In this document: positions 1 through 40,147 of the stretch, piece after piece | How positions within the stretch are numbered: position 1 is the first letter of the stretch | Layout: every line of letters starts with the position of its first letter | Virus record (IMG/VR): IMGVR_UViG_2778261267_000001 | Source of the DNA: a virus | Lineage: Duplodnaviria; Heunggongvirae; Uroviricota; Caudoviricetes | Direction: 5' to 3' (one strand) | DNA length: 40,147 bases | Notes under the pieces: generated by a model | Databases searched by the model: none | What the model saw: the letters and a program-made list of their open reading frames with translations, nothing else | What the model was told of the DNA's origin: nothing | Position numbers and translations under genes: made by a program

Positions 1-1251
1 GTGCTTACCGATACAAAATTAAAAAACCTCAAGCCGCAGGATAAACTGTACAAGGTCTCCGATCGTGACGGGCTGTATGTAGCTGTGCTTACGTCAGGTA
101 CGGTCTCGTTTCGCTACGACTACCGTATCAACGGTCGCCGCGAAACACTGGTAATTGGGCAGTATGGGCGTGACGGTATCAGCCTGGCAGAAGCGCGAGA
201 AGAACTGATTGTTGCAAAGAAGCTGCTTAAAGCAGGCCAGTCACCGGCTGCGGCTAAACGTGACGGTATCAAAAAGATCCGTGGTGCCGAGACGTTTGCG
301 GTACATACCGACAGTTATATGAAACACGTCATCTTGGCTGACAGTACCCGCGCAATGAAGCAGGCGGTGATCGACCGTGACATACTTCCGGTTCTTGGCA
401 ACAAAATGATGGCTGAAATTACCACATCGATGGTTCGTGATTTGTGTGACCGGATTGTCGAACGCGGTGGCCGTGCAACAGCAGTACAGGCCAGGGAGAT
501 CATCAGCAGCGTATACCGTCACGCCAATGACCGTGGTCATGGTTTGTTTAATCCTGCGGCTGACATTAAACCTTCGTCTATCGCCATATTTAAACCACGA
601 GAGCGAACACTGACACCAGAAGAAATTGGCCTGTTCTTCCGCACGCTGGATGCCATTGGTGCTATGGGCACTATGAAAATGGCTTTAAAGCTGGTGCTTA
701 TCACTATGGCTCGTAAAGGCGAATTCACCAATGCAACGTGGGATGAAATAGATTTTAAAAAATGGACATGGACAATTCCTTCAGACCGCATGAAGGGAAG
801 CCGGGCGCACGTTATTTACCTGCCTAAACAGGCACAGGATATATTGGTCTGGTTGCAGATGTGCGCTGGTGGAAGTGAATATCTGGTTCCTGGTCGTTAC
901 AATTTCCGTAAGCCATTATCTAATGCCGCTCTGAACTCTCTGATCGACAGAACGGTGAAAATAATAAATGAAGATGGTGAGCATATTCAGGACTTCACTG
1001 TACATGATATGCGCCGTACAGCCAGTACGTTGTTGCATGAGGCTGGTTATCCTTCAGACTGGATTGAAAAGGCTCTGGCACATGAGCAGAAAGGTGTGCG
1101 CGCCGTATATAACAAAGCGGAATACGCCAGACAGCGCGCCTACATGTTGCAGCAGTGGGCCGATATGATTGATTCCTGGATTAACGGGGAGCATACGGAT
1201 CTGATTCCGTTCTCCCCGTCGAAGTTTGAGAAGTGGATGGCGGGGGAATAA
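1..1251 (+). CDS. int: Phage integrase, tyrosine recombinase (P4/CP4-57-like with N-terminal arm-binding domain)
   Basis: 416-aa ORF with GTG start at position 1. N-terminal region resembles the arm-type DNA-binding domain of tRNA-targeting integrases; C-terminal region has an HxxR-like catalytic segment (HDMRRTASTLL). Confidence 0.88.
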   Translation: MLTDTKLKNLKPQDKLYKVSDRDGLYVAVLTSGTVSFRYDYRINGRRETLVIGQYGRDGISLAEAREELIVAKKLLKAGQSPAAAKRDGIKKIRGAETFAVHTDSYMKHVILADSTRAMKQAVIDRDILPVLGNKMMAEITTSMVRDLCDRIVERGGRATAVQAREIISSVYRHANDRGHGLFNPAADIKPSSIAIFKPRERTLTPEEIGLFFRTLDAIGAMGTMKMALKLVLITMARKGEFTNATWDEIDFKKWTWTIPSDRMKGSRAHVIYLPKQAQDILVWLQMCAGGSEYLVPGRYNFRKPLSNAALNSLIDRTVKIINEDGEHIQDFTVHDMRRTASTLLHEAGYPSDWIEKALAHEQKGVRAVYNKAEYARQRAYMLQQWADMIDSWINGEHTDLIPFSPSKFEKWMAGE

Positions 1252-1254
1252 CGT

Positions 1255-1449
1255 TTAATTATTCTGCTGATTTTCTTCCATCTCGGCTTCTGCTTCCAGT
1301 GATTCAATTTTGTTTTCGAATATTGCTGACAGCATTGCAAATTCAGCATCAGTGACAGCGGGAATTGGAACAAACCTGATCCCGCTGTGTGCAAGCATGT
1401 TTGCAGTTTCAAGGCATTTCCTTAAATCTGCTGGTGATGTCCTGTTCAT
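1255..1449 (-). CDS. Hypothetical small acidic protein (64 aa), convergent with int
   Basis: ORF only; distal gene of the leftward operon, overlaps the methylase gene end by 4 nt. No recognisable motif. Confidence 0.4.
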   Translation of the reverse strand: MNRTSPADLRKCLETANMLAHSGIRFVPIPAVTDAEFAMLSAIFENKIESLEAEAEMEENQQNN

Positions 1450-2108
1450 GCTGCACGCTCCCGCCCCTGGTTGTCTGTTGGTGACAGCGGAGAATTGCTG
1501 AATGCATTTGTTAATCCGCCAATATCCAACGCGTATCCGGGGTGTAGTTGCACTGCCGGGTCTTCACACTGATTACCCCAAACATCGAAACCATGAGACG
1601 TCTGGCGGGCGAACAGTTCAATGCGAGAAACATCGCCTAACAATTGCACAAGTTTTTCACGAACGATATCTGGTTTTCTTGAGTGCTCAAGCCGCGGTGC
1701 GGTAAATGACTGAACGATCCCTGCATTAATGCGCGTAGGTAGTTTTCCCTTTACTGCAAACAGGCAATCTTCACTATTGGCGCGAGTCATGTGTCCCATA
1801 CCCATAACCAGTTTATCTGGTTGTCGACTACCACATTTTATCCACGTGAAGCCCTTCATGGTCATCAGACGGAATCCCCAGGCTTCAACAACTTTTAGTG
1901 CTTCGAGTGGTTGTGTTGGCACCCACCACATGGCCAACAGACAGTTTTCATCGGCCAAATCCCACACAGGAAGGCGGCAGATATCCAGCACACTCATAAC
2001 CGGATATTTAAAACCGGCACCGCGATTACCATCTGCGGCTTTGTCCCGGTATACCCAGGGTGGATCTGCATAGATTAGTGTGTATTTCTTAGTCATAAAC
2101 CACCCCAC
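1446..2108 (-). CDS. MT-A70 family DNA N6-adenine methyltransferase
   Basis: 220-aa ORF with the catalytic DPPW motif (YADPPWVY) near the N-terminus, typical of MT-A70/Dam-like phage methylases. Confidence 0.85.
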   Translation of the reverse strand: MGWFMTKKYTLIYADPPWVYRDKAADGNRGAGFKYPVMSVLDICRLPVWDLADENCLLAMWWVPTQPLEALKVVEAWGFRLMTMKGFTWIKCGSRQPDKLVMGMGHMTRANSEDCLFAVKGKLPTRINAGIVQSFTAPRLEHSRKPDIVREKLVQLLGDVSRIELFARQTSHGFDVWGNQCEDPAVQLHPGYALDIGGLTNAFSNSPLSPTDNQGRERAA

Positions 2109-2388
2109 AACATCCTATGCCGCTATAGTCGCCACGGCGAAGGCCGTTACCTTTTGTGATACATTGGTCCCTTCGAACCGCGATCCTTGCACGCTCAACA
2201 TCACCAGAAGCAACATCCATACGCTGAAGCCAAAGGTGGGCGGCAATGCGGAACTGCCCTTTTTTCTCTCTTTCAATCGCGCGTTTTTCGATCTCTATCG
2301 CCGCAGGAGTAACGGCGACAATCTTTGACGGACTGCGCATTGAAACCTTATTCATGTGATATTTTTCAAGTCGGCTTAACTTTCTCAC
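2089..2388 (-). CDS. Hypothetical phage protein (99 aa)
   Basis: ORF in operon context, 20-nt overlap with the methylase start. No recognised motif. Confidence 0.45.
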   Translation of the reverse strand: MRKLSRLEKYHMNKVSMRSPSKIVAVTPAAIEIEKRAIEREKKGQFRIAAHLWLQRMDVASGDVERARIAVRRDQCITKGNGLRRGDYSGIGCCGVVYD

Positions 2389-2497
2389 TTAATCCAACCC
2401 TCTCTGAAAATTAATGCCAGCAGATAAAGCCATGCTGAAACAGAGGCCAGGAATAAGTACCATCCTGACCATTTGCTCCAGTGCCTTAGCAGCACAC

Positions 2498-2746
2498 TCA
2501 TGCAGCGTTGCTCACAGGACGATATACACGTTGCTGAACAGGAGGCTTTTTACCCTGGAACTCTGCCGGGCTTGCTGCCTGACGTTCATCAAGCCAACGC
2601 TCAACTTCGTCACGGTTCCATGCGCAGCGTTTGTCAGTGATATACCAGCGTTTAGGAAATTCACCTGCGCGCTCCATACGGTCGATAGTGCTCCATGACA
2701 GTGGCACCACCGCCAGGAGTTCCTTCTTACCTAATGCACCTTTCAT
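2498..2746 (-). CDS. AlpA-family HTH regulator / excisionase-like protein
   Basis: 82-aa ORF; the segment LLAVVPLSWSTIDRMERAGEFPKRWYITDKRCAWNRDEVERWL matches the AlpA/phage-excisionase winged-HTH pattern. Confidence 0.7.
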   Translation of the reverse strand: MKGALGKKELLAVVPLSWSTIDRMERAGEFPKRWYITDKRCAWNRDEVERWLDERQAASPAEFQGKKPPVQQRVYRPVSNAA

Positions 2747-2795
2747 AAATACCTCTCTTGGTTGCAGTGCGGCGCGCGTGGCGCCGCGGTGGTGG

Positions 2796-3677
2796 TTACA
2801 TAGATGTTTCGTTTAATTCTTCCCGACGAACGCTGTAAACGTCGGTGGCTTTTGCCAGCAGTTCGTCATCATCTGAAAGTTTTTGTGCAATATATTTGTA
2901 AGCCTTATCCAGTTCGGAGATAGTGCTGTAATTCATCGCTGCGCTGGTAAAGGCCATCAGCATTTCTTCTGGATCACGGCTATCCGCTTTACGCGTTTGC
3001 TCATCAGGCTTTTTCACTGGTTTAGCGTTGATCAGACTGTTCATTCCCGCAGCAGTAGTTGTTTGCGGAGTAATGTCTCGCTCAACGCGCGGTGCCGTTT
3101 CCTGTAATTCGTCTGGGGTGTAAACACCGAGAAGTACATCAGGAGCGTGCAGGCGAGCCCATCGTTTCGTGCAAAGATAGGCAAGCTGCTGGCGCGGATC
3201 CTGTTCCCATAATGGAGAATTACGCACTCCGGCTTGCGCCATACTGATGGTAAGCTCACGGGGTTCTGCTTCTCCTTTAAGAATTGCTGACACAGTTACC
3301 GTCAGATTCGGTGATTTATCTGTTTTGCCGTTAACATTCGACCAGTCACCGCTCCAGCGATAATTCAGGCGTGTCGCCAGCAGGCTGGAAGAGGATACGA
3401 CCGCGTTTACCAACTGTGCTTCGTAGCCTAACGTTCCGTTTACCACATGCGTTTTCTGCGCCACGGCGAAAGGGTTCATTCCCCACTGTGCCGCCTGCAT
3501 GGTCACCGCCAGGCAATCGGCAGGTTTGCCTTCAAGATGTCTCGGTACAGTCGCTTTGCTTTGTGACATCAACTCAGCGAAACGCACCAGTTGATTCATG
3601 CCCTCGGGGCTGAAGATTGCCGCAGCAGTGCCTACAGTTGCGCCTGGTTGTGATGTGATTGCGATATCATTGCTCAT
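2796..3677 (-). CDS. RecT-like single-strand annealing protein
   Basis: 293-aa ORF directly downstream of and overlapping the exonuclease gene (classic RecE/RecT pairing). Family call is from sequence character and size, not from a search. Confidence 0.7.
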   Translation of the reverse strand: MSNDIAITSQPGATVGTAAAIFSPEGMNQLVRFAELMSQSKATVPRHLEGKPADCLAVTMQAAQWGMNPFAVAQKTHVVNGTLGYEAQLVNAVVSSSSLLATRLNYRWSGDWSNVNGKTDKSPNLTVTVSAILKGEAEPRELTISMAQAGVRNSPLWEQDPRQQLAYLCTKRWARLHAPDVLLGVYTPDELQETAPRVERDITPQTTTAAGMNSLINAKPVKKPDEQTRKADSRDPEEMLMAFTSAAMNYSTISELDKAYKYIAQKLSDDDELLAKATDVYSVRREELNETSM

Positions 3678-4495
3678 ACGTACATATCCTGTTTACGTGC
3701 CCAGTCAGGGCGTTTAATAATTTCCACTCCGCCCCACTCATCGTTGATGCGGCATTCGTGATAGGTATTCAGATCCCGGCGGAACAGAGCGTGCCCGGCA
3801 TCGACATCCGGCGCATCCAGCTCGAACACGCGTACCGGATAACGACCACAATCAATGCTTTCGCTCACGGCAAGAAAGAAAAAACCATGCGGCTGACCAG
3901 TAATCCTCATTGCGCCTTCGCGGTACATTGCGTCCTGCACGTGGTAGCGGAATTCCTCTATGTGGCGTGCAAAACGGTCCATATCTGCAACCTTTTTCAC
4001 GTCGACGATCACGTTGTGCTCGTTCAGCCATTTGTCTGGACGAATGCGGCACAACTCACCAGTCTCTTCATCGTTCCAGTACATTGATGCTTCGCAGTAA
4101 CCAGGTGCTTCCAGCATCCAGCGTGCCGCCGGGTGAGCCATTGCGCTATCACGCATCAGCTCCAGTTTCCGCCACTGCTCGGCATCAAGTACCGTAATCC
4201 CCATATCCGCCACATCACGAAGAAATGCCTCTTCGTCAGCTTTACCTTGTTTCGTCCGACGATCGAATTTCGGTGAAACAATGAAGCGTTTGTCGAACTC
4301 TCCAGGCTCCAGAAGCAGACAGTGCAATGCGGTTCCCATATCCAGTGCCGACTTTTTCTCTTCGTCTTCTGGTGCTGCCTGAACCCATTTAAGAAGCGCC
4401 GGATTCTTGGCAACCATGTCCAGTTGCGACTTACTCACGCCGTCACCGGCGTGGTAGTCTTTGTTGCTGATGTTGAAATAAATTCCCGGTTTCAT
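3674..4495 (-). CDS. RecE-C-terminal-like PD-(D/E)XK exonuclease (exodeoxyribonuclease VIII-like)
   Basis: 273-aa ORF with N-terminal YFNISNKDYHAG segment and a central D...E.K-type motif (IVDVKK), as in DUF3799/RecE-like phage exonucleases; paired with the RecT-like gene. Confidence 0.7.
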   Translation of the reverse strand: MKPGIYFNISNKDYHAGDGVSKSQLDMVAKNPALLKWVQAAPEDEEKKSALDMGTALHCLLLEPGEFDKRFIVSPKFDRRTKQGKADEEAFLRDVADMGITVLDAEQWRKLELMRDSAMAHPAARWMLEAPGYCEASMYWNDEETGELCRIRPDKWLNEHNVIVDVKKVADMDRFARHIEEFRYHVQDAMYREGAMRITGQPHGFFFLAVSESIDCGRYPVRVFELDAPDVDAGHALFRRDLNTYHECRINDEWGGVEIIKRPDWARKQDMYV

Positions 4496-4791
4496 GCCGC
4501 ATCCCTCTGCCCATCAAGCTGATCAGCCAGATCCCAGCGGGCGATAATTGCCATTGCCTCTCGCCGATAGGCATCCATCAGTTCTTCGAACTCAGGGCTG
4601 TCTTTAGCAGCCTCCAGCACTTCCTGACGAACGCCTTTGCCTGTTACAACGTCGAAAGTTGAGGACAGTTGATGAAGTCGGATGCTCTCAATCAGTTCAA
4701 CTTGTCGGTCATATAGCTGTTCTGACAGGCGGTAGTCCTTGTCGAATGCCAGCATGATTTTTTGAAGATTTTTCTGCTGATTAACGTTCAT
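4492..4791 (-). CDS. Hypothetical early protein (99 aa from the MNVNQQ start)
   Basis: ORF with a GGGAGGG Shine-Dalgarno 6 nt upstream of the ATG at 4791; the track's longer start at 4806 lacks an RBS. Start is translationally coupled to the stop of the upstream 50-aa ORF. Confidence 0.5.
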   Translation of the reverse strand: MNVNQQKNLQKIMLAFDKDYRLSEQLYDRQVELIESIRLHQLSSTFDVVTGKGVRQEVLEAAKDSPEFEELMDAYRREAMAIIARWDLADQLDGQRDAA

Positions 4792-4793
4792 TA

Positions 4794-4946
4794 TCAGCCC
4801 TCCCATATCTCGTTATCGTTGGCCACATCGCGAGCTTCTTTGCTGACGAAAGCCCACTTAATGCCTTCCTGTAAGGTGCGGAACTTCCAGCTCATGAATC
4901 CGCATGCAGTAACGCAGTACCAACCGTTGATGATTTTCCACTGCAT
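4794..4946 (-). CDS. Hypothetical 50-aa protein, first gene of the leftward early operon
   Basis: ORF below the track's size cut-off, read by hand (MQWKIINGWYCVTACGFMSWKF...). GAGG RBS about 10 nt upstream; immediately downstream of two operator-like palindromes. Confidence 0.4.
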   Translation of the reverse strand: MQWKIINGWYCVTACGFMSWKFRTLQEGIKWAFVSKEARDVANDNEIWEG

Positions 4947-4965
4947 AATTTGTTACCTCGGTCTG

Positions 4966-5042
4966 TTACCGTTGAGGTAATGATTATGCGTATCTGGTTT
5001 GATGTCAATAGATATGAGTTAAAAAAATTACCCATAAGGTAA
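4966..5042. promoter_or_regulatory. Leftward early promoter/operator region (OL-like) with two perfect TTACC-N5-GGTAA palindromes
   Basis: Perfect palindromes at 4966-4980 (TTACCGTTGAGGTAA) and 5028-5042 (TTACCCATAAGGTAA), plus a TTACC half-site at 4953-4957. Located between the repressor terminator and the first leftward gene. Confidence 0.6.
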
Positions 5043-5052
5043 TCTTGCTGAC

Positions 5053-5078
5053 AATAAAAAAGCCGCCATGAGGCGGCT
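5053..5078 (-). terminator. Intrinsic terminator downstream of the repressor gene
   Basis: Stem AGCCGCC / GGCGGCT (5061-5078) with a 4-nt loop, followed on the minus strand by a T-run (plus-strand AAAAA at 5056-5060). Confidence 0.7.
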
Positions 5079-5099
5079 TACTTACTGAAAAATATGATT

Positions 5100-5684
5100 T
5101 TATTGTTTGTTTTTTTCGTTCTGGCTGATGACAAATTCAATGTAACTTTCGATCTTTGCCTTCTCTGTTTCGGGTAACAATGCGTAGCGCGAGCGGTCAT
5201 AGTTGATAGTCGCAGGGTCGTGCGGGTGAATCAGTAATTCATAGCCGTGACGCCCGAATGCGGATGCAACATTCTCCAGGGTGGAAATGGAAACGCTGAC
5301 CTCATTGTTTAACAGGCGGCTGATTGTCACCTGGGCGACGCCGGATGCGCGGTGAAGTTTTCCCTGAGTTGAAAGGTCGCGGCTTTCGCTCATCCAGCGT
5401 TCCAGGTTGTGAGCCGCCAGCTGACCAATGTCGCTTGGGCCGACAGGCTGAAAACCTTCCTGAGAAAGCGAGCGATCGATATCAAGCCAGTTACGGGGTT
5501 TATTGGCGGCAGCTTCAATTTTTCGCGCAACCTGGTCGCCGATAACCTTCTTGCCAAGAGCCCAGCGGTTTACCAGATTTGCCTGAGTTCCAAGTTTTTC
5601 TGCCATCCGCGTCTGAACACCATTGAATTCACGGTCGATCAAGTCGTTGAGATTTTGCCTGCGGACGTCCTGGATACTTTTCAT
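5100..5684 (-). CDS. CI-like phage repressor (HTH DNA-binding protein, no obvious peptidase domain)
   Basis: 194-aa ORF divergent from a cro-like gene; HTH-like segments (MAEKLGTQANLVNRW, VAQVTISRLLNNE). Operator-like palindromes lie on both sides of the gene. Confidence 0.7.
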   Translation of the reverse strand: MKSIQDVRRQNLNDLIDREFNGVQTRMAEKLGTQANLVNRWALGKKVIGDQVARKIEAAANKPRNWLDIDRSLSQEGFQPVGPSDIGQLAAHNLERWMSESRDLSTQGKLHRASGVAQVTISRLLNNEVSVSISTLENVASAFGRHGYELLIHPHDPATINYDRSRYALLPETEKAKIESYIEFVISQNEKNKQ

Positions 5685-5739
5685 TTTCTGGAAAATCGCC
5701 TCATATATGAATCAGTAGATGATTCAATTTAAAGCAATA

Positions 5740-5802
5740 TTACCCAACAGGTAAATGCACCCCATAGGTAACTATCCTTGATTTTTGTTACCTTATGGGT
5801 GA
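5740..5802. promoter_or_regulatory. Divergent immunity promoter/operator region (OR-like) with three tandem operator-like sites
   Basis: Perfect TTACCCAACAGGTAA at 5740-5754, imperfect GCACCCCATAGGTAA at 5756-5770 and TTACCTTATGGGTGA at 5788-5802. A candidate rightward promoter (-35 TTGTTA 5786-5791, -10 TATTAT 5808-5813) overlaps the third site. Confidence 0.65.
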
Positions 5803-5838
5803 ATATTTATTATCTGAAATAAATATCAGGCAATAGCT

Positions 5839-6069
5839 ATGAGCGATAACGGACATTTCGATTTCAAAAAGCACTGGCTTGCACTTACTCCGGATGAGCG
5901 TGAAGCCTTCGCACAGGAAGCCGGAACGACGAGTCACTATATCCAGACTCACTTAACAGGTAAGCGCAAAATGCCAGGTAAGGTATTGATGAATGGGCTT
6001 TTTAAAGCCTGTAAATCAAGACAATGGTTGCGCTCAAAAGCAGAACTGGCATACTTCTTCTACTCATGA
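5839..6069 (+). CDS. Cro-like small regulator (76 aa)
   Basis: Small ORF divergent from the repressor, immediately downstream of the operator cluster and followed by a terminator; call is by position and size. Confidence 0.55.
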   Translation: MSDNGHFDFKKHWLALTPDEREAFAQEAGTTSHYIQTHLTGKRKMPGKVLMNGLFKACKSRQWLRSKAELAYFFYS

Positions 6070-6090
6070 TATCCAGCCACAACCCTCTGT

Positions 6091-6116
6091 AGACCGCCAT
6101 CCGGCGGTCTTTTTAT
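6091..6116 (+). terminator. Intrinsic terminator after the cro-like gene (tR1-like position)
   Basis: Stem AGACCGCC / GGCGGTCT with loop ATCC (6091-6110) followed by TTTTT. Confidence 0.7.
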
Positions 6117-6219
6117 ATCTATTCGCACCTCAAAGGTAATAAAAAACCAAATTTGGTTGATCTTTTTTTTGTGTCAGCACAAAATAACCGTAATCCCAAT
6201 ACTAATAACAGGGCTTACC

Positions 6220-6420
6220 ATGGAAATCATTACACGTATTGATGCCGCAAAGCGCGGACTTAAACGCTACTACACCGGAAAAACATGTAAGCACGGACAT
6301 GACAGTGAACGCTGGGTTTACAACGGACACTGTGTTGAGTGCACCATGGAATCAAACCGTCGCATCAGGGCAGAGATTAAGCAGATCATGATTAATTCCT
6401 CCCCACAACACTCAAGCTGA
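6220..6420 (+). CDS. Hypothetical small Cys/His-rich protein (cII position)
   Basis: 66 aa from the ATG at 6220; the track's upstream extension from 6157 is hydrophobic junk. Contains CKHGH...HCVEC spacing suggestive of a zinc ribbon. Confidence 0.45.
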   Translation: MEIITRIDAAKRGLKRYYTGKTCKHGHDSERWVYNGHCVECTMESNRRIRAEIKQIMINSSPQHSS

Positions 6421-6435
6421 TAGCGGAGATTAATC

Positions 6436-7251
6436 ATGAGCAGACATGCAACAGATTGGGCCTGGGAGACAGATCCAGGCAGCTCATCATTAAAGCTCAT
6501 ACTGCTCTCGATGGCTGACAGAGCCGATGAATATAACCTCTGCTACCCCAGCATAGAACGCCTAGTTAAAGACACTTGCCTGAATAAAAAAACCGTGCAG
6601 GCCGGACTTATATCGCTCATGAAAATGGGGCTTATTTCAGATACCGGAGAGAGAAAGGGAGCGACGAAAAGAGTGCGGGTTTTCTCTCTTAATATAACCA
6701 AAAACGGGAACATTAAAGGCAGCCGGGAAGGGGGTAATGAACCCAAAAACGGTAATGTTACCGAAAACGGGAATATACCCAAAAACGGGATGCTGAATGA
6801 TCCCAAAAACGGGATGTTGAATGATCCCAAAAACGGGATCCAGAACCAGTCATATAACCAGTCATTTAATCAAGAGAGGGAGAGCAGGACAAAAAACGGG
6901 GATTCTGTGCATCATGACCCAGGCGCAAACAACGCCGTGATGAATAACTTTGTTCCTCCTGGTGGGCCAGGGCAATTAGGCAAATTTGTCATGCATGAAC
7001 AATGGCAGCCATCAGATGACTTTCTTCGGAAAAGCTCATTGCAGGGAATCTACCTGGATAGTCTGCCAACGGCACAGGAACTTGCAGAGTTCAGAATTTA
7101 CTGGATGGCTGAGGGTAAGGCATACCATCAGGCACAGTGGGAGCAGAAGCTGGCAAGGCGGCTGCAGATTAGCAGACAGAAGCAATCAACATTAACTGAT
7201 AACAACGTTCCGCACTGGAACAGCCCTGAAGCATGGGAGGATTTCTTGTGA
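6436..7251 (+). CDS. Replication initiator (lambda O-like role) with an internal repeat-encoding segment
   Basis: 271-aa ORF directly upstream of and overlapping the P-like gene. Middle of the gene carries tandem DNA repeats (iteron-like) encoding PKNGMLND repeats. Confidence 0.75.
   Translation: MSRHATDWAWETDPGSSSLKLILLSMADRADEYNLCYPSIERLVKDTCLNKKTVQAGLISLMKMGLISDTGERKGATKRVRVFSLNITKNGNIKGSREGGNEPKNGNVTENGNIPKNGMLNDPKNGMLNDPKNGIQNQSYNQSFNQERESRTKNGDSVHHDPGANNAVMNNFVPPGGPGQLGKFVMHEQWQPSDDFLRKSSLQGIYLDSLPTAQELAEFRIYWMAEGKAYHQAQWEQKLARRLQISRQKQSTLTDNNVPHWNSPEAWEDFL
6696..6845. repeat. Iteron-like tandem repeats inside the O-like gene (candidate origin of replication)
   Basis: Five to six copies of CCAAAAACGG(G/T)A, including two adjacent 24-bp units (TCCCAAAAACGGGATG[C/T]TGAATGA at 6778-6801 and 6802-6825). 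Confidence 0.7.
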
Positions 7252-8033
7252 ACAACGTTTTTACCGCAATACAAAACCGTGACGGAGAAGCCCTTTCTCG
7301 CATGTCAGGTTATGAGCATCAGTACACCAACAATGACAACGTAGTGAACATGTCAGCAGAGAGGCTTGTTGATGCCCTTTTCAAACAGTTGAAACAACTG
7401 TTTCCGGCGGCAGTGGTAACCAACCTGAAGACGCCAGAGCAGGAAGTTGCTGCAAAACAGCAGTGGATTGCTGCGTTTGCTGAAGGAGGGATCCGAACCC
7501 GTGAACAGGTTTCTGCTGGTATGCGCCACGCCCGCGCCAGTGAATCTCCGTTCTGGCCGTCGCCAGGGCAATTTATCAAGTGGTGCAAAGACAGCAAGAT
7601 GGTTCTTGGCGTCACCATTGACGATGTGATGGCGGAGTTTCACCGGTACAGCAAGGAAAAAAGTTTATATCCTGGCGGTCCCGAAAGATTCCCGTGGCGA
7701 CATCCGGTTATGTACTGGGTCGTATGTGATACACGCCGTGCAATGTATCAGCGCCAGCTTAGCGAGATTGAGGTTGAGAAACACGCGCGCAGGCTGCTCG
7801 ATGATTGGGCGAAAAAGGTGGCTTCCGGACAGCAGATACCCGATCCGGTGATCAGCATACAGGCAAAGCCAGAACCCATGAGTACGCCTCCGGACACAGG
7901 GAGAGACGTTTACCACCCGCCAGGGCGAAGTTTCGGGTGCATGCCTAACGCCGCCACCCTGGGGGGAATAACACCGGCGCAGTGGCTGATGGAGGAATAC
8001 AGGCGGGGAAAGGCGGCAGGATTTATCAAGTAA
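7233..8033 (+). CDS. Replication protein P-like helicase loader
   Basis: Clear resemblance to lambda P as I recall it (e.g. AGMRHARASESPFWPSPGQFIKWC versus lambda GMRVARRQNRPFLPSPGQFVAWC). Start may instead be the GTG at 7248 overlapping the O-like stop. Confidence 0.85.
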   Translation: MGGFLVNNVFTAIQNRDGEALSRMSGYEHQYTNNDNVVNMSAERLVDALFKQLKQLFPAAVVTNLKTPEQEVAAKQQWIAAFAEGGIRTREQVSAGMRHARASESPFWPSPGQFIKWCKDSKMVLGVTIDDVMAEFHRYSKEKSLYPGGPERFPWRHPVMYWVVCDTRRAMYQRQLSEIEVEKHARRLLDDWAKKVASGQQIPDPVISIQAKPEPMSTPPDTGRDVYHPPGRSFGCMPNAATLGGITPAQWLMEEYRRGKAAGFIK

Positions 8034-8038
8034 TACCA

Positions 8039-8058
8039 GCGCGATAGCGCATTTTTTT
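8039..8058 (+). terminator. Weak terminator-like hairpin after the P-like gene
   Basis: GCGC-GATA-GCGC stem-loop followed by seven T residues; the stem is only 4 bp, so strength is uncertain. Confidence 0.35.
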
Positions 8059-8070
8059 ACGCCTACATGA

Positions 8071-8147
8071 TTACCTTGCGGGTAATAAAATGTTCTAATT
8101 TCTATTGATTTCATGTCTTATGTGGTTTTTAATTACCTCAGAGGTAA
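8071..8147 (+). promoter_or_regulatory. Regulated internal promoter region: two perfect TTACC-N5-GGTAA palindromes flanking a TATGTGGTT element
   Basis: TTACCTTGCGGGTAA at 8071-8085, TATGTGGTT at 8119-8127, and TTACCTCAGAGGTAA at 8133-8147 (a perfect 15-bp palindrome overlapping the RBS of the 8151 gene). Confidence 0.6.
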
Positions 8148-8150
8148 ATC

Positions 8151-8495
8151 ATGAGAAAACAGATACAGGCTCTTGGTCGACTCAAAACAGGCCAGATGAA
8201 CAAAACAGAATCTGCGTATTGCCAGCACCTTGAGCTGCGTAAACGTGCAGGAGAAATCGTCTGGTATCGATTTGAGGGTATCAAGCTTCGGTTAGCTGAC
8301 AACACGTTCTATACGCCCGATTTTGCTGTGATGCTCGCCACCGGCGAGATGGAACTGCACGAAGTGAAAGGTTTCTGGACCGACGACGCCAGGGTGAAAA
8401 CCAAAGTCGCCGCAGATCAGTATCCGTTCCGAATCATTGGGGTAACGGTTAAACCAAAGAAAGCAGGTGGTGGCTGGAACATCGAAGAGTTCTGA
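8151..8495 (+). CDS. DUF1064-like phage protein (putative PD-(D/E)XK-type nuclease / resolvase-like)
   Basis: 114-aa ORF with a D...ELHEVKG segment (D-x(n)-E-x-K) typical of small phage nuclease-fold proteins. Confidence 0.5.
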   Translation: MRKQIQALGRLKTGQMNKTESAYCQHLELRKRAGEIVWYRFEGIKLRLADNTFYTPDFAVMLATGEMELHEVKGFWTDDARVKTKVAADQYPFRIIGVTVKPKKAGGGWNIEEF

Positions 8496-8556
8496 ATCGA
8501 CGATCTTTTTAGTTATCAATGTAATCAATAAGTTATGTGGATAAGCGAGGGTAAAG

Positions 8557-9201
8557 ATGGAAATTAATATCAAAGGATTAGTTGCCGCCGGGCATGAGAT
8601 GGCTTCGGAACTGAAAGCTGAATGTGGTGCCGTTGATATGCGTAGTGTGGCAAAGCTGCTCAGCGATTTGGCAACGCAACTGGAAGTGCAACTGGCGCGT
8701 GCTAATGCGCTGGCCGAAGACCAGCAGAAAGCGATTGAGTCAATTAAGCAGGCTGATTCGGCCGTTAAGTTGGCGCACGAGAAGTTTTCAGCGCTGGCGG
8801 CGGAGAATGAGGCGTTGAAGTCGAACCTGATTTACTGGGGCGGCGAAGATTCAGGGCCTGTCAGAAGCCCGCTTGATTACGCCCATGAAGCCGGGCTGGA
8901 ATCTGGAGAGGAGTTTGAGATGCAAGTGGCAGCCAGAATGCCGAACCTGACTTATCGCGTTGTGTCCAGTTCCCGGTTCAAAACAGAAATAGAACTGATT
9001 GGCGGATTATTGCCGGAAACCCCAGCCACCGATGCTTTCCTGGCTGAAGTGCGGGCGCAGGCGTTTAATGACCTTTGCTCGGCGTTCGTTAAACACGCGA
9101 ATTTCGCGGGAATGGATGATGGTGAGCTAGTGAGGCTTAAATATGCGACGGACGCCCTGCTGCATTGTGCGGAACAGCTTCGCAAAGGAGGCAACCAGTG
9201 A
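8557..9201 (+). CDS. Hypothetical coiled-coil phage protein (214 aa)
   Basis: ORF with RBS (GAGGG) and a heptad-rich, alanine/glutamate-rich N-terminal half. Confidence 0.55.
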   Translation: MEINIKGLVAAGHEMASELKAECGAVDMRSVAKLLSDLATQLEVQLARANALAEDQQKAIESIKQADSAVKLAHEKFSALAAENEALKSNLIYWGGEDSGPVRSPLDYAHEAGLESGEEFEMQVAARMPNLTYRVVSSSRFKTEIELIGGLLPETPATDAFLAEVRAQAFNDLCSAFVKHANFAGMDDGELVRLKYATDALLHCAEQLRKGGNQ

Positions 9202-9743
9202 GTGTAACGGTTGAAAAGATTGATGTGTTGTCATTCGTTATAACCGGTGCAGAGAGACTAGATCCGATTCGAGTGATGATTGAAAACTACGAACCTGGTA
9301 AGGGAAGAATCACCATCACCTGCTACGGAAAAGCGTGGACTGCGGCTTGGTTTGCTATGGGCGGTGATGATGTGCAGACGTTCATTAAGCGAGTCAGCAA
9401 CGACTATCTAATCGACAATTTCGACCCTCAACTGCTAAGCACGGTCGACGATGACAACGATGCAAATCTGCTTTTCGTGAAGTCAGAAATCATAAAGTTA
9501 CGAAGAGAGAGAGAAATCGACGCCGTACTGGCTCGCGAAATGTGGGACGAGGCGGAAAACGCCGATGACGTAAAAGAAAGCTGCTGCTGTTTCGGCGTCG
9601 GTAACAAACTACTGAATCTCTTTGGTGATGATCCGTGGTGTGCCAACTGGCCAACGATACCAAACCCGAAATACCAGTATCTGGAACGCGTACTTAATGC
9701 AGTGAGAGACGGCCTTAAGCAAATAGAGAAGGTGGAACCATGA
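9198..9743 (+). CDS. Hypothetical phage protein (181 aa from the GTG start)
   Basis: AAAGGAGG RBS at 9185-9192 precedes the GTG at 9198, which overlaps the upstream stop; the track's longer start at 9165 is rejected. Confidence 0.55.
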   Translation: MSVTVEKIDVLSFVITGAERLDPIRVMIENYEPGKGRITITCYGKAWTAAWFAMGGDDVQTFIKRVSNDYLIDNFDPQLLSTVDDDNDANLLFVKSEIIKLRREREIDAVLAREMWDEAENADDVKESCCCFGVGNKLLNLFGDDPWCANWPTIPNPKYQYLERVLNAVRDGLKQIEKVEP

Positions 9744-10039
9744 CTGTATGTCTTATTGATAAACGTCGACGTGGGCAACAAATACCATCTGTTGAAATTC
9801 CGAATCACACATGGTTTTGCGTACTTGATATCGATGGTATGGATACGTTGATCGACACTCGTCATTACTGCGATACCGCAACAGCTACTCCTGCAAAAGC
9901 AAAGAAAATGGCTGCTCTGATAGAAAACTGGACTCCACCTGATGGTTGGTGCAATGGGAATGATCGAGATTGGCACGAAAAAATGAAGGGCTACATCTGC
10001 GATTTCTTACGTAAATGCAACGGATTCAGGGTGATGTGA
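9740..10039 (+). CDS. Hypothetical phage protein (99 aa)
   Basis: ORF with 4-nt start/stop overlap with the upstream gene; no motif recognised. Confidence 0.5.
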   Translation: MTVCLIDKRRRGQQIPSVEIPNHTWFCVLDIDGMDTLIDTRHYCDTATATPAKAKKMAALIENWTPPDGWCNGNDRDWHEKMKGYICDFLRKCNGFRVM

Positions 10040-10040
10040 C

Positions 10041-10757
10041 ATGAGCAAGATTGACTATCAGGCACTGCGTGAGGTGGCAGAGCGTGCAATTCCGGCAATG
10101 GAACGCCTGTTAATGTTGCCAGTTGATGATGATTTGTTAACTGAACAGGAACTTAAGGATTACGGTGTGGATATTGATGCGCTCAATGCCTTCAAATTTC
10201 TGACCGGACCAGAAACCGTGCTGGCGCTGCTGGATGAACGGGAAAGAAACCAGCAATACATCAAACGCCGTGACCAGGAGAACGAGGAAATTGCGCTAAC
10301 GGTAGGGAAGCTGCGTGTTGAGCTGGAAGCCGCAGAGAACAACCTTATTGATAGTGAGTGCCATGTTGCTGAACTGGAAGAAGCGCTACGCGATAAGCAG
10401 GCGTTACCTGAAGCATCAGAGAAGCACATAGCAGAACTGGAAACAAAAGCGAACCAGCAAACCAGAATAAGCGATAAGGGGCTGACAAAGCTGATTGCCG
10501 ATGCTGACAAAATGCTGGGTATGCGTTCGCCGGTTATAGGCAGCGAGTGGTGGACGCTTTTACGGCAGTTCCTGATTGAACTTCAGGATCGCCGCAGAAA
10601 CAGCATTTCTGAATCTGGAATCCGTGCTGAAACCCTGAATGATTTAATCCGACATATTGACAGAAACCTGGATATTGACGCGATGAAATCGCCGTTTGAA
10701 CTGTCATCTGAAATTGTGGATTACGTTAATAGGCAACTGCACAAGGATAATTCGTAA
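10041..10757 (+). CDS. Hypothetical coiled-coil protein (Ea22-like character)
   Basis: 238-aa ORF with a long central coiled-coil-like segment (LRVELEAAENNLIDSECHVAELEEALRDKQ). Confidence 0.55.
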   Translation: MSKIDYQALREVAERAIPAMERLLMLPVDDDLLTEQELKDYGVDIDALNAFKFLTGPETVLALLDERERNQQYIKRRDQENEEIALTVGKLRVELEAAENNLIDSECHVAELEEALRDKQALPEASEKHIAELETKANQQTRISDKGLTKLIADADKMLGMRSPVIGSEWWTLLRQFLIELQDRRRNSISESGIRAETLNDLIRHIDRNLDIDAMKSPFELSSEIVDYVNRQLHKDNS

Positions 10758-11119
10758 TGCAGGTGGCATTTGTTGGCCTGTTACCGCATCCGATCCGCCT
10801 TTGGGCGGATATGTCACTCATAAAAACGCATTTTTTTACTACTGATGGCGGCATTCCGGCACCAAAGCGCCGTCATACCGGTATTGCAGCGGCACGACGA
10901 GCAGCAAAGAGACGCAGGAGAGCAAAGCGATGAAAAACCGTAAAGCAAAGATTCTGTTAGTTCGTAGAAACGCTCCTGGCGTCTGGTAGTGGGTGAGACT
11001 CAGCAACCGACGGATGGGGTTGATGAAATATTACGGGATGATGGATTGTGGTTTTTGCAAAAAGCCCAGCGCGGCGCAAAACCGCTGGAAAAACCACTTG
11101 CGCACTAAAGGAGAGTGAT

Positions 11120-11635
11120 ATGGCGTTAACACACCGCGAACTCTGTCAGATTGCGTATAAGTTCCTTAAGCGCAACGGGTTCAAGGTTTGTTTTCATGAC
11201 CGCTTTATAGCTGTAACCAGTACCGGAGAACAGCCAGATGCTATTGGATTCAGAAATTCAGCATCATGCCTGATAGAGGCGAAGTGTTCTCGTGCTGACT
11301 TGTTGGCAGATAGAAAAAAGCGTTTTCGTAAAAATCCATCTCTTGGAATGGGCGACTGGCGATTCTTTATTAGTGAGCCGGGAATTATTTCAGTTGAGGA
11401 TTTACCACCTGGCTGGGGATTACTTCACGTTGTTAACGGAAGAGTACGGAAAGTACATGGGTGGCCCAAGGGTAATTGCTGTTGGGGTAATCCTGACGAT
11501 AAGCCATTTACTGGAAATAAGCAGGTTGAATGCGATTACATGTTATCTGCATTAAGGCGCATGGAGTTGAGAGGGCACCTTAATGAAATATATGACGGTG
11601 TAATTGTTAATAAGAAAGAAGGAAACGCGGCATGA
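11120..11635 (+). CDS. MmcB-like PD-(D/E)XK nuclease-fold protein
   Basis: 171 aa from the ATG at 11120 with AAGGAGAG RBS. Contains a PD...E.K arrangement (QPDAIGF ... LIEAKCSRADLLAD) followed by WRFFISEP, as in MmcB/DUF1052-type proteins. Local AT enrichment. Confidence 0.55.
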   Translation: MALTHRELCQIAYKFLKRNGFKVCFHDRFIAVTSTGEQPDAIGFRNSASCLIEAKCSRADLLADRKKRFRKNPSLGMGDWRFFISEPGIISVEDLPPGWGLLHVVNGRVRKVHGWPKGNCCWGNPDDKPFTGNKQVECDYMLSALRRMELRGHLNEIYDGVIVNKKEGNAA

Positions 11636-12450
11636 TCACTATTACCAATAAGAAACAGTATCCCAGCGAGCAATATCTTAATGAGCTGATCACCAACATA
11701 GAGTTTGCTGCAAGGGCACCAGTTGAAGTCGTGAGAGCAATGGCAGCAGAGCTACAGAAGCGGCGCGAAGCTGATAGCGCAGAACCAGTTGCTTATATTT
11801 TCAAACATCCGGCCGGGAAATTATTCTGGGCTTTAACGGATGAAAGTAATAAAGAGCAAGCGGACGTTATTCCTGTTTATGCCGCCCCTCCAGTGCCAGT
11901 AGTACCTGAAGAAAAACCAATGCCTAACCCTCTTAAAATGTACGCGGTCGATGCTGTTGCCGCTATTGCAGAGGTGAGAGGCTGGAATGCCTGCCGCGCC
12001 GCCATGCTTCAGGGTAGCCAACCTGTAAGCCAAACTTACAACTTGCCAGAATTAATCGAAGGCATGGAAGTTTCCATTGATGTAAGCACTTGTGATGCTG
12101 ATTTAGGTAATCGCTATTTCGGCACCGTCACCGAGGCGTTAGAACTTGATACAGCCAAGAATGGCTACATCCTCCTGATTCAGGACGCAGAGCCAAACTT
12201 CGATGTAAATGGCAACTCTCCGGTAACTCCGGATGGTTGGATAAGCTGTAGTGAGCGAATGCCGGAAGACACCAAAATGTTACTGGCATTTAGTCAAGGT
12301 GAAATCGTGGCCGCATATTGGAACTGGGTTGTAAATCCAATTGATTACAAAAAATATAGAGCTTTCACGTATTTATCAGGACATATCTTGGATGACGTAA
12401 CTCACTGGATGCCGCTACCGGAACCGCCGCAGGAGGTTAACCGTGGCTAA
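11632..12450 (+). CDS. DUF551-domain phage protein
   Basis: 272-aa ORF; C-terminal segment WISCSERMPE...THWMPLPEPP matches the DUF551 pattern common in enterobacterial prophages. Confidence 0.6.
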   Translation: MITITNKKQYPSEQYLNELITNIEFAARAPVEVVRAMAAELQKRREADSAEPVAYIFKHPAGKLFWALTDESNKEQADVIPVYAAPPVPVVPEEKPMPNPLKMYAVDAVAAIAEVRGWNACRAAMLQGSQPVSQTYNLPELIEGMEVSIDVSTCDADLGNRYFGTVTEALELDTAKNGYILLIQDAEPNFDVNGNSPVTPDGWISCSERMPEDTKMLLAFSQGEIVAAYWNWVVNPIDYKKYRAFTYLSGHILDDVTHWMPLPEPPQEVNRG

Positions 12451-12724
12451 CCTGCAACTTGCCGTCAAAGGTGAATACTTCGATGCCATGATTCGCAGAG
12501 AGAAAACGGAAGAGTATCGCCTGTGTAATGACTACTGGAATAAGCGAATTATGTTCCGGGAGTATGACCGCCTGATTATCACAAAGGGATATCCGAAGCG
12601 CGACGATTCCAGCCGCAGAATTGATGTTCCGTATGACGGATATGAAATCAAGACAATCACACATCCCCACTTCGGCGATAAACCGGTAAAGGTGTTCGCG
12701 ATAAAGGTGAATATTGATGGCTAA
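12443..12724 (+). CDS. ASCH-domain-like small protein
   Basis: 93-aa ORF with GTG start overlapping the upstream stop; N-terminal LQLAVKGEYFDAMIRREKTEEYR resembles ASCH-domain openings. Confidence 0.5.
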   Translation: MANLQLAVKGEYFDAMIRREKTEEYRLCNDYWNKRIMFREYDRLIITKGYPKRDDSSRRIDVPYDGYEIKTITHPHFGDKPVKVFAIKVNIDG

Positions 12725-13055
12725 ATCAGCAGCAGAGCGCAAAGCCGCTCAGAGAGCCAGACAAGCTGAATCCGGTGTGCGTAAGCTGGAAATTGTGCTT
12801 GATGCTCAGGAAATTGAAATGCTGGAGCGTAACTGTGCCACGCGTCGCCCCGGGCGCGCGCCTTACGAATTTGGTGAGTATATAGCGTTACTGATCCGCC
12901 AGGATGATGCACGCGTGCGCGGGCGTATAAAATCGATCAGCAGAAAACGTTGCGGTAAGTGCGGCGAGAGAGTTCCTGTGAATTCATGCCCGTGTAATGG
13001 TGACTCGCAATGCTGGGTGACCAAAGGCTGGCATGAAACGAAATTAATAGTGTGA
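12717..13055 (+). CDS. Hypothetical protein with Cys-rich C-terminus (candidate zinc-binding regulator)
   Basis: 112 aa from ATG 12717; C-terminal CGKCGERVPVNSCPCNGDSQCW cysteine cluster. Confidence 0.5.
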   Translation: MAKSAAERKAAQRARQAESGVRKLEIVLDAQEIEMLERNCATRRPGRAPYEFGEYIALLIRQDDARVRGRIKSISRKRCGKCGERVPVNSCPCNGDSQCWVTKGWHETKLIV

Positions 13056-13072
13056 CATGTCACGAAGGTGTT

Positions 13073-13285
13073 ATGCCAAAAATACGCTACGACCTTGAAG
13101 ATATGAGAGATAACTCAGCAAATTTTCCGAAAGAGGTTAAATTTCTCATGCATAAGTATGGTTGCGCCAGGAGGGATATAGTTATCGACAGTCAGCACCC
13201 TTGCGGCGAGGATGTAATTTTCATTCGCGGTAAATGGGAAGGGTATCTTGACGAGAGTTTTTACGATGAATTTGATGGACTTTGA
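13073..13285 (+). CDS. Hypothetical small protein (70 aa)
   Basis: ORF with GAAGGTG RBS before the ATG at 13073; last gene before a strong terminator. Confidence 0.45.
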   Translation: MPKIRYDLEDMRDNSANFPKEVKFLMHKYGCARRDIVIDSQHPCGEDVIFIRGKWEGYLDESFYDEFDGL

Positions 13286-13290
13286 ATACT

Positions 13291-13317
13291 GCCGCCAACT
13301 ATGGCGGCTTTATTTTG
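13291..13317 (+). terminator. Intrinsic terminator immediately upstream of the small terminase gene
   Basis: GCCGCC-AACTAT-GGCGGC hairpin followed by TTTATTTT; lies inside the track's N-terminal extension of the terS ORF. Confidence 0.7.
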
Positions 13318-13359
13318 CATGGTACTATTACCACAACGGTAACTATTACCACGGTGGTT

Positions 13360-13956
13360 ATGATGCCTGCTGAACCTAAAACCTATAAACGCAAATCAAC
13401 GCAATTTAAGCCACTAACAGCAATGCAGGAGGCTTATTGCCAGTCATACATCAAAACGCCTGAAAACCAGACTCAGGCAGCGATTAACGCAGGATTCTCC
13501 CCAAATACAGCGGCAGTTAAAGCCAGTGTCATGATGCGCGATGAACGCATTCAAAAACGGATTGCCGAGTTGATGGAGGAGCGCAACAAACGAATGCGCG
13601 TCAGTGCTGATTACGTTCTCATGCGCCTGGTGGAGATCGACCAGATGGACGTGATCGACATCCTCAACGACGATGGGAGCCTTAAACCAATCCGTGAGTG
13701 GCCGAAAATCTGGCGCACTACGCTTAGCGGCTTTGATCTGTCATCGACCATCATGAACATGAACGAGGATTCGATAGAGACAATCCTCAAAAAAATTAAA
13801 TGGCCTGACAAGGTGAAGAACCTTGAGCTGATTGGTAAGCATGTTGATGTCAACGCGTTCAAAGAACGCCTGGATGTTAATGTGAATGTGACAATTGCTG
13901 ATCGCATAGCGGCAGCCAGGAAGAGACTGAAAGAACGTCAGGATGGCAATCAGTGA
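13360..13956 (+). CDS. Terminase small subunit
   Basis: 198 aa from the MMPAEPK start (RBS GGTGG); helix-rich small protein immediately upstream of and overlapping the large terminase. Confidence 0.7.
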   Translation: MMPAEPKTYKRKSTQFKPLTAMQEAYCQSYIKTPENQTQAAINAGFSPNTAAVKASVMMRDERIQKRIAELMEERNKRMRVSADYVLMRLVEIDQMDVIDILNDDGSLKPIREWPKIWRTTLSGFDLSSTIMNMNEDSIETILKKIKWPDKVKNLELIGKHVDVNAFKERLDVNVNVTIADRIAAARKRLKERQDGNQ

Positions 13957-15428
13957 CAGATACAGCGTTATCTCCTGAAGAGCAGTTGATCGAGGATATT
14001 GCAGGGTTCACTCACGATCCGCTTGGCTATGCCCTCTATGCGTTCCCGTGGGGGGAAGAGGGGACTGAACTGGCACATGCTACCGGCCCACGTCAGTGGC
14101 AGGCCGATGCGTTCCGAGAGATACGTGATCACCTGCAGAATCCAGAGACGCGCTATCAGCCGCTTATGCTGGCACGCGCTTCTGGTCACGGTATTGGTAA
14201 ATCCGCATTCATCTCAATGCTGATCAACTGGGGCATGTCCACTTGTGAGGATTGTAAGGTCGTGGTGACCGCCAACACCGACAACCAGCTACGAACGAAG
14301 ACTTGGCCGGAAATTATCAAGTGGTCGAACCTTGCTATCACGAAAGACTGGTTTACCTGTACCGCTACCGCGATGTACAGCAATGATCCTGGACACGACA
14401 AGCGGTGGCGAGCTGACGCAATCCCCTGGTCTGAGCACAACACTGAGGCATTCGCCGGACTACACAACGAGCGCAAACGCATCATCGTGGTATTCGATGA
14501 AGCGTCGAACATTGCGGATCTGGTGTGGGAGGTAGCAGAGGGTGCGCTGACGGACGAAGACACCGAAATCATCTGGGTGGCGTTCGGGAACCCGACGCGT
14601 AATACCGGACGTTTCCGCGAATGTTTCCGCAAATATAAACACCGCTGGAAAACTGCGCAGATTGACAGCCGGACGGTGGAAGGCACTAACAAACAGCAGT
14701 TGCAGAAATGGGTTGATGACTACGGGGAAGACAGCGACTTCGTTAAAATCCGTGTGCGTGGCATATTCCCTGATGCATCTGAATTGCAGTTTATCCCTAC
14801 CGGTCTTACTGACGAGGCAATGAAACGGGTGGTAACCGCTGCGCAGGTTGCACATGCTCCGGTGATAATCGGCGTTGACCCGGCATACTCCGGCGTTGAT
14901 GACGCTGTGATATACCTGCGGCAGGGGCTGCACAGTAAGGTGCTATGGACTGGTAACAAGACCACCGACGATCTGATTATGGCGAAGCGTATCGCTGACT
15001 TTGAAGACCAGTATCAGGCTGACGCAGTGTTCATCGACTTTGGTTACGGTACCGGTCTGAAGTCAATCGGTGACGGCTGGGGTCGTACATGGCAACTTGT
15101 TCCGTTCGGCGGTGCGTCTACTGACCCGCAGATGCTCAATAAGCGCGGGGAGATGTTCAATGCATGCAAGACATGGCTGAGGCTGGGCGGCATGCTGGAT
15201 GACCAGGAAACAGCGGACGACCTGTCGGCGGCAGAGTACAAAGTTCGAGTGGACGGTAAAATCGTTATCGAACCGAAGGAAGATATCAAGGAGCGGCTTG
15301 GGCGTTCGCCGGGTAAAGGCGATGCGCTACTGCTGACGTTTGCGTTCCCTGTGTCTAAGCGTCTGCGAATTCCCGGGCAGCAGAACCAGCAAGGCAAGGC
15401 CATCACAGATTACGATCCCTATGCTTAA
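13953..15428 (+). CDS. Terminase large subunit
   Basis: 491-aa ORF with a Walker A-like ATPase motif (ARASGHGIGKS) and a C-terminal nuclease-type region; position after terS. Confidence 0.88.
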   Translation: MTDTALSPEEQLIEDIAGFTHDPLGYALYAFPWGEEGTELAHATGPRQWQADAFREIRDHLQNPETRYQPLMLARASGHGIGKSAFISMLINWGMSTCEDCKVVVTANTDNQLRTKTWPEIIKWSNLAITKDWFTCTATAMYSNDPGHDKRWRADAIPWSEHNTEAFAGLHNERKRIIVVFDEASNIADLVWEVAEGALTDEDTEIIWVAFGNPTRNTGRFRECFRKYKHRWKTAQIDSRTVEGTNKQQLQKWVDDYGEDSDFVKIRVRGIFPDASELQFIPTGLTDEAMKRVVTAAQVAHAPVIIGVDPAYSGVDDAVIYLRQGLHSKVLWTGNKTTDDLIMAKRIADFEDQYQADAVFIDFGYGTGLKSIGDGWGRTWQLVPFGGASTDPQMLNKRGEMFNACKTWLRLGGMLDDQETADDLSAAEYKVRVDGKIVIEPKEDIKERLGRSPGKGDALLLTFAFPVSKRLRIPGQQNQQGKAITDYDPYA

Positions 15429-15475
15429 TCCGCTTTAGGGGATAATGTCGTTGATATCCTCTGATGAGGATAAAA

Positions 15476-15505
15476 CAAAGCCAGCTCATAGGCTGGCTGT
15501 TTGTG
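15476..15505. terminator. Bidirectional terminator between the terminase operon and the convergent moron gene
   Basis: AGCCAGC-TCATAG-GCTGGCT hairpin flanked by A-rich sequence on one side and T-rich on the other. Confidence 0.65.
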
Positions 15506-15518
15506 ATATGTCACGGTG

Positions 15519-15890
15519 TTATTGCTCGCTTAACTTCTGCTTCAGCAAGTAACCTTCAAGCATCCAGATTTTGTTTACGGCATTCTGTCTGGCAATCTTC
15601 CGACCAATTTCTGCATCAAAGTTTTCCGGGCTTGCACAGGCGCTATATCCGGTGACGGTGAAGCCGTTGCGCAGCACCAGGACGCAGAACGTCAGCAGAG
15701 AAAGTGATTCGTGCGGCTGGTAGTTTACCTCTCCGCCAGTATGTTTCGCTTTTATGGCTACGCCAAAGGCACCATCTTCTGCTGTGAAATATGCCTCCTG
15801 AGCAATAATGCTCTCGATATGGTCTGGCGTAACGCGCGGCGCGGCTAAACCTTTAGCCTGAATTTCAGATTCAATGTCTTTGTCACTCAT
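15519..15890 (-). CDS. Reverse-oriented moron protein (possibly Phage_gp49_66-family; uncharacterised)
   Basis: 123-aa ORF on the opposite strand to the late genes, with AAGGTGAG RBS and terminators on both sides. Family name is from memory of similar prophage proteins and is unverified. Confidence 0.55.
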   Translation of the reverse strand: MSDKDIESEIQAKGLAAPRVTPDHIESIIAQEAYFTAEDGAFGVAIKAKHTGGEVNYQPHESLSLLTFCVLVLRNGFTVTGYSACASPENFDAEIGRKIARQNAVNKIWMLEGYLLKQKLSEQ

Positions 15891-15905
15891 AGTCTAATCT
15901 CACCT

Positions 15906-15930
15906 TAAAAAAATGCCCGGCGAACCGGGC
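15906..15930 (-). terminator. Intrinsic terminator downstream of the tRNA gene (minus strand)
   Basis: GCCCGG-CGAA-CCGGGC hairpin followed on the minus strand by a run of seven T (plus-strand A-run at 15907-15913). Confidence 0.6.
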
Positions 15931-16093
15931 GAACTGGAAGCAATGAGTTATGCCTTCCGTGGTTGTACTGGTTTACAGCATGAAGTCATCGCAATGGCGT
16001 CCTGCTGTAAAAAGGGCGGTGATGGTTTACCTTGAAGGACTATCACCGCCAAGCCCCTGGAACTTCTGGCATCACGGTCCTTAGGCGTGATTC

Positions 16094-16170
16094 TGGCGTG
16101 GCATGCAGGATTCGAACCTGCGACCAACCGCTTAGAAGGCGGTTGCTCTGTCCAACTGAGCTAATGCCAC
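16094..16170 (-). tRNA. tRNA-Arg (anticodon UCU, decodes AGA)
   Basis: 77-nt cloverleaf folded by hand: acceptor GTGGCAT/ATGCCAC, D-stem GCTC/GAGC, anticodon stem ACCGC/GCGGT with loop CTTCTAA (anticodon TCT), T-arm GCAGG-TTCGAAT-CCTGC, discriminator G, encoded CCA. Confidence 0.85.
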
Positions 16171-16491
16171 AACGCTGAGAGCACTTAGCCTGTTAAGGCG
16201 CCACACTTTGTCGCGGCTCCATAAATGCTCTCATCGTTGTACCCTCGTCTCTTCCGAGGCGTCACACCGAATCGCCGGGATGGTGAATCCCCGTACGCGG
16301 AATAAAACCGCTCGACTTGCACATTCCGGCTACCTGGTTCGTTGCCCGAGCAAGGGAGGGTGCCCCTTAAACGTATCCAGACCGCTATCGGCGCATGTGC
16401 CATACGCCGTACTGCTCAAAATAAAAGCTCACTCCACCTGTTCAATTTAACGACAAGCCAGTCAGGTTAGTAACCGGAATGAACTCTTTGG

Positions 16492-16569
16492 TTACCCAAA
16501 AGGTAATAATTCGTGCGTTAAATGTCAACTACCTACGATAAATAAATCATATGTGGTTAAATTGGTAAT
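16492..16569 (+). promoter_or_regulatory. Candidate late promoter region: TTACC-N5-GGTAA palindrome plus TATGTGGTT-N5-GGTAAT element
   Basis: TTACCCAAAAGGTAA at 16492-16506; TATGTGGTT at 16550-16558 followed by GGTAAT at 16564-16569; about 30 bp upstream of the first virion-block gene. Confidence 0.55.
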
Positions 16570-16596
16570 AATTTAATTGCGTACGGAGTCATTGAT

Positions 16597-16803
16597 ATGT
16601 GCATGGGTAGCTCACCATCAGTGCCTGCAACACCAGAAGTTCAGGCAGCACCACAGGAGCAGGATGCCGCCGTTGTTGATGCCCGCGACGAAGAAACTCG
16701 TCGCCGTCGCGCTGCTGCTGGTCGTAGTTCTACGCTGCTTACCGGTTCTCAGGGCGACACATCAACCGCTAATACCAGCGGTAAAACGCTGCTTGGTCAG
16801 TAA
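16597..16803 (+). CDS. Hypothetical small Ser/Ala-rich protein (68 aa), first gene of the structural block
   Basis: ORF whose translation initiation region (CGGAGTCATTGA-N-ATG) is duplicated exactly in front of the portal gene. Confidence 0.5.
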   Translation: MCMGSSPSVPATPEVQAAPQEQDAAVVDARDEETRRRRAAAGRSSTLLTGSQGDTSTANTSGKTLLGQ

Positions 16804-16817
16804 CCGGAGTCATTGAA

Positions 16818-18497
16818 ATGGCGGAAACAACTAAAGAGCGATTGAACAAACAGTTCGCACAACTTGAAAGCGAGCGTCAGTCGTTCGAGCCGCACTGGCG
16901 CGAGTTGAGTGATTACATCAACCCGCGTGGTTCCCGCTTTCTGACTTCTGAGGTCAACCGTAACGATCGACGCAATACGCGCATTATTGATTCGACCGGG
17001 ACTATGGCGGCGCGTACTCTCGCCAGCGGCATGATGTCTGGTATCACAAGCCCCGCCCGTCCGTGGTTTCGCCTGGCTACGCCAGATCCTGAAATGATGG
17101 ATTATGGCCCTGTTAAGTTGTGGCTTGAGGCGGTGCAGAACCGCATGAACGATATGTTCAATAAGTCGAATCTCTACCAGTCTCTTCCGCAGTTATACGG
17201 AAGCCTCGGCACATACAGCACTGGTGCAATGGCGGTGCTGGAGGATGACGAGGACATCATTCGCACAATGCCATTCCCGATAGGCAGTTACTACCTGGCT
17301 AACTCACCTCGTGGCAGTGTGGACACCTGTTTTCGCAAGTTCTCTATGACTGTTCGTCAGCTTGTTCAGGAATTCGGACTAAATAACGTCAGCGAATCCG
17401 TAAAAAGCATGTGGGAAAGCGGCACCTACGAGAAGTGGATTGAAGTGATGCATTCGGTTTACCCGAACATTGACCGCGATACATCGAAGCTGGATAGCAA
17501 GAACAAGCCATTCAAATCGGTTTATTACGAGGTTGGTGGCGATAACGACAAGTTGTTGCGTGAGTCCGGATTCGATGAGTTTCCAATTATGGCTCCGCGC
17601 TGGGAAGTTAATGGCGAAGATGTTTATGGATCATCATGCCCGGGTATGCTGGCGCTTGGACCTGTTAAGGCATTGCAGCTTCTTCAGAAGCGCAAGTCGC
17701 AGTTGATTGATAAAGCCACCAATCCGCCGATGGTTGCTCCGACTTCCCTCAAGAATCAGCGCGCCTCCCTTCTTCCTGGCGACATCACGTATATCGATCA
17801 GATTACTGGTCAGGATGGTTTCAGGCCTGCTTATCTGGTTAACCCCAGTACAGCAGATTTGGTGGCAGACATTCAGGACACTCGTCAAATCATTAACAGC
17901 GCCTACTTTGTCGATCTGTTCATGATGTTGCAGAACATCAATACCCGCTCGATGCCTGTTGAAGCGGTGATCGAAATGAAAGAAGAAAAACTTCTGATGT
18001 TGGGGCCGGTTCTGGAGCGTCTGAACGACGAATGTCTTAATCCTCTCATTGACCGCGCTTTCTCGATGATGGTGCGTAAAAACATGCTGCCGCCACCGCC
18101 TGACGCGATGGAAGGTATGCCCCTGAAGGTCGAATACATTTCCGTCATGGCTCAGGCGCAGAAGTCTATCGGCCTGTCCAGTCTGGCATCCACGGTCAAC
18201 TTCATTGGTCAACTTGCGCAAGCGAAACCAGAAGCTCTCGACAAACTCAACGTTGATCAGGCGATCGATGCATTCGCTGATATGTCCGGAGTGTCTCCAA
18301 CCGTCATTGTTCCGCAGGAACAGGTTGAGCAGGCTCGCCAGCAACGGGCACAGCAACAACAGCAGCAACAAATGATGGCGATGGGGATGGCGGCGGCACA
18401 GGGTGCCAAGACGCTAAGCGAAGCTAAAACTTCGGATCCGAGTGTTTTGTCAGCTATGGCGAATGCAGTTAGTGGTCAGGGTGGGCAATCACAATGA
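16818..18497 (+). CDS. Portal / head-to-tail connector protein (podovirus T7 gp8-like)
   Basis: 559-aa ORF; size and the Q/M/A-rich C-terminal tail (QQRAQQQQQQQMMAMGMAAAQGA) recall the T7 gp8 C-terminus; position after the terminases. Confidence 0.8.
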   Translation: MAETTKERLNKQFAQLESERQSFEPHWRELSDYINPRGSRFLTSEVNRNDRRNTRIIDSTGTMAARTLASGMMSGITSPARPWFRLATPDPEMMDYGPVKLWLEAVQNRMNDMFNKSNLYQSLPQLYGSLGTYSTGAMAVLEDDEDIIRTMPFPIGSYYLANSPRGSVDTCFRKFSMTVRQLVQEFGLNNVSESVKSMWESGTYEKWIEVMHSVYPNIDRDTSKLDSKNKPFKSVYYEVGGDNDKLLRESGFDEFPIMAPRWEVNGEDVYGSSCPGMLALGPVKALQLLQKRKSQLIDKATNPPMVAPTSLKNQRASLLPGDITYIDQITGQDGFRPAYLVNPSTADLVADIQDTRQIINSAYFVDLFMMLQNINTRSMPVEAVIEMKEEKLLMLGPVLERLNDECLNPLIDRAFSMMVRKNMLPPPPDAMEGMPLKVEYISVMAQAQKSIGLSSLASTVNFIGQLAQAKPEALDKLNVDQAIDAFADMSGVSPTVIVPQEQVEQARQQRAQQQQQQQMMAMGMAAAQGAKTLSEAKTSDPSVLSAMANAVSGQGGQSQ

Positions 18498-18790
18498 CAG
18501 ATTACGAAGACGATCAACTGAAAGAAGAAAACGCCCGTAAGCAACGTGACATGGCACAGCGTGAAATTGATGACATTTGCTTTGTCATGAGCAGTGAACA
18601 AGGGCGTCGCGTTGTCTGGTCTGTGCTGGAGAAAGGCCGGGTGTTTTCCGCTATCTCTCCGATGGATGCTATGGCAATGGCATTTAATGAGGGGCAACGC
18701 AATCTGGCGCTGGAACTGTTTCAGCGCGTTATGGCGCATTGCCCTGAACAGTATTTGAAGATGGCCAAAGAGGCCAGTGAACAGGAGTGA
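18494..18790 (+). CDS. Hypothetical protein (98 aa) between portal and scaffold
   Basis: ORF with start/stop overlaps on both sides; acidic N-terminus. Confidence 0.5.
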   Translation: MTDYEDDQLKEENARKQRDMAQREIDDICFVMSSEQGRRVVWSVLEKGRVFSAISPMDAMAMAFNEGQRNLALELFQRVMAHCPEQYLKMAKEASEQE

Positions 18791-19488
18791 TCATGAATTT
18801 ATTTGAGCGTTTGCTGTATCGCCGTCTTTGTAATGAGCAACCAGTCGATGGTGGAGCAGCTCCGGCTGCGTCAGAACCGTCAGCGCCTGCAGGTGATAAC
18901 CCTGCTCCAGTTGGTGATCCATCACAACCGGAAGGTGATAAGCCACAACCTGTTGCTGATGGCGATAAACCTGCTGATGACAAAAAGCCTGAAAACGATA
19001 AGCAGGATGAAAAAAAGGGCGGCGATAAACCAGAGGGTGCGCCTGAGAAGTACGAGTTTCAGGCTGCCGAAGGCGTAGATCTGGATACAGAAGCGTTGAA
19101 GGAATTCGAGCCGGTGGCGCGAGAACTTAACCTGACCAACGAGCAAGCGCAAAAGCTGGTTGATGCTTATCCGAAGATTCTGGCAGGTGTTCAGCAGCGC
19201 CAGGCAGAAGCCTGGCAGAAAACAACCGAGCAGTGGGCTGCGGATGTAAAAGCTGACAAAGAAATCGGTGGCGACAAGTTGATTTCTAACCTTAGCGCCG
19301 CACAGCGTGCGCTTGACCAGTTCGGGACACCTGAACTCAAAGAATATCTGAACACCACCGGGCTGGGTAATCACCCTGATCTGGTCAAAACGTTCGTGAA
19401 AATCGGAAAGGCGATGTCTGAAGATGGCATGGTCACCGGTGGTAATGAAGGCCAGCGTAGTGCGGCCGAAGTGCTCTATGGCAAATAA
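18787..19488 (+). CDS. Scaffolding protein (putative)
   Basis: 233-aa acidic, Pro/Asp/Lys-rich low-complexity protein encoded by GGTGATAA-type nucleotide repeats, immediately upstream of the capsid gene. Confidence 0.6.
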   Translation: MIMNLFERLLYRRLCNEQPVDGGAAPAASEPSAPAGDNPAPVGDPSQPEGDKPQPVADGDKPADDKKPENDKQDEKKGGDKPEGAPEKYEFQAAEGVDLDTEALKEFEPVARELNLTNEQAQKLVDAYPKILAGVQQRQAEAWQKTTEQWAADVKADKEIGGDKLISNLSAAQRALDQFGTPELKEYLNTTGLGNHPDLVKTFVKIGKAMSEDGMVTGGNEGQRSAAEVLYGK

Positions 19489-19496
19489 GAGAGGAA

Positions 19497-20489
19497 ATGA
19501 CAATGGCTGTTAAAGGCTTAACTGCGCTAACGCTGGCTGACTGGGGTAAGCGCGTCGATCCAAACGGGAAAGTCGATAAGATTATCGAGCTTCTCGGTCA
19601 AACTAACCCGATCCTTCAGGATATGCCTTTTGTCGAAGGGAACCTTCCTACCGGACACCGAACCACCATTCGTTCTGGTTTACCTTCAGCTACCTGGCGT
19701 TTGCTGAACTATGGCGTACAGCCAAGCAAATCAACCACAGTGCAGGTAACCGATTCCGTTGGCATGCTGGAAACCTATGCTGAAGTCGATAAATCACTGG
19801 CTGATCTGAACGGCAATACCGCTGAATTCCGCCTGTCTGAAGACCGCGCATTTATTGAAGCGATGAATCAGCAGATGGCGCAGACGCTGTTTTATGGTGA
19901 TTCCAGCGTTAACCCTCAGCAGTTTATGGGACTGTCCTCCCGCTATTCCAGCCTGTCTGCGGGTAATGCTCAGAACATCATTGATGCTGGTGGCACGGGT
20001 ACAGATAACACCTCAATCTGGTTAGTGGTGTGGGGCGAAAACACCGTGCATGGCATCTTCCCGAAAGGGCAGAAGGCTGGCATCCAGATGGAAGATAAAG
20101 GCCAGGTGACACTGGAAGATGCTAATGGCGGCAAGTACGAAGGCTATCGCACCCATTACAAATGGGACAACGGACTTGCTCTGCGTGACTGGCGTTATGT
20201 TGTTCGCATTGCAAACATCGATGTCAGCAATCTTTCAGAACCTTCCTCTGCCGCAAATATTGCGAAGTTGATGGTTAAAGCACTGCATCGCATTCCAAAC
20301 CGTGGAATGGGTCGCCCGGTGTTCTACATGAACCGCACTGTAGGCCAGGCTCTTGATCTGCAATCTCTGGAGAAAACATCTCTGGCGATCAGCGTAAAAG
20401 AGACAGAAGGCGAGTGGTGGACTTCATTCCGTGGTGTACCAATCCGTGAAACTGATGCGCTTCTGGAAACAGAAGCCCGTGTGGTGTAA
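19497..20489 (+). CDS. Major capsid protein
   Basis: 330-aa ORF after the scaffold gene with a strong RBS (AGAGGAAATGA); assignment by position and size in the portal-scaffold-capsid order. Confidence 0.75.
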   Translation: MTMAVKGLTALTLADWGKRVDPNGKVDKIIELLGQTNPILQDMPFVEGNLPTGHRTTIRSGLPSATWRLLNYGVQPSKSTTVQVTDSVGMLETYAEVDKSLADLNGNTAEFRLSEDRAFIEAMNQQMAQTLFYGDSSVNPQQFMGLSSRYSSLSAGNAQNIIDAGGTGTDNTSIWLVVWGENTVHGIFPKGQKAGIQMEDKGQVTLEDANGGKYEGYRTHYKWDNGLALRDWRYVVRIANIDVSNLSEPSSAANIAKLMVKALHRIPNRGMGRPVFYMNRTVGQALDLQSLEKTSLAISVKETEGEWWTSFRGVPIRETDALLETEARVV

Positions 20490-20540
20490 CGCCTGTTATT
20501 AACCAGTGGGTCGTAACAGACCCACTAATGGAGAAAGAAG

Positions 20541-20978
20541 ATGATCACCGACAAACTGTTGATGTTCTCCGAAGCACAGGCGGTAACTGATACCGCGGCT
20601 TCTACTGACGTAATCGATCTAGGTCCAATTGATGGAAATCGTCGCGATATCGGCGTGGGTTACCCGCTTGAGTTTTGGGCGCTGGTTAACGAAGCCGCCA
20701 CGGCAAGTGGTGAGGCAACTGTAAACATCCAGTTGCAGACGAGTGAGAATAACAGCTCATGGTCCACTATTTATGATAGTGGCGCACTGGCAAAGGCTAC
20801 CCTGACAGCAGGTAAACGAGTTGTTTCTGCAAAGGTGCCTGCCGGTGTTCAGCGATATCTGCGTGTTAACTACTCCGTCGCAACTGGCCCACTAACGGCC
20901 GGCAAATTCACTGCGGGTATTAGTCTGGATGTTGATGCCAATACACCGTACCCGATCCGCTCAAAAGTAACTGGTTAA
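20541..20978 (+). CDS. Virion protein, possible capsid decoration/stapling protein
   Basis: 145-aa Thr/Ala/Val-rich beta-type protein directly after the capsid gene (GGAGAAAGAAGATG RBS); function by position only. Confidence 0.45.
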   Translation: MITDKLLMFSEAQAVTDTAASTDVIDLGPIDGNRRDIGVGYPLEFWALVNEAATASGEATVNIQLQTSENNSSWSTIYDSGALAKATLTAGKRVVSAKVPAGVQRYLRVNYSVATGPLTAGKFTAGISLDVDANTPYPIRSKVTG

Positions 20979-20988
20979 GGTGATTTCG

Positions 20989-21324
20989 ATGTCAGGTGAG
21001 AAACCAAGATACCGCGTTCTGCGCCTCTCTCATATCCATAACACACTGTGGCCGGAGGGGGCAGAAATCGAATACGAAGGTGAGCCTGGTAGCGCACTGG
21101 AACCTGTTAACGATGCAGCCAGACAGGCAAAAGCAAAGGTAGCAGGAAAGGTGACTATGGCAGCAACCAGCACCAAAATCATCAACGATGTGTCAGATGA
21201 TGGTGAACTGGATAAGCTCCGTGAAGAGTACGAATTGCTCTTTAACGAGAAGCCACACCATAACGCCAAAGCCGAAACGCTCCGCGAGAAGATCGCAGAT
21301 AAGCGTAAAGAACTGGGCGTGTAA
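20989..21324 (+). CDS. Hypothetical virion-block protein (111 aa)
   Basis: ORF with AAGGTG RBS before the ATG at 20989; followed by a terminator. Confidence 0.5.
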   Translation: MSGEKPRYRVLRLSHIHNTLWPEGAEIEYEGEPGSALEPVNDAARQAKAKVAGKVTMAATSTKIINDVSDDGELDKLREEYELLFNEKPHHNAKAETLREKIADKRKELGV

Positions 21325-21340
21325 GCCTCGCGAATCAGAC

Positions 21341-21362
21341 AAGGGGCTTCGGCCCCTTTATT
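21341..21362 (+). terminator. Intrinsic terminator/attenuator after the capsid gene group
   Basis: GGGGC-TTCG-GCCCC hairpin (21343-21356) followed by TTTATT. Confidence 0.7.
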
Positions 21363-21374
21363 GCAGGAGTGTAT

Positions 21375-21698
21375 ATGGAACTCGTAAACCTCAAAACCGG
21401 CACTGACAGCTACCAGGATGAGAGCGGAGAAACCAGAACTCGCGATGAATACCCGTGGGGGCTGTGCATCACTCTTAATAACGACACATTGAATAAGCTG
21501 AAGGCGCAACCTCAGGGCGTCGGAACAGAAGTGATGATAACTGCAAAGGCTGTTATTCGAGGCCTGTCTGCCAGAGAAACTGACGATGGTGTTAATCGCA
21601 GCGCCGATCTGCAGATCACTGATATGGCGATCGCTCCTGTTTCCGGGGATGTAGAAAAATCAGCGGCTGAAACTCTGTACGGTAACGGAGGTGAGTGA
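21375..21698 (+). CDS. Hypothetical virion-block protein (107 aa)
   Basis: ORF with AGGAG RBS 5 nt before the ATG at 21375. Confidence 0.5.
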   Translation: MELVNLKTGTDSYQDESGETRTRDEYPWGLCITLNNDTLNKLKAQPQGVGTEVMITAKAVIRGLSARETDDGVNRSADLQITDMAIAPVSGDVEKSAAETLYGNGGE

Positions 21699-22303
21699 TG
21701 GCCTCTGTAGTAGAGATCTGTAATCGTGCGCTGTCCAATATTGGCAATAGCCGCAGCATTAACAGCCTGACGGAAGCCAGCAAGGAAGCGGGGGAATGTT
21801 CGCTGCACTTTGAGGCCTGCCGTGATGCTGTGCTTTCTGATTTTGACTGGAACTTTGCTACCAAACGCGTGGCGCTTGCAGATACGAGCAATCCACCGCC
21901 TGACTGGGAATATGCGTACCAGTACCCGTCAGATTGTCTGCGCATTACTGAAATTATGCTTCCTGGTGTACGCAATCCAACAGCAGCAATGCGCGTTCAG
22001 TACGAAGTTGGTGCAGACACCGACGGAACAGGAAAGTTGATCTACACAGACCAGCCGCAGGCATGGCTCAAGTATGTCTCTCGCGTTTCAGATGTGAACA
22101 TGTTTGATGCCATTTTTATGGAGGCGTTGGCCTGGCGTCTTGCGGCAGCTATTAACATGGCGCTGACTGGGAATGCAGACCTCGGTACGTTTGCCCTCAA
22201 TATGTACAATCGCGTGATTCTTAGTGCTGGCTCGCATAGCCAGAATGAATCACAGGAACCACAGCCACCGGTTGATGAGTTTACCATTGCGAGGTTGTCC
22301 TGA
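21698..22303 (+). CDS. Tail tubular protein A-like (T7 gp11 position) - putative
   Basis: 201 aa with GGAGGTGAG RBS; call rests on size and on the gene order portal-scaffold-capsid-gp11-gp12 matching T7. Confidence 0.45.
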   Translation: MASVVEICNRALSNIGNSRSINSLTEASKEAGECSLHFEACRDAVLSDFDWNFATKRVALADTSNPPPDWEYAYQYPSDCLRITEIMLPGVRNPTAAMRVQYEVGADTDGTGKLIYTDQPQAWLKYVSRVSDVNMFDAIFMEALAWRLAAAINMALTGNADLGTFALNMYNRVILSAGSHSQNESQEPQPPVDEFTIARLS

Positions 22304-24774
22304 TGGCTATCAGTTGGATCCAGCCCAGCTTTGCCGGTGGTGAGATTGGACCGTCGTTGTACGGACGTATCGACATGGCGAAGTACCAGGTGGCATTGCG
22401 CAAGTGCGATAACTTTATCGTGCGGCAGTATGGCGGCGTTGAGAATCGACCTGGTACGCGTTTTGTCGGTGCCGCCAAATACCCAAATCGGAAATGCCGC
22501 CTGATCCCGTTCCAGTTCTCGACGGTTCAGACTTATGCTCTGGAGTTCGGACACCAGTACATGCGTGTTATCAAAGATGGTGCGTTGGTGCTGAACAGCA
22601 GTAATGTTATTTATGAAATTGCCACGCCATATACTGAAGCCGATCTGTTCCTAATTAAATTCACGCAAAGCGCAGACGTGCTTACGCTGGTTCATCCGGC
22701 ATACCCGCCGAAAGAGTTGCGACGTTATGCGCATGACAACTGGCAACTGGTTGATGTGGTAACGAAGAACGGGCCATTTGAAGATATCAATATTGACGAG
22801 TCAGTGACGGTTTATGCCAGCGCCAGCACCGGGACAATTACGTTAACGGCAAGCGCCTCTATTTTTGGCGCGGAGCAGGTAGGCAAATTGTTCTATCTGG
22901 AACAGCCAGCAGTGGATTCAGTACCGGTATGGGAAACCAGTAAGAGTACGTCGATTGGCGATATTCGCCGTGCAGACAGTAACTACTATCGCGCCGTTAC
23001 AGCAGGCAAAACAGGTACTTTGCGCCCTTCGCATACAGAAGGCACATCATGGGATGGCTGGGGCGGATCCGGTGATGATGATACTGGCATTGAGTGGGAA
23101 TATCTGCACAGTGGTTTTGGCATTGCCCGTATCACTGCTGCAAATGGCACTACTGCAACTGCTGAGGTGATTTCCTATATCCCTTCGCAGGTCGTTGGCG
23201 AGGATAATGCCAGCTATAAATGGGCTAAATATGCCTGGAACAGTGTTAATGGTTATCCTGGCACTGTTGTTTATTATCAACAACGTCTTTACTTCGCCGC
23301 ATCGACTGCGTTCCCTCAGACTATCTGGGCCAGCCGTACTGGGGATTATAAGGATTTTGGCAAAAGCAATCCTACGCAGGATGACGACAGAATTATCTAC
23401 ACCTATGCCGGACGTCAGGTTAATGAGATCCGCCACCTGATTGATGTTGGTTCGCTGGTGGCGCTGACTTCCGGAGGTGAGTACGTCATTACCGGCGACC
23501 AGAACAAAGTATTAACCCCATCATCATTTGCATTCAGTTCTCAGGGATCAAATGGCTCAAGCAACGTCCCACCAATTGCCGTGGCGAATATTGCTCTGTT
23601 CGTCCAGGAGAAAGGCAGTGTTGTCCGTGATCTGGCCTACTCATTCGATGTTGACGGCTATCAGGGGAACGACCTGACCATCCTTGCCAATCATCTTTTT
23701 CAGAAGCACAGCATTGTTGACTGGTGCTTCTCTATTGTCCCTTACTCCAGCGCCTTCTGCATTCGTGATGACGGTAAATTACTGGTGATGACCTATTTGC
23801 GTGATCAGCAGGTTTTTGCATGGGCACCACAATCCAGTACCGGAAAATATGAAAGCACATGCAGTATCAGCGAAGGCAATGAAGATGCGGTGTATTTCGT
23901 CGTTAACCGAACCGTTAACGGGCAAACAGTGAGATACATCGAGCGGCTGTCCAGCCGTTTATTTACCAGCGATGAAGACGCTTTCTTTGTTGATTCTGGC
24001 CTTAGCTATGATGGAAGAAATACGTCTGACAGAACGATGACAATCACTGGTGGTTCTGGCGAATGGGATTACCGCGCGGAATATACAATCAGTATTTCTG
24101 GCGGTGCGTACTTCACCAGTAGTGATGTCGGTGCGCAACTACAGTTCCCTTATACCGGAACTGATCCTGATACTGGCGATGAAGTGTCAAAAGAATTACG
24201 TTGCGACATTATTTCTGTAACCAGCAACACCGCTGTAGTGGTTCGTGCTAACAGGAACGTCCCGCCATCCCTCAGGAATGTGGCCACCACGAACTGGCAG
24301 ATGGCGCGCCGGGCATTTGGCGGCTTGTCTCATCTTGAAGGTCAGACCGTAAACATCCTCTCTGATGCGAACGTGGAACCACAGAAAGTAGTTTCCGGAG
24401 GTGCCGTCACGCTGGAATCACCGGGGGCTGTAGTGCACATCGGCCTGCCAATAACTGCTGAATTCGAAACACTGGATATCAACATTAACGGACAGGAAAC
24501 GCTGCTGGACAAAAAACAGGTGATCCCATCCGTTACTCTGGTTGTGAATGCCAGCCGCGGCATCTGGGCGACTACGCCCGGCGGTAAATGGTACGAATAT
24601 CCACAGCGTGAATTCGAGTTCTACGATGATCCTGTTGATGACGCTACCGGAAAAGTAGAAGTGAAACTGGACAGTAACTGGGGCAAAAACGGACGTGTAA
24701 GAATCCGTCAGCTTGACCCGTTGCCGCTGTCTGTTCTTGCCGTTATTCCTCGCCTTACTGTTGGGGGATTCTGA
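22303..24774 (+). CDS. Tail tubular protein B-like / nozzle (T7 gp12 position) - putative
   Basis: 823-aa ORF (T7 gp12 is about 800 aa) following the gp11-like gene with an overlapping start. Confidence 0.45.
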   Translation: MAISWIQPSFAGGEIGPSLYGRIDMAKYQVALRKCDNFIVRQYGGVENRPGTRFVGAAKYPNRKCRLIPFQFSTVQTYALEFGHQYMRVIKDGALVLNSSNVIYEIATPYTEADLFLIKFTQSADVLTLVHPAYPPKELRRYAHDNWQLVDVVTKNGPFEDINIDESVTVYASASTGTITLTASASIFGAEQVGKLFYLEQPAVDSVPVWETSKSTSIGDIRRADSNYYRAVTAGKTGTLRPSHTEGTSWDGWGGSGDDDTGIEWEYLHSGFGIARITAANGTTATAEVISYIPSQVVGEDNASYKWAKYAWNSVNGYPGTVVYYQQRLYFAASTAFPQTIWASRTGDYKDFGKSNPTQDDDRIIYTYAGRQVNEIRHLIDVGSLVALTSGGEYVITGDQNKVLTPSSFAFSSQGSNGSSNVPPIAVANIALFVQEKGSVVRDLAYSFDVDGYQGNDLTILANHLFQKHSIVDWCFSIVPYSSAFCIRDDGKLLVMTYLRDQQVFAWAPQSSTGKYESTCSISEGNEDAVYFVVNRTVNGQTVRYIERLSSRLFTSDEDAFFVDSGLSYDGRNTSDRTMTITGGSGEWDYRAEYTISISGGAYFTSSDVGAQLQFPYTGTDPDTGDEVSKELRCDIISVTSNTAVVVRANRNVPPSLRNVATTNWQMARRAFGGLSHLEGQTVNILSDANVEPQKVVSGGAVTLESPGAVVHIGLPITAEFETLDININGQETLLDKKQVIPSVTLVVNASRGIWATTPGGKWYEYPQREFEFYDDPVDDATGKVEVKLDSNWGKNGRVRIRQLDPLPLSVLAVIPRLTVGGF

Positions 24775-25238
24775 TGATCGATGTTCGAATTGTTCCCGCT
24801 ACCGAAGAGCATCTTCAGATGATTTTGCCGGATGTTCGTCAGGCTGATATTGACGAACTGTATGCGGTATCGCTGATGACTACCGAAGATGCGCTGCGTG
24901 TTGGTCTTCGCACTGCGACTATGGCCTGGTCAGGATTTGCGAACGGAGAACTGGTAACCATGTTTGGCGTATCTCCGGCGTCAATGATCGGTGGCAATGG
25001 TACGCCCTGGCTGGTAGGAACCAGCCGTATTGAAAAATATCAGAAGACATTTCTTCGCCACTGCCGCCCTGTATTGCAGCAGATGCTGGCAGTTTATCCA
25101 CGCCTGGAAAACTACGTCGACGAGCGAAACCATGTTGCCAAAGCATGGCTGCACTGGCTTGGATTCAGGCTTGAAGAAGCCGCGCCTTATGGTGCTCTTG
25201 GTCTTAATTTCCACAGATTTCACATGGAGAGAAAATAA
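24774..25238 (+). CDS. Hypothetical virion-assembly protein (T7 gp13 position)
   Basis: 154-aa ORF with overlapping start; function by position only. Confidence 0.4.
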   Translation: MIDVRIVPATEEHLQMILPDVRQADIDELYAVSLMTTEDALRVGLRTATMAWSGFANGELVTMFGVSPASMIGGNGTPWLVGTSRIEKYQKTFLRHCRPVLQQMLAVYPRLENYVDERNHVAKAWLHWLGFRLEEAAPYGALGLNFHRFHMERK

Positions 25239-25783
25239 TGTGCGATCCGGTTATTGCTGGTGGCGCAATGCTCGCCATGAGTGGCATTCAGGCATACACC
25301 CAGTACCAACAGGGAAAGTATGCCTCGAAGGTTGCAGAAGCGAACGCAGATATAGCCACAGCTCAGGCAAATGATGCAATAAACAGAGGTAACGCTGAAG
25401 CTGAGCAACGGCGCAGAGAGACCCGACAGCGGCTTGGTACACAGGCGGCGACAATGGGGGCGACCGGCGCCGATTTATCTACCGGTAACGCGCTGGATAT
25501 ATTTGGCGACACTGCCCAGTTTGGCGCTCTTGATTCGCTGACGACGGTGAATAACGCGCAACGCGAGGCTTACGGTTATCAGGTTCAGGCTGCCAACTAT
25601 AAAGCAGAAGCCAGTTCAGCCCGTAAACAGGGGAATGTGGGAGCAGCAACAACATTGCTCACTGCGCCTCTGAAGGCATACGGTGCGTACCAGATGTTTG
25701 GTGGGACGTGGAGTCCGTTTACTCAAAGCACCCCTGCGCCAATCGGGGCAGCAGCAGGAACCAGATTACCCGGAGGATTATAA
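25238..25783 (+). CDS. Internal virion protein (T7 gp14 position) - putative
   Basis: 181-aa Ala/Gln-rich protein with a hydrophobic N-terminus; position. Confidence 0.45.
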   Translation: MCDPVIAGGAMLAMSGIQAYTQYQQGKYASKVAEANADIATAQANDAINRGNAEAEQRRRETRQRLGTQAATMGATGADLSTGNALDIFGDTAQFGALDSLTTVNNAQREAYGYQVQAANYKAEASSARKQGNVGAATTLLTAPLKAYGAYQMFGGTWSPFTQSTPAPIGAAAGTRLPGGL

Positions 25784-28296
25784 TGCCAGTCGTACCAACA
25801 GTATCCGGACGTCAGGTTGAGAGTCGTGGAGTTCAGTCAGCAGGCTTGCAGACGTTTTCTCAGCCAGGTATTAGTGATGCTTTTGTTCGGGCAGGGACAG
25901 AGGCAATTGATGTTTTGGGGCAGGCAAAACAGCGTGCCAATATCGCTCTGGCTCAGGAGGCATCTCTTAACCTCAGTCAGATAAGCAGTGATCTGCTGAA
26001 TAACCCTGAAACAGGTTTGCTTAACCTGAAAGGGAAAAATGCTATTGGAAAAGGTCAGGAGTATACGCAGCAGTTTGATGCTCAGGTCGAACAACTGGCT
26101 ATGTCGCTGCCGGATGAACAGGCCCGTAATGCTTTCATGCAGCAGGCGCAGCAGCAGCGCATTCAGTTCACTACGCAGGCCGGGCGGCACGAGATAGGGC
26201 AAATAAATGCCTACGAAGAAGGCCAGTTTCAGGCTACGCTGCTGAACAATGGTAAAAATGCCGCAGCATTGTATGGCGACAACGCCGCATACGTATTGGC
26301 TAATAAGCAAACTTTCCAGCAAATTGAGGATTACGGCATTGCGCATGGCTGGAGCGACGAGCAAATCCAGGCCAAGAAAATCGAGTTTAAAGAGAAGGTT
26401 GCTGATGCAGCATTGTCCCAGTGGTCGGCAAACAATGCGACCGCATTCATCCAAAGTAATGGCGAGTTAAGTGATACTGCTGCTGGAGCTCGCCGTGCTG
26501 TAGCAGATAGTGACTCTTCCGAGCGTGCCCGTGGCATACGCAACAATAACCCAGGAAATCTCGAATACAGCAAAACCAATCCGTGGGTAGGCCAGACCGG
26601 TGATGATGGTCGATTTGCTAAATTCGAAACACCTGAACACGGGATTCGTGCATTAGGGCGGAACCTGATGTCGTATCAGAGGCAGGGTATTGATACCGTC
26701 AGCGAGATAATTAATCGCTGGGCACCGCCTACTGATAAAAATGACACTATGTCGTATATCAAAGCAGTGTGCGAACAACTTGGCGTTTCTGCTGATGAGC
26801 CTCTCGATGCATCTAATCCTGATACCCTGAAGGCGCTTTGTGCAGCCATTATCCATCATGAGAACGGTAGCCAGCCATACAGTGATCAGCAGTTAACTGC
26901 TGGTGTCAGTGCAGCACTTGGTTTATCAACAATTCCAACCAACACCAAACGCTATACCGGTAATGCAGCATTCGATGCGGCATCTCCTGAGGCGCAGGCA
27001 AGTTTTATGCGACAGGCGGATCAACTGCGTCGGCAGCAGCAGGCTGAATATAAAACGATGATTGACAGCCAGGTTCGCGATGCGACAGCTGCGTATATGC
27101 GTGGCGTTGAATTTCCTAACCCACCTGGTGAGGCTGATTTTATTGCAGCTTATGGAGTCAGAGAAGGAAACCTGCGATATACCGAGTTCAGAAATACGCA
27201 AATCGCCGGACAGTATATAGGCTCTTTCCGCAACATGCCGACAAGCAGCATTACAGCATATGTTGAGCAATTACGCCCGGATACTGGTGAGACAGGGGAG
27301 GGTTATGCGGCACGAGCCGCTCTTTATGACAACGTTGTGTCGACTGCAAGTCAGGTGATAAAGCAGCGACAGGCTGATCCTGTACAGTTCTCTCTTGCCG
27401 CCGGACAGGCAAAGCCTATCGACATGAGCAATAAGGATAACTTTGGACAGAGCGTTGCCTTGCGTGCTGCTCAGGTCAGTGACCTTGCTAAGTCATATGG
27501 CACTCCACTGACGTTCTTTTCCAAAGACGAGGCCAATCAGATCGGTGTTTTCTTTCGTGATGCGCCCGTTTCCCAACAGGCAGCATATCTCGATACCATC
27601 AGGCAGAGCACTGGTGGTGGGCAGGTGTATATGTCAGCACTACAGCAGATCAGTGCCAACGCTCCATCTGCTGCCGTTGCCGGGATACTGATGGATAAGC
27701 CAGGTGGTATTTTGGCAGAAAAAAACTGGTTTAATCCGGATGTTTCCGTGTCTCCTGAAACCGCTGCGCAGACAATTCTTGCTGGCGCGGCGGCTCGTAA
27801 AGGTACTGATGACGCGAAAGGTATTCCGATGCCTAAAGATGCTGATCTTCGCCTTGAGTTTTCTGACATGGTGAAGGATGCATTTGCTGGTGATGCTCAG
27901 GGGGCATCAATGGCATACGAGATCGCAAAGGACTATTACGCTGGTGTGATGGCGAAAAAAGGCGTGGTATCAGGCGAAATTGACAATGATATCTGGAAAC
28001 AGGCTGTTAACGTAGCTACAGGTGGCGTGCATGACTATAACGGAATGGGGAATGTTCTTTTGCCGTGGGGAATGTCTGCAGAGCAATTCGATAAGCAGGT
28101 TAATCAGGCTTGGAATGAACAAGTTGTTGGCACAGGGATAAAAACACCGCCTGGTCAGTATGGTTTGCAAAGTTACGGCGATAGTCAGTACCTGGTGAAA
28201 CTTGGTACTGGTTATCTGCTAAAAGATGATGGTTCTCCCGTTGTTCTTGATCTGACACAGAAGCGTCAGAGATTCTCCGGAGATATTCCGCAATGA
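25783..28296 (+). CDS. Internal virion/ejection protein (T7 gp15 position) with an embedded globular domain
   Basis: 837 aa from the ATG at 25783, which overlaps the upstream stop; the track's start at 25708 is an extension. Contains a conserved-looking block around RGIRNNNPGNLEYSKTNPWVGQ...IINRWAPP. Confidence 0.55.
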   Translation: MPVVPTVSGRQVESRGVQSAGLQTFSQPGISDAFVRAGTEAIDVLGQAKQRANIALAQEASLNLSQISSDLLNNPETGLLNLKGKNAIGKGQEYTQQFDAQVEQLAMSLPDEQARNAFMQQAQQQRIQFTTQAGRHEIGQINAYEEGQFQATLLNNGKNAAALYGDNAAYVLANKQTFQQIEDYGIAHGWSDEQIQAKKIEFKEKVADAALSQWSANNATAFIQSNGELSDTAAGARRAVADSDSSERARGIRNNNPGNLEYSKTNPWVGQTGDDGRFAKFETPEHGIRALGRNLMSYQRQGIDTVSEIINRWAPPTDKNDTMSYIKAVCEQLGVSADEPLDASNPDTLKALCAAIIHHENGSQPYSDQQLTAGVSAALGLSTIPTNTKRYTGNAAFDAASPEAQASFMRQADQLRRQQQAEYKTMIDSQVRDATAAYMRGVEFPNPPGEADFIAAYGVREGNLRYTEFRNTQIAGQYIGSFRNMPTSSITAYVEQLRPDTGETGEGYAARAALYDNVVSTASQVIKQRQADPVQFSLAAGQAKPIDMSNKDNFGQSVALRAAQVSDLAKSYGTPLTFFSKDEANQIGVFFRDAPVSQQAAYLDTIRQSTGGGQVYMSALQQISANAPSAAVAGILMDKPGGILAEKNWFNPDVSVSPETAAQTILAGAAARKGTDDAKGIPMPKDADLRLEFSDMVKDAFAGDAQGASMAYEIAKDYYAGVMAKKGVVSGEIDNDIWKQAVNVATGGVHDYNGMGNVLLPWGMSAEQFDKQVNQAWNEQVVGTGIKTPPGQYGLQSYGDSQYLVKLGTGYLLKDDGSPVVLDLTQKRQRFSGDIPQ

Positions 28297-30095
28297 GTTA
28301 CTTTGGCCTTAATCCAGTAAACCAGAATCAGCAGCTTGACGAAGCAGCATCAAATCCAGCTGGCTTTAACAGCGATGTTGGTTTTTTCGACAATGCTGTA
28401 GGAGCGGCATTGTCTGGTTTGTACTCCGGGCTGGTGGCAAAGCCAGATCAGTTGCTCTGGGCAGGGATGGATAAAATCGTATCCCCGATTGCTCAGTTTG
28501 TTAACGAAAACACCTCGCTCAATGACACTTCAATTTCATACATTGCCGAGCAGAGAAAACTAGCAGAGCAGCAGGTTAAGCGGCTGACGCCTGATGCCGC
28601 GACAACCGGAACCGCCGGGCAGGTTCTTTATGGGTTGTTCGATATGGGCGGGCAGGCTGTTGTCGGTACAACGCTCGGTGGTCCTGTCGGAGGTGCAGCG
28701 GCGGTAACTTCGCTACAGGGTTTTTCTGAGTTTGAACGGCTGACAGCACAGGGTGTTGATTTCAGGACGGCGCAGGAAGCGGGATTAGTGCAGGGCATTA
28801 CTGCTGGTGCCGGAACACTGATCCCTATGAGCCTCGGGTTACGTGCTGGTGGTGCGCTGGCGGAAGGTGTGGCGGCTCAGCTTGCGCGGACGGGTGAGAG
28901 TTCAGTGCGACGCGCCGCAGCAACAGCAGTACGTGCAACGCCAGATATTGCCTATGCCGCAGGTACAAATATTGCGTTCGGTATGGCACAGCGTGGGCTT
29001 ACTGCAAAAACGCTTCGTGATGGTGGCTATAGCGAAATGGCTAACCAGTATGATGTGTTGGATCGACAGGCAATTGCTATTGATGCTGTTCTTGGGGTGG
29101 CGTTTGGTGGTGTCGGCAGATTTATTAACTCTCGCGGCGAGTCTACAAACGCACCAAATTTTTCACCAGTTGATATCGATGCTGCACTGGCGGCGAATGC
29201 CGCTCATCATGCTGAAATTGATATTGCGCCCGGCGTGCCGATCAACGTGCTTTCGCGCAATTCTCACATTCAGGCTCTGCGAAAAGCTATGTCTGATGTT
29301 AGCCAGGGGAGACCTGTAGACGTTGCCAGCATTGTTGAGTCTGCATCTTTCAGTGAAATTCCTGGGCGCAAGAGTCTGCTGTCTCAGGCAGTTAATGAGG
29401 CTCTGTCATCTGTAGATGATGGAGTAACGGCGCGCGCTATAGAAAATCGGTTGCTTGAAGAACAGGCCGCGCAGCTTTTGCCGCGTGGCGATAGACAGGT
29501 TTACCAGTCTGAAATCGCTAATAGCCAACGAATTATTGAAAATCTCACTGAACAGCGGGCACAAATTCTTGCAGAAGAGCCAACCGGTAGCGGTAAAGCT
29601 TTGTCTCGTGCTAGATCAGATAAACAGGCCAGACTTCGCGATATTGATCAACGAATCCGGCAGGCACAAGAACGCCTGGAATTTTCCCGTAACGCGTTGG
29701 CACCGCACGAGCCTGGCGGTCAGTTTTTTGAAGCTCGAGCAGAACTGGCTCGGAGACAGCAGGCAGAAAGTGAACTTAATGCTCAGGCTGTTTCATTCTA
29801 TAAAACAGCAGAGGTCAGGACGCCAGACGAAGTAGCTCCTTTTGAGCCTGGTAAAATATTGCAACAGGCAGAACAAAAAATGATGGCGGATCAGGCGGGA
29901 GGTATTGATCTTCGCATAGCTGAAGACTCGCTGCTTGAATCACCTGACATGATAATCACCGTGCTGGATGATGATGGTAATCCACAATCGCGCAGCGCGC
30001 GCGAAGTACTGGATGAAGCGAACAGGGAAAGTGAGCAGGCAATACAGGATTCCAGCCTGTTTGATGTTGCTGTGGCGTGTTTCTTGAGAGGTTAA
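28293..30095 (+). CDS. Internal virion/ejection protein (600 aa)
   Basis: Large Ala/Gly-rich ORF with overlapping start, located in the ejection-protein block. Confidence 0.55.
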   Translation: MSYFGLNPVNQNQQLDEAASNPAGFNSDVGFFDNAVGAALSGLYSGLVAKPDQLLWAGMDKIVSPIAQFVNENTSLNDTSISYIAEQRKLAEQQVKRLTPDAATTGTAGQVLYGLFDMGGQAVVGTTLGGPVGGAAAVTSLQGFSEFERLTAQGVDFRTAQEAGLVQGITAGAGTLIPMSLGLRAGGALAEGVAAQLARTGESSVRRAAATAVRATPDIAYAAGTNIAFGMAQRGLTAKTLRDGGYSEMANQYDVLDRQAIAIDAVLGVAFGGVGRFINSRGESTNAPNFSPVDIDAALAANAAHHAEIDIAPGVPINVLSRNSHIQALRKAMSDVSQGRPVDVASIVESASFSEIPGRKSLLSQAVNEALSSVDDGVTARAIENRLLEEQAAQLLPRGDRQVYQSEIANSQRIIENLTEQRAQILAEEPTGSGKALSRARSDKQARLRDIDQRIRQAQERLEFSRNALAPHEPGGQFFEARAELARRQQAESELNAQAVSFYKTAEVRTPDEVAPFEPGKILQQAEQKMMADQAGGIDLRIAEDSLLESPDMIITVLDDDGNPQSRSAREVLDEANRESEQAIQDSSLFDVAVACFLRG

Positions 30096-30100
30096 ATTAA

Positions 30101-32575
30101 ATGAGACAGGAATGTATACAAGCGGTCCAGCAGGCGGCGCAGCGCACGTTAACGGCGCGAGAAATACAGAACATTGAAGACCGCATTTATCGAAATATGC
30201 GCTCCATTGCTCGTGATGACCCGATGTCGTGGCGACAACTTTCCGAATCAGAACGGTTGTATCGTGCAGCACAATTGGCATCTGAAGAATTACAGCGAGA
30301 AGCGGCATTAAAGAAACGTCGTGTGGCTCTCACTATAGCCGCACGTCAGAGATTGGATAAATTTATCAATAGCTATCAAGGGGCTGATGGGAAACTTGGC
30401 GCTCTTAACCGTACTATTGCTTTTAATGCAGACGGTAAATCGAATTTCCTCTCTGTTGAATCCAGAACAAAAGCCACTCGTGATTATGCATTGAGTCAAT
30501 TGCAGGAGGCATTTGAAGCAGTTGATCCTCGCTTTTTTGGCCTGTTTGAAGATGAAGCGGGCGTACGTGACCTGGTATATGAAATGCGGGGGCAAAATAC
30601 TGGCAATGCTAAAGCAAGAAAAGGTGCTAAAGCGTGGAGAGAAGTTACAGAGCTGCTGCGCCGCCGGTTTAATGATGCTGGTGGGGACATTGGCTATCTC
30701 GAAAACTGGGGGATCCCTCAACATCATTCTATGGAAAAGGTTGGTGCGGTATCAAAGGATAAGTGGGTTAGCGATGTTATAGGTAAGCTGGATCGCAAAT
30801 ATTATACCCGAGCCGATGGACAACTGATGAACGATGCCGAGTTGTCTGCATTTCTTGGAGAGGCTTATAACACGATCGCTACTGGTGGGCTGAATAAGCT
30901 TACTGATACCGGAATGCGAATTTCCGGCGCACGTGCTAACCGTGGTAATGCATCACGACAGATACATTTCAAAGATGCAGATTCCTATCTCCAATATCAA
31001 CAACTTTATGGCGATCGCTCTCTATGGGAAATCATGGTCGGTCACCTGGAAGGTATCAGTAAAGATATTGCTCTGGTGGAAACATATGGTCCAAACCCCG
31101 ATCATGTTTTCCGCTCCCTTCTTGATCAGGTTAAGGCAGAAACGGCAACAGCTAACCCGAGTAAAACCGGTAAAGTCGAGCGGCTGGCGAACAACACAGA
31201 GAATCTGTACAACTTTATTTCCGGAAAGACACAGCCTGTAGCGAATCCGCACATCGCGCGATGGTCTGACAATATCCGCAACTGGCTGGTTGCCAGCAGG
31301 CTCGGATCCGCGTTGCTGTCATCGTTCTCTGATCTTGGAACCATGTATCTGTCTGCGAAGGTTACCAACCTTCCAATGAACCAGTTATTCCGCAACCAGC
31401 TTGAAGCTATGGACCCAACGAACCGTACAGAACTTGCGCGGGCGCGCCGCGCTGGTCTGGCGATGGAATCTCTACTTGGCAGCGTTAACCGCTGGGCGAT
31501 GGATAATATGGGGCCGTCAGTGTCTCGTTGGGCGGCAACGGCGGTAATGCGTGCCAGTGGGCTTACAGCATGGTCAGATGCGCACAAGCGCGCCTATGGC
31601 GTAACCATGATGGGAAGCCTGGGAGAAGTAGTGTCACGGACACCAGACCTTCGTAGCCTTGATGACTCTGATTTTCGTATCCTGAAAAGCAAAGGGATTA
31701 CTGACACAGACTGGAGCGTATGGAAGTTGGCGCAACAGGAGGACTGGGGGAACGGTAATAATACGATGCTGACGCCGGAAAGCATTATGCGTATCCCTGA
31801 TTCAGCAGTTAAACATCTTGGTGAGCCTGAACGCGTGAAATTTGAGGCAATGCGTAAACTGCTCGGTGCCGTAACTGAAGAAGTTGATATGGCTGTTATT
31901 ACACCGGGAGCACGTGAGCAACTGATAACCGGTTCTGGTATTCAGCGTGGAACATGGAAAGGTGAATTAACGAGAAGTGTTTTCCTGTTTAAATCGTTCC
32001 CTATCTCGGTTGTTATGCGTCACTGGTCACGCGCTATGGGTATGCCGTCTGCTGGTGGGCGTGCGGCATATATTGCGACGTTTATTGCCAGTACGACCAT
32101 TCTTGGCGCTTTGTCGCAGCAACTTAACGACCTTGCGTCTGGTCGTAATCCTCGAGAGATGACAGGAGAAGATGCCGCAAAGTTCTGGCTTGGTGCTCTA
32201 CTGAAAGGTGGTGGTCTTGGCCTGTACGGTGACTTTTTATTGTCAGATCACACTAGGTACGGAAGCGGCGCGCTGGCGTCGATGCTTGGCCCGGTAGCTG
32301 GTCTGGTTGATGACGTAGTGAAGATTGCTCAGGGCATACCGTTAAATGCTGTGGAAGGGAAGAGTGAGCAGATTGGTGGTGATCTGGTGAAGCTGGGGAA
32401 AGGTTTGATGCCTGGTGCGAATCTCTGGTACTTGAAGGCGGCTCTCGATCACATGATCTTTAACCAGATGCAGGAGTATTTTTCACCAGGCTATTTGCGT
32501 AAAATGGAGCAACGTTCGAAGAAAGAGTTTAACCAGACATACTGGTGGCGACCTCAGGATGTCACTCCGCAATAA
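30101..32575 (+). CDS. Internal virion/ejection protein (T7 gp16-like position, 824 aa)
   Basis: Large ORF immediately upstream of the tailspike region; role by position only. Confidence 0.55.
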   Translation: MRQECIQAVQQAAQRTLTAREIQNIEDRIYRNMRSIARDDPMSWRQLSESERLYRAAQLASEELQREAALKKRRVALTIAARQRLDKFINSYQGADGKLGALNRTIAFNADGKSNFLSVESRTKATRDYALSQLQEAFEAVDPRFFGLFEDEAGVRDLVYEMRGQNTGNAKARKGAKAWREVTELLRRRFNDAGGDIGYLENWGIPQHHSMEKVGAVSKDKWVSDVIGKLDRKYYTRADGQLMNDAELSAFLGEAYNTIATGGLNKLTDTGMRISGARANRGNASRQIHFKDADSYLQYQQLYGDRSLWEIMVGHLEGISKDIALVETYGPNPDHVFRSLLDQVKAETATANPSKTGKVERLANNTENLYNFISGKTQPVANPHIARWSDNIRNWLVASRLGSALLSSFSDLGTMYLSAKVTNLPMNQLFRNQLEAMDPTNRTELARARRAGLAMESLLGSVNRWAMDNMGPSVSRWAATAVMRASGLTAWSDAHKRAYGVTMMGSLGEVVSRTPDLRSLDDSDFRILKSKGITDTDWSVWKLAQQEDWGNGNNTMLTPESIMRIPDSAVKHLGEPERVKFEAMRKLLGAVTEEVDMAVITPGAREQLITGSGIQRGTWKGELTRSVFLFKSFPISVVMRHWSRAMGMPSAGGRAAYIATFIASTTILGALSQQLNDLASGRNPREMTGEDAAKFWLGALLKGGGLGLYGDFLLSDHTRYGSGALASMLGPVAGLVDDVVKIAQGIPLNAVEGKSEQIGGDLVKLGKGLMPGANLWYLKAALDHMIFNQMQEYFSPGYLRKMEQRSKKEFNQTYWWRPQDVTPQ

Positions 32576-32584
32576 GGAAGTGTT

Positions 32585-32758
32585 GTGTTTTTAATTATTT
32601 TGAGTGTGATAATTTCTGGTGGATTGTTATTTATTGACCGCTACAAATATTTTCTTAACCCTCAGACTCAAGCTATTTGCTGGTTCATCTTTGTTGTGCA
32701 GGGAGTAGTTCTTGTTGCAAGCCTTATTGAGGGGAGGCCTCTTATTTTTACTGGGTAA
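32585..32758 (+). CDS. Small hydrophobic membrane protein (57 aa, GTG start)
   Basis: ORF below the track cut-off, translated by hand (VFLIILSVIISGGLLFIDRYKYFLNPQTQAICWFIFVVQGVVLVASLIEGRPLIFTG). Two predicted TM helices; AGGAAG 4 nt upstream of the GTG; AT-rich. Confidence 0.35.
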   Translation: MFLIILSVIISGGLLFIDRYKYFLNPQTQAICWFIFVVQGVVLVASLIEGRPLIFTG

Positions 32759-32770
32759 ATAGGTGACTAC

Positions 32771-33067
32771 ATGCAAGCTATAGGATTCATTGTTTATATC
32801 GTCGTTGGTCTTTTTCAGTTGGCAGCAATTATGGCTGGGCTTGAATCATGGTGGGGATTGCACTGGATAATTGCAGCCCCCATCGCTTTCATCGTGAGCT
32901 ATATTCCATTTGTTGGAGCGATTGTTGGTATGGTTGGCGCTGTGGATGTATGGCGGTGGGAGTGGTGGCAGGCTGGCCTTCTCTTCTTTGGTGGGATCAT
33001 CTTTGCTATTGTCTGCGGTGGAATGTCATCATTTTTCGAATGGCTATCATTCAGAAAAGGAACGTGA
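32771..33067 (+). CDS. Small integral membrane protein (98 aa)
   Basis: ORF with AGGTG RBS; almost entirely hydrophobic with Trp-rich loops (three or more TM helices); followed by a terminator. Confidence 0.55.
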   Translation: MQAIGFIVYIVVGLFQLAAIMAGLESWWGLHWIIAAPIAFIVSYIPFVGAIVGMVGAVDVWRWEWWQAGLLFFGGIIFAIVCGGMSSFFEWLSFRKGT

Positions 33068-33075
33068 CATGTCAC

Positions 33076-33100
33076 AGGCCGCTTTCGCGGCCTTTTCTTT
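33076..33100 (+). terminator. Intrinsic terminator after the membrane-protein genes
   Basis: AGGCCGC-TTTC-GCGGCCT hairpin followed by TTTCTTT; preceded by a 12-bp palindrome GTGACATGTCAC (33064-33075). Confidence 0.65.
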
Positions 33101-33374
33101 ATGTAGTTTGTTTTCGTAATTGTTCGGCACAATAGTCGAGATGTGTTTGCAGATCCTGCATAGACATCTGTGAGCTGGTGACGTAGTTAATCAGTGCAGT
33201 CAGTTCGGCAAGTGGGCCATCGACATTAAATCCATCCTTATCGAGATCCCGGAGTAATTTCATCAAGTGCGATCCATCCACCAGTGACCTGACGCCTCCC
33301 GGCGTGTGAATCCTTTCGGTAAATCCGTCTTCCAGTGGATAGTGATACTGCTGCATCTTATCTTCTCCATGCAA
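33099..33374 (-). CDS. Hypothetical protein (91 aa), divergent from the tailspike gene
   Basis: ORF convergent with the membrane-protein genes and sharing a 177-bp divergent control region with the tailspike gene; no motif recognised. Confidence 0.45.
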   Translation of the reverse strand: MHGEDKMQQYHYPLEDGFTERIHTPGGVRSLVDGSHLMKLLRDLDKDGFNVDGPLAELTALINYVTSSQMSMQDLQTHLDYCAEQLRKQTT

Positions 33375-33432
33375 TAACTGTATATTTATACAGTATCAAA
33401 TAATTTGTTTGCTATCCAGCACGTTTTGCGAA

Positions 33433-33498
33433 TTACCTGAAAGGTAATATCTATTCGTGTTTATGGGTTATCTATCCATATGTGGTTTTTAAGGTAAT
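33433..33498. promoter_or_regulatory. Tailspike / divergent-gene control region: TTACC-N5-GGTAA palindrome plus TATGTGGTT-N5-GGTAAT element
   Basis: TTACCTGAAAGGTAA at 33433-33447; TATGTGGTT at 33479-33487; GGTAAT at 33493-33498. Confidence 0.55.
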
Positions 33499-33551
33499 AG
33501 AATAACCGGATATGCGGCGCAACGGGTGCTGCGACTATCTGGAGATTTAAC

Positions 33552-35750
33552 ATGACGGTCTCAACCGAAGTTGACCACAACGAATACACAGGTAACGGCG
33601 TTACGACATCGTTTCCGTATACCTTCCGCATTTTCAAAAAATCCGACCTGGTTGTTCAGGTGGTTGACCTTGACGAAAATATCGCTGTGCTGGCTCTTGA
33701 TACTGATTATACAGTTACCGGGGCGGGAGGATATAACGGTGGTAATGTAATTCTGTCGAAGGCGCTGGCTAACGGTTATAAGATTTCTATATCACGAGAG
33801 CTACCGGTTACTCAGGAAACTGATCTGCGCAATCAGGGCAAGTTCTTTGCAGAAGTGCATGAGGATGCTTTTGATAAACTGACTATGCTGATTCAGCAGG
33901 CTATTAGTTTGTTGCGTCTTTCTCTGCGTAAACCGTCTTTTGTCGCAAATTACTATGATGCTCTGAACAATTACATTCGCAATCTTCGTGACCCGTCACG
34001 TCCACAGGATGCAGCAACAAAGAATTATGTTGATAGTCTTGCTGAAGAAAATTTAAGACGAACTTTGCGAACCCCTGAACGGATACCAGAACTCCCTGGA
34101 GTTGAACAGCGTAAGAATAAGATTATTGCAATGGATGATTCTGGAAATCCGATAATGGTTTTGCCTGAATCTGGTTCAGCATCAGATGTTCTGATTGAAC
34201 TAGCTAAGCCAAGCGGCCTTGGTATGATAGGGGCATCTTCTGGAAATAGTGCGCAGGCTGATATTGATTTATTGTCTTATGCTTACGGTATAAGATTAAG
34301 CACTTACCTTGATCGCGAAGACCCTTTGAGTGATGCTCTGATTGATTCACGATCAAAAAATCTACCATTAGTCATTGACTGCGATGCGACGTACAAAACA
34401 TTTCTGGTTTACAGTAACGACAGGATAATCGGTTGCGGAGATCATACTTTAACAAAAGCAGGGAATGACAAGTCATCAATACCATCAGCACAGCAACCTG
34501 AACGCCCACCTGGAACGATGACAGATTTCAGCGCGATTGATGCCGGTATTATTATCGTTCACCCTGAAAATGGAGCAGCAACTAATATCGAAATCACAGG
34601 GTTTAACATAAAAAGCAACTCTCACTCCGAATATGGAATATATCATCCTGTTTTATCATTTTCACGTATATCTAATATCAAAATTACTGGCTTTAAAAAG
34701 GGGATGAGAGCAAAAGACTCTTATGGAAACCAGTTTAGTAAAATATTCTCATTGTATTATTACTCTCCCCAAGATGTTTATAGCGACAACTATTGTTATG
34801 ATTTTTCTGATGGAGATTACGCCTCAGGAACAAGTAACACATTCAGTAATGTTACCTGTACTAACTATAAGAGACCATTCTTCTTTCAGAACCATAATTA
34901 CTTCACGATGACAAACTGTGGTGGTGAAGGGGTTAATACGCATGAGGCAGTAACAAACACAAACTATCCTCTTGTTTTTGAGTTTGTAAATGTTGTAAGT
35001 GCTGTATTGAACACTCCTTATACTGAAAATCTTTATGGAGGATTTTTAAGAGCAACATCAACGCCTGAAGGAACTGCGCAAGGTCCATCAACTATAGTTA
35101 TAAATGGACCGCAGGCAATTACAGGCATATACGGAACAGACACTGAAGTTGGAGCAAAGTTATTTGATGTAAGCGGCTCAGTAAACGTAGCTGTTAATGG
35201 TGGGGTGTTGACAGGTGCATCATTTGGCAAGTTCCTTAAGTTTGGCGGGGCTTCAGACGAAGCATGTCTGCTGATAACGGGCATGGATATGAAGTATGTG
35301 CTGTCTCAAATACGTAGTGATTTTGGATATAACGGAATTAATTCAGTTAAAGGACTTAGGCCAATTCAAATTTTGAGGAATGGAATTGGCTCTGCAACTG
35401 GTAGCGGGATTGTTAACTGGAAAAGTGCATCTATAGATGATTATTTTATGAATGGCGGTAATTATACAAAAACAGCGCTTGGTGGTTTTTATAAGATAGA
35501 AATTACGCTGCCAATAGGATCATCTGCATCAGGTGGAGAAGTTCAACTCTTGCTGTCAGATACGGATACAGACAATGGAGTTATAATTTCACAATGCTAT
35601 GTTCCTCCAGTGTCAAGCGGTAAGTTTACTGCCTCCATAAGCTACGAAGGTAGATTGCCTGGAGGAAAGTACCTTTATGTAAAGGCTAATAATGCCAGCT
35701 GGTCATCTGCATACGACATTGATTCAGTGTTTAATGTAATCCTGAAGTAA
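33552..35750 (+). CDS. Tailspike / receptor-binding protein with a low-GC C-terminal (likely O-antigen-directed) domain
   Basis: 732-aa ORF with strong RBS. N-terminal ~170 aa at normal GC, remainder markedly AT-rich; C-terminal region rich in N/G/S/T, consistent with a beta-helix receptor-binding fold. Confidence 0.8.
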   Translation: MTVSTEVDHNEYTGNGVTTSFPYTFRIFKKSDLVVQVVDLDENIAVLALDTDYTVTGAGGYNGGNVILSKALANGYKISISRELPVTQETDLRNQGKFFAEVHEDAFDKLTMLIQQAISLLRLSLRKPSFVANYYDALNNYIRNLRDPSRPQDAATKNYVDSLAEENLRRTLRTPERIPELPGVEQRKNKIIAMDDSGNPIMVLPESGSASDVLIELAKPSGLGMIGASSGNSAQADIDLLSYAYGIRLSTYLDREDPLSDALIDSRSKNLPLVIDCDATYKTFLVYSNDRIIGCGDHTLTKAGNDKSSIPSAQQPERPPGTMTDFSAIDAGIIIVHPENGAATNIEITGFNIKSNSHSEYGIYHPVLSFSRISNIKITGFKKGMRAKDSYGNQFSKIFSLYYYSPQDVYSDNYCYDFSDGDYASGTSNTFSNVTCTNYKRPFFFQNHNYFTMTNCGGEGVNTHEAVTNTNYPLVFEFVNVVSAVLNTPYTENLYGGFLRATSTPEGTAQGPSTIVINGPQAITGIYGTDTEVGAKLFDVSGSVNVAVNGGVLTGASFGKFLKFGGASDEACLLITGMDMKYVLSQIRSDFGYNGINSVKGLRPIQILRNGIGSATGSGIVNWKSASIDDYFMNGGNYTKTALGGFYKIEITLPIGSSASGGEVQLLLSDTDTDNGVIISQCYVPPVSSGKFTASISYEGRLPGGKYLYVKANNASWSSAYDIDSVFNVILK

Positions 35751-35777
35751 ACTAAGGCCCAGAACATGGGCCTTTCG

Positions 35778-36836
35778 TTACTTTATAAAGCGGCGACCTA
35801 TTGAAATAAAATGCTTTTCAATTAGTTCGTGCACTGCCACTGATATTATTAAGGTGATTGATAAAACTATAAACAACCTAGAAAACCCTGATGTGTTTGT
35901 GAAAATAAATGTATCGTACTTATAAATGCACTCAAGTATAATTACATGCACTATATATAATGAATAAGATATATCCCCGAGGTACTCAAGAGTGTTGCAT
36001 TTTTTTATTCCATTATTTTTTTCATACATAACTAAAATAAATACTATTAGAGCGCTTAGCCCCCCCCACTTTAATGGGCCGTGACCATAGAATAAATTAA
36101 TCTGGGATGCAATTAACGAAAATAACAGAAGCAATAGCCAAGGTGTAATTTTATTAAACAATATGGACTTGAAATCTACATGTTTGTATATTGCATATAT
36201 AATAATCCCATATACAAAATCAAGAAACATTGGTGAATAGAAAAGAGCGAATGCATTGCTTGGCGTTACGTTAACTTGTTTTGTATAAGCATCTGTAGAA
36301 ATCGAATCATTGAAATAGTAAGAGGCCACAATGAATATTACAACGATAGATAGCAAGCTAATGCATGTTCTGTATTTTTGATTGAAGGCAATAGCCAACC
36401 CAAAAATAGCATAGAATGCGATTTCATAAGTTATCGTCCATGCAGTATCAAGTAAATTGAACCCATAAAAAGGACTTCCTGCAGAATAATCGCTATGTAT
36501 TGGTATTAATGATTTTATGTATAATGAGTAACTGGATTCTGATTTAATGGTTAAGAAATAAACTGTCACGCATATTATCAGTAAAGGATAAATCCTGAAA
36601 AAACGACGAATAAAAAAATTAAATACGGCGTGCTTTTCAAGCCTTTCAGTTGAAAGGCATATTATAAATCCGCTAATTATAAAAAAAAGGTCAACACCGA
36701 AAGCCCCGTAATTGAAAAGCAAAGAACCTAGATCCTTCTGTGAGTAAACTTCATTCAAATACCACTTCGTATGATAAAGAACCACAAAAATAGAAGCAAA
36801 TCCCCTCATGTATTGTATTGAATGAACTTTGTTCAA
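35778..36836 (-). CDS. Acyltransferase family 3 membrane protein (probable O-antigen acetyltransferase, lysogenic conversion)
   Basis: 352-aa very AT-rich ORF with about ten hydrophobic segments and an N-terminal MRGFASIFVVLYH segment typical of acyltransferase_3 enzymes. Confidence 0.8.
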   Translation of the reverse strand: MNKVHSIQYMRGFASIFVVLYHTKWYLNEVYSQKDLGSLLFNYGAFGVDLFFIISGFIICLSTERLEKHAVFNFFIRRFFRIYPLLIICVTVYFLTIKSESSYSLYIKSLIPIHSDYSAGSPFYGFNLLDTAWTITYEIAFYAIFGLAIAFNQKYRTCISLLSIVVIFIVASYYFNDSISTDAYTKQVNVTPSNAFALFYSPMFLDFVYGIIIYAIYKHVDFKSILFNKITPWLLLLLFSLIASQINLFYGHGPLKWGGLSALIVFILVMYEKNNGIKKCNTLEYLGDISYSLYIVHVIILECIYKYDTFIFTNTSGFSRLFIVLSITLIISVAVHELIEKHFISIGRRFIK

Positions 36837-37046
36837 TTAAATAACCCTCTGCTTAATAATATTTTTACATAACTGTAAGTTATTTTGATTCTCATAAGAA
36901 CCAATGGTTTTTAGAAAACCACCACAAGCAAATCGAAGTTTATCACCTTTGGGGTAATTGCGGTAGAATTGGTATGACGTTTTTTGAACCGCATATGGTT
37001 TATTGTGTATGATGAACTCATCAATAAGTTGGTTCTTCATGCACAT
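36837..37046 (-). CDS. Hypothetical small protein (69 aa) upstream of the acyltransferase - doubtful
   Basis: AT-rich ORF abutting the acyltransferase start; a near-operator palindrome (36943-36957) lies inside it, so this may be promoter DNA rather than a gene. Confidence 0.3.
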   Translation of the reverse strand: MCMKNQLIDEFIIHNKPYAVQKTSYQFYRNYPKGDKLRFACGGFLKTIGSYENQNNLQLCKNIIKQRVI

Positions 37047-37061
37047 TAAACGGTGGTTTTT

Positions 37062-37466
37062 ATGTCAGTTCAGCTAACCAGTGAGTCTTTAAATCAGTGG
37101 CTTAGTGCTGGTTCTCTTGCTGCGGTGATAGCAGGGGTTCCTCCAGAGGTGGCTTTGGGGGCTTTGGCTGGGGCGGTAATTTTTGTTACCTCGGCCATCG
37201 AGTATCCCATTCATCGCCGGGTTCTCCTGTCTATGCTCAGCTTCCTCTGCGGCCTTCTCTTTTACAAACCTACAGCGTCCATCCTTATCGGTGTAGCCAG
37301 CCTGATCCCTACCATCACGCAGGACTCTTTCGAGAAAGGGATTGTTTTCTCTGCTGGTGCATTCGTGTCAGCAATCGTTGCAGTTCGAATTGGCATCTGG
37401 CTCTATCACCGTTCCGATAATCCACGCGAGTTAATTCCGGGGAGAAAAGACGATGGTAACGCATGA
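37062..37466 (+). CDS. Holin-like membrane protein
   Basis: 134 aa from the ATG at 37062; three or more hydrophobic helices; first gene of the lysis cassette, upstream of the endolysin. Confidence 0.5.
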   Translation: MSVQLTSESLNQWLSAGSLAAVIAGVPPEVALGALAGAVIFVTSAIEYPIHRRVLLSMLSFLCGLLFYKPTASILIGVASLIPTITQDSFEKGIVFSAGAFVSAIVAVRIGIWLYHRSDNPRELIPGRKDDGNA

Positions 37467-37761
37467 GCTTTTTTTGCTTATCACCAATGCAGTTATTTGT
37501 ACTGGCATAGCAATTCGTGTTGTCACATTCCGGCGTAACGGATCTCAACACCGAAGATGGGGAGGCTGGCTTGCTTATTTTCTGATTGTTGCTGCGGCCA
37601 GTATTCCAGTTCGTGCTGTCTATGCAATCTGGCTACGCACGCCAATGGCTGTGGATTTATCTGAGGTCATTATCAACGCTGTCATGTTTGCTGCGGTTGT
37701 TAAAACGCGCGGTAACGTCGTTCAGTTTTTCAAAATAACGAGGTCTAAACATGGAGATTAA
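37453..37761 (+). CDS. Second small membrane protein of the lysis cassette (holin/antiholin candidate)
   Basis: 102-aa ORF with three hydrophobic segments, overlapping both neighbours. Confidence 0.5.
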
Positions 37762-38380
37762 ACAATTCCAGCGAGCTGCTGGTATTAGCGAGGCGCTGGC
37801 CGCACGCTGGTTCTCGCATATAACTTCTGCGATGAAAGAGTTTGGTATCAGCAAACCAGAAGATCAGGCAATGTTTATTGCTCAGGTCGGGCATGAGTCT
37901 GGAGGCTTCACCCGGCTGCAGGAGAACTTCAACTACAGCGTGACCGGGCTGGCGGGATTCGTCCGTTCCGGGCGCCTCACTCAGGGCCAGGCCAACGCGC
38001 TGGGCCGTCGTGCTGGTGAGCCATCGTTACCGCTGGAGCGCCAGCGTGCGATCGCCAATCTGGTGTATAGCAAGCGCATGGGGAACAACGGGCCGACTGA
38101 CGGCTGGTTTTACCGTGGGCGCGGGCTTATCCAGATTACCGGTTTGAATAACTATCGTGACTGCGGAAACGGTCTAAAAGTGGACCTGCTGGAGAATCCT
38201 GAGCTGTTGACGCAGGACGAATACGCGGCTCGTAGCGCGGCGTGGTTCTTCTCCAGCAAAGGCTGCATGAAGTATCCCGGAGATATTGCACGTGTAACTC
38301 TGATTATCAATGGTGGCCGGAACGGCATCGACGACCGGCGCGCGCGGTACGTTACTGCCAGTAAGGTGCTGGCCGTATGA
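37751..38380 (+). CDS. Endolysin, glycoside hydrolase family 19 (chitinase-like lysozyme)
   Basis: 209-aa ORF; the segment [12 protein letters not shown]...[11 protein letters not shown] matches the GH19 catalytic core as used by phage endolysins. Confidence 0.8.
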
Positions 38381-38859
38381 TCTGGGCATTCGTAAAAGCA
38401 TACCGTAATCAGTTGATTATCATGGCGGTGCTTGCTGTTCTGGTCATATCAGGAGTTGTTGCCTGGAATGTGCACGGCAGTCGTCAGTACGACGCTGGGT
38501 ATGCACAGGCGAAAGAAGACCGCAAAACCGAAGATGAGAGAGTTCGTCAGCACTACGAACAGGAGAAATCGATCAATGAACGTGAAGCGCAGCAGAGGAT
38601 CGACCAGGCGCACAATGATGCTCTTGATGCTGCCGCTCGCGCTGGCCGGTTGCAGCAACAGCTCGTTGCCATCCGTGAGCAGCTCAGGCACTATAACGCC
38701 ATTGTCGGCGCTGGGTCGTCAGCCGCAGACACCGGAGTTTTGCTTGCCGACGTGTTCAGCAAATCTCTCGAGAGAAATAGACAACTGGCAGAGTATGCTG
38801 ACCGGGCATCCGAAGCCGGAAGAGTCTGCGAAAAACAGTATGACACCCTGACCAGATAG
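38377..38859 (+). CDS. Rz-like i-spanin
   Basis: 160-aa ORF with an N-terminal TM helix and a coiled-coil periplasmic domain; overlaps the endolysin stop; contains an embedded +1-frame lipoprotein ORF. Confidence 0.7.
38576..38851 (+). CDS. Rz1-like o-spanin (lipoprotein) embedded within the Rz gene
   Basis: Alternative-frame ORF wholly inside Rz, with AGGAG RBS 10 nt upstream of the ATG at 38576, a lipobox (LALAGCS) and a Pro/Ser-rich mature part. Confidence 0.6.
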   Translation: MNVKRSRGSTRRTMMLLMLPLALAGCSNSSLPSVSSSGTITPLSALGRQPQTPEFCLPTCSANLSREIDNWQSMLTGHPKPEESAKNSMTP

Positions 38860-39004
38860 CATGGCATTTTTCATGGTACTGATTTCCTGTGACGGTATAT
38901 AAAACGGTACGAGGAAAATTTAGCTTTAGAAAAGTGTTATCACTCAATTGGTTATGGCGTCCGTAAATAATTGAGTGGGAATGATTTGATCCTGCACTAT
39001 GAAT

Positions 39005-39038
39005 GAACAAAACCCTCTGTTACTACAGAGGGTTTTTT
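39005..39038. terminator. Bidirectional intrinsic terminator at the putative prophage right boundary
   Basis: ACCCTCTGT-TACT-ACAGAGGGT hairpin flanked by AACAAAA on one side and TTTTTT on the other. Confidence 0.7.
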
Positions 39039-39076
39039 ATCTTCAAGAATCATAGGCTTGAAGTTAGTAACATCGA

Positions 39077-39616
39077 TTAATTAAACCAGCTGTCCGATTT
39101 GTTCTCTTCTGCTTTGCCCACGCTTTTCATCAGATCGCGACCGCCTTCAGTCATATTTCTGTTGGCGTCAGCTTCAGATTGCACCACATCGGTTTGCGCA
39201 GCTTTGTGCTTCAGTTCCTGATCGATAAATTCGTTTTCGCGCTTAACGCGGGCTTCTTCTTTTGCCAGCGCCAGTTTTTGTTTCTGAATCTCTAAGCTGC
39301 GTAGCTCATCTTCATAACTTTGATCGCGTTTTTTGTCCGCAGTGGCTTCGGCGTCCAGTTTATCCTGACGAGCTTTCTTATTTGCCGCTGCCGTTGCCGC
39401 TCTTTTGTTAGCGGCGGCCTGGGCATTTGCGCGACGTTGCTTCTCTTGCTGGATTTCCCTGTTGCGCTCCGCGACCCATTCGTCATGCTGCCTTTGCTCT
39501 TCATTTTTACCTTGCTGTTCCGCTTCTGCGACAGCAGAGAGTTGATCCTGCAATGATGAGGCGATAGCCGGATAGCTTAAGGAGGCTAAGATGGCGCAAA
39601 GAAAAACTTTCTTCAT
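39077..39616 (-). CDS. Exported coiled-coil protein (signal peptide; Gln/Lys/Ala-rich)
   Basis: 179-aa ORF with a signal peptide (MKKVFLCAILASLSYPAIA) and a highly charged helical body; may be host flank or prophage cargo. Confidence 0.55.
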   Translation of the reverse strand: MKKVFLCAILASLSYPAIASSLQDQLSAVAEAEQQGKNEEQRQHDEWVAERNREIQQEKQRRANAQAAANKRAATAAANKKARQDKLDAEATADKKRDQSYEDELRSLEIQKQKLALAKEEARVKRENEFIDQELKHKAAQTDVVQSEADANRNMTEGGRDLMKSVGKAEENKSDSWFN

Positions 39617-39631
39617 GACTCCTCCTGATTA

Positions 39632-40147
39632 TTAGCTCTTTTCAGGACATTTGGTATTTGGCTGAATACGCGTTTCGTTATACGTCGTGGTAATAACAAC
39701 GGCTAAACCTGTCGTAAACTGGCACTCTTTACCCACCTGGGTAGAGGTATACACTTTGGTGCCTTCCTTATAGGTTAAAGAAACACCTTCCACTAAGGTT
39801 TTATCATTCACCATAGAACCCGCTGCCGCGCCTACAGCTCCGCCGCCAACTGCACCTGCCGTCGTTCCGGAATTGCTGCCAGACCCGACGTTGTGGCCGA
39901 TAACACCGCCAGCGACTGCGCCAATAAGCGCGCCGAAGGCTTGTGCGTTCCGTTTATTTTGGGAGTTGTCTACGGCAACTTTTGCGGGAAGAATGGAAAT
40001 AATATTAACGGTTTTAGTTTCTTGTTTGGTATTCAGTTGATCGGTTTGATAAACATCGGCAGCATGATCGTCAGCATTTGACTGGCATCCTGCCAGAGTG
40101 AATGACGCTAACATTGCCACAGGCAGAAGACATTTTTTAAATTTCAT
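39632..40147 (-). CDS. Glycine-zipper outer-membrane lipoprotein (YcfJ-like family)
   Basis: 171-aa ORF starting at the last base of the window; lipobox (LAGCQ) and a GxxxG glycine-zipper block (GALIGAVAGGVIGHNVGSG) resembling E. coli YcfJ-type lipoproteins. Confidence 0.6.
   Translation of the reverse strand: MKFKKCLLPVAMLASFTLAGCQSNADDHAADVYQTDQLNTKQETKTVNIISILPAKVAVDNSQNKRNAQAFGALIGAVAGGVIGHNVGSGSNSGTTAGAVGGGAVGAAAGSMVNDKTLVEGVSLTYKEGTKVYTSTQVGKECQFTTGLAVVITTTYNETRIQPNTKCPEKS

Follow-up and report, generated by a model that had tools for sequence, protein, structure and literature searches.

A tailspike receptor-binding domain and a convergent AT3 acyltransferase in the variable slot of a Uetakevirus prophage

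A tailspike gene whose distal part shares low GC with the acyltransferase gene facing it raises the question of whether the two arrived together, as a single horizontally acquired host-range and serotype-conversion cassette fused to a conserved anchor domain, as an earlier note on this DNA had proposed. Our answer is that the locus is a new example of a well-known arrangement: a block of receptor-binding domain (RBD), terminator and AT3 acyltransferase in a variable slot, whose enzyme would modify the tailspike's own receptor in an O166 lysogen. We regard this explanation, taken as a whole, as probable.

The replaced block and its edges

The window, by which we mean the whole 40,147-nt stretch analysed, is a Uetakevirus (epsilon15/phiV10-like) prophage in an E. 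coli whose O-antigen genes are of the O166 family. Its junction with the host chromosome is next to yfgI, and the first ORF (1-1251) occupies the place expected of an integrase, an assignment made by position alone. Both complete E. coli genomes with the cassette have wzx and wzy of the O166 family. The 24 contigs read that carry an identical acyltransferase reduce to seven contexts, each with the yfgH/yfgI and lysis-gene neighbourhood, and at the seven loci compared identity to the window over 3.9 kb is no lower than 99.7%.

Both flanks of the tailspike and acyltransferase genes are syntenic with phiV10, phiv142-3 and HEMP4 and 87-93% identical to them in nucleotides; between about 34035/34195 and 36941/37039 there is no similarity to these three phages. 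The tailspike lies between a gp19-like gene and the lysis cassette, an epsilon15-like position (synteny with phiV10, phiv142-3, epsilon15 and Tyrion) with which the RefSeq annotation of an identical prophage agrees. The slot reads, in order, anchor, beta-helix RBD, bidirectional terminator, convergent AT3-only acyltransferase and lysis genes.

The tailspike ORF (33552-35750, plus strand) encodes 732 aa. Its N-terminal anchor and neck (aa 1-215; 33552..34196, plus strand) form the Uetakevirus virion-attachment module: nucleotide identity to phiV10 is 87% up to 34195, and the proteins are 82% identical over aa 1-227 and unrelated beyond. The anchor of a Citrobacter prophage is 79% identical over aa 1-216, and aa 1-240 match phrog_1640 and other tail PHROGs. 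Pas et al. take residues 1-205 of the phiV10 protein as anchor (PMC10408124). The proposed fusion of a conserved anchor to a foreign RBD is therefore borne out, while its junction, predicted at 34,050-34,150, is placed instead at 34196-34266. The similarity of other relatives ends at 33670-33728, 33898, 34035 (the commonest endpoint), 34063 or 34177-34246.

On the right, the backbone resumes with a regulatory region 5' of the lysis genes (36941..37061, plus strand), which is 87.5% identical to phiV10 from 36941; in the epsilon15 record an RNase III site is annotated in the matching stretch, upstream of gp23. The lysis cassette itself (37062..38859, plus strand) comprises a Phage_holin_8-like membrane protein, a holin, a GH19 endolysin and Rz (Pfam PF16931, PF05449 and PF00182; RefSeq), and is 92% identical to phiv142-3, 87% to phiV10 and 77-87% to the Citrobacter prophage L004. 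As judged from these alignments, the right junction of the swapped block is near 36940 and the block is about 2.7 kb long (34196/34266 to about 36940). Recurrent junctions are the tailspike neck (34035, 34195-34266), the last 30-45 nt of the tailspike gene and the 5' end of the acyltransferase gene.

The low-GC block is confirmed. GC is 0.363 in 34100-37050, compared with 0.499 in positions 1-32575, and among all 2950-bp segments of the window (mean 0.486, sd 0.034) the minimum, 0.363, is the one that begins at 34101, where the earlier note had set its start. The profile is therefore far from uniform. The fall had been described as sharp, about 500 bp into the tailspike gene; there is a drop, but it takes the form of a ramp and two plateaus rather than a single step. 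Total GC declines from 0.45 through 0.41 to 0.36 between 33750 and 34800, and third-position GC (GC3) in the tailspike ORF goes from 0.54 in codons 1-50 to about 0.40 and then to about 0.25 by codon 121 (nt 33915). Maximum-likelihood segmentation sets boundaries at 32448, 35799 and 37095, none of them near 34100. The right edge is sharp, near 37050-37095; low GC runs on to about 37095 because the backbone region 36941-37061 is AT-rich.

Could this merely reflect protein composition, a hydrophobic membrane protein beside a beta-helix rich in Asn, Ser, Thr and Ile, rather than foreign origin? Composition does explain the two total-GC plateaus, 0.394 in the RBD and 0.319 in the acyltransferase, since the gap between them sits wholly in codon positions 1 and 2, which is membrane-protein amino-acid composition. 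Yet GC3, largely free of protein constraint, is 0.307 in the RBD and 0.309 in the acyltransferase, while the anchor has 0.42 (0.42 for aa 1-162, 0.23 for aa 163-215), the holin-like gene 0.49 and the endolysin 0.65. Moreover, no homologue of the block exists in the closest relatives, whose flanks match at 93% on both sides, and homologues do occur in other phage types and other genera. Contradicted by both GC3 and homology, composition as the sole cause was rejected; we give it almost no chance. The same GC3 pattern is seen in phiV10 with an unrelated RBD and oac (anchor 0.43, RBD 0.32, oac 0.32), implying that low GC is generic to the slot and weak evidence for a shared origin.

The receptor-binding domain and the acyltransferase

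The RBD (aa 216-732; 34197..35750, plus strand) is predicted to consist of a beta-helix depolymerase-like domain and a C-terminal jelly-roll of about 130 aa (phrog_25325, AlphaFold, Foldseek). These residues match phrog_25325 'tail spike protein' with E=3e-203. In the AlphaFold monomer, pLDDT is mostly 74-93 for aa 331-732, a mixed 56-74 for aa 241-300 and low for aa 301-330. The best Foldseek matches are phage tailspike depolymerases (24qi, 8iq9 and 6eu4; E about 1e-8), with the C-terminal part resembling C1q/TNF-like domains, and 24qi is also matched at the sequence level in the PDB (E=2.5e-12). The tailspike depolymerase fold, previously raised as a question for structure prediction, is thus supported. 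This one RBD family occurs on three anchor types, P22-type (PF09008), Tail_spike_N-type (PF18668) and Uetake-type. From carriage of the prophage in O166-family hosts we infer that the RBD is specific for that family.

A bidirectional intrinsic terminator common to both convergent genes (35754..35774) lies between the RBD and the acyltransferase. It has an 8-bp stem with 5 GC pairs and T-runs on both strands, and it is identical in a metagenome contig (L041) and conserved in Citrobacter L004. Together with the convergent layout and the 27 nt that separate the two genes, this terminator marks the acyltransferase gene as a separate unit. The slot appears here to hold a gene of the O-antigen-modifying type directly 3' of the tailspike of a temperate phage, as a transcription unit of its own.

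This gene (35778..36836, minus strand; 352 aa, TTG start) encodes an AT3-only integral-membrane acyltransferase, a putative O-antigen O-acetyltransferase. The protein matches Pfam PF01757 (Acyl_transf_3) with 104.8 bits against a cut-off of 31, residues 5-335 aligning to profile positions 2-324 of 326, and phrog_3333 'O-acetyltransferase' with E=6.5e-69. AT3 proteins are characterised by R/K-X10-H in TM1, RXXR in the first cytoplasmic loop and V-X-X-F-F-X-(I/V/L)-S-G-(F/W/Y) (PMC9558356), and all three motifs are present, as R11-X10-H22, R78FFR81 and V48DLFFIISGF57. AT3-only enzymes are expected to have about ten transmembrane helices and to lack a fused SGNH domain. A Pfam scan of the 352 aa found no second domain, and a crude Kyte-Doolittle scan gave 11 overlapping peaks, merging into about six distinct strongly hydrophobic regions. 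Relative to the Citrobacter copy, dN/dS is 0.13, indicating purifying selection. The full-domain match and the complete set of signature motifs confirm that the convergent gene is an intact AT3 acyltransferase; in the corresponding E. coli genome RefSeq labels this ORF 'acyltransferase family protein'.

The closest relatives of the enzyme are in Citrobacter (82%), Salmonella (77%) and Proteus (63%), and its nearest phage homologues carry the name 'exopolysaccharide production protein' (ExoZ-like). Identity to phiV10 Oac is 24% over 110 aa (E=1e-3), and a tblastn search at 1e-5 with the acyltransferase did not retrieve phiV10. Orthology to the characterised Oac proteins of the phiV10/Sf6 group was rejected on this ground, the window's enzyme belonging to a different AT3 lineage. 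Because of the low identity and the ExoZ-type names, the analogy with phiV10 Oac is one of family and position, not of orthology. Its position and the analogy with phiV10, Sf6 and BTP1 suggest that the enzyme probably acetylates the O-antigen.

The region 5' of the acyltransferase gene (36837..36940, minus strand) is specific to the cassette and probably contains its promoter and 5'UTR. It is shared with Citrobacter L004 (79-89% identity in 100-nt steps) and absent from phiV10, phiv142-3 and epsilon15, whose similarity restarts at 36941, 37039 and 36993, respectively. A search for a sigma-70 promoter upstream of the acyltransferase gave no convincing candidate, with 8 promoter-like sites against 7.7 expected. 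A 69-aa ORF (36837-37046) is probably not a gene, since L004-L006 have it broken across two frames, neither Pfam nor PHROG gives a match and RefSeq leaves it unannotated.

Joint and separate movement of the modules

Evidence that the RBD and the acyltransferase travel together comes from the metagenome contig L041, in which one continuous alignment, 92% identical over 1,682 nt, runs from 34266 to the contig's own end at 35944. It spans the RBD, the terminator and the 3' end of the acyltransferase gene, the contig stopping 167 nt into that gene; identity rises to 98-100% in the terminator and the final 54 codons of the acyltransferase gene. The chassis of L041 is a different one, with another tailspike anchor (PF18668) and a siphovirus-like tail gene (phrog_469) upstream. 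The fusion is not an assembly chimera, because its tailspike length of 649 aa recurs in five members of a 90% cluster, including a protein encoded in the genome of a Citrobacter freundii isolate. Since the three elements are nearly identical on different phage chassis, RBD, terminator and acyltransferase can move as a unit. The C. freundii genome encoding UDV54559.1 is a candidate for a locus of the L041 type.

Two other genera add to this picture. The Citrobacter prophage L004 retains, beside its 82% identical acyltransferase, a 42-nt remnant of the 3' end of a window-type RBD (local score 39, compared with 22 +/- 3.6 in shuffles; 0/500 shuffles reach it), implying that the pair is ancestral at the Citrobacter locus. 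In Proteus, L010 and L021 are about 100% identical to tailspike codon ~380 and then diverge to 81-63% by the end of the gene; their acyltransferases are non-homologous, and identity returns to 88-93% beyond. The difference between them is one contiguous block, made up of the 3' third of the RBD and the acyltransferase. In L010, a P22-like prophage, the window's RBD family is again paired with its acyltransferase family.

An alternative is that there were two independent acquisitions: a hot spot gathers O-antigen-modifying genes, the RBD was swapped separately, and adjacency and low GC reflect the slot and its gene pools. The modules do come apart. In Citrobacter L004 the acyltransferase stands beside an unrelated RBD, having diverged from the window's copy to much the same extent as the lysis genes (dS 0.78 versus 0.33-1.5). 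In Salmonella it occurs alone among IS fragments, on an IS-flanked island where homology is limited to 35756-36849. The RBD family, for its part, is found elsewhere with gtrABC, which fills the slot in Proteus and Morganella relatives, beside an unrelated AT3 gene, or with nothing behind it, and it lacks this acyltransferase in L012, L013, L024 and the Kutterviruses. It is also internally mosaic, nucleotide identity to L012 running at 75-81%, then 56-68%, then 91-94%. The phiV10 GC3 pattern, identical with unrelated genes, fits two acquisitions too. However, separate arrival does not readily account for the uninterrupted L041 alignment on another chassis, for the ancestral pair at the Citrobacter locus, for the repeated pairing of both families in L010 or for a Proteus swap that takes in both genes, and we consider it unlikely.

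These data also qualify the original proposal. Conservation of the acyltransferase beside an unrelated tailspike C-terminus, which had been named as grounds for refuting a single cassette, is formally what L004 presents. Divergence equal to that of the lysis genes suggests that the pair is an old resident of the backbone rather than a recent arrival. Co-mobility is supported by L041, the L004 remnant and the Proteus block. On the same alignments, each module is also exchangeable alone, and the cassette is divisible.

The acyltransferase might instead be an ordinary lysogenic-conversion gene acting on a different envelope glycan (peptidoglycan, ECA, or an exopolysaccharide such as colanic acid) and have no tie to the tailspike receptor. 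This sits poorly with its position in the O-antigen-modification slot of published relatives, with its movement together with the RBD, with the switch of AT3 type along with the RBD C-terminal third in Proteus and with the single type of O-antigen gene cluster shared by the carriers checked. It has in its favour the ExoZ-like annotation of the nearest phage homologues, the missing orthology to characterised Oac proteins, the occurrence of the gene in non-phage contexts and the breadth of the AT3 family, whose substrates also include ECA, capsules, peptidoglycan and other glycans (PMC9558356). We judge it very unlikely.

The explanation that we prefer, a variable-slot block whose enzyme modifies the tailspike's receptor, would operate as follows. 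The block of about 2.7 kb has replaced what related phages carry in the slot, supplying an in-frame RBD, the terminator and the acyltransferase with its upstream region. The trimeric tailspike would bind and cleave the O166-type O-polysaccharide of the host, allowing the virion to reach the outer membrane. Once the phage is a prophage, a promoter of its own would drive the acyltransferase gene in the direction opposite to the silent late operon, from which the terminator would shield it. Using acyl-CoA from the cytoplasm as donor, the enzyme would add an acyl group, probably acetyl, to the O-unit at the periplasmic face, and the modified O-antigen would no longer be a substrate for the window's RBD. 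The predicted outcome is serotype conversion and exclusion of superinfecting phages with the same RBD family, including lytic Kutterviruses. Serotype conversion or exclusion is experimentally established for phiV10 Oac, Sf6 Oac and BTP1 OafB.

More tentatively, RBD, terminator and AT3 gene may constitute a self-contained 'key plus lock-changer' cassette passed among Uetakevirus, P22-like and siphovirus-like (Tail_spike_N) chassis, with the AT3 type co-varying with the RBD C-terminal third. In that case the specificity of the enzyme would be paired, at the genetic level, with the precise glycan epitope recognised by the RBD, and from RBD/acyltransferase pairs one could predict the O-antigen modification that blocks a given tailspike. 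The finding leaves existing knowledge unchanged, because the architecture is textbook for phiV10, Sf6, P22 and epsilon15. It does yield a candidate O166-specific tailspike RBD and a candidate matching O-antigen acyltransferase, neither with a characterised close relative, as well as unusually clean examples of recombination: a block shared with another chassis, an RBD remnant left after a swap and the joint Proteus exchange. It bears on the prediction of host range and serotype conversion from sequence, and on tailspike engineering.

Comparison with known systems

In Sf6, P22 and BTP1 the slot lies at the prophage end beside int/att, not before the lysis genes. Their chassis and anchor also differ, being of the P22 head-binding type (PF09008). 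In these temperate podoviruses, too, an O-antigen-modifying gene (Sf6 Oac, P22 gtrABC, BTP1 OafB) is directly 3' of an O-antigen-cleaving tailspike (PMC9558356; PMC10408124), and Sf6 and BTP1 block their own tailspikes through acetylation (PMC9558356). Those systems have been functionally tested, whereas the window's is known from sequence alone. Lederbergvirus SI8 has a pairing like the window's, its tailspike being convergent with an ExoZ-like acyltransferase.

Kutterviruses are lytic myoviruses with branched multi-tailspike complexes. Tailspikes of BSP101, heyday, Se-E, moki and FrontPhageNews belong to the same RBD family (65-66% aa identity over aa 225-732), and in FrontPhageNews one 327-nt stretch is 82% identical to the window; however, their anchor is different and they have no acyltransferase. 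The published passage on BSP101 assigns this RBD subtype no host specificity (PMC8432352).

Epsilon15 genes 20-22 occupy the same slot, with a tail fiber, a terminator and convergent conversion genes followed by a gp23-like membrane protein, but an O-antigen polymerase and a polymerase inhibitor take the place of the acyltransferase. Enterobacter phage Tyrion gp22-gp23 are likewise a tail fiber and a convergent O-antigen acetylase in this slot, the acetylase being 625 aa long as opposed to the 352-aa AT3-only protein of the window.

Finally, the Uetakevirus phiV10, which Perry et al. reportedly described in 2009, has tail fiber gp25 and a convergent Oac (PhiV10p26); in its record oac is convergent to the tail fiber and annotated 'acetylates the host O-antigen; functions in superinfection immunity'. 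Its RBD is unrelated and O157-specific, whereas the window's is found in O166-family hosts; its Oac is of a distant AT3 lineage; and the antirepressor module upstream of its tailspike is absent from the window. Nevertheless, phiV10 shares with the window the anchor, a backbone 87% identical in nucleotides on both flanks and the order of genes: tailspike (plus strand), AT3-only acyltransferase (minus strand), Phage_holin_8-like gene, holin, GH19 endolysin and Rz.

A low-GC block in a Uetakevirus prophage

Nearly all of the 40-kb window is an epsilon15/phiV10-type prophage (genus Uetakevirus). Around the low-GC region the genes run as follows: a large virion protein (30101-32575), two small ORFs, the tailspike (33552-35750, + strand, 732 aa) and, convergent with it, an Acyl_transf_3 gene (35778-36836, - strand, 352 aa). 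A Phage_holin_8-like gene, a holin, a GH19 endolysin and Rz come next, in this order, and the host genes yfgI and yfgH lie beyond Rz. In all phage relatives, similarity to the window stops at 38985-38986, about 90 bp short of yfgI, and the region 38986-39076 marks the right junction between prophage and host. Because the window opens at base 1 of an ORF (1-1251) in the place expected for the integrase, the left prophage end and att site lie outside it, and a search for att direct repeats was unsuccessful. Escherichia phages HEMP4 and phiv142-3 (93%) and phiV10 (87-88%) match the region 33000-37500 on its two flanks only. Two of the 5,426 complete E. coli genomes have the identical stretch, adjoining yfgI/yfgH. 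The prophage also contains a tRNA-Arg gene (anticodon TCT; 16094-16170, - strand). In phiV10 and phiv142-3 the gp18-like and gp19-like genes are separated by an antirepressor (Bro-N / P22 Ant-like) module of about 1-2 kb, which the prophage in the window lacks at 33067-33099 (compared with positions 6042-7055 and 1602-3556 of the comparison loci L001 and L002).

The earlier note had described a low-GC block at 34100-37050. This block is real and lies where it had been placed: its GC is 0.363, against 0.499 in 1-32575, and among all 2,950-bp windows (mean 0.486, sd 0.034) the minimum starts at 34101. The note had also described a sharp drop about 500 bp into the tailspike gene; no single sharp change-point was seen near 34100. 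Unsupervised segmentation found four segments, 1-32447 (GC 0.499), 32448-35798 (0.416), 35799-37094 (0.319) and 37095 to the end (0.503). Total GC declines gradually from 0.45 to 0.36 between 33750 and 34800, is back up to about 0.40-0.42 over 34950-35850, falls to 0.31-0.32 over 35850-37050 and rises abruptly to 0.51 past 37050; GC3 along the tailspike is a ramp, from 0.54 down to about 0.25 by codon 121.

The receptor-binding domain (RBD, aa 216-732) and the acyltransferase are alike at synonymous sites, with GC3 of 0.307 and 0.309; the gap in total GC between them comes from amino-acid composition. The corresponding values are 0.42 for the tailspike anchor (aa 1-162), 0.23 for the neck (aa 163-215), 0.49 for the holin-like gene and 0.65 for the endolysin. 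phiV10 has the same pattern with unrelated genes: its GC3 is 0.43, 0.32 and 0.32 for anchor, unrelated RBD and oac, and 0.58 for the endolysin. Low GC is therefore a general trait of the slot between tailspike and lysis genes, and weak evidence for a single origin.

Alignments to related tailspikes locate the borders of the foreign block. On the left, other Uetakeviruses lose similarity at several recurrent points: 33670-33728, 33898 (phiv142-3), 34035 (the commonest), 34063, 34195 in phiV10 and as far as 34246 in Salmonella 65FD. Where the C-terminal part sits on another anchor, alignment of the homologue begins at aa 216 (protein) or at 34266-34277 (DNA). Together, these end points and start points put the left junction at 34196-34266, displaced rightward by 50-200 bp from the predicted 34,050-34,150. 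On the right, backbone similarity is back at 36941 in phiV10, at 36939-36993 in SPN1S and epsilon15, and at 37039 in phiv142-3; the AT-rich stretch 36941-37061 is part of the backbone. A bidirectional terminator (35754-35774) lies between the two stop codons.

A 69-aa ORF (36837-37046, - strand) was weighed as a third gene of the block and set aside. Its Citrobacter homologue is divided between two frames, it lacks both a family match and a RefSeq annotation, and it spans the junction between block and backbone, so it is probably not a gene. More likely, this low-GC stretch immediately upstream of the acyltransferase holds the promoter or leader of that gene, half foreign block and half backbone; a promoter scan of the acyltransferase upstream region gave a result at chance level.

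Joint and separate movement of the two genes

Three comparisons argue that the RBD and the acyltransferase can move together. The first is with L041, an ENA metagenome contig whose products include a J-like tail protein (phrog_469) and a tailspike of 649 aa that has a PF18668 anchor. It aligns to the window over 1,682 unbroken nucleotides at 92%, from 34266 to the contig end at 35944, through the RBD and a terminator that is identical in both, into the final 54 acyltransferase codons (53/54 amino acids identical). The 90% protein cluster of this tailspike has five 649-aa members, and because one of them (UDV54559.1) belongs to an isolate genome of Citrobacter freundii, the fusion cannot be put down to misassembly. 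Cluster members P0246 and P0250 lie on contigs of 96 kb and 21 kb. The exact 51-nt junction of RBD stop, terminator and acyltransferase stop was absent from viral_contigs and metagenome_contigs.

The second comparison is with L004, a Uetake-like prophage of Citrobacter freundii, where the same slot contains the acyltransferase (82% aa) behind a tailspike with an unrelated C-terminus. The interval from the stop codon of this tailspike to the shared terminator contains a remnant (42 nt) of the final 47 nt of a window-type RBD; it has a local score of 39, compared with 22 +/- 3.6 in shuffles, and was equalled in 0 of 500. This remnant implies that the pair was ancestral there and that the RBD was replaced afterwards. 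Other features of L004 speak for separable modules. Window and L004 align without gaps over 35717-38985, and the acyltransferase, at 82%, is no more similar than its neighbors (holin-like gene 86%, holin 77%, endolysin 78%, Rz 87%). Its dS of 0.78 falls inside the range of the lysis genes (0.33-1.5), implying that it diverged with the backbone while the RBD changed.

The third comes from P22-like prophages of Proteus mirabilis. In one, L010, an RBD (49%) and an acyltransferase (63%) of the window's two families converge. A near-identical prophage, L021, matches it at about 100% up to tailspike codon ~380, then at 81% dropping to 63% nt over the last ~250 codons; the AT3 genes are non-homologous, belonging to two unrelated AT3 lineages, and past them identity is again 88-93%. 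The difference, located at reverse-complement coordinates 5200-7100 of L010, is a single contiguous replaced block, comprising the 3' third of the RBD and the acyltransferase. AT3 type and the C-terminal third of the RBD thus change together here.

Also in favor of a cassette, the pair does not vary within E. coli. The index places the identical acyltransferase in 158 blocks of the collection; the 24 contigs read gave seven contexts, all with the same neighborhood of yfgH/yfgI and lysis genes, and the seven loci that were fetched share at least 99.7% identity with window 33401-37300, with the tailspike intact in each.

Each module is also found apart. In Salmonella bongori and enterica (loci L007-L009, positions 4600-11000), a 77% acyltransferase homologue stands alone, outside any phage, among transposase, integrase and IS fragments, with nucleotide homology confined to window 35756-36849; another homologue (61%) adjoins a RES-domain gene. 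Members of the RBD family elsewhere have gtrABC, an unrelated AT3 gene, or an integrase or host gene directly downstream, and others belong to lytic Kutterviruses. The RBD itself is a mosaic relative to the P22-like viral contig L012, at 75-81%, then 56-68%, then 91-94% nt. The last part is the C-terminal jelly-roll (35400-35747, aa ~617-732), which seems to have been swapped on its own, as the central beta-helix is only 56-68% identical. Scans of genome_contigs with the RBD and with the RBD-family alignment found no relatives.

These data are best summarized as a loosely linked two-gene cassette, which can be transferred whole and also broken at the internal terminator and inside the RBD. The proposal that both genes arrived together on a conserved anchor is partly supported: the support extends to the anchor fusion, the foreign origin and the co-mobility, and not to an indivisible, single-event cassette, the exact junction position or the function.

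The two proteins and their likely target

The acyltransferase spans the entire PF01757 model, matches phrog_3333 'O-acetyltransferase', and has all three AT3 signature motifs as defined in a review of the family (PMC9558356): R11-X10-H22, V48DLFFIISGF57 and R78FFR81. It has no SGNH domain, and a PDB sequence search with it returned nothing. Its dN/dS of 0.13 indicates purifying selection. The Oac of phiV10 is a distant relative (24% over 110 aa).

A Pfam search with the tailspike gave no match, and aa 216-732 correspond to phrog_25325 'tail spike protein' (E=3e-203). By sequence, the C-terminus has a PDB match in the tailspike depolymerase 24qi (E=2.5e-12). Acidic residues that are invariant in the alignment, and so candidates for the active site, are D276, D278, D290, E459, E477 and E492. 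An AlphaFold model built from a 21-sequence alignment has good confidence over about aa 331-732 (pLDDT mostly 74-93), mixed over 241-300 and low over 301-330. The earlier note had proposed a structure prediction for this domain, and the predicted fold resembles phage tailspike depolymerases: the best Foldseek hits are Belisarius gp86, K2-2 TSP and AS12 gp42, and the last ~130 residues of the model are like C1q/TNF-like jelly-rolls.

Of the two complete E. coli genomes with the cassette, one is environmental (Netherlands) and the other comes from chicken (UK). In both, wzx and wzy are annotated 'O166 family', and the wzx protein accession is shared. Their O-antigen clusters (L026 14194-24529, NZ_OZ197100.1; L027 16606-26941, NZ_CM128562.1) are the same cluster. 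The prophage adjoins yfgI in each contig read. Prophage tailspikes usually fit the O-antigen of their host, a principle used in PMC10408124, so the RBD most likely recognizes an O166-type polysaccharide, a target deduced from prophage carriage. For the chemical structure of the O166 O-antigen, a passage in PMC7685785 cites Ali et al. 2007.

Given its position and the precedent of phiV10, Sf6 and BTP1, the acyltransferase would most likely O-acylate this O166-type polysaccharide in the lysogen. Such O-acylation would keep RBDs of the window's family from binding or cleaving the polysaccharide; the lytic Kutterviruses BSP101 and heyday are among the other carriers of this family.

The slot in other phages

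The arrangement is known in principle, and what is new is the RBD/AT3 pair in a known slot. RBD exchange among Kutter-, Lederberg- and Uetakeviruses has been described, as has the low similarity of these three genera downstream of the tailspike gene (Pas et al., PMC10408124). O-antigen-modifying genes are known to gather in this slot. In Proteus and Morganella Uetake-like prophages (L014-L018, L038) it holds gtrA-gtrB-gtrC, co-directional in Proteus and convergent in Morganella, bounded by a tailspike with an RBD of the window's family and by the holin-like gene. In epsilon15 a terminator is followed by a convergent O-polymerase and polymerase inhibitor; phiv142-3 has only one 99-aa ORF of unknown function. 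Tyrion has a convergent O-antigen acetylase of 625 aa, and the Lederbergvirus SI8 an ExoZ-like acyltransferase convergent with its tailspike. In phiV10 the slot holds the convergent oac, whose record notes O-antigen acetylation and superinfection immunity. Sf6 Oac and BTP1 OafB are described as blocking their own phage's tailspike (PMC9558356).

Follow-up and report, generated by a model that had tools for sequence, protein, structure and literature searches.

The window analysed here, a stretch of 40,147 nucleotides (IMG/VR record IMGVR_UViG_2778261267_000001), is an integrated epsilon15-like podovirus prophage (genus Uetakevirus) of Escherichia coli, with the integrase gene at its start and the host genes yfgI and yfgH at its end. 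A 1.4-kb query covering positions 35700-37100 is 100% identical to a chromosome stretch of E. coli isolate 23S01245-7. The locus of interest is the control region at 36837-37061, which separates a leftward gene for an O-antigen acyltransferase from the rightward lysis cassette. The acyltransferase gene starts at a TTG (36836), the same start as called by PGAP, with the Shine-Dalgarno sequence AGAGGG at 36845-36850, 8 nt before it. The first lysis-cassette gene has two alternative starts, ATG 37062 and GTG 37053. The sequence-only reading named the two flanking genes as an acyltransferase and a holin. The first assignment holds; the gene on the right encodes a putative holin or membrane protein (Phage_holin_8), and the annotated holin is the next gene. 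Because a bidirectional terminator hairpin follows the tailspike gene, between it and the convergent acyltransferase gene, the lysis genes need a promoter of their own within 36837-37061. The coordinates of these and all other features are collected in Table 1.

The acyltransferase module (35778-36940) has a G+C content of about 30-33% and occurs in only 2 of 5426 complete E. coli genomes; in the phage and IMG/VR collections searched it has no relative at either the DNA or the protein level. Homology to other Uetakeviruses restarts at 36939-36941, exactly at the edge of the operator-like palindrome described below. Strain 2824 carries a near-identical copy of the locus, with only two differences from the window in 2 kb, at 36971 and 36992, both in the intergenic control region. 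The C>T change at 36992 turns CCGCATATGG into CCGTATATGG, a form present in other relatives.

Table 1. Features of the acyltransferase/lysis control region and of the predicted operator set, in window coordinates unless epsilon15 is named.
Feature	Position	Strand	Basis
Acyltransferase_3 family O-antigen acyltransferase, 352 aa	35778..36836	-	Pfam 6e-30; PHROG O-acetyltransferase 3e-69
Bidirectional terminator hairpin between convergent tailspike and acyltransferase genes	35754..35774		hairpin prediction
69-aa ORF, judged non-coding	36837..37046	-	homology, frame, Shine-Dalgarno, strain comparison
Predicted leftward extended -10: TGA (36943-36945) and TAAACT (36937-36942)	36937..36945	-	comparative; TG at 36944-36945
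Weak -35-like hexamer CTACCG, 18-nt spacer; family consensus TTAACG	36961..36966	-	column profile; inference only
Operator-like palindrome TCACC-TTTGG-GGTAA	36943..36957		sequence scan; conserved position; match to epsilon15 'repressor' protein_bind
Candidate rightward promoter TTATCA-18-TAGAAT, operator in spacer, geometry as window P_R	36940..36969	+	promoter scan
Conserved leader hairpin	36975..37067	+	dG -33.8 kcal/mol, z -5.2; some compensatory pairs
Candidate lysis promoter TTGAAC-18-TATGAT, operator centre at about -71	36984..37013	+	promoter scan
First lysis-cassette gene, putative holin, epsilon15 gp23-like	37062..37466	+	PGAP annotation, Pfam, PHROG
Rep repressor gene	5100..5684	-	full-length match to crystallised SPC32H Rep, PDB 5D50, E = 4e-42; HTH_3 domain
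Two exact operators (4966-4980, 5028-5042), 62 bp apart, flanking leftward early promoter	4966..5042		palindrome scan
Immunity-region operators at P_R: 5740-5754 exact; 5788-5802 TTACC..GGTGA, mirror of the 36943 mismatch	5740..5802		palindrome scan
Two exact operators, 62 bp apart, upstream of gene at 8151	8071..8147		palindrome scan
Operator pair upstream of small terminase gene	13328..13360		palindrome scan
Operator upstream of head-gene unit	16492..16506		palindrome scan
Operator between antirepressor-like gene (-) and tailspike gene (+)	33433..33447		palindrome scan
CATATGTGGTTT box, window	8117-8128, 16548-16559, 33477-33488, ~36991-37001		cassette alignment
CATATGTGGTTT box, epsilon15	2988, 19940, 24751, 35953		cassette alignment

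The palindrome in the control region, TCACCTTTGGGGTAA, lies where the sequence-only reading had placed it and is indeed a one-mismatch copy of TTACC-N5-GGTAA. Its distance from the two genes had been given as about 105 bp; it is 107 bp to the acyltransferase TTG and 105 bp to ATG 37062 (96 bp to GTG 37053). Taken with its flanks (36942-36958), the site reads ATCACC-N5-GGTAAT and matches at 11 of 12 positions the sequence ATTACC-N5-GGTAAT, which the epsilon15 record NC_004775.2 annotates as a "repressor" protein-binding site at seven places, an annotation that is itself a prediction. The motif is strongly over-represented. Allowing at most one mismatch to TTACC-N5-GGTAA, the window contains eight exact and three one-mismatch copies, 11 against 0.68 expected, a number reached in none of 100 shuffled sequences. 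Epsilon15 has 15 copies (11 exact, 4 with one mismatch) and SPC32H has 18 (11 exact, 7 with one mismatch), against about 0.5 expected.

The layout of these sites is alike in the window, epsilon15 and SPC32H, with clusters on both sides of the repressor gene and one or two copies ahead of the small-terminase, head-gene, tailspike and ruvC-like units. The repressor, Rep, is described as a tetramer that binds palindromic sites, with pairs of DNA-binding domains that come from different dimers (PMC9638917). We assign the palindrome to Rep because of the epsilon15 annotation, the clustering of sites around rep and these secondary descriptions of a tetramer on palindromes (PMC9638917); the literature consulted contained nothing usable on operator mapping in Uetakeviruses. 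Centre-to-centre distances within the operator pairs of the window are 62 bp (4966/5028), 62 bp (8071/8133), 48 bp (5740/5788) and 18 bp (13328/13346). The 62-bp pairs bracket a promoter and would be compatible with looping by a tetrameric repressor. The operator at 33433-33447 is part of another divergent region, in which the facing gene (33099-33374, minus strand) occupies the position of the SPC32H antirepressor gene ant, an arrangement parallel to that of the acyltransferase/lysis region.

The one-base variant found at 36943 is not confined to this locus. TCACC is the P_R-proximal operator in both epsilon15 (33388) and SPC32H (34437), and its mirror form, GGTGA, is found at 5788 in the window. 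A different variant, GGTAT (ATACC), is kept just upstream of the integrase gene in epsilon15 (26882) and SPC32H (26960).

The position of the palindrome is conserved among related phages. It lies at -119 relative to the ATG of the gp23-like gene in the window and at -120 in phiV10, SPN1S/SPC32H, Tyrion, PAT1, BUCT554 and epsilon15. All of these carry TCACC-N5-GGTAA except epsilon15, which has a perfect TTACC; this exact copy, at the orthologous position 24704, is without annotation in the epsilon15 record. At the same locus the site is absent in TL-2011b, PAS61, phiv142-3 and ZX5. Scanning IMG/VR with the conserved lysis-leader motif gave 120 loci; of the distinct control regions among them, about 55 have the site, in each case at a fixed distance from the motif. 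By type, these 53-55 regions (the range depends on how flanks are de-duplicated) comprise 41 with TCACC, 8 with exact TTACC and 6 with ATACC or CTACC. The site is missing altogether from about 37 of roughly 95 distinct relatives. In four related phages (L018, L024, L030 and L094) a divergent gene of acyltransferase size (321-424 aa) lies next to the same lysis leader, and nothing resembling the operator is present at its usual distance; in L094 there is a one-mismatch copy, displaced upstream by 14 bp.

When 47 distinct relatives are aligned, conservation of ACC and GGTAATTT is 98-100%, a statistic that ignores the shared ancestry of the contigs, and the 5-bp centre is variable. Invariant half-sites around a variable centre are the pattern expected of a protein-binding site. 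A chance near-match was considered for the site and rejected on its conservation in relatives. The near-palindrome is real and conserved, and it looks like a site for the master repressor of the prophage. The operator function that the sequence-only reading had put forward is supported at the level of sequence, by the half-site pattern, the fixed position, the cognate Rep gene in the same window, the perfect epsilon15 copy and the use of the same TCACC variant at P_R of epsilon15 and SPC32H. The site at 36943-36957 adds an unannotated member to an operator set already known from a well-studied group of phages.

On the minus strand, the left edge of the palindrome forms part of a predicted promoter. 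The sequence TGA-TAAACT has the TGn and TAnnnT elements of a sigma-70 extended -10 promoter, and GGTGA followed directly by TAnnnT is found on the minus strand in 39 of 41 distinct TCACC-type loci. The hexamer varies among these loci (for example TAAAGT, TATTAT, TATCAT, TAAAAT and TATAAT), and the DNA beyond it belongs to unrelated conversion modules. In the plus-strand column at -6, which corresponds to the final T of the hexamer, 79% of the sequences have an A, whereas the neighbouring columns are conserved at 38-49% (binomial 1e-9). A divergent gene of at least 100 aa is present in 30 of 39 loci with the extended -10 and in 13 of 56 without it (Fisher 3e-7, shared ancestry ignored); most of the nine exceptions have truncated leftward ORFs starting 25-33 nt from the site. 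Only 26-42 bp separate the site from the start of the conversion gene to its left in relatives, so that any leftward promoter must overlap the site. The weak -35-like hexamer lies in columns of which T21 and A22 are conserved at 94% and G19 at 77%. Leftward transcription would start near 36930, with the operator at about -27 to -13. In epsilon15 the corresponding element, TGG-TAAAAT, is shifted 3 bp into the perfect operator, which is the geometry of P_R. A simple promoter scanner found no leftward match in the window, SPN1S or PAT1, and its leftward matches in phiV10 were unrelated; as this scanner is blind to extended -10 elements, the argument for the leftward promoter is a comparative one throughout.

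The mismatched C of the palindrome provides the G of the TG motif, so that the same base pairs would serve both RNA polymerase and Rep. Judged by its conservation, this C is a dual-use base belonging to the extended -10 and not a mark of decay. The opposite view would be that the site is a relic operator to which Rep no longer binds, its bases being kept for promoters only (TG and -10 leftward, TAATTT as a -10 rightward), with conversion and lysis independent of Rep at this locus. Such a relic would fit the left half-site, which is off consensus in most relatives (TCACC, ATACC or CTACC), and the TTT after GGTAA, which is kept here and not at other operators and suggests constraint beyond Rep. 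It would also fit the expression of conversion genes in lysogens. Promoter spacers are not normally constrained, yet here ACC and GGTAA are invariant and only the centre varies. Moreover, the TCACC variant is also used at P_R of epsilon15 and SPC32H, where repression is required, and epsilon15 and several phages without a divergent gene keep a perfect TTACC at this position. On balance we regard a relic as unlikely.

Expression in lysogens nevertheless constrains the functional-operator reading. Lysogens of phiV10 bear acetylated O157 antigen (PMC11854483), and the conversion genes must therefore be expressed in the lysogenic state. Any repression at this promoter would then have to be partial, as at the maintenance promoter of the repressor itself. 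Unless it is partial, lysogenic expression conflicts with an operator placed in the promoter spacer, and this is the main tension in the interpretation that we favour. The relatives without the site, and the four that have a divergent gene of acyltransferase size and no site at the expected distance, also count against it.

In the rightward direction two sigma-70-like promoter candidates were found. The first, which has the operator in its spacer, has a -10 that is poorly conserved in relatives (TAAGAG or TAGGAG). Orthologs of the second are conserved in all relatives, the one in phiV10 (TTAACC-17-TATAAT) scoring 10/12, and its columns T41, T42, A44 and C46 are conserved in the 47-sequence alignment. 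Geometrically, the operator overlaps the leftward promoter and lies about 70 bp upstream of this best-conserved lysis promoter, without overlapping it.

The second candidate is located within the 5' arm of the conserved leader hairpin. The hairpin pairs with the translation start of the first lysis gene, both at the Shine-Dalgarno sequence GGTGG (37052-37056) and at the ATG (37062), GAACCGC pairing with GGUGGUU around the Shine-Dalgarno and UGACGU with the AUGUCA of the start. The epsilon15 record labels the orthologous hairpin 'RNaseIII'; a search of Rfam assigned the leader to no family, the only matches being well below the gathering score. Because the promoter lies inside the 5' arm, its own transcripts would be made without the anti-Shine-Dalgarno arm, and transcripts reading through from upstream would carry it.

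The lysis control region aligns with those of the ruvC-like, head-gene and tailspike units as a set of paralogous cassettes, both in the window and in epsilon15. Each consists of a predicted Rep operator followed after 29-41 nt by a box resembling CATATGTGGTTT. Except in the ruvC-like unit, the box is followed 9 nt later by a hexamer, which is TAATAA, TAATAG or TATGAT. The box is at about -30 to -19 of these -10-like hexamers, which have no obvious -35, and this is reminiscent of activator-dependent middle or late promoters. DnaA, IHF and CRP were considered as readers of the box and gave no convincing match, as judged by eye only. Since the same cassette of operator and box also heads the head-gene, tailspike and ruvC-like units, the lysis genes would belong to the same Rep-controlled set.

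At four late or middle promoter cassettes the site lies some 60-80 bp upstream, an activator-like position, and the palindrome could in principle be read by another phage protein, Cro-like or a late regulator, instead of or besides Rep. This is very unlikely in our estimation, because the sites are most densely clustered on either side of the rep gene, which is what an immunity repressor would lead one to expect, and the epsilon15 authors assigned the sites to the repressor.

A role in the rightward direction is indicated by five loci (L034, L036, L045, L047 and L071) that have a perfect or ATACC-type site at an unchanged distance from the leader motif (-51 to -54) and no divergent gene. Here the gene upstream has the same orientation or the site is preceded by a terminator, and in some the site directly follows a tailspike stop codon or a terminator. 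Retention of the site in phages without a divergent gene argues that it serves the rightward unit too. It could even be that the lysis unit is the main or only target of the operator, where tetrameric Rep would form a roadblock or anchor a loop, and that the overlap of the operator with the leftward promoter is incidental. The operator-plus-box cassettes at the head of three other rightward units would agree with this, as would the tetramer with its DNA-binding domains paired between dimers (PMC9638917). In the gp3 and tailspike cassettes a GGTAAT half-site lies at the -10, to which a tetramer could bridge; the lysis cassette has none. We nonetheless find an exclusively or mainly rightward role improbable. 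A second Rep site or clear half-site near the lysis promoter was sought in the window to explain repression from -71 and was not found, the site is missing in about 30 relatives with an intact lysis cassette and leader, and the conservation of the extended -10 shows that the left edge is selected for leftward transcription. An operator at about -70 gives no account of how the lysis promoter would be silenced, which counts against the reading that we favour.

The control region also contains an open reading frame of 210 bp, which spans the palindrome and is in frame with the acyltransferase, with a single TAA between them. The sequence-only reading took it to be more likely promoter DNA than a gene, a judgement that our comparisons bear out. 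Among 5.8 billion protein clusters the only homolog of the predicted 69-aa product is its own 99%-identical copy; it has no Pfam match, and the sole PHROG match, to the N-terminus, is weak (E = 0.002). The sequence upstream of its ATG, aaaaaccaccgtttaATG, contains no Shine-Dalgarno motif. PGAP calls the ORF in neither of the E. coli genomes that carry it, and these two near-identical copies are the only ones in E. coli. The N-terminal 35 codons are the antisense of DNA common to other Uetakeviruses, and conservation of the frame, for which the sequence-only reading had suggested a check, is not seen: a minus-strand frame of any phase stays open across the stretch in only 9 of 101 distinct relatives. 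Two relatives alone share the first ~18 residues and then diverge completely, and there is a 1-nt indel within the ORF relative to most relatives. In strain 2824 the two substitutions amount to Q26* and A19T in the ORF, and both flanking proteins are identical to those of the window. The start codon precedes the predicted start of leftward transcription by 116 nt. Between 3 and 7% of random sequences of the same composition contain an ORF of this length, a frequency that is unremarkable for one intergenic region among many.

That same 3-7% is low enough to be counted in favour of a genuine short gene that shares a transcript with the acyltransferase and is translationally coupled to it, as may the PHROG match and the TAA stop, which abuts the acyltransferase TTG. 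We consider such a gene extremely improbable, given that it has no homologs beyond near-identical DNA, no Shine-Dalgarno and no PGAP call, that the frame is lost in relatives having the DNA of its N-terminal half, that strain 2824 has a nonsense mutation, and that its start lies upstream of the predicted transcription start. The ORF is almost certainly non-coding, and would be an accidental open frame across regulatory DNA.

We think it probable that the palindrome is a functional Rep operator in a bidirectional promoter region, where it would occlude the conversion promoter and mark the lysis unit as Rep-controlled. Rep, a homolog of SPC32H Rep and epsilon15 gp38, would bind at 36943-36957 within a compact two-way control region. 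To the left, the predicted extended -10 promoter, with the operator in its spacer, would drive the acyltransferase gene, and Rep occupancy would throttle it by occlusion, some expression persisting in lysogens. To the right, the same operator would be the upstream element, centred at about -71, of the lysis promoter cassette. In this proposal, that Rep binds, where transcription starts, and in which direction and how strongly it is regulated are all inferred from comparison of the DNA.

The site shares with the annotated epsilon15 repressor sites the core and flanks as well as a scattered arrangement in which each transcription unit is preceded by one or two sites. In contrast to those sites, the conversion/lysis site is unannotated in epsilon15, and the window copy carries the conserved TCACC variant. 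With the SPC32H Rep/Ant switch (PDB 5D50, 5D4Z) the window has in common a full-length Rep homolog, and in SPC32H a predicted operator, TCACCTTTAGGGTAA, is found at the orthologous position 24782.

By analogy, the proposed arrangement resembles the O_R region of phage lambda, in which the back-to-back promoters P_RM and P_R share operators and the weak O_R3 overlaps P_RM. Like P_RM, the leftward promoter may be a maintenance-type promoter that is active in lysogens and whose overlap with an operator permits throttling at high repressor levels. The analogy would be limited in that the window has one operator where lambda has three, shows no evidence of activation, and has lysogenic-conversion cargo instead of the repressor gene on its leftward side. 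In phage P1, the C1 protein is likewise a single immunity repressor with operators scattered genome-wide before late and accessory units, although C1 is an unrelated protein and its operator sequence is asymmetric.

Our comparisons argue against annotation of the 69-aa ORF and flag an unannotated operator in the reference genomes of epsilon15, phiV10 and SPN1S. More tentatively, and with less confidence than in the operator itself, they raise the possibility that the master repressor of epsilon15-like phages itself adjusts the level of lysogenic conversion, directly, through an operator that shares bases with the promoter, and that a hairpin additionally locks the lysis genes against read-through. 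The serotype-conversion cargo and the lysis cassette would then be under the same immunity repressor as the early genes. With its promoter in the 5' arm of the hairpin, only the lysis unit's own transcripts would escape sequestration of the ribosome-binding site. The conversion promoter would be a clear example of one base pair with two readers, RNA polymerase through the TG motif and the repressor through the half-site. If this is true, O-antigen modification would come in a burst when a cell is infected or the prophage is induced, and stable lysogens would keep it at a low maintenance level, which bears on when O-antigen modification, and hence phage resistance and serotype, switches on in E. 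coli, Salmonella and Enterobacter lysogens.

Follow-up and report, generated by a model that had tools for sequence, protein, structure and literature searches.

The window analysed here, the whole stretch of 40,147 nucleotides, is a 39-kb phiV10-like (Uetakevirus) prophage together with its right-hand E. coli flank. Its first gene (1..1251, plus strand), whose GTG start codon is window position 1, has an intact open reading frame and encodes a P4-type tyrosine integrase with the Pfam domains Arm-DNA-bind_3 (the arm-binding domain), Phage_int_M and Phage_integrase; it is annotated as integrase in NZ_OZ197100.1, a near-identical lysogen in which the gene order reads guaB-guaA-int...Rz-yfgI-yfgH. 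A small helix-turn-helix protein of the AlpA family is encoded on the minus strand (2498..2746; Pfam Phage_AlpA, E = 3e-5) and represents a candidate excisionase (directionality factor), for which a role in excision can be proposed. At the opposite end of the prophage the last phage gene (38377..38859, plus strand) specifies an Rz-like i-spanin (Pfam DUF2514, E = 5e-40), inside which the Rz1 o-spanin, with lipobox LAGC, is encoded in the +1 frame (38576-38851); this product returned no Pfam match and is annotated at the equivalent position in phiV10 and epsilon15. The Rz-like gene ends at 38859 and the following gene, yfgI, ends at 39077 on the minus strand, leaving between them the 217-bp non-coding stretch after the Rz stop (38860-39076) in which the original prediction had placed the right prophage junction.

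Both genes to the right of this stretch are core E. coli genes: yfgI (39077..39616, minus strand) codes for a DUF5384 protein whose signal peptide is of the ordinary kind, and yfgH (39632..40147, minus strand) for a glycine-zipper outer-membrane lipoprotein with lipobox LAGC. The two occur in 5422 of the 5426 complete genomes of E. coli, which makes them genes of the host rather than cargo of the phage. They had been described earlier as lipoprotein genes of host-like character; the host character holds for the pair and the lipoprotein label for yfgH, but not for yfgI.

The source contig (GCA_002486075.1 / NNWL01000001.1) is identical to the window across all 4251 overlapping bases. The structural region shares ~97% identity with Escherichia phage phiV10 and its relatives (84-86% of 25 kb covered), and the prophage measures ~39.2 kb from core to core versus 39.1 kb for phiV10. 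Besides these structural genes (~97%), the prophage has in common with phiV10 and vB_EcoP_ZX5 (Uetakevirus) an identical 17-bp core, an attP region that is 95-96% identical, the Rz-attP-int order and the insertion between guaA and yfgI. What sets it apart from them are the early-gene modules, which are mosaic (window positions 9051-13265), whereas the att site itself shows no difference. Only part of this early-gene region is shared by the closest lysogen, NZ_OZ197100.1, and none of the complete E. coli genomes covers at least 80% of it. A phage tRNA-Arg gene (anticodon TCT; 16094-16170, minus strand) is located between the terminase and portal genes. As in phiV10, where an O-antigen acyltransferase gene is annotated, the window carries a gene assigned by Pfam to Acyl_transf_3 (35778-36836, minus strand) between the tail fibre and lysis genes, and the annotation of phiV10 relatives makes it likely that this is an O-antigen acetylase for serotype conversion.

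The attachment core and its junctions

The non-coding stretch contains, at 38970..38986 on the plus strand, the sequence ATTGAGTGGGAATGATT, which is the attR copy of a 17-bp direct repeat and the sole copy of it in the window. This core comprises the final four codons of guaA (I-E-W-E) and its stop codon, followed by TT. Comparison with the sequence to the left of the integrase gene in the source contig, a check that had been suggested for this locus, identified the partner: a second ATTGAGTGGGAATGATT lies 191-207 bp left of window position 1, at the stop codon of guaA. The guaA gene of the contig stands directly left of the integrase gene, encodes 525 aa with the tail ...PPATIEWE* and ends in ...ATT GAG TGG GAA TGA TT. 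The attL site is thus located outside the window, as had been anticipated, and the bases bordering the 17-mer are unlike between the attL and attR copies.

Alignment with the unoccupied site led to the same boundary. In prophage-free E. coli the match to window positions 38800-39160 starts at query base 171, which is 38970, that is, exactly at the first base of the core. An attB rebuilt from the guaA and yfgI flanks is contiguous, with 99.7% identity, in 4463 of the 5426 complete E. coli genomes searched (counting those in which at least 80% of it was covered in one piece), and the phage-type attR junction is common to 392 E. coli genomes. On the phage side, an attP rebuilt from the Rz and int flanks is contiguous in free phages over ~100% of its length, the identities being 96.2% in phiV10, 95.6% in ZX5, 87.3% in SPN1S and 85.6% in epsilon15; in addition, several prophage-derived phage records have their ends cut at or beside the 17-bp core.

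This site has been characterized experimentally in vB_EcoP_ZX5, whose attP core is placed 190 bp upstream of int and whose attB is at the 3' end of guaA (PMC9782041). In that phage attgagtgggaatgatt was given as the attP/attB core and verified on attB, attL and attR by PCR with Sanger sequencing, and an identical core is cited there as already proven for phiV10 and epsilon15 (PMC9782041); a phiV10-related phage inserted in guaA has also been reported (PMC3293862). The window core ATTGAGTGGGAATGATT is identical to this published and experimentally established core attgagtgggaatgatt (PMC9782041).

It can be stated with high confidence that positions 38860-39076 constitute the attR (P arm, core and B' arm) of a phiV10/epsilon15-type (Uetakevirus) prophage inserted in the last guaA codons, as the original prediction had proposed for this stretch, and no evidence contradicting the assignment was found. 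All DNA to the right of 38969 belongs to the host, the DNA to the left of it is phage DNA that in free phages is contiguous with the integrase-side arm, and the guaA reading frame is complete after integration. The opposite arrangement, in which the real prophage boundary would be found elsewhere and yfgI and yfgH would be phage cargo, is so improbable as to be negligible: these genes occur in 5422/5426 E. coli genomes, where they lie beside guaA whenever the prophage is absent, free phages join the Rz end straight to the int side without them, and the direct repeat pairs with the left junction at the core and not at another place. The attR junction is therefore an already described attachment site and nothing new. 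The value of the result lies mainly in correct annotation, with the prophage boundaries now fixed to the base (core at 38970-38986, partner 191-207 bp left of the window), guaA recognized as intact, and the terminator together with yfgI and yfgH assigned to the host. The phage integrated through site-specific recombination of the tyrosine-recombinase type into the end of E. coli guaA, and excision would result from recombination between attL and attR, with the AlpA-like protein probably assisting.

The position of the crossover can be approached through a Klebsiella lysogen, MK422448.1, in which both junctions are kept (3998-4014 and ~43627-43643). This genome has ATTGAGTGGGAATGATT at attL and ATTGAGTGGGAGTAATC at attR and, because these share 11 bases only, strand exchange is placed within the common sub-segment ATTGAGTGGGA, which corresponds to 38970..38980 (plus strand) of the window. 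By analogy with this related phage from a different host, strand exchange in the window prophage would most likely also occur inside ATTGAGTGGGA. When inverted core-type sites were sought by eye around an overlap of 6-8 bp, the core displayed just the short symmetry ATT-GAGTGGG-AAT. In the MK422448.1 lysogen the phage supplies the last guaA codons, GAA TGA replacing GAG TAA, and the protein sequence is unchanged.

The guaA 3' end and its predicted terminators

The 3' end of guaA is a general and busy integration hot spot, since another island occupies it in the E. coli genome NZ_CP061754.1 (1-2500 of the locus), where genes for PIN-domain and CoiA-like proteins are found beside yfgI. Among the 5426 E. 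coli genomes up to 963 (up to 18%) do not have a contiguous attB, and ~7% have the phiV10-type prophage junction. A pattern scan in which each species was represented by a single genome also retrieved junctions of the guaA-core-P' arm type from Citrobacter, Klebsiella, Enterobacter, Serratia, Kluyvera, Scandinavium, Superficieibacter, Buttiauxella and others. Enterobacterial-type guaA 3' ends were also seen in contigs labelled Brevibacterium and Vagococcus, and in one of these contigs the stretch displayed is identical to the guaA-yfgI attB of E. coli; these cases are probably due to assembly contamination.

The host-derived B' arm (38987..39076) is native guaA-yfgI intergenic DNA, contiguous with guaA in the 4463/5426 E. 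coli genomes mentioned above. It harbours a predicted intrinsic terminator at 39009..39036, on the host side of the junction; 12 pairs form the stem, which closes a 4-nt loop, and the hairpin is preceded by an A-run and followed by a T-run. The suggestion that a strong bidirectional terminator is located here is a reasonable one: the predicted folds reach -20.1 kcal/mol on the plus and -21.1 kcal/mol on the minus strand (z ~-5.5 on both, with 0/200 shuffles as good), and on the minus strand the GC core is followed by TTTTGTT; a simple terminator scan called 39009-39036 on the plus strand only. Where the site is unoccupied, 24 nt separate the guaA stop from the hairpin and 40 nt separate the hairpin from the stop of the convergent yfgI, and the hairpin would therefore serve both genes as their shared terminator. 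In the lysogen it comes to stand behind the phage lysis genes (plus strand), the transcripts of which it would then end.

A look-alike of this terminator, AACCCTCTGTTTTTACAGAGGGTTTT, is carried by the phage P' arm and is found at attL, 46 nt after the guaA stop and ~115-190 bp left of window position 1 (source contig locus 2811-2890). It has the same stem as the host guaA/yfgI terminator, and this stem hardly varies among eight phages that come from four host genera. The phage thus seems to bring a replacement terminator for its target gene; once integrated, the phage-borne AACCCTCTGTTTTTACAGAGGGTTTT copy would terminate guaA and shield the co-directional int gene from guaBA read-through. Host B' and phage P' arms are alike in the core and the terminator stem only, and no homology between them was detected in the segment separating core and terminator (local score of 4, reached by 1997/2000 shuffles). 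The idea that the Escherichia guaA terminator is itself a relic of an old phage arm was not retained as the simpler reading, the same terminator stem being present in the native Klebsiella B' arm.

Integrase motifs, IHF-like sites and the inverted repeat

The phage-derived P arm (38860..38969) is absent at unoccupied E. coli sites, and in free phages it is contiguous with the P' arm (96% identity for phiV10, 86% for epsilon15). When the attP regions of eight Escherichia, Salmonella, Enterobacter and Klebsiella phages were aligned, invariant blocks emerged, separated by stretches that vary freely among the eight phages: TGACGGTATATAAAACGGTA at 38890-38909, TCAAT...GTTA.G at ~38944-38957, and GTAAATA joined to the core from 38963 onwards. 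The first of them, preceded by a G (G-TGACGGTATATAAAACGGTA, 38889..38909, plus strand; from 38890 on, 20 bases do not vary among the eight phages), is a candidate arm-type integrase-binding block. The 10-mer GTGACGGTAT, likewise a candidate arm-type integrase site, has four exact copies in the window, one at 38889 and three inside int (170..179 and 260-269 on the plus strand, 513-522 on the minus strand); it is also found in the P' arm upstream of int, and it is invariant on both the P and P' arms of the eight phages. When up to one mismatch is allowed, 7 matches are obtained in place of the 1.55 expected, a figure that was reached in 0/100 shuffles. In the GenBank record of epsilon15, four of these positions are labelled as integrase sites: the copies on the P and P' arms, and the equivalents of 170 and 260. 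It can thus be proposed, from sequence, that the integrase would contact the repeated TGACGGTAT arm motif through its N-terminal domain and the core through its other domains, and that the GTGACGGTAT copies inside int, two direct and one inverted, may serve as extra arm sites or in autoregulation.

This organization recalls the complex att site of the lambda type (attL = BOP', attR = POB'), with which it shares a tyrosine integrase having a separate arm-binding domain, an arm motif repeated on both arms, predicted IHF-like sites beside the core and an int gene adjoining attL. It differs from the lambda type in having a P4-type integrase, in targeting the 3' end of a protein-coding gene, which the phage rebuilds, and in carrying extra copies of the arm motif inside int, the integrase and IHF sites of the window being sequence predictions. 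Another counterpart is epsilon15 (AY150271.2), which is alike in the core, the positions of the arm motif and the terminator between core and int, and also in having predicted IHF sites over the equivalent of window positions 38938-38980. It departs from the window in overall identity (~82-86%) and in the degenerate left arm of its inverted repeat (AATTCAATA), and its sites are predictions of the GenBank record.

The inverted repeat pointed out in the original prediction is indeed present at 38941-38977, with perfect 9-bp arms (CACTCAATT at 38941-38949 and AATTGAGTG at 38969-38977) and a 19-bp spacer, and it widens to imperfect 17-nt arms (38941-38957 and 38961-38977) that are 82% complementary. 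It is not itself the att core, which is overlapped by the right arm alone, over the first 8 core bases. As a sequence feature it is just a little rarer than expected by chance: a perfect 9-bp inverted repeat with a spacer of 3-40 bp appeared in 144 of 5000 shuffles (2.9%) of the 217 bp, and the 40-kb window has 12 centres of equivalent repeats. Its meaning derives from its position at the att core and from its partial conservation.

Each arm of the repeat coincides with a sequence resembling the IHF consensus WATCAANNNNTTR. The left arm corresponds to ACTCAATTGGTTA (38942..38954, plus strand; 12/13 matching positions), which lies at a fixed offset of -28 from the core in 8/8 attP sequences, and the right arm to ACTCAATTATTTA (38964..38976, minus strand; 12/13), which overlaps the core by 7 bases and is identical in 8/8 attP sequences; the phage-specific GTAAATA adjacent to the core is invariant. 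Both coincide with two adjacent predicted IHF sites in the epsilon15 record, and the whole 350-bp attP contains 3 consensus matches versus 0.86 expected from shuffles. Our preferred reading of the inverted repeat is, on these grounds, that of two oppositely oriented IHF-like sites predicted at the junction of P arm and core, which would bend the DNA so that the arm-bound integrase reaches the core.

The same repeat might be a by-product with no function, that is, a chance or historical match of an AT-rich P-arm segment with the guaA-derived core. The frequencies just given (2.9% of the 217-bp shuffles, 12 equivalents in the 40-kb window) are compatible with such an origin, as is the finding that 5 of the 8 related attP lineages lack an unbroken 9-bp arm, owing to one G-G mismatch in 4 of them (CAGTCAATT) and to more extensive changes in epsilon15 (AATTCAATA). 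However, TCAAT, GTTA and the core-adjacent GTAAATA are invariant over four host genera whereas the neighbouring spacer is free to vary, and in 8/8 phages each arm provides a match to the IHF consensus at a constant offset, so that we regard the by-product explanation as unlikely.

Less probable still, and quite doubtful in our view, is that the repeat acts as a hairpin in the RNA, located at the 3' end of the lysis-gene transcript, for instance as a stabiliser or an RNase III target, with no protein binding at the DNA level. The hairpin is predicted to be more stable on the plus strand (-17.4 kcal/mol, z = -5.4) than on the minus strand (-11.6 kcal/mol) because G-U pairs favour the transcribed strand; 91.9% of its cells are paired across the eight phages (92.6% for the whole tested structure vs 24-44% for slid controls), and predicted RNase III sites are annotated in the att region of epsilon15. 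Those sites, however, are on the opposite side of the core, and no Rfam family matches the hairpin, the sole Rfam match being the phage tRNA-Arg. Moreover, informative covariation was absent when the inverted-repeat hairpin and a second hairpin of the P' arm were tested together on the eight attP sequences; the observed scores were reached by 225-358 of 500 shuffles and, because shuffles score equally high, this test cannot tell structure from plain conservation. The right arm is in turn fixed by the guaA coding sequence, and the pairing may thus merely reflect conservation. The pair of predicted IHF-like sites remains our preferred reading of this segment.

The second hairpin corresponds to another conserved inverted repeat, GGAATGA(23)TCATTCC, formed by the right half of the core and the P' arm (source contig locus ~2802-2837, outside the window). 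Its pairing potential is kept at 96% in the eight phages, without informative covariation. We also searched viral contigs for relatives of the integrase to see whether changes in the core are accompanied by changes in the inverted repeat; the best 80 of 364 loci were all 98-99% identical, most of them starting at the int start codon, and offered no diversity for this comparison.

Taken with the first repeat, this arrangement provides each half of the core in attP with a mirror-image copy ~20 bp off on the adjoining arm, CACTCAATT(19)AATTGAGTG on the P side and GGAATGA(23)TCATTCC on the P' side. It is tempting to speculate that such mirror-image pairs, as DNA sites or as RNA hairpins, form a device telling attP, attL and attR apart beyond ordinary IHF sites; if true, they could help to set the direction of recombination or couple recombination to transcription, but we hold this to be very unlikely. 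Integration distributes the two pairs between attR and attL, one to each, and attB contains neither.
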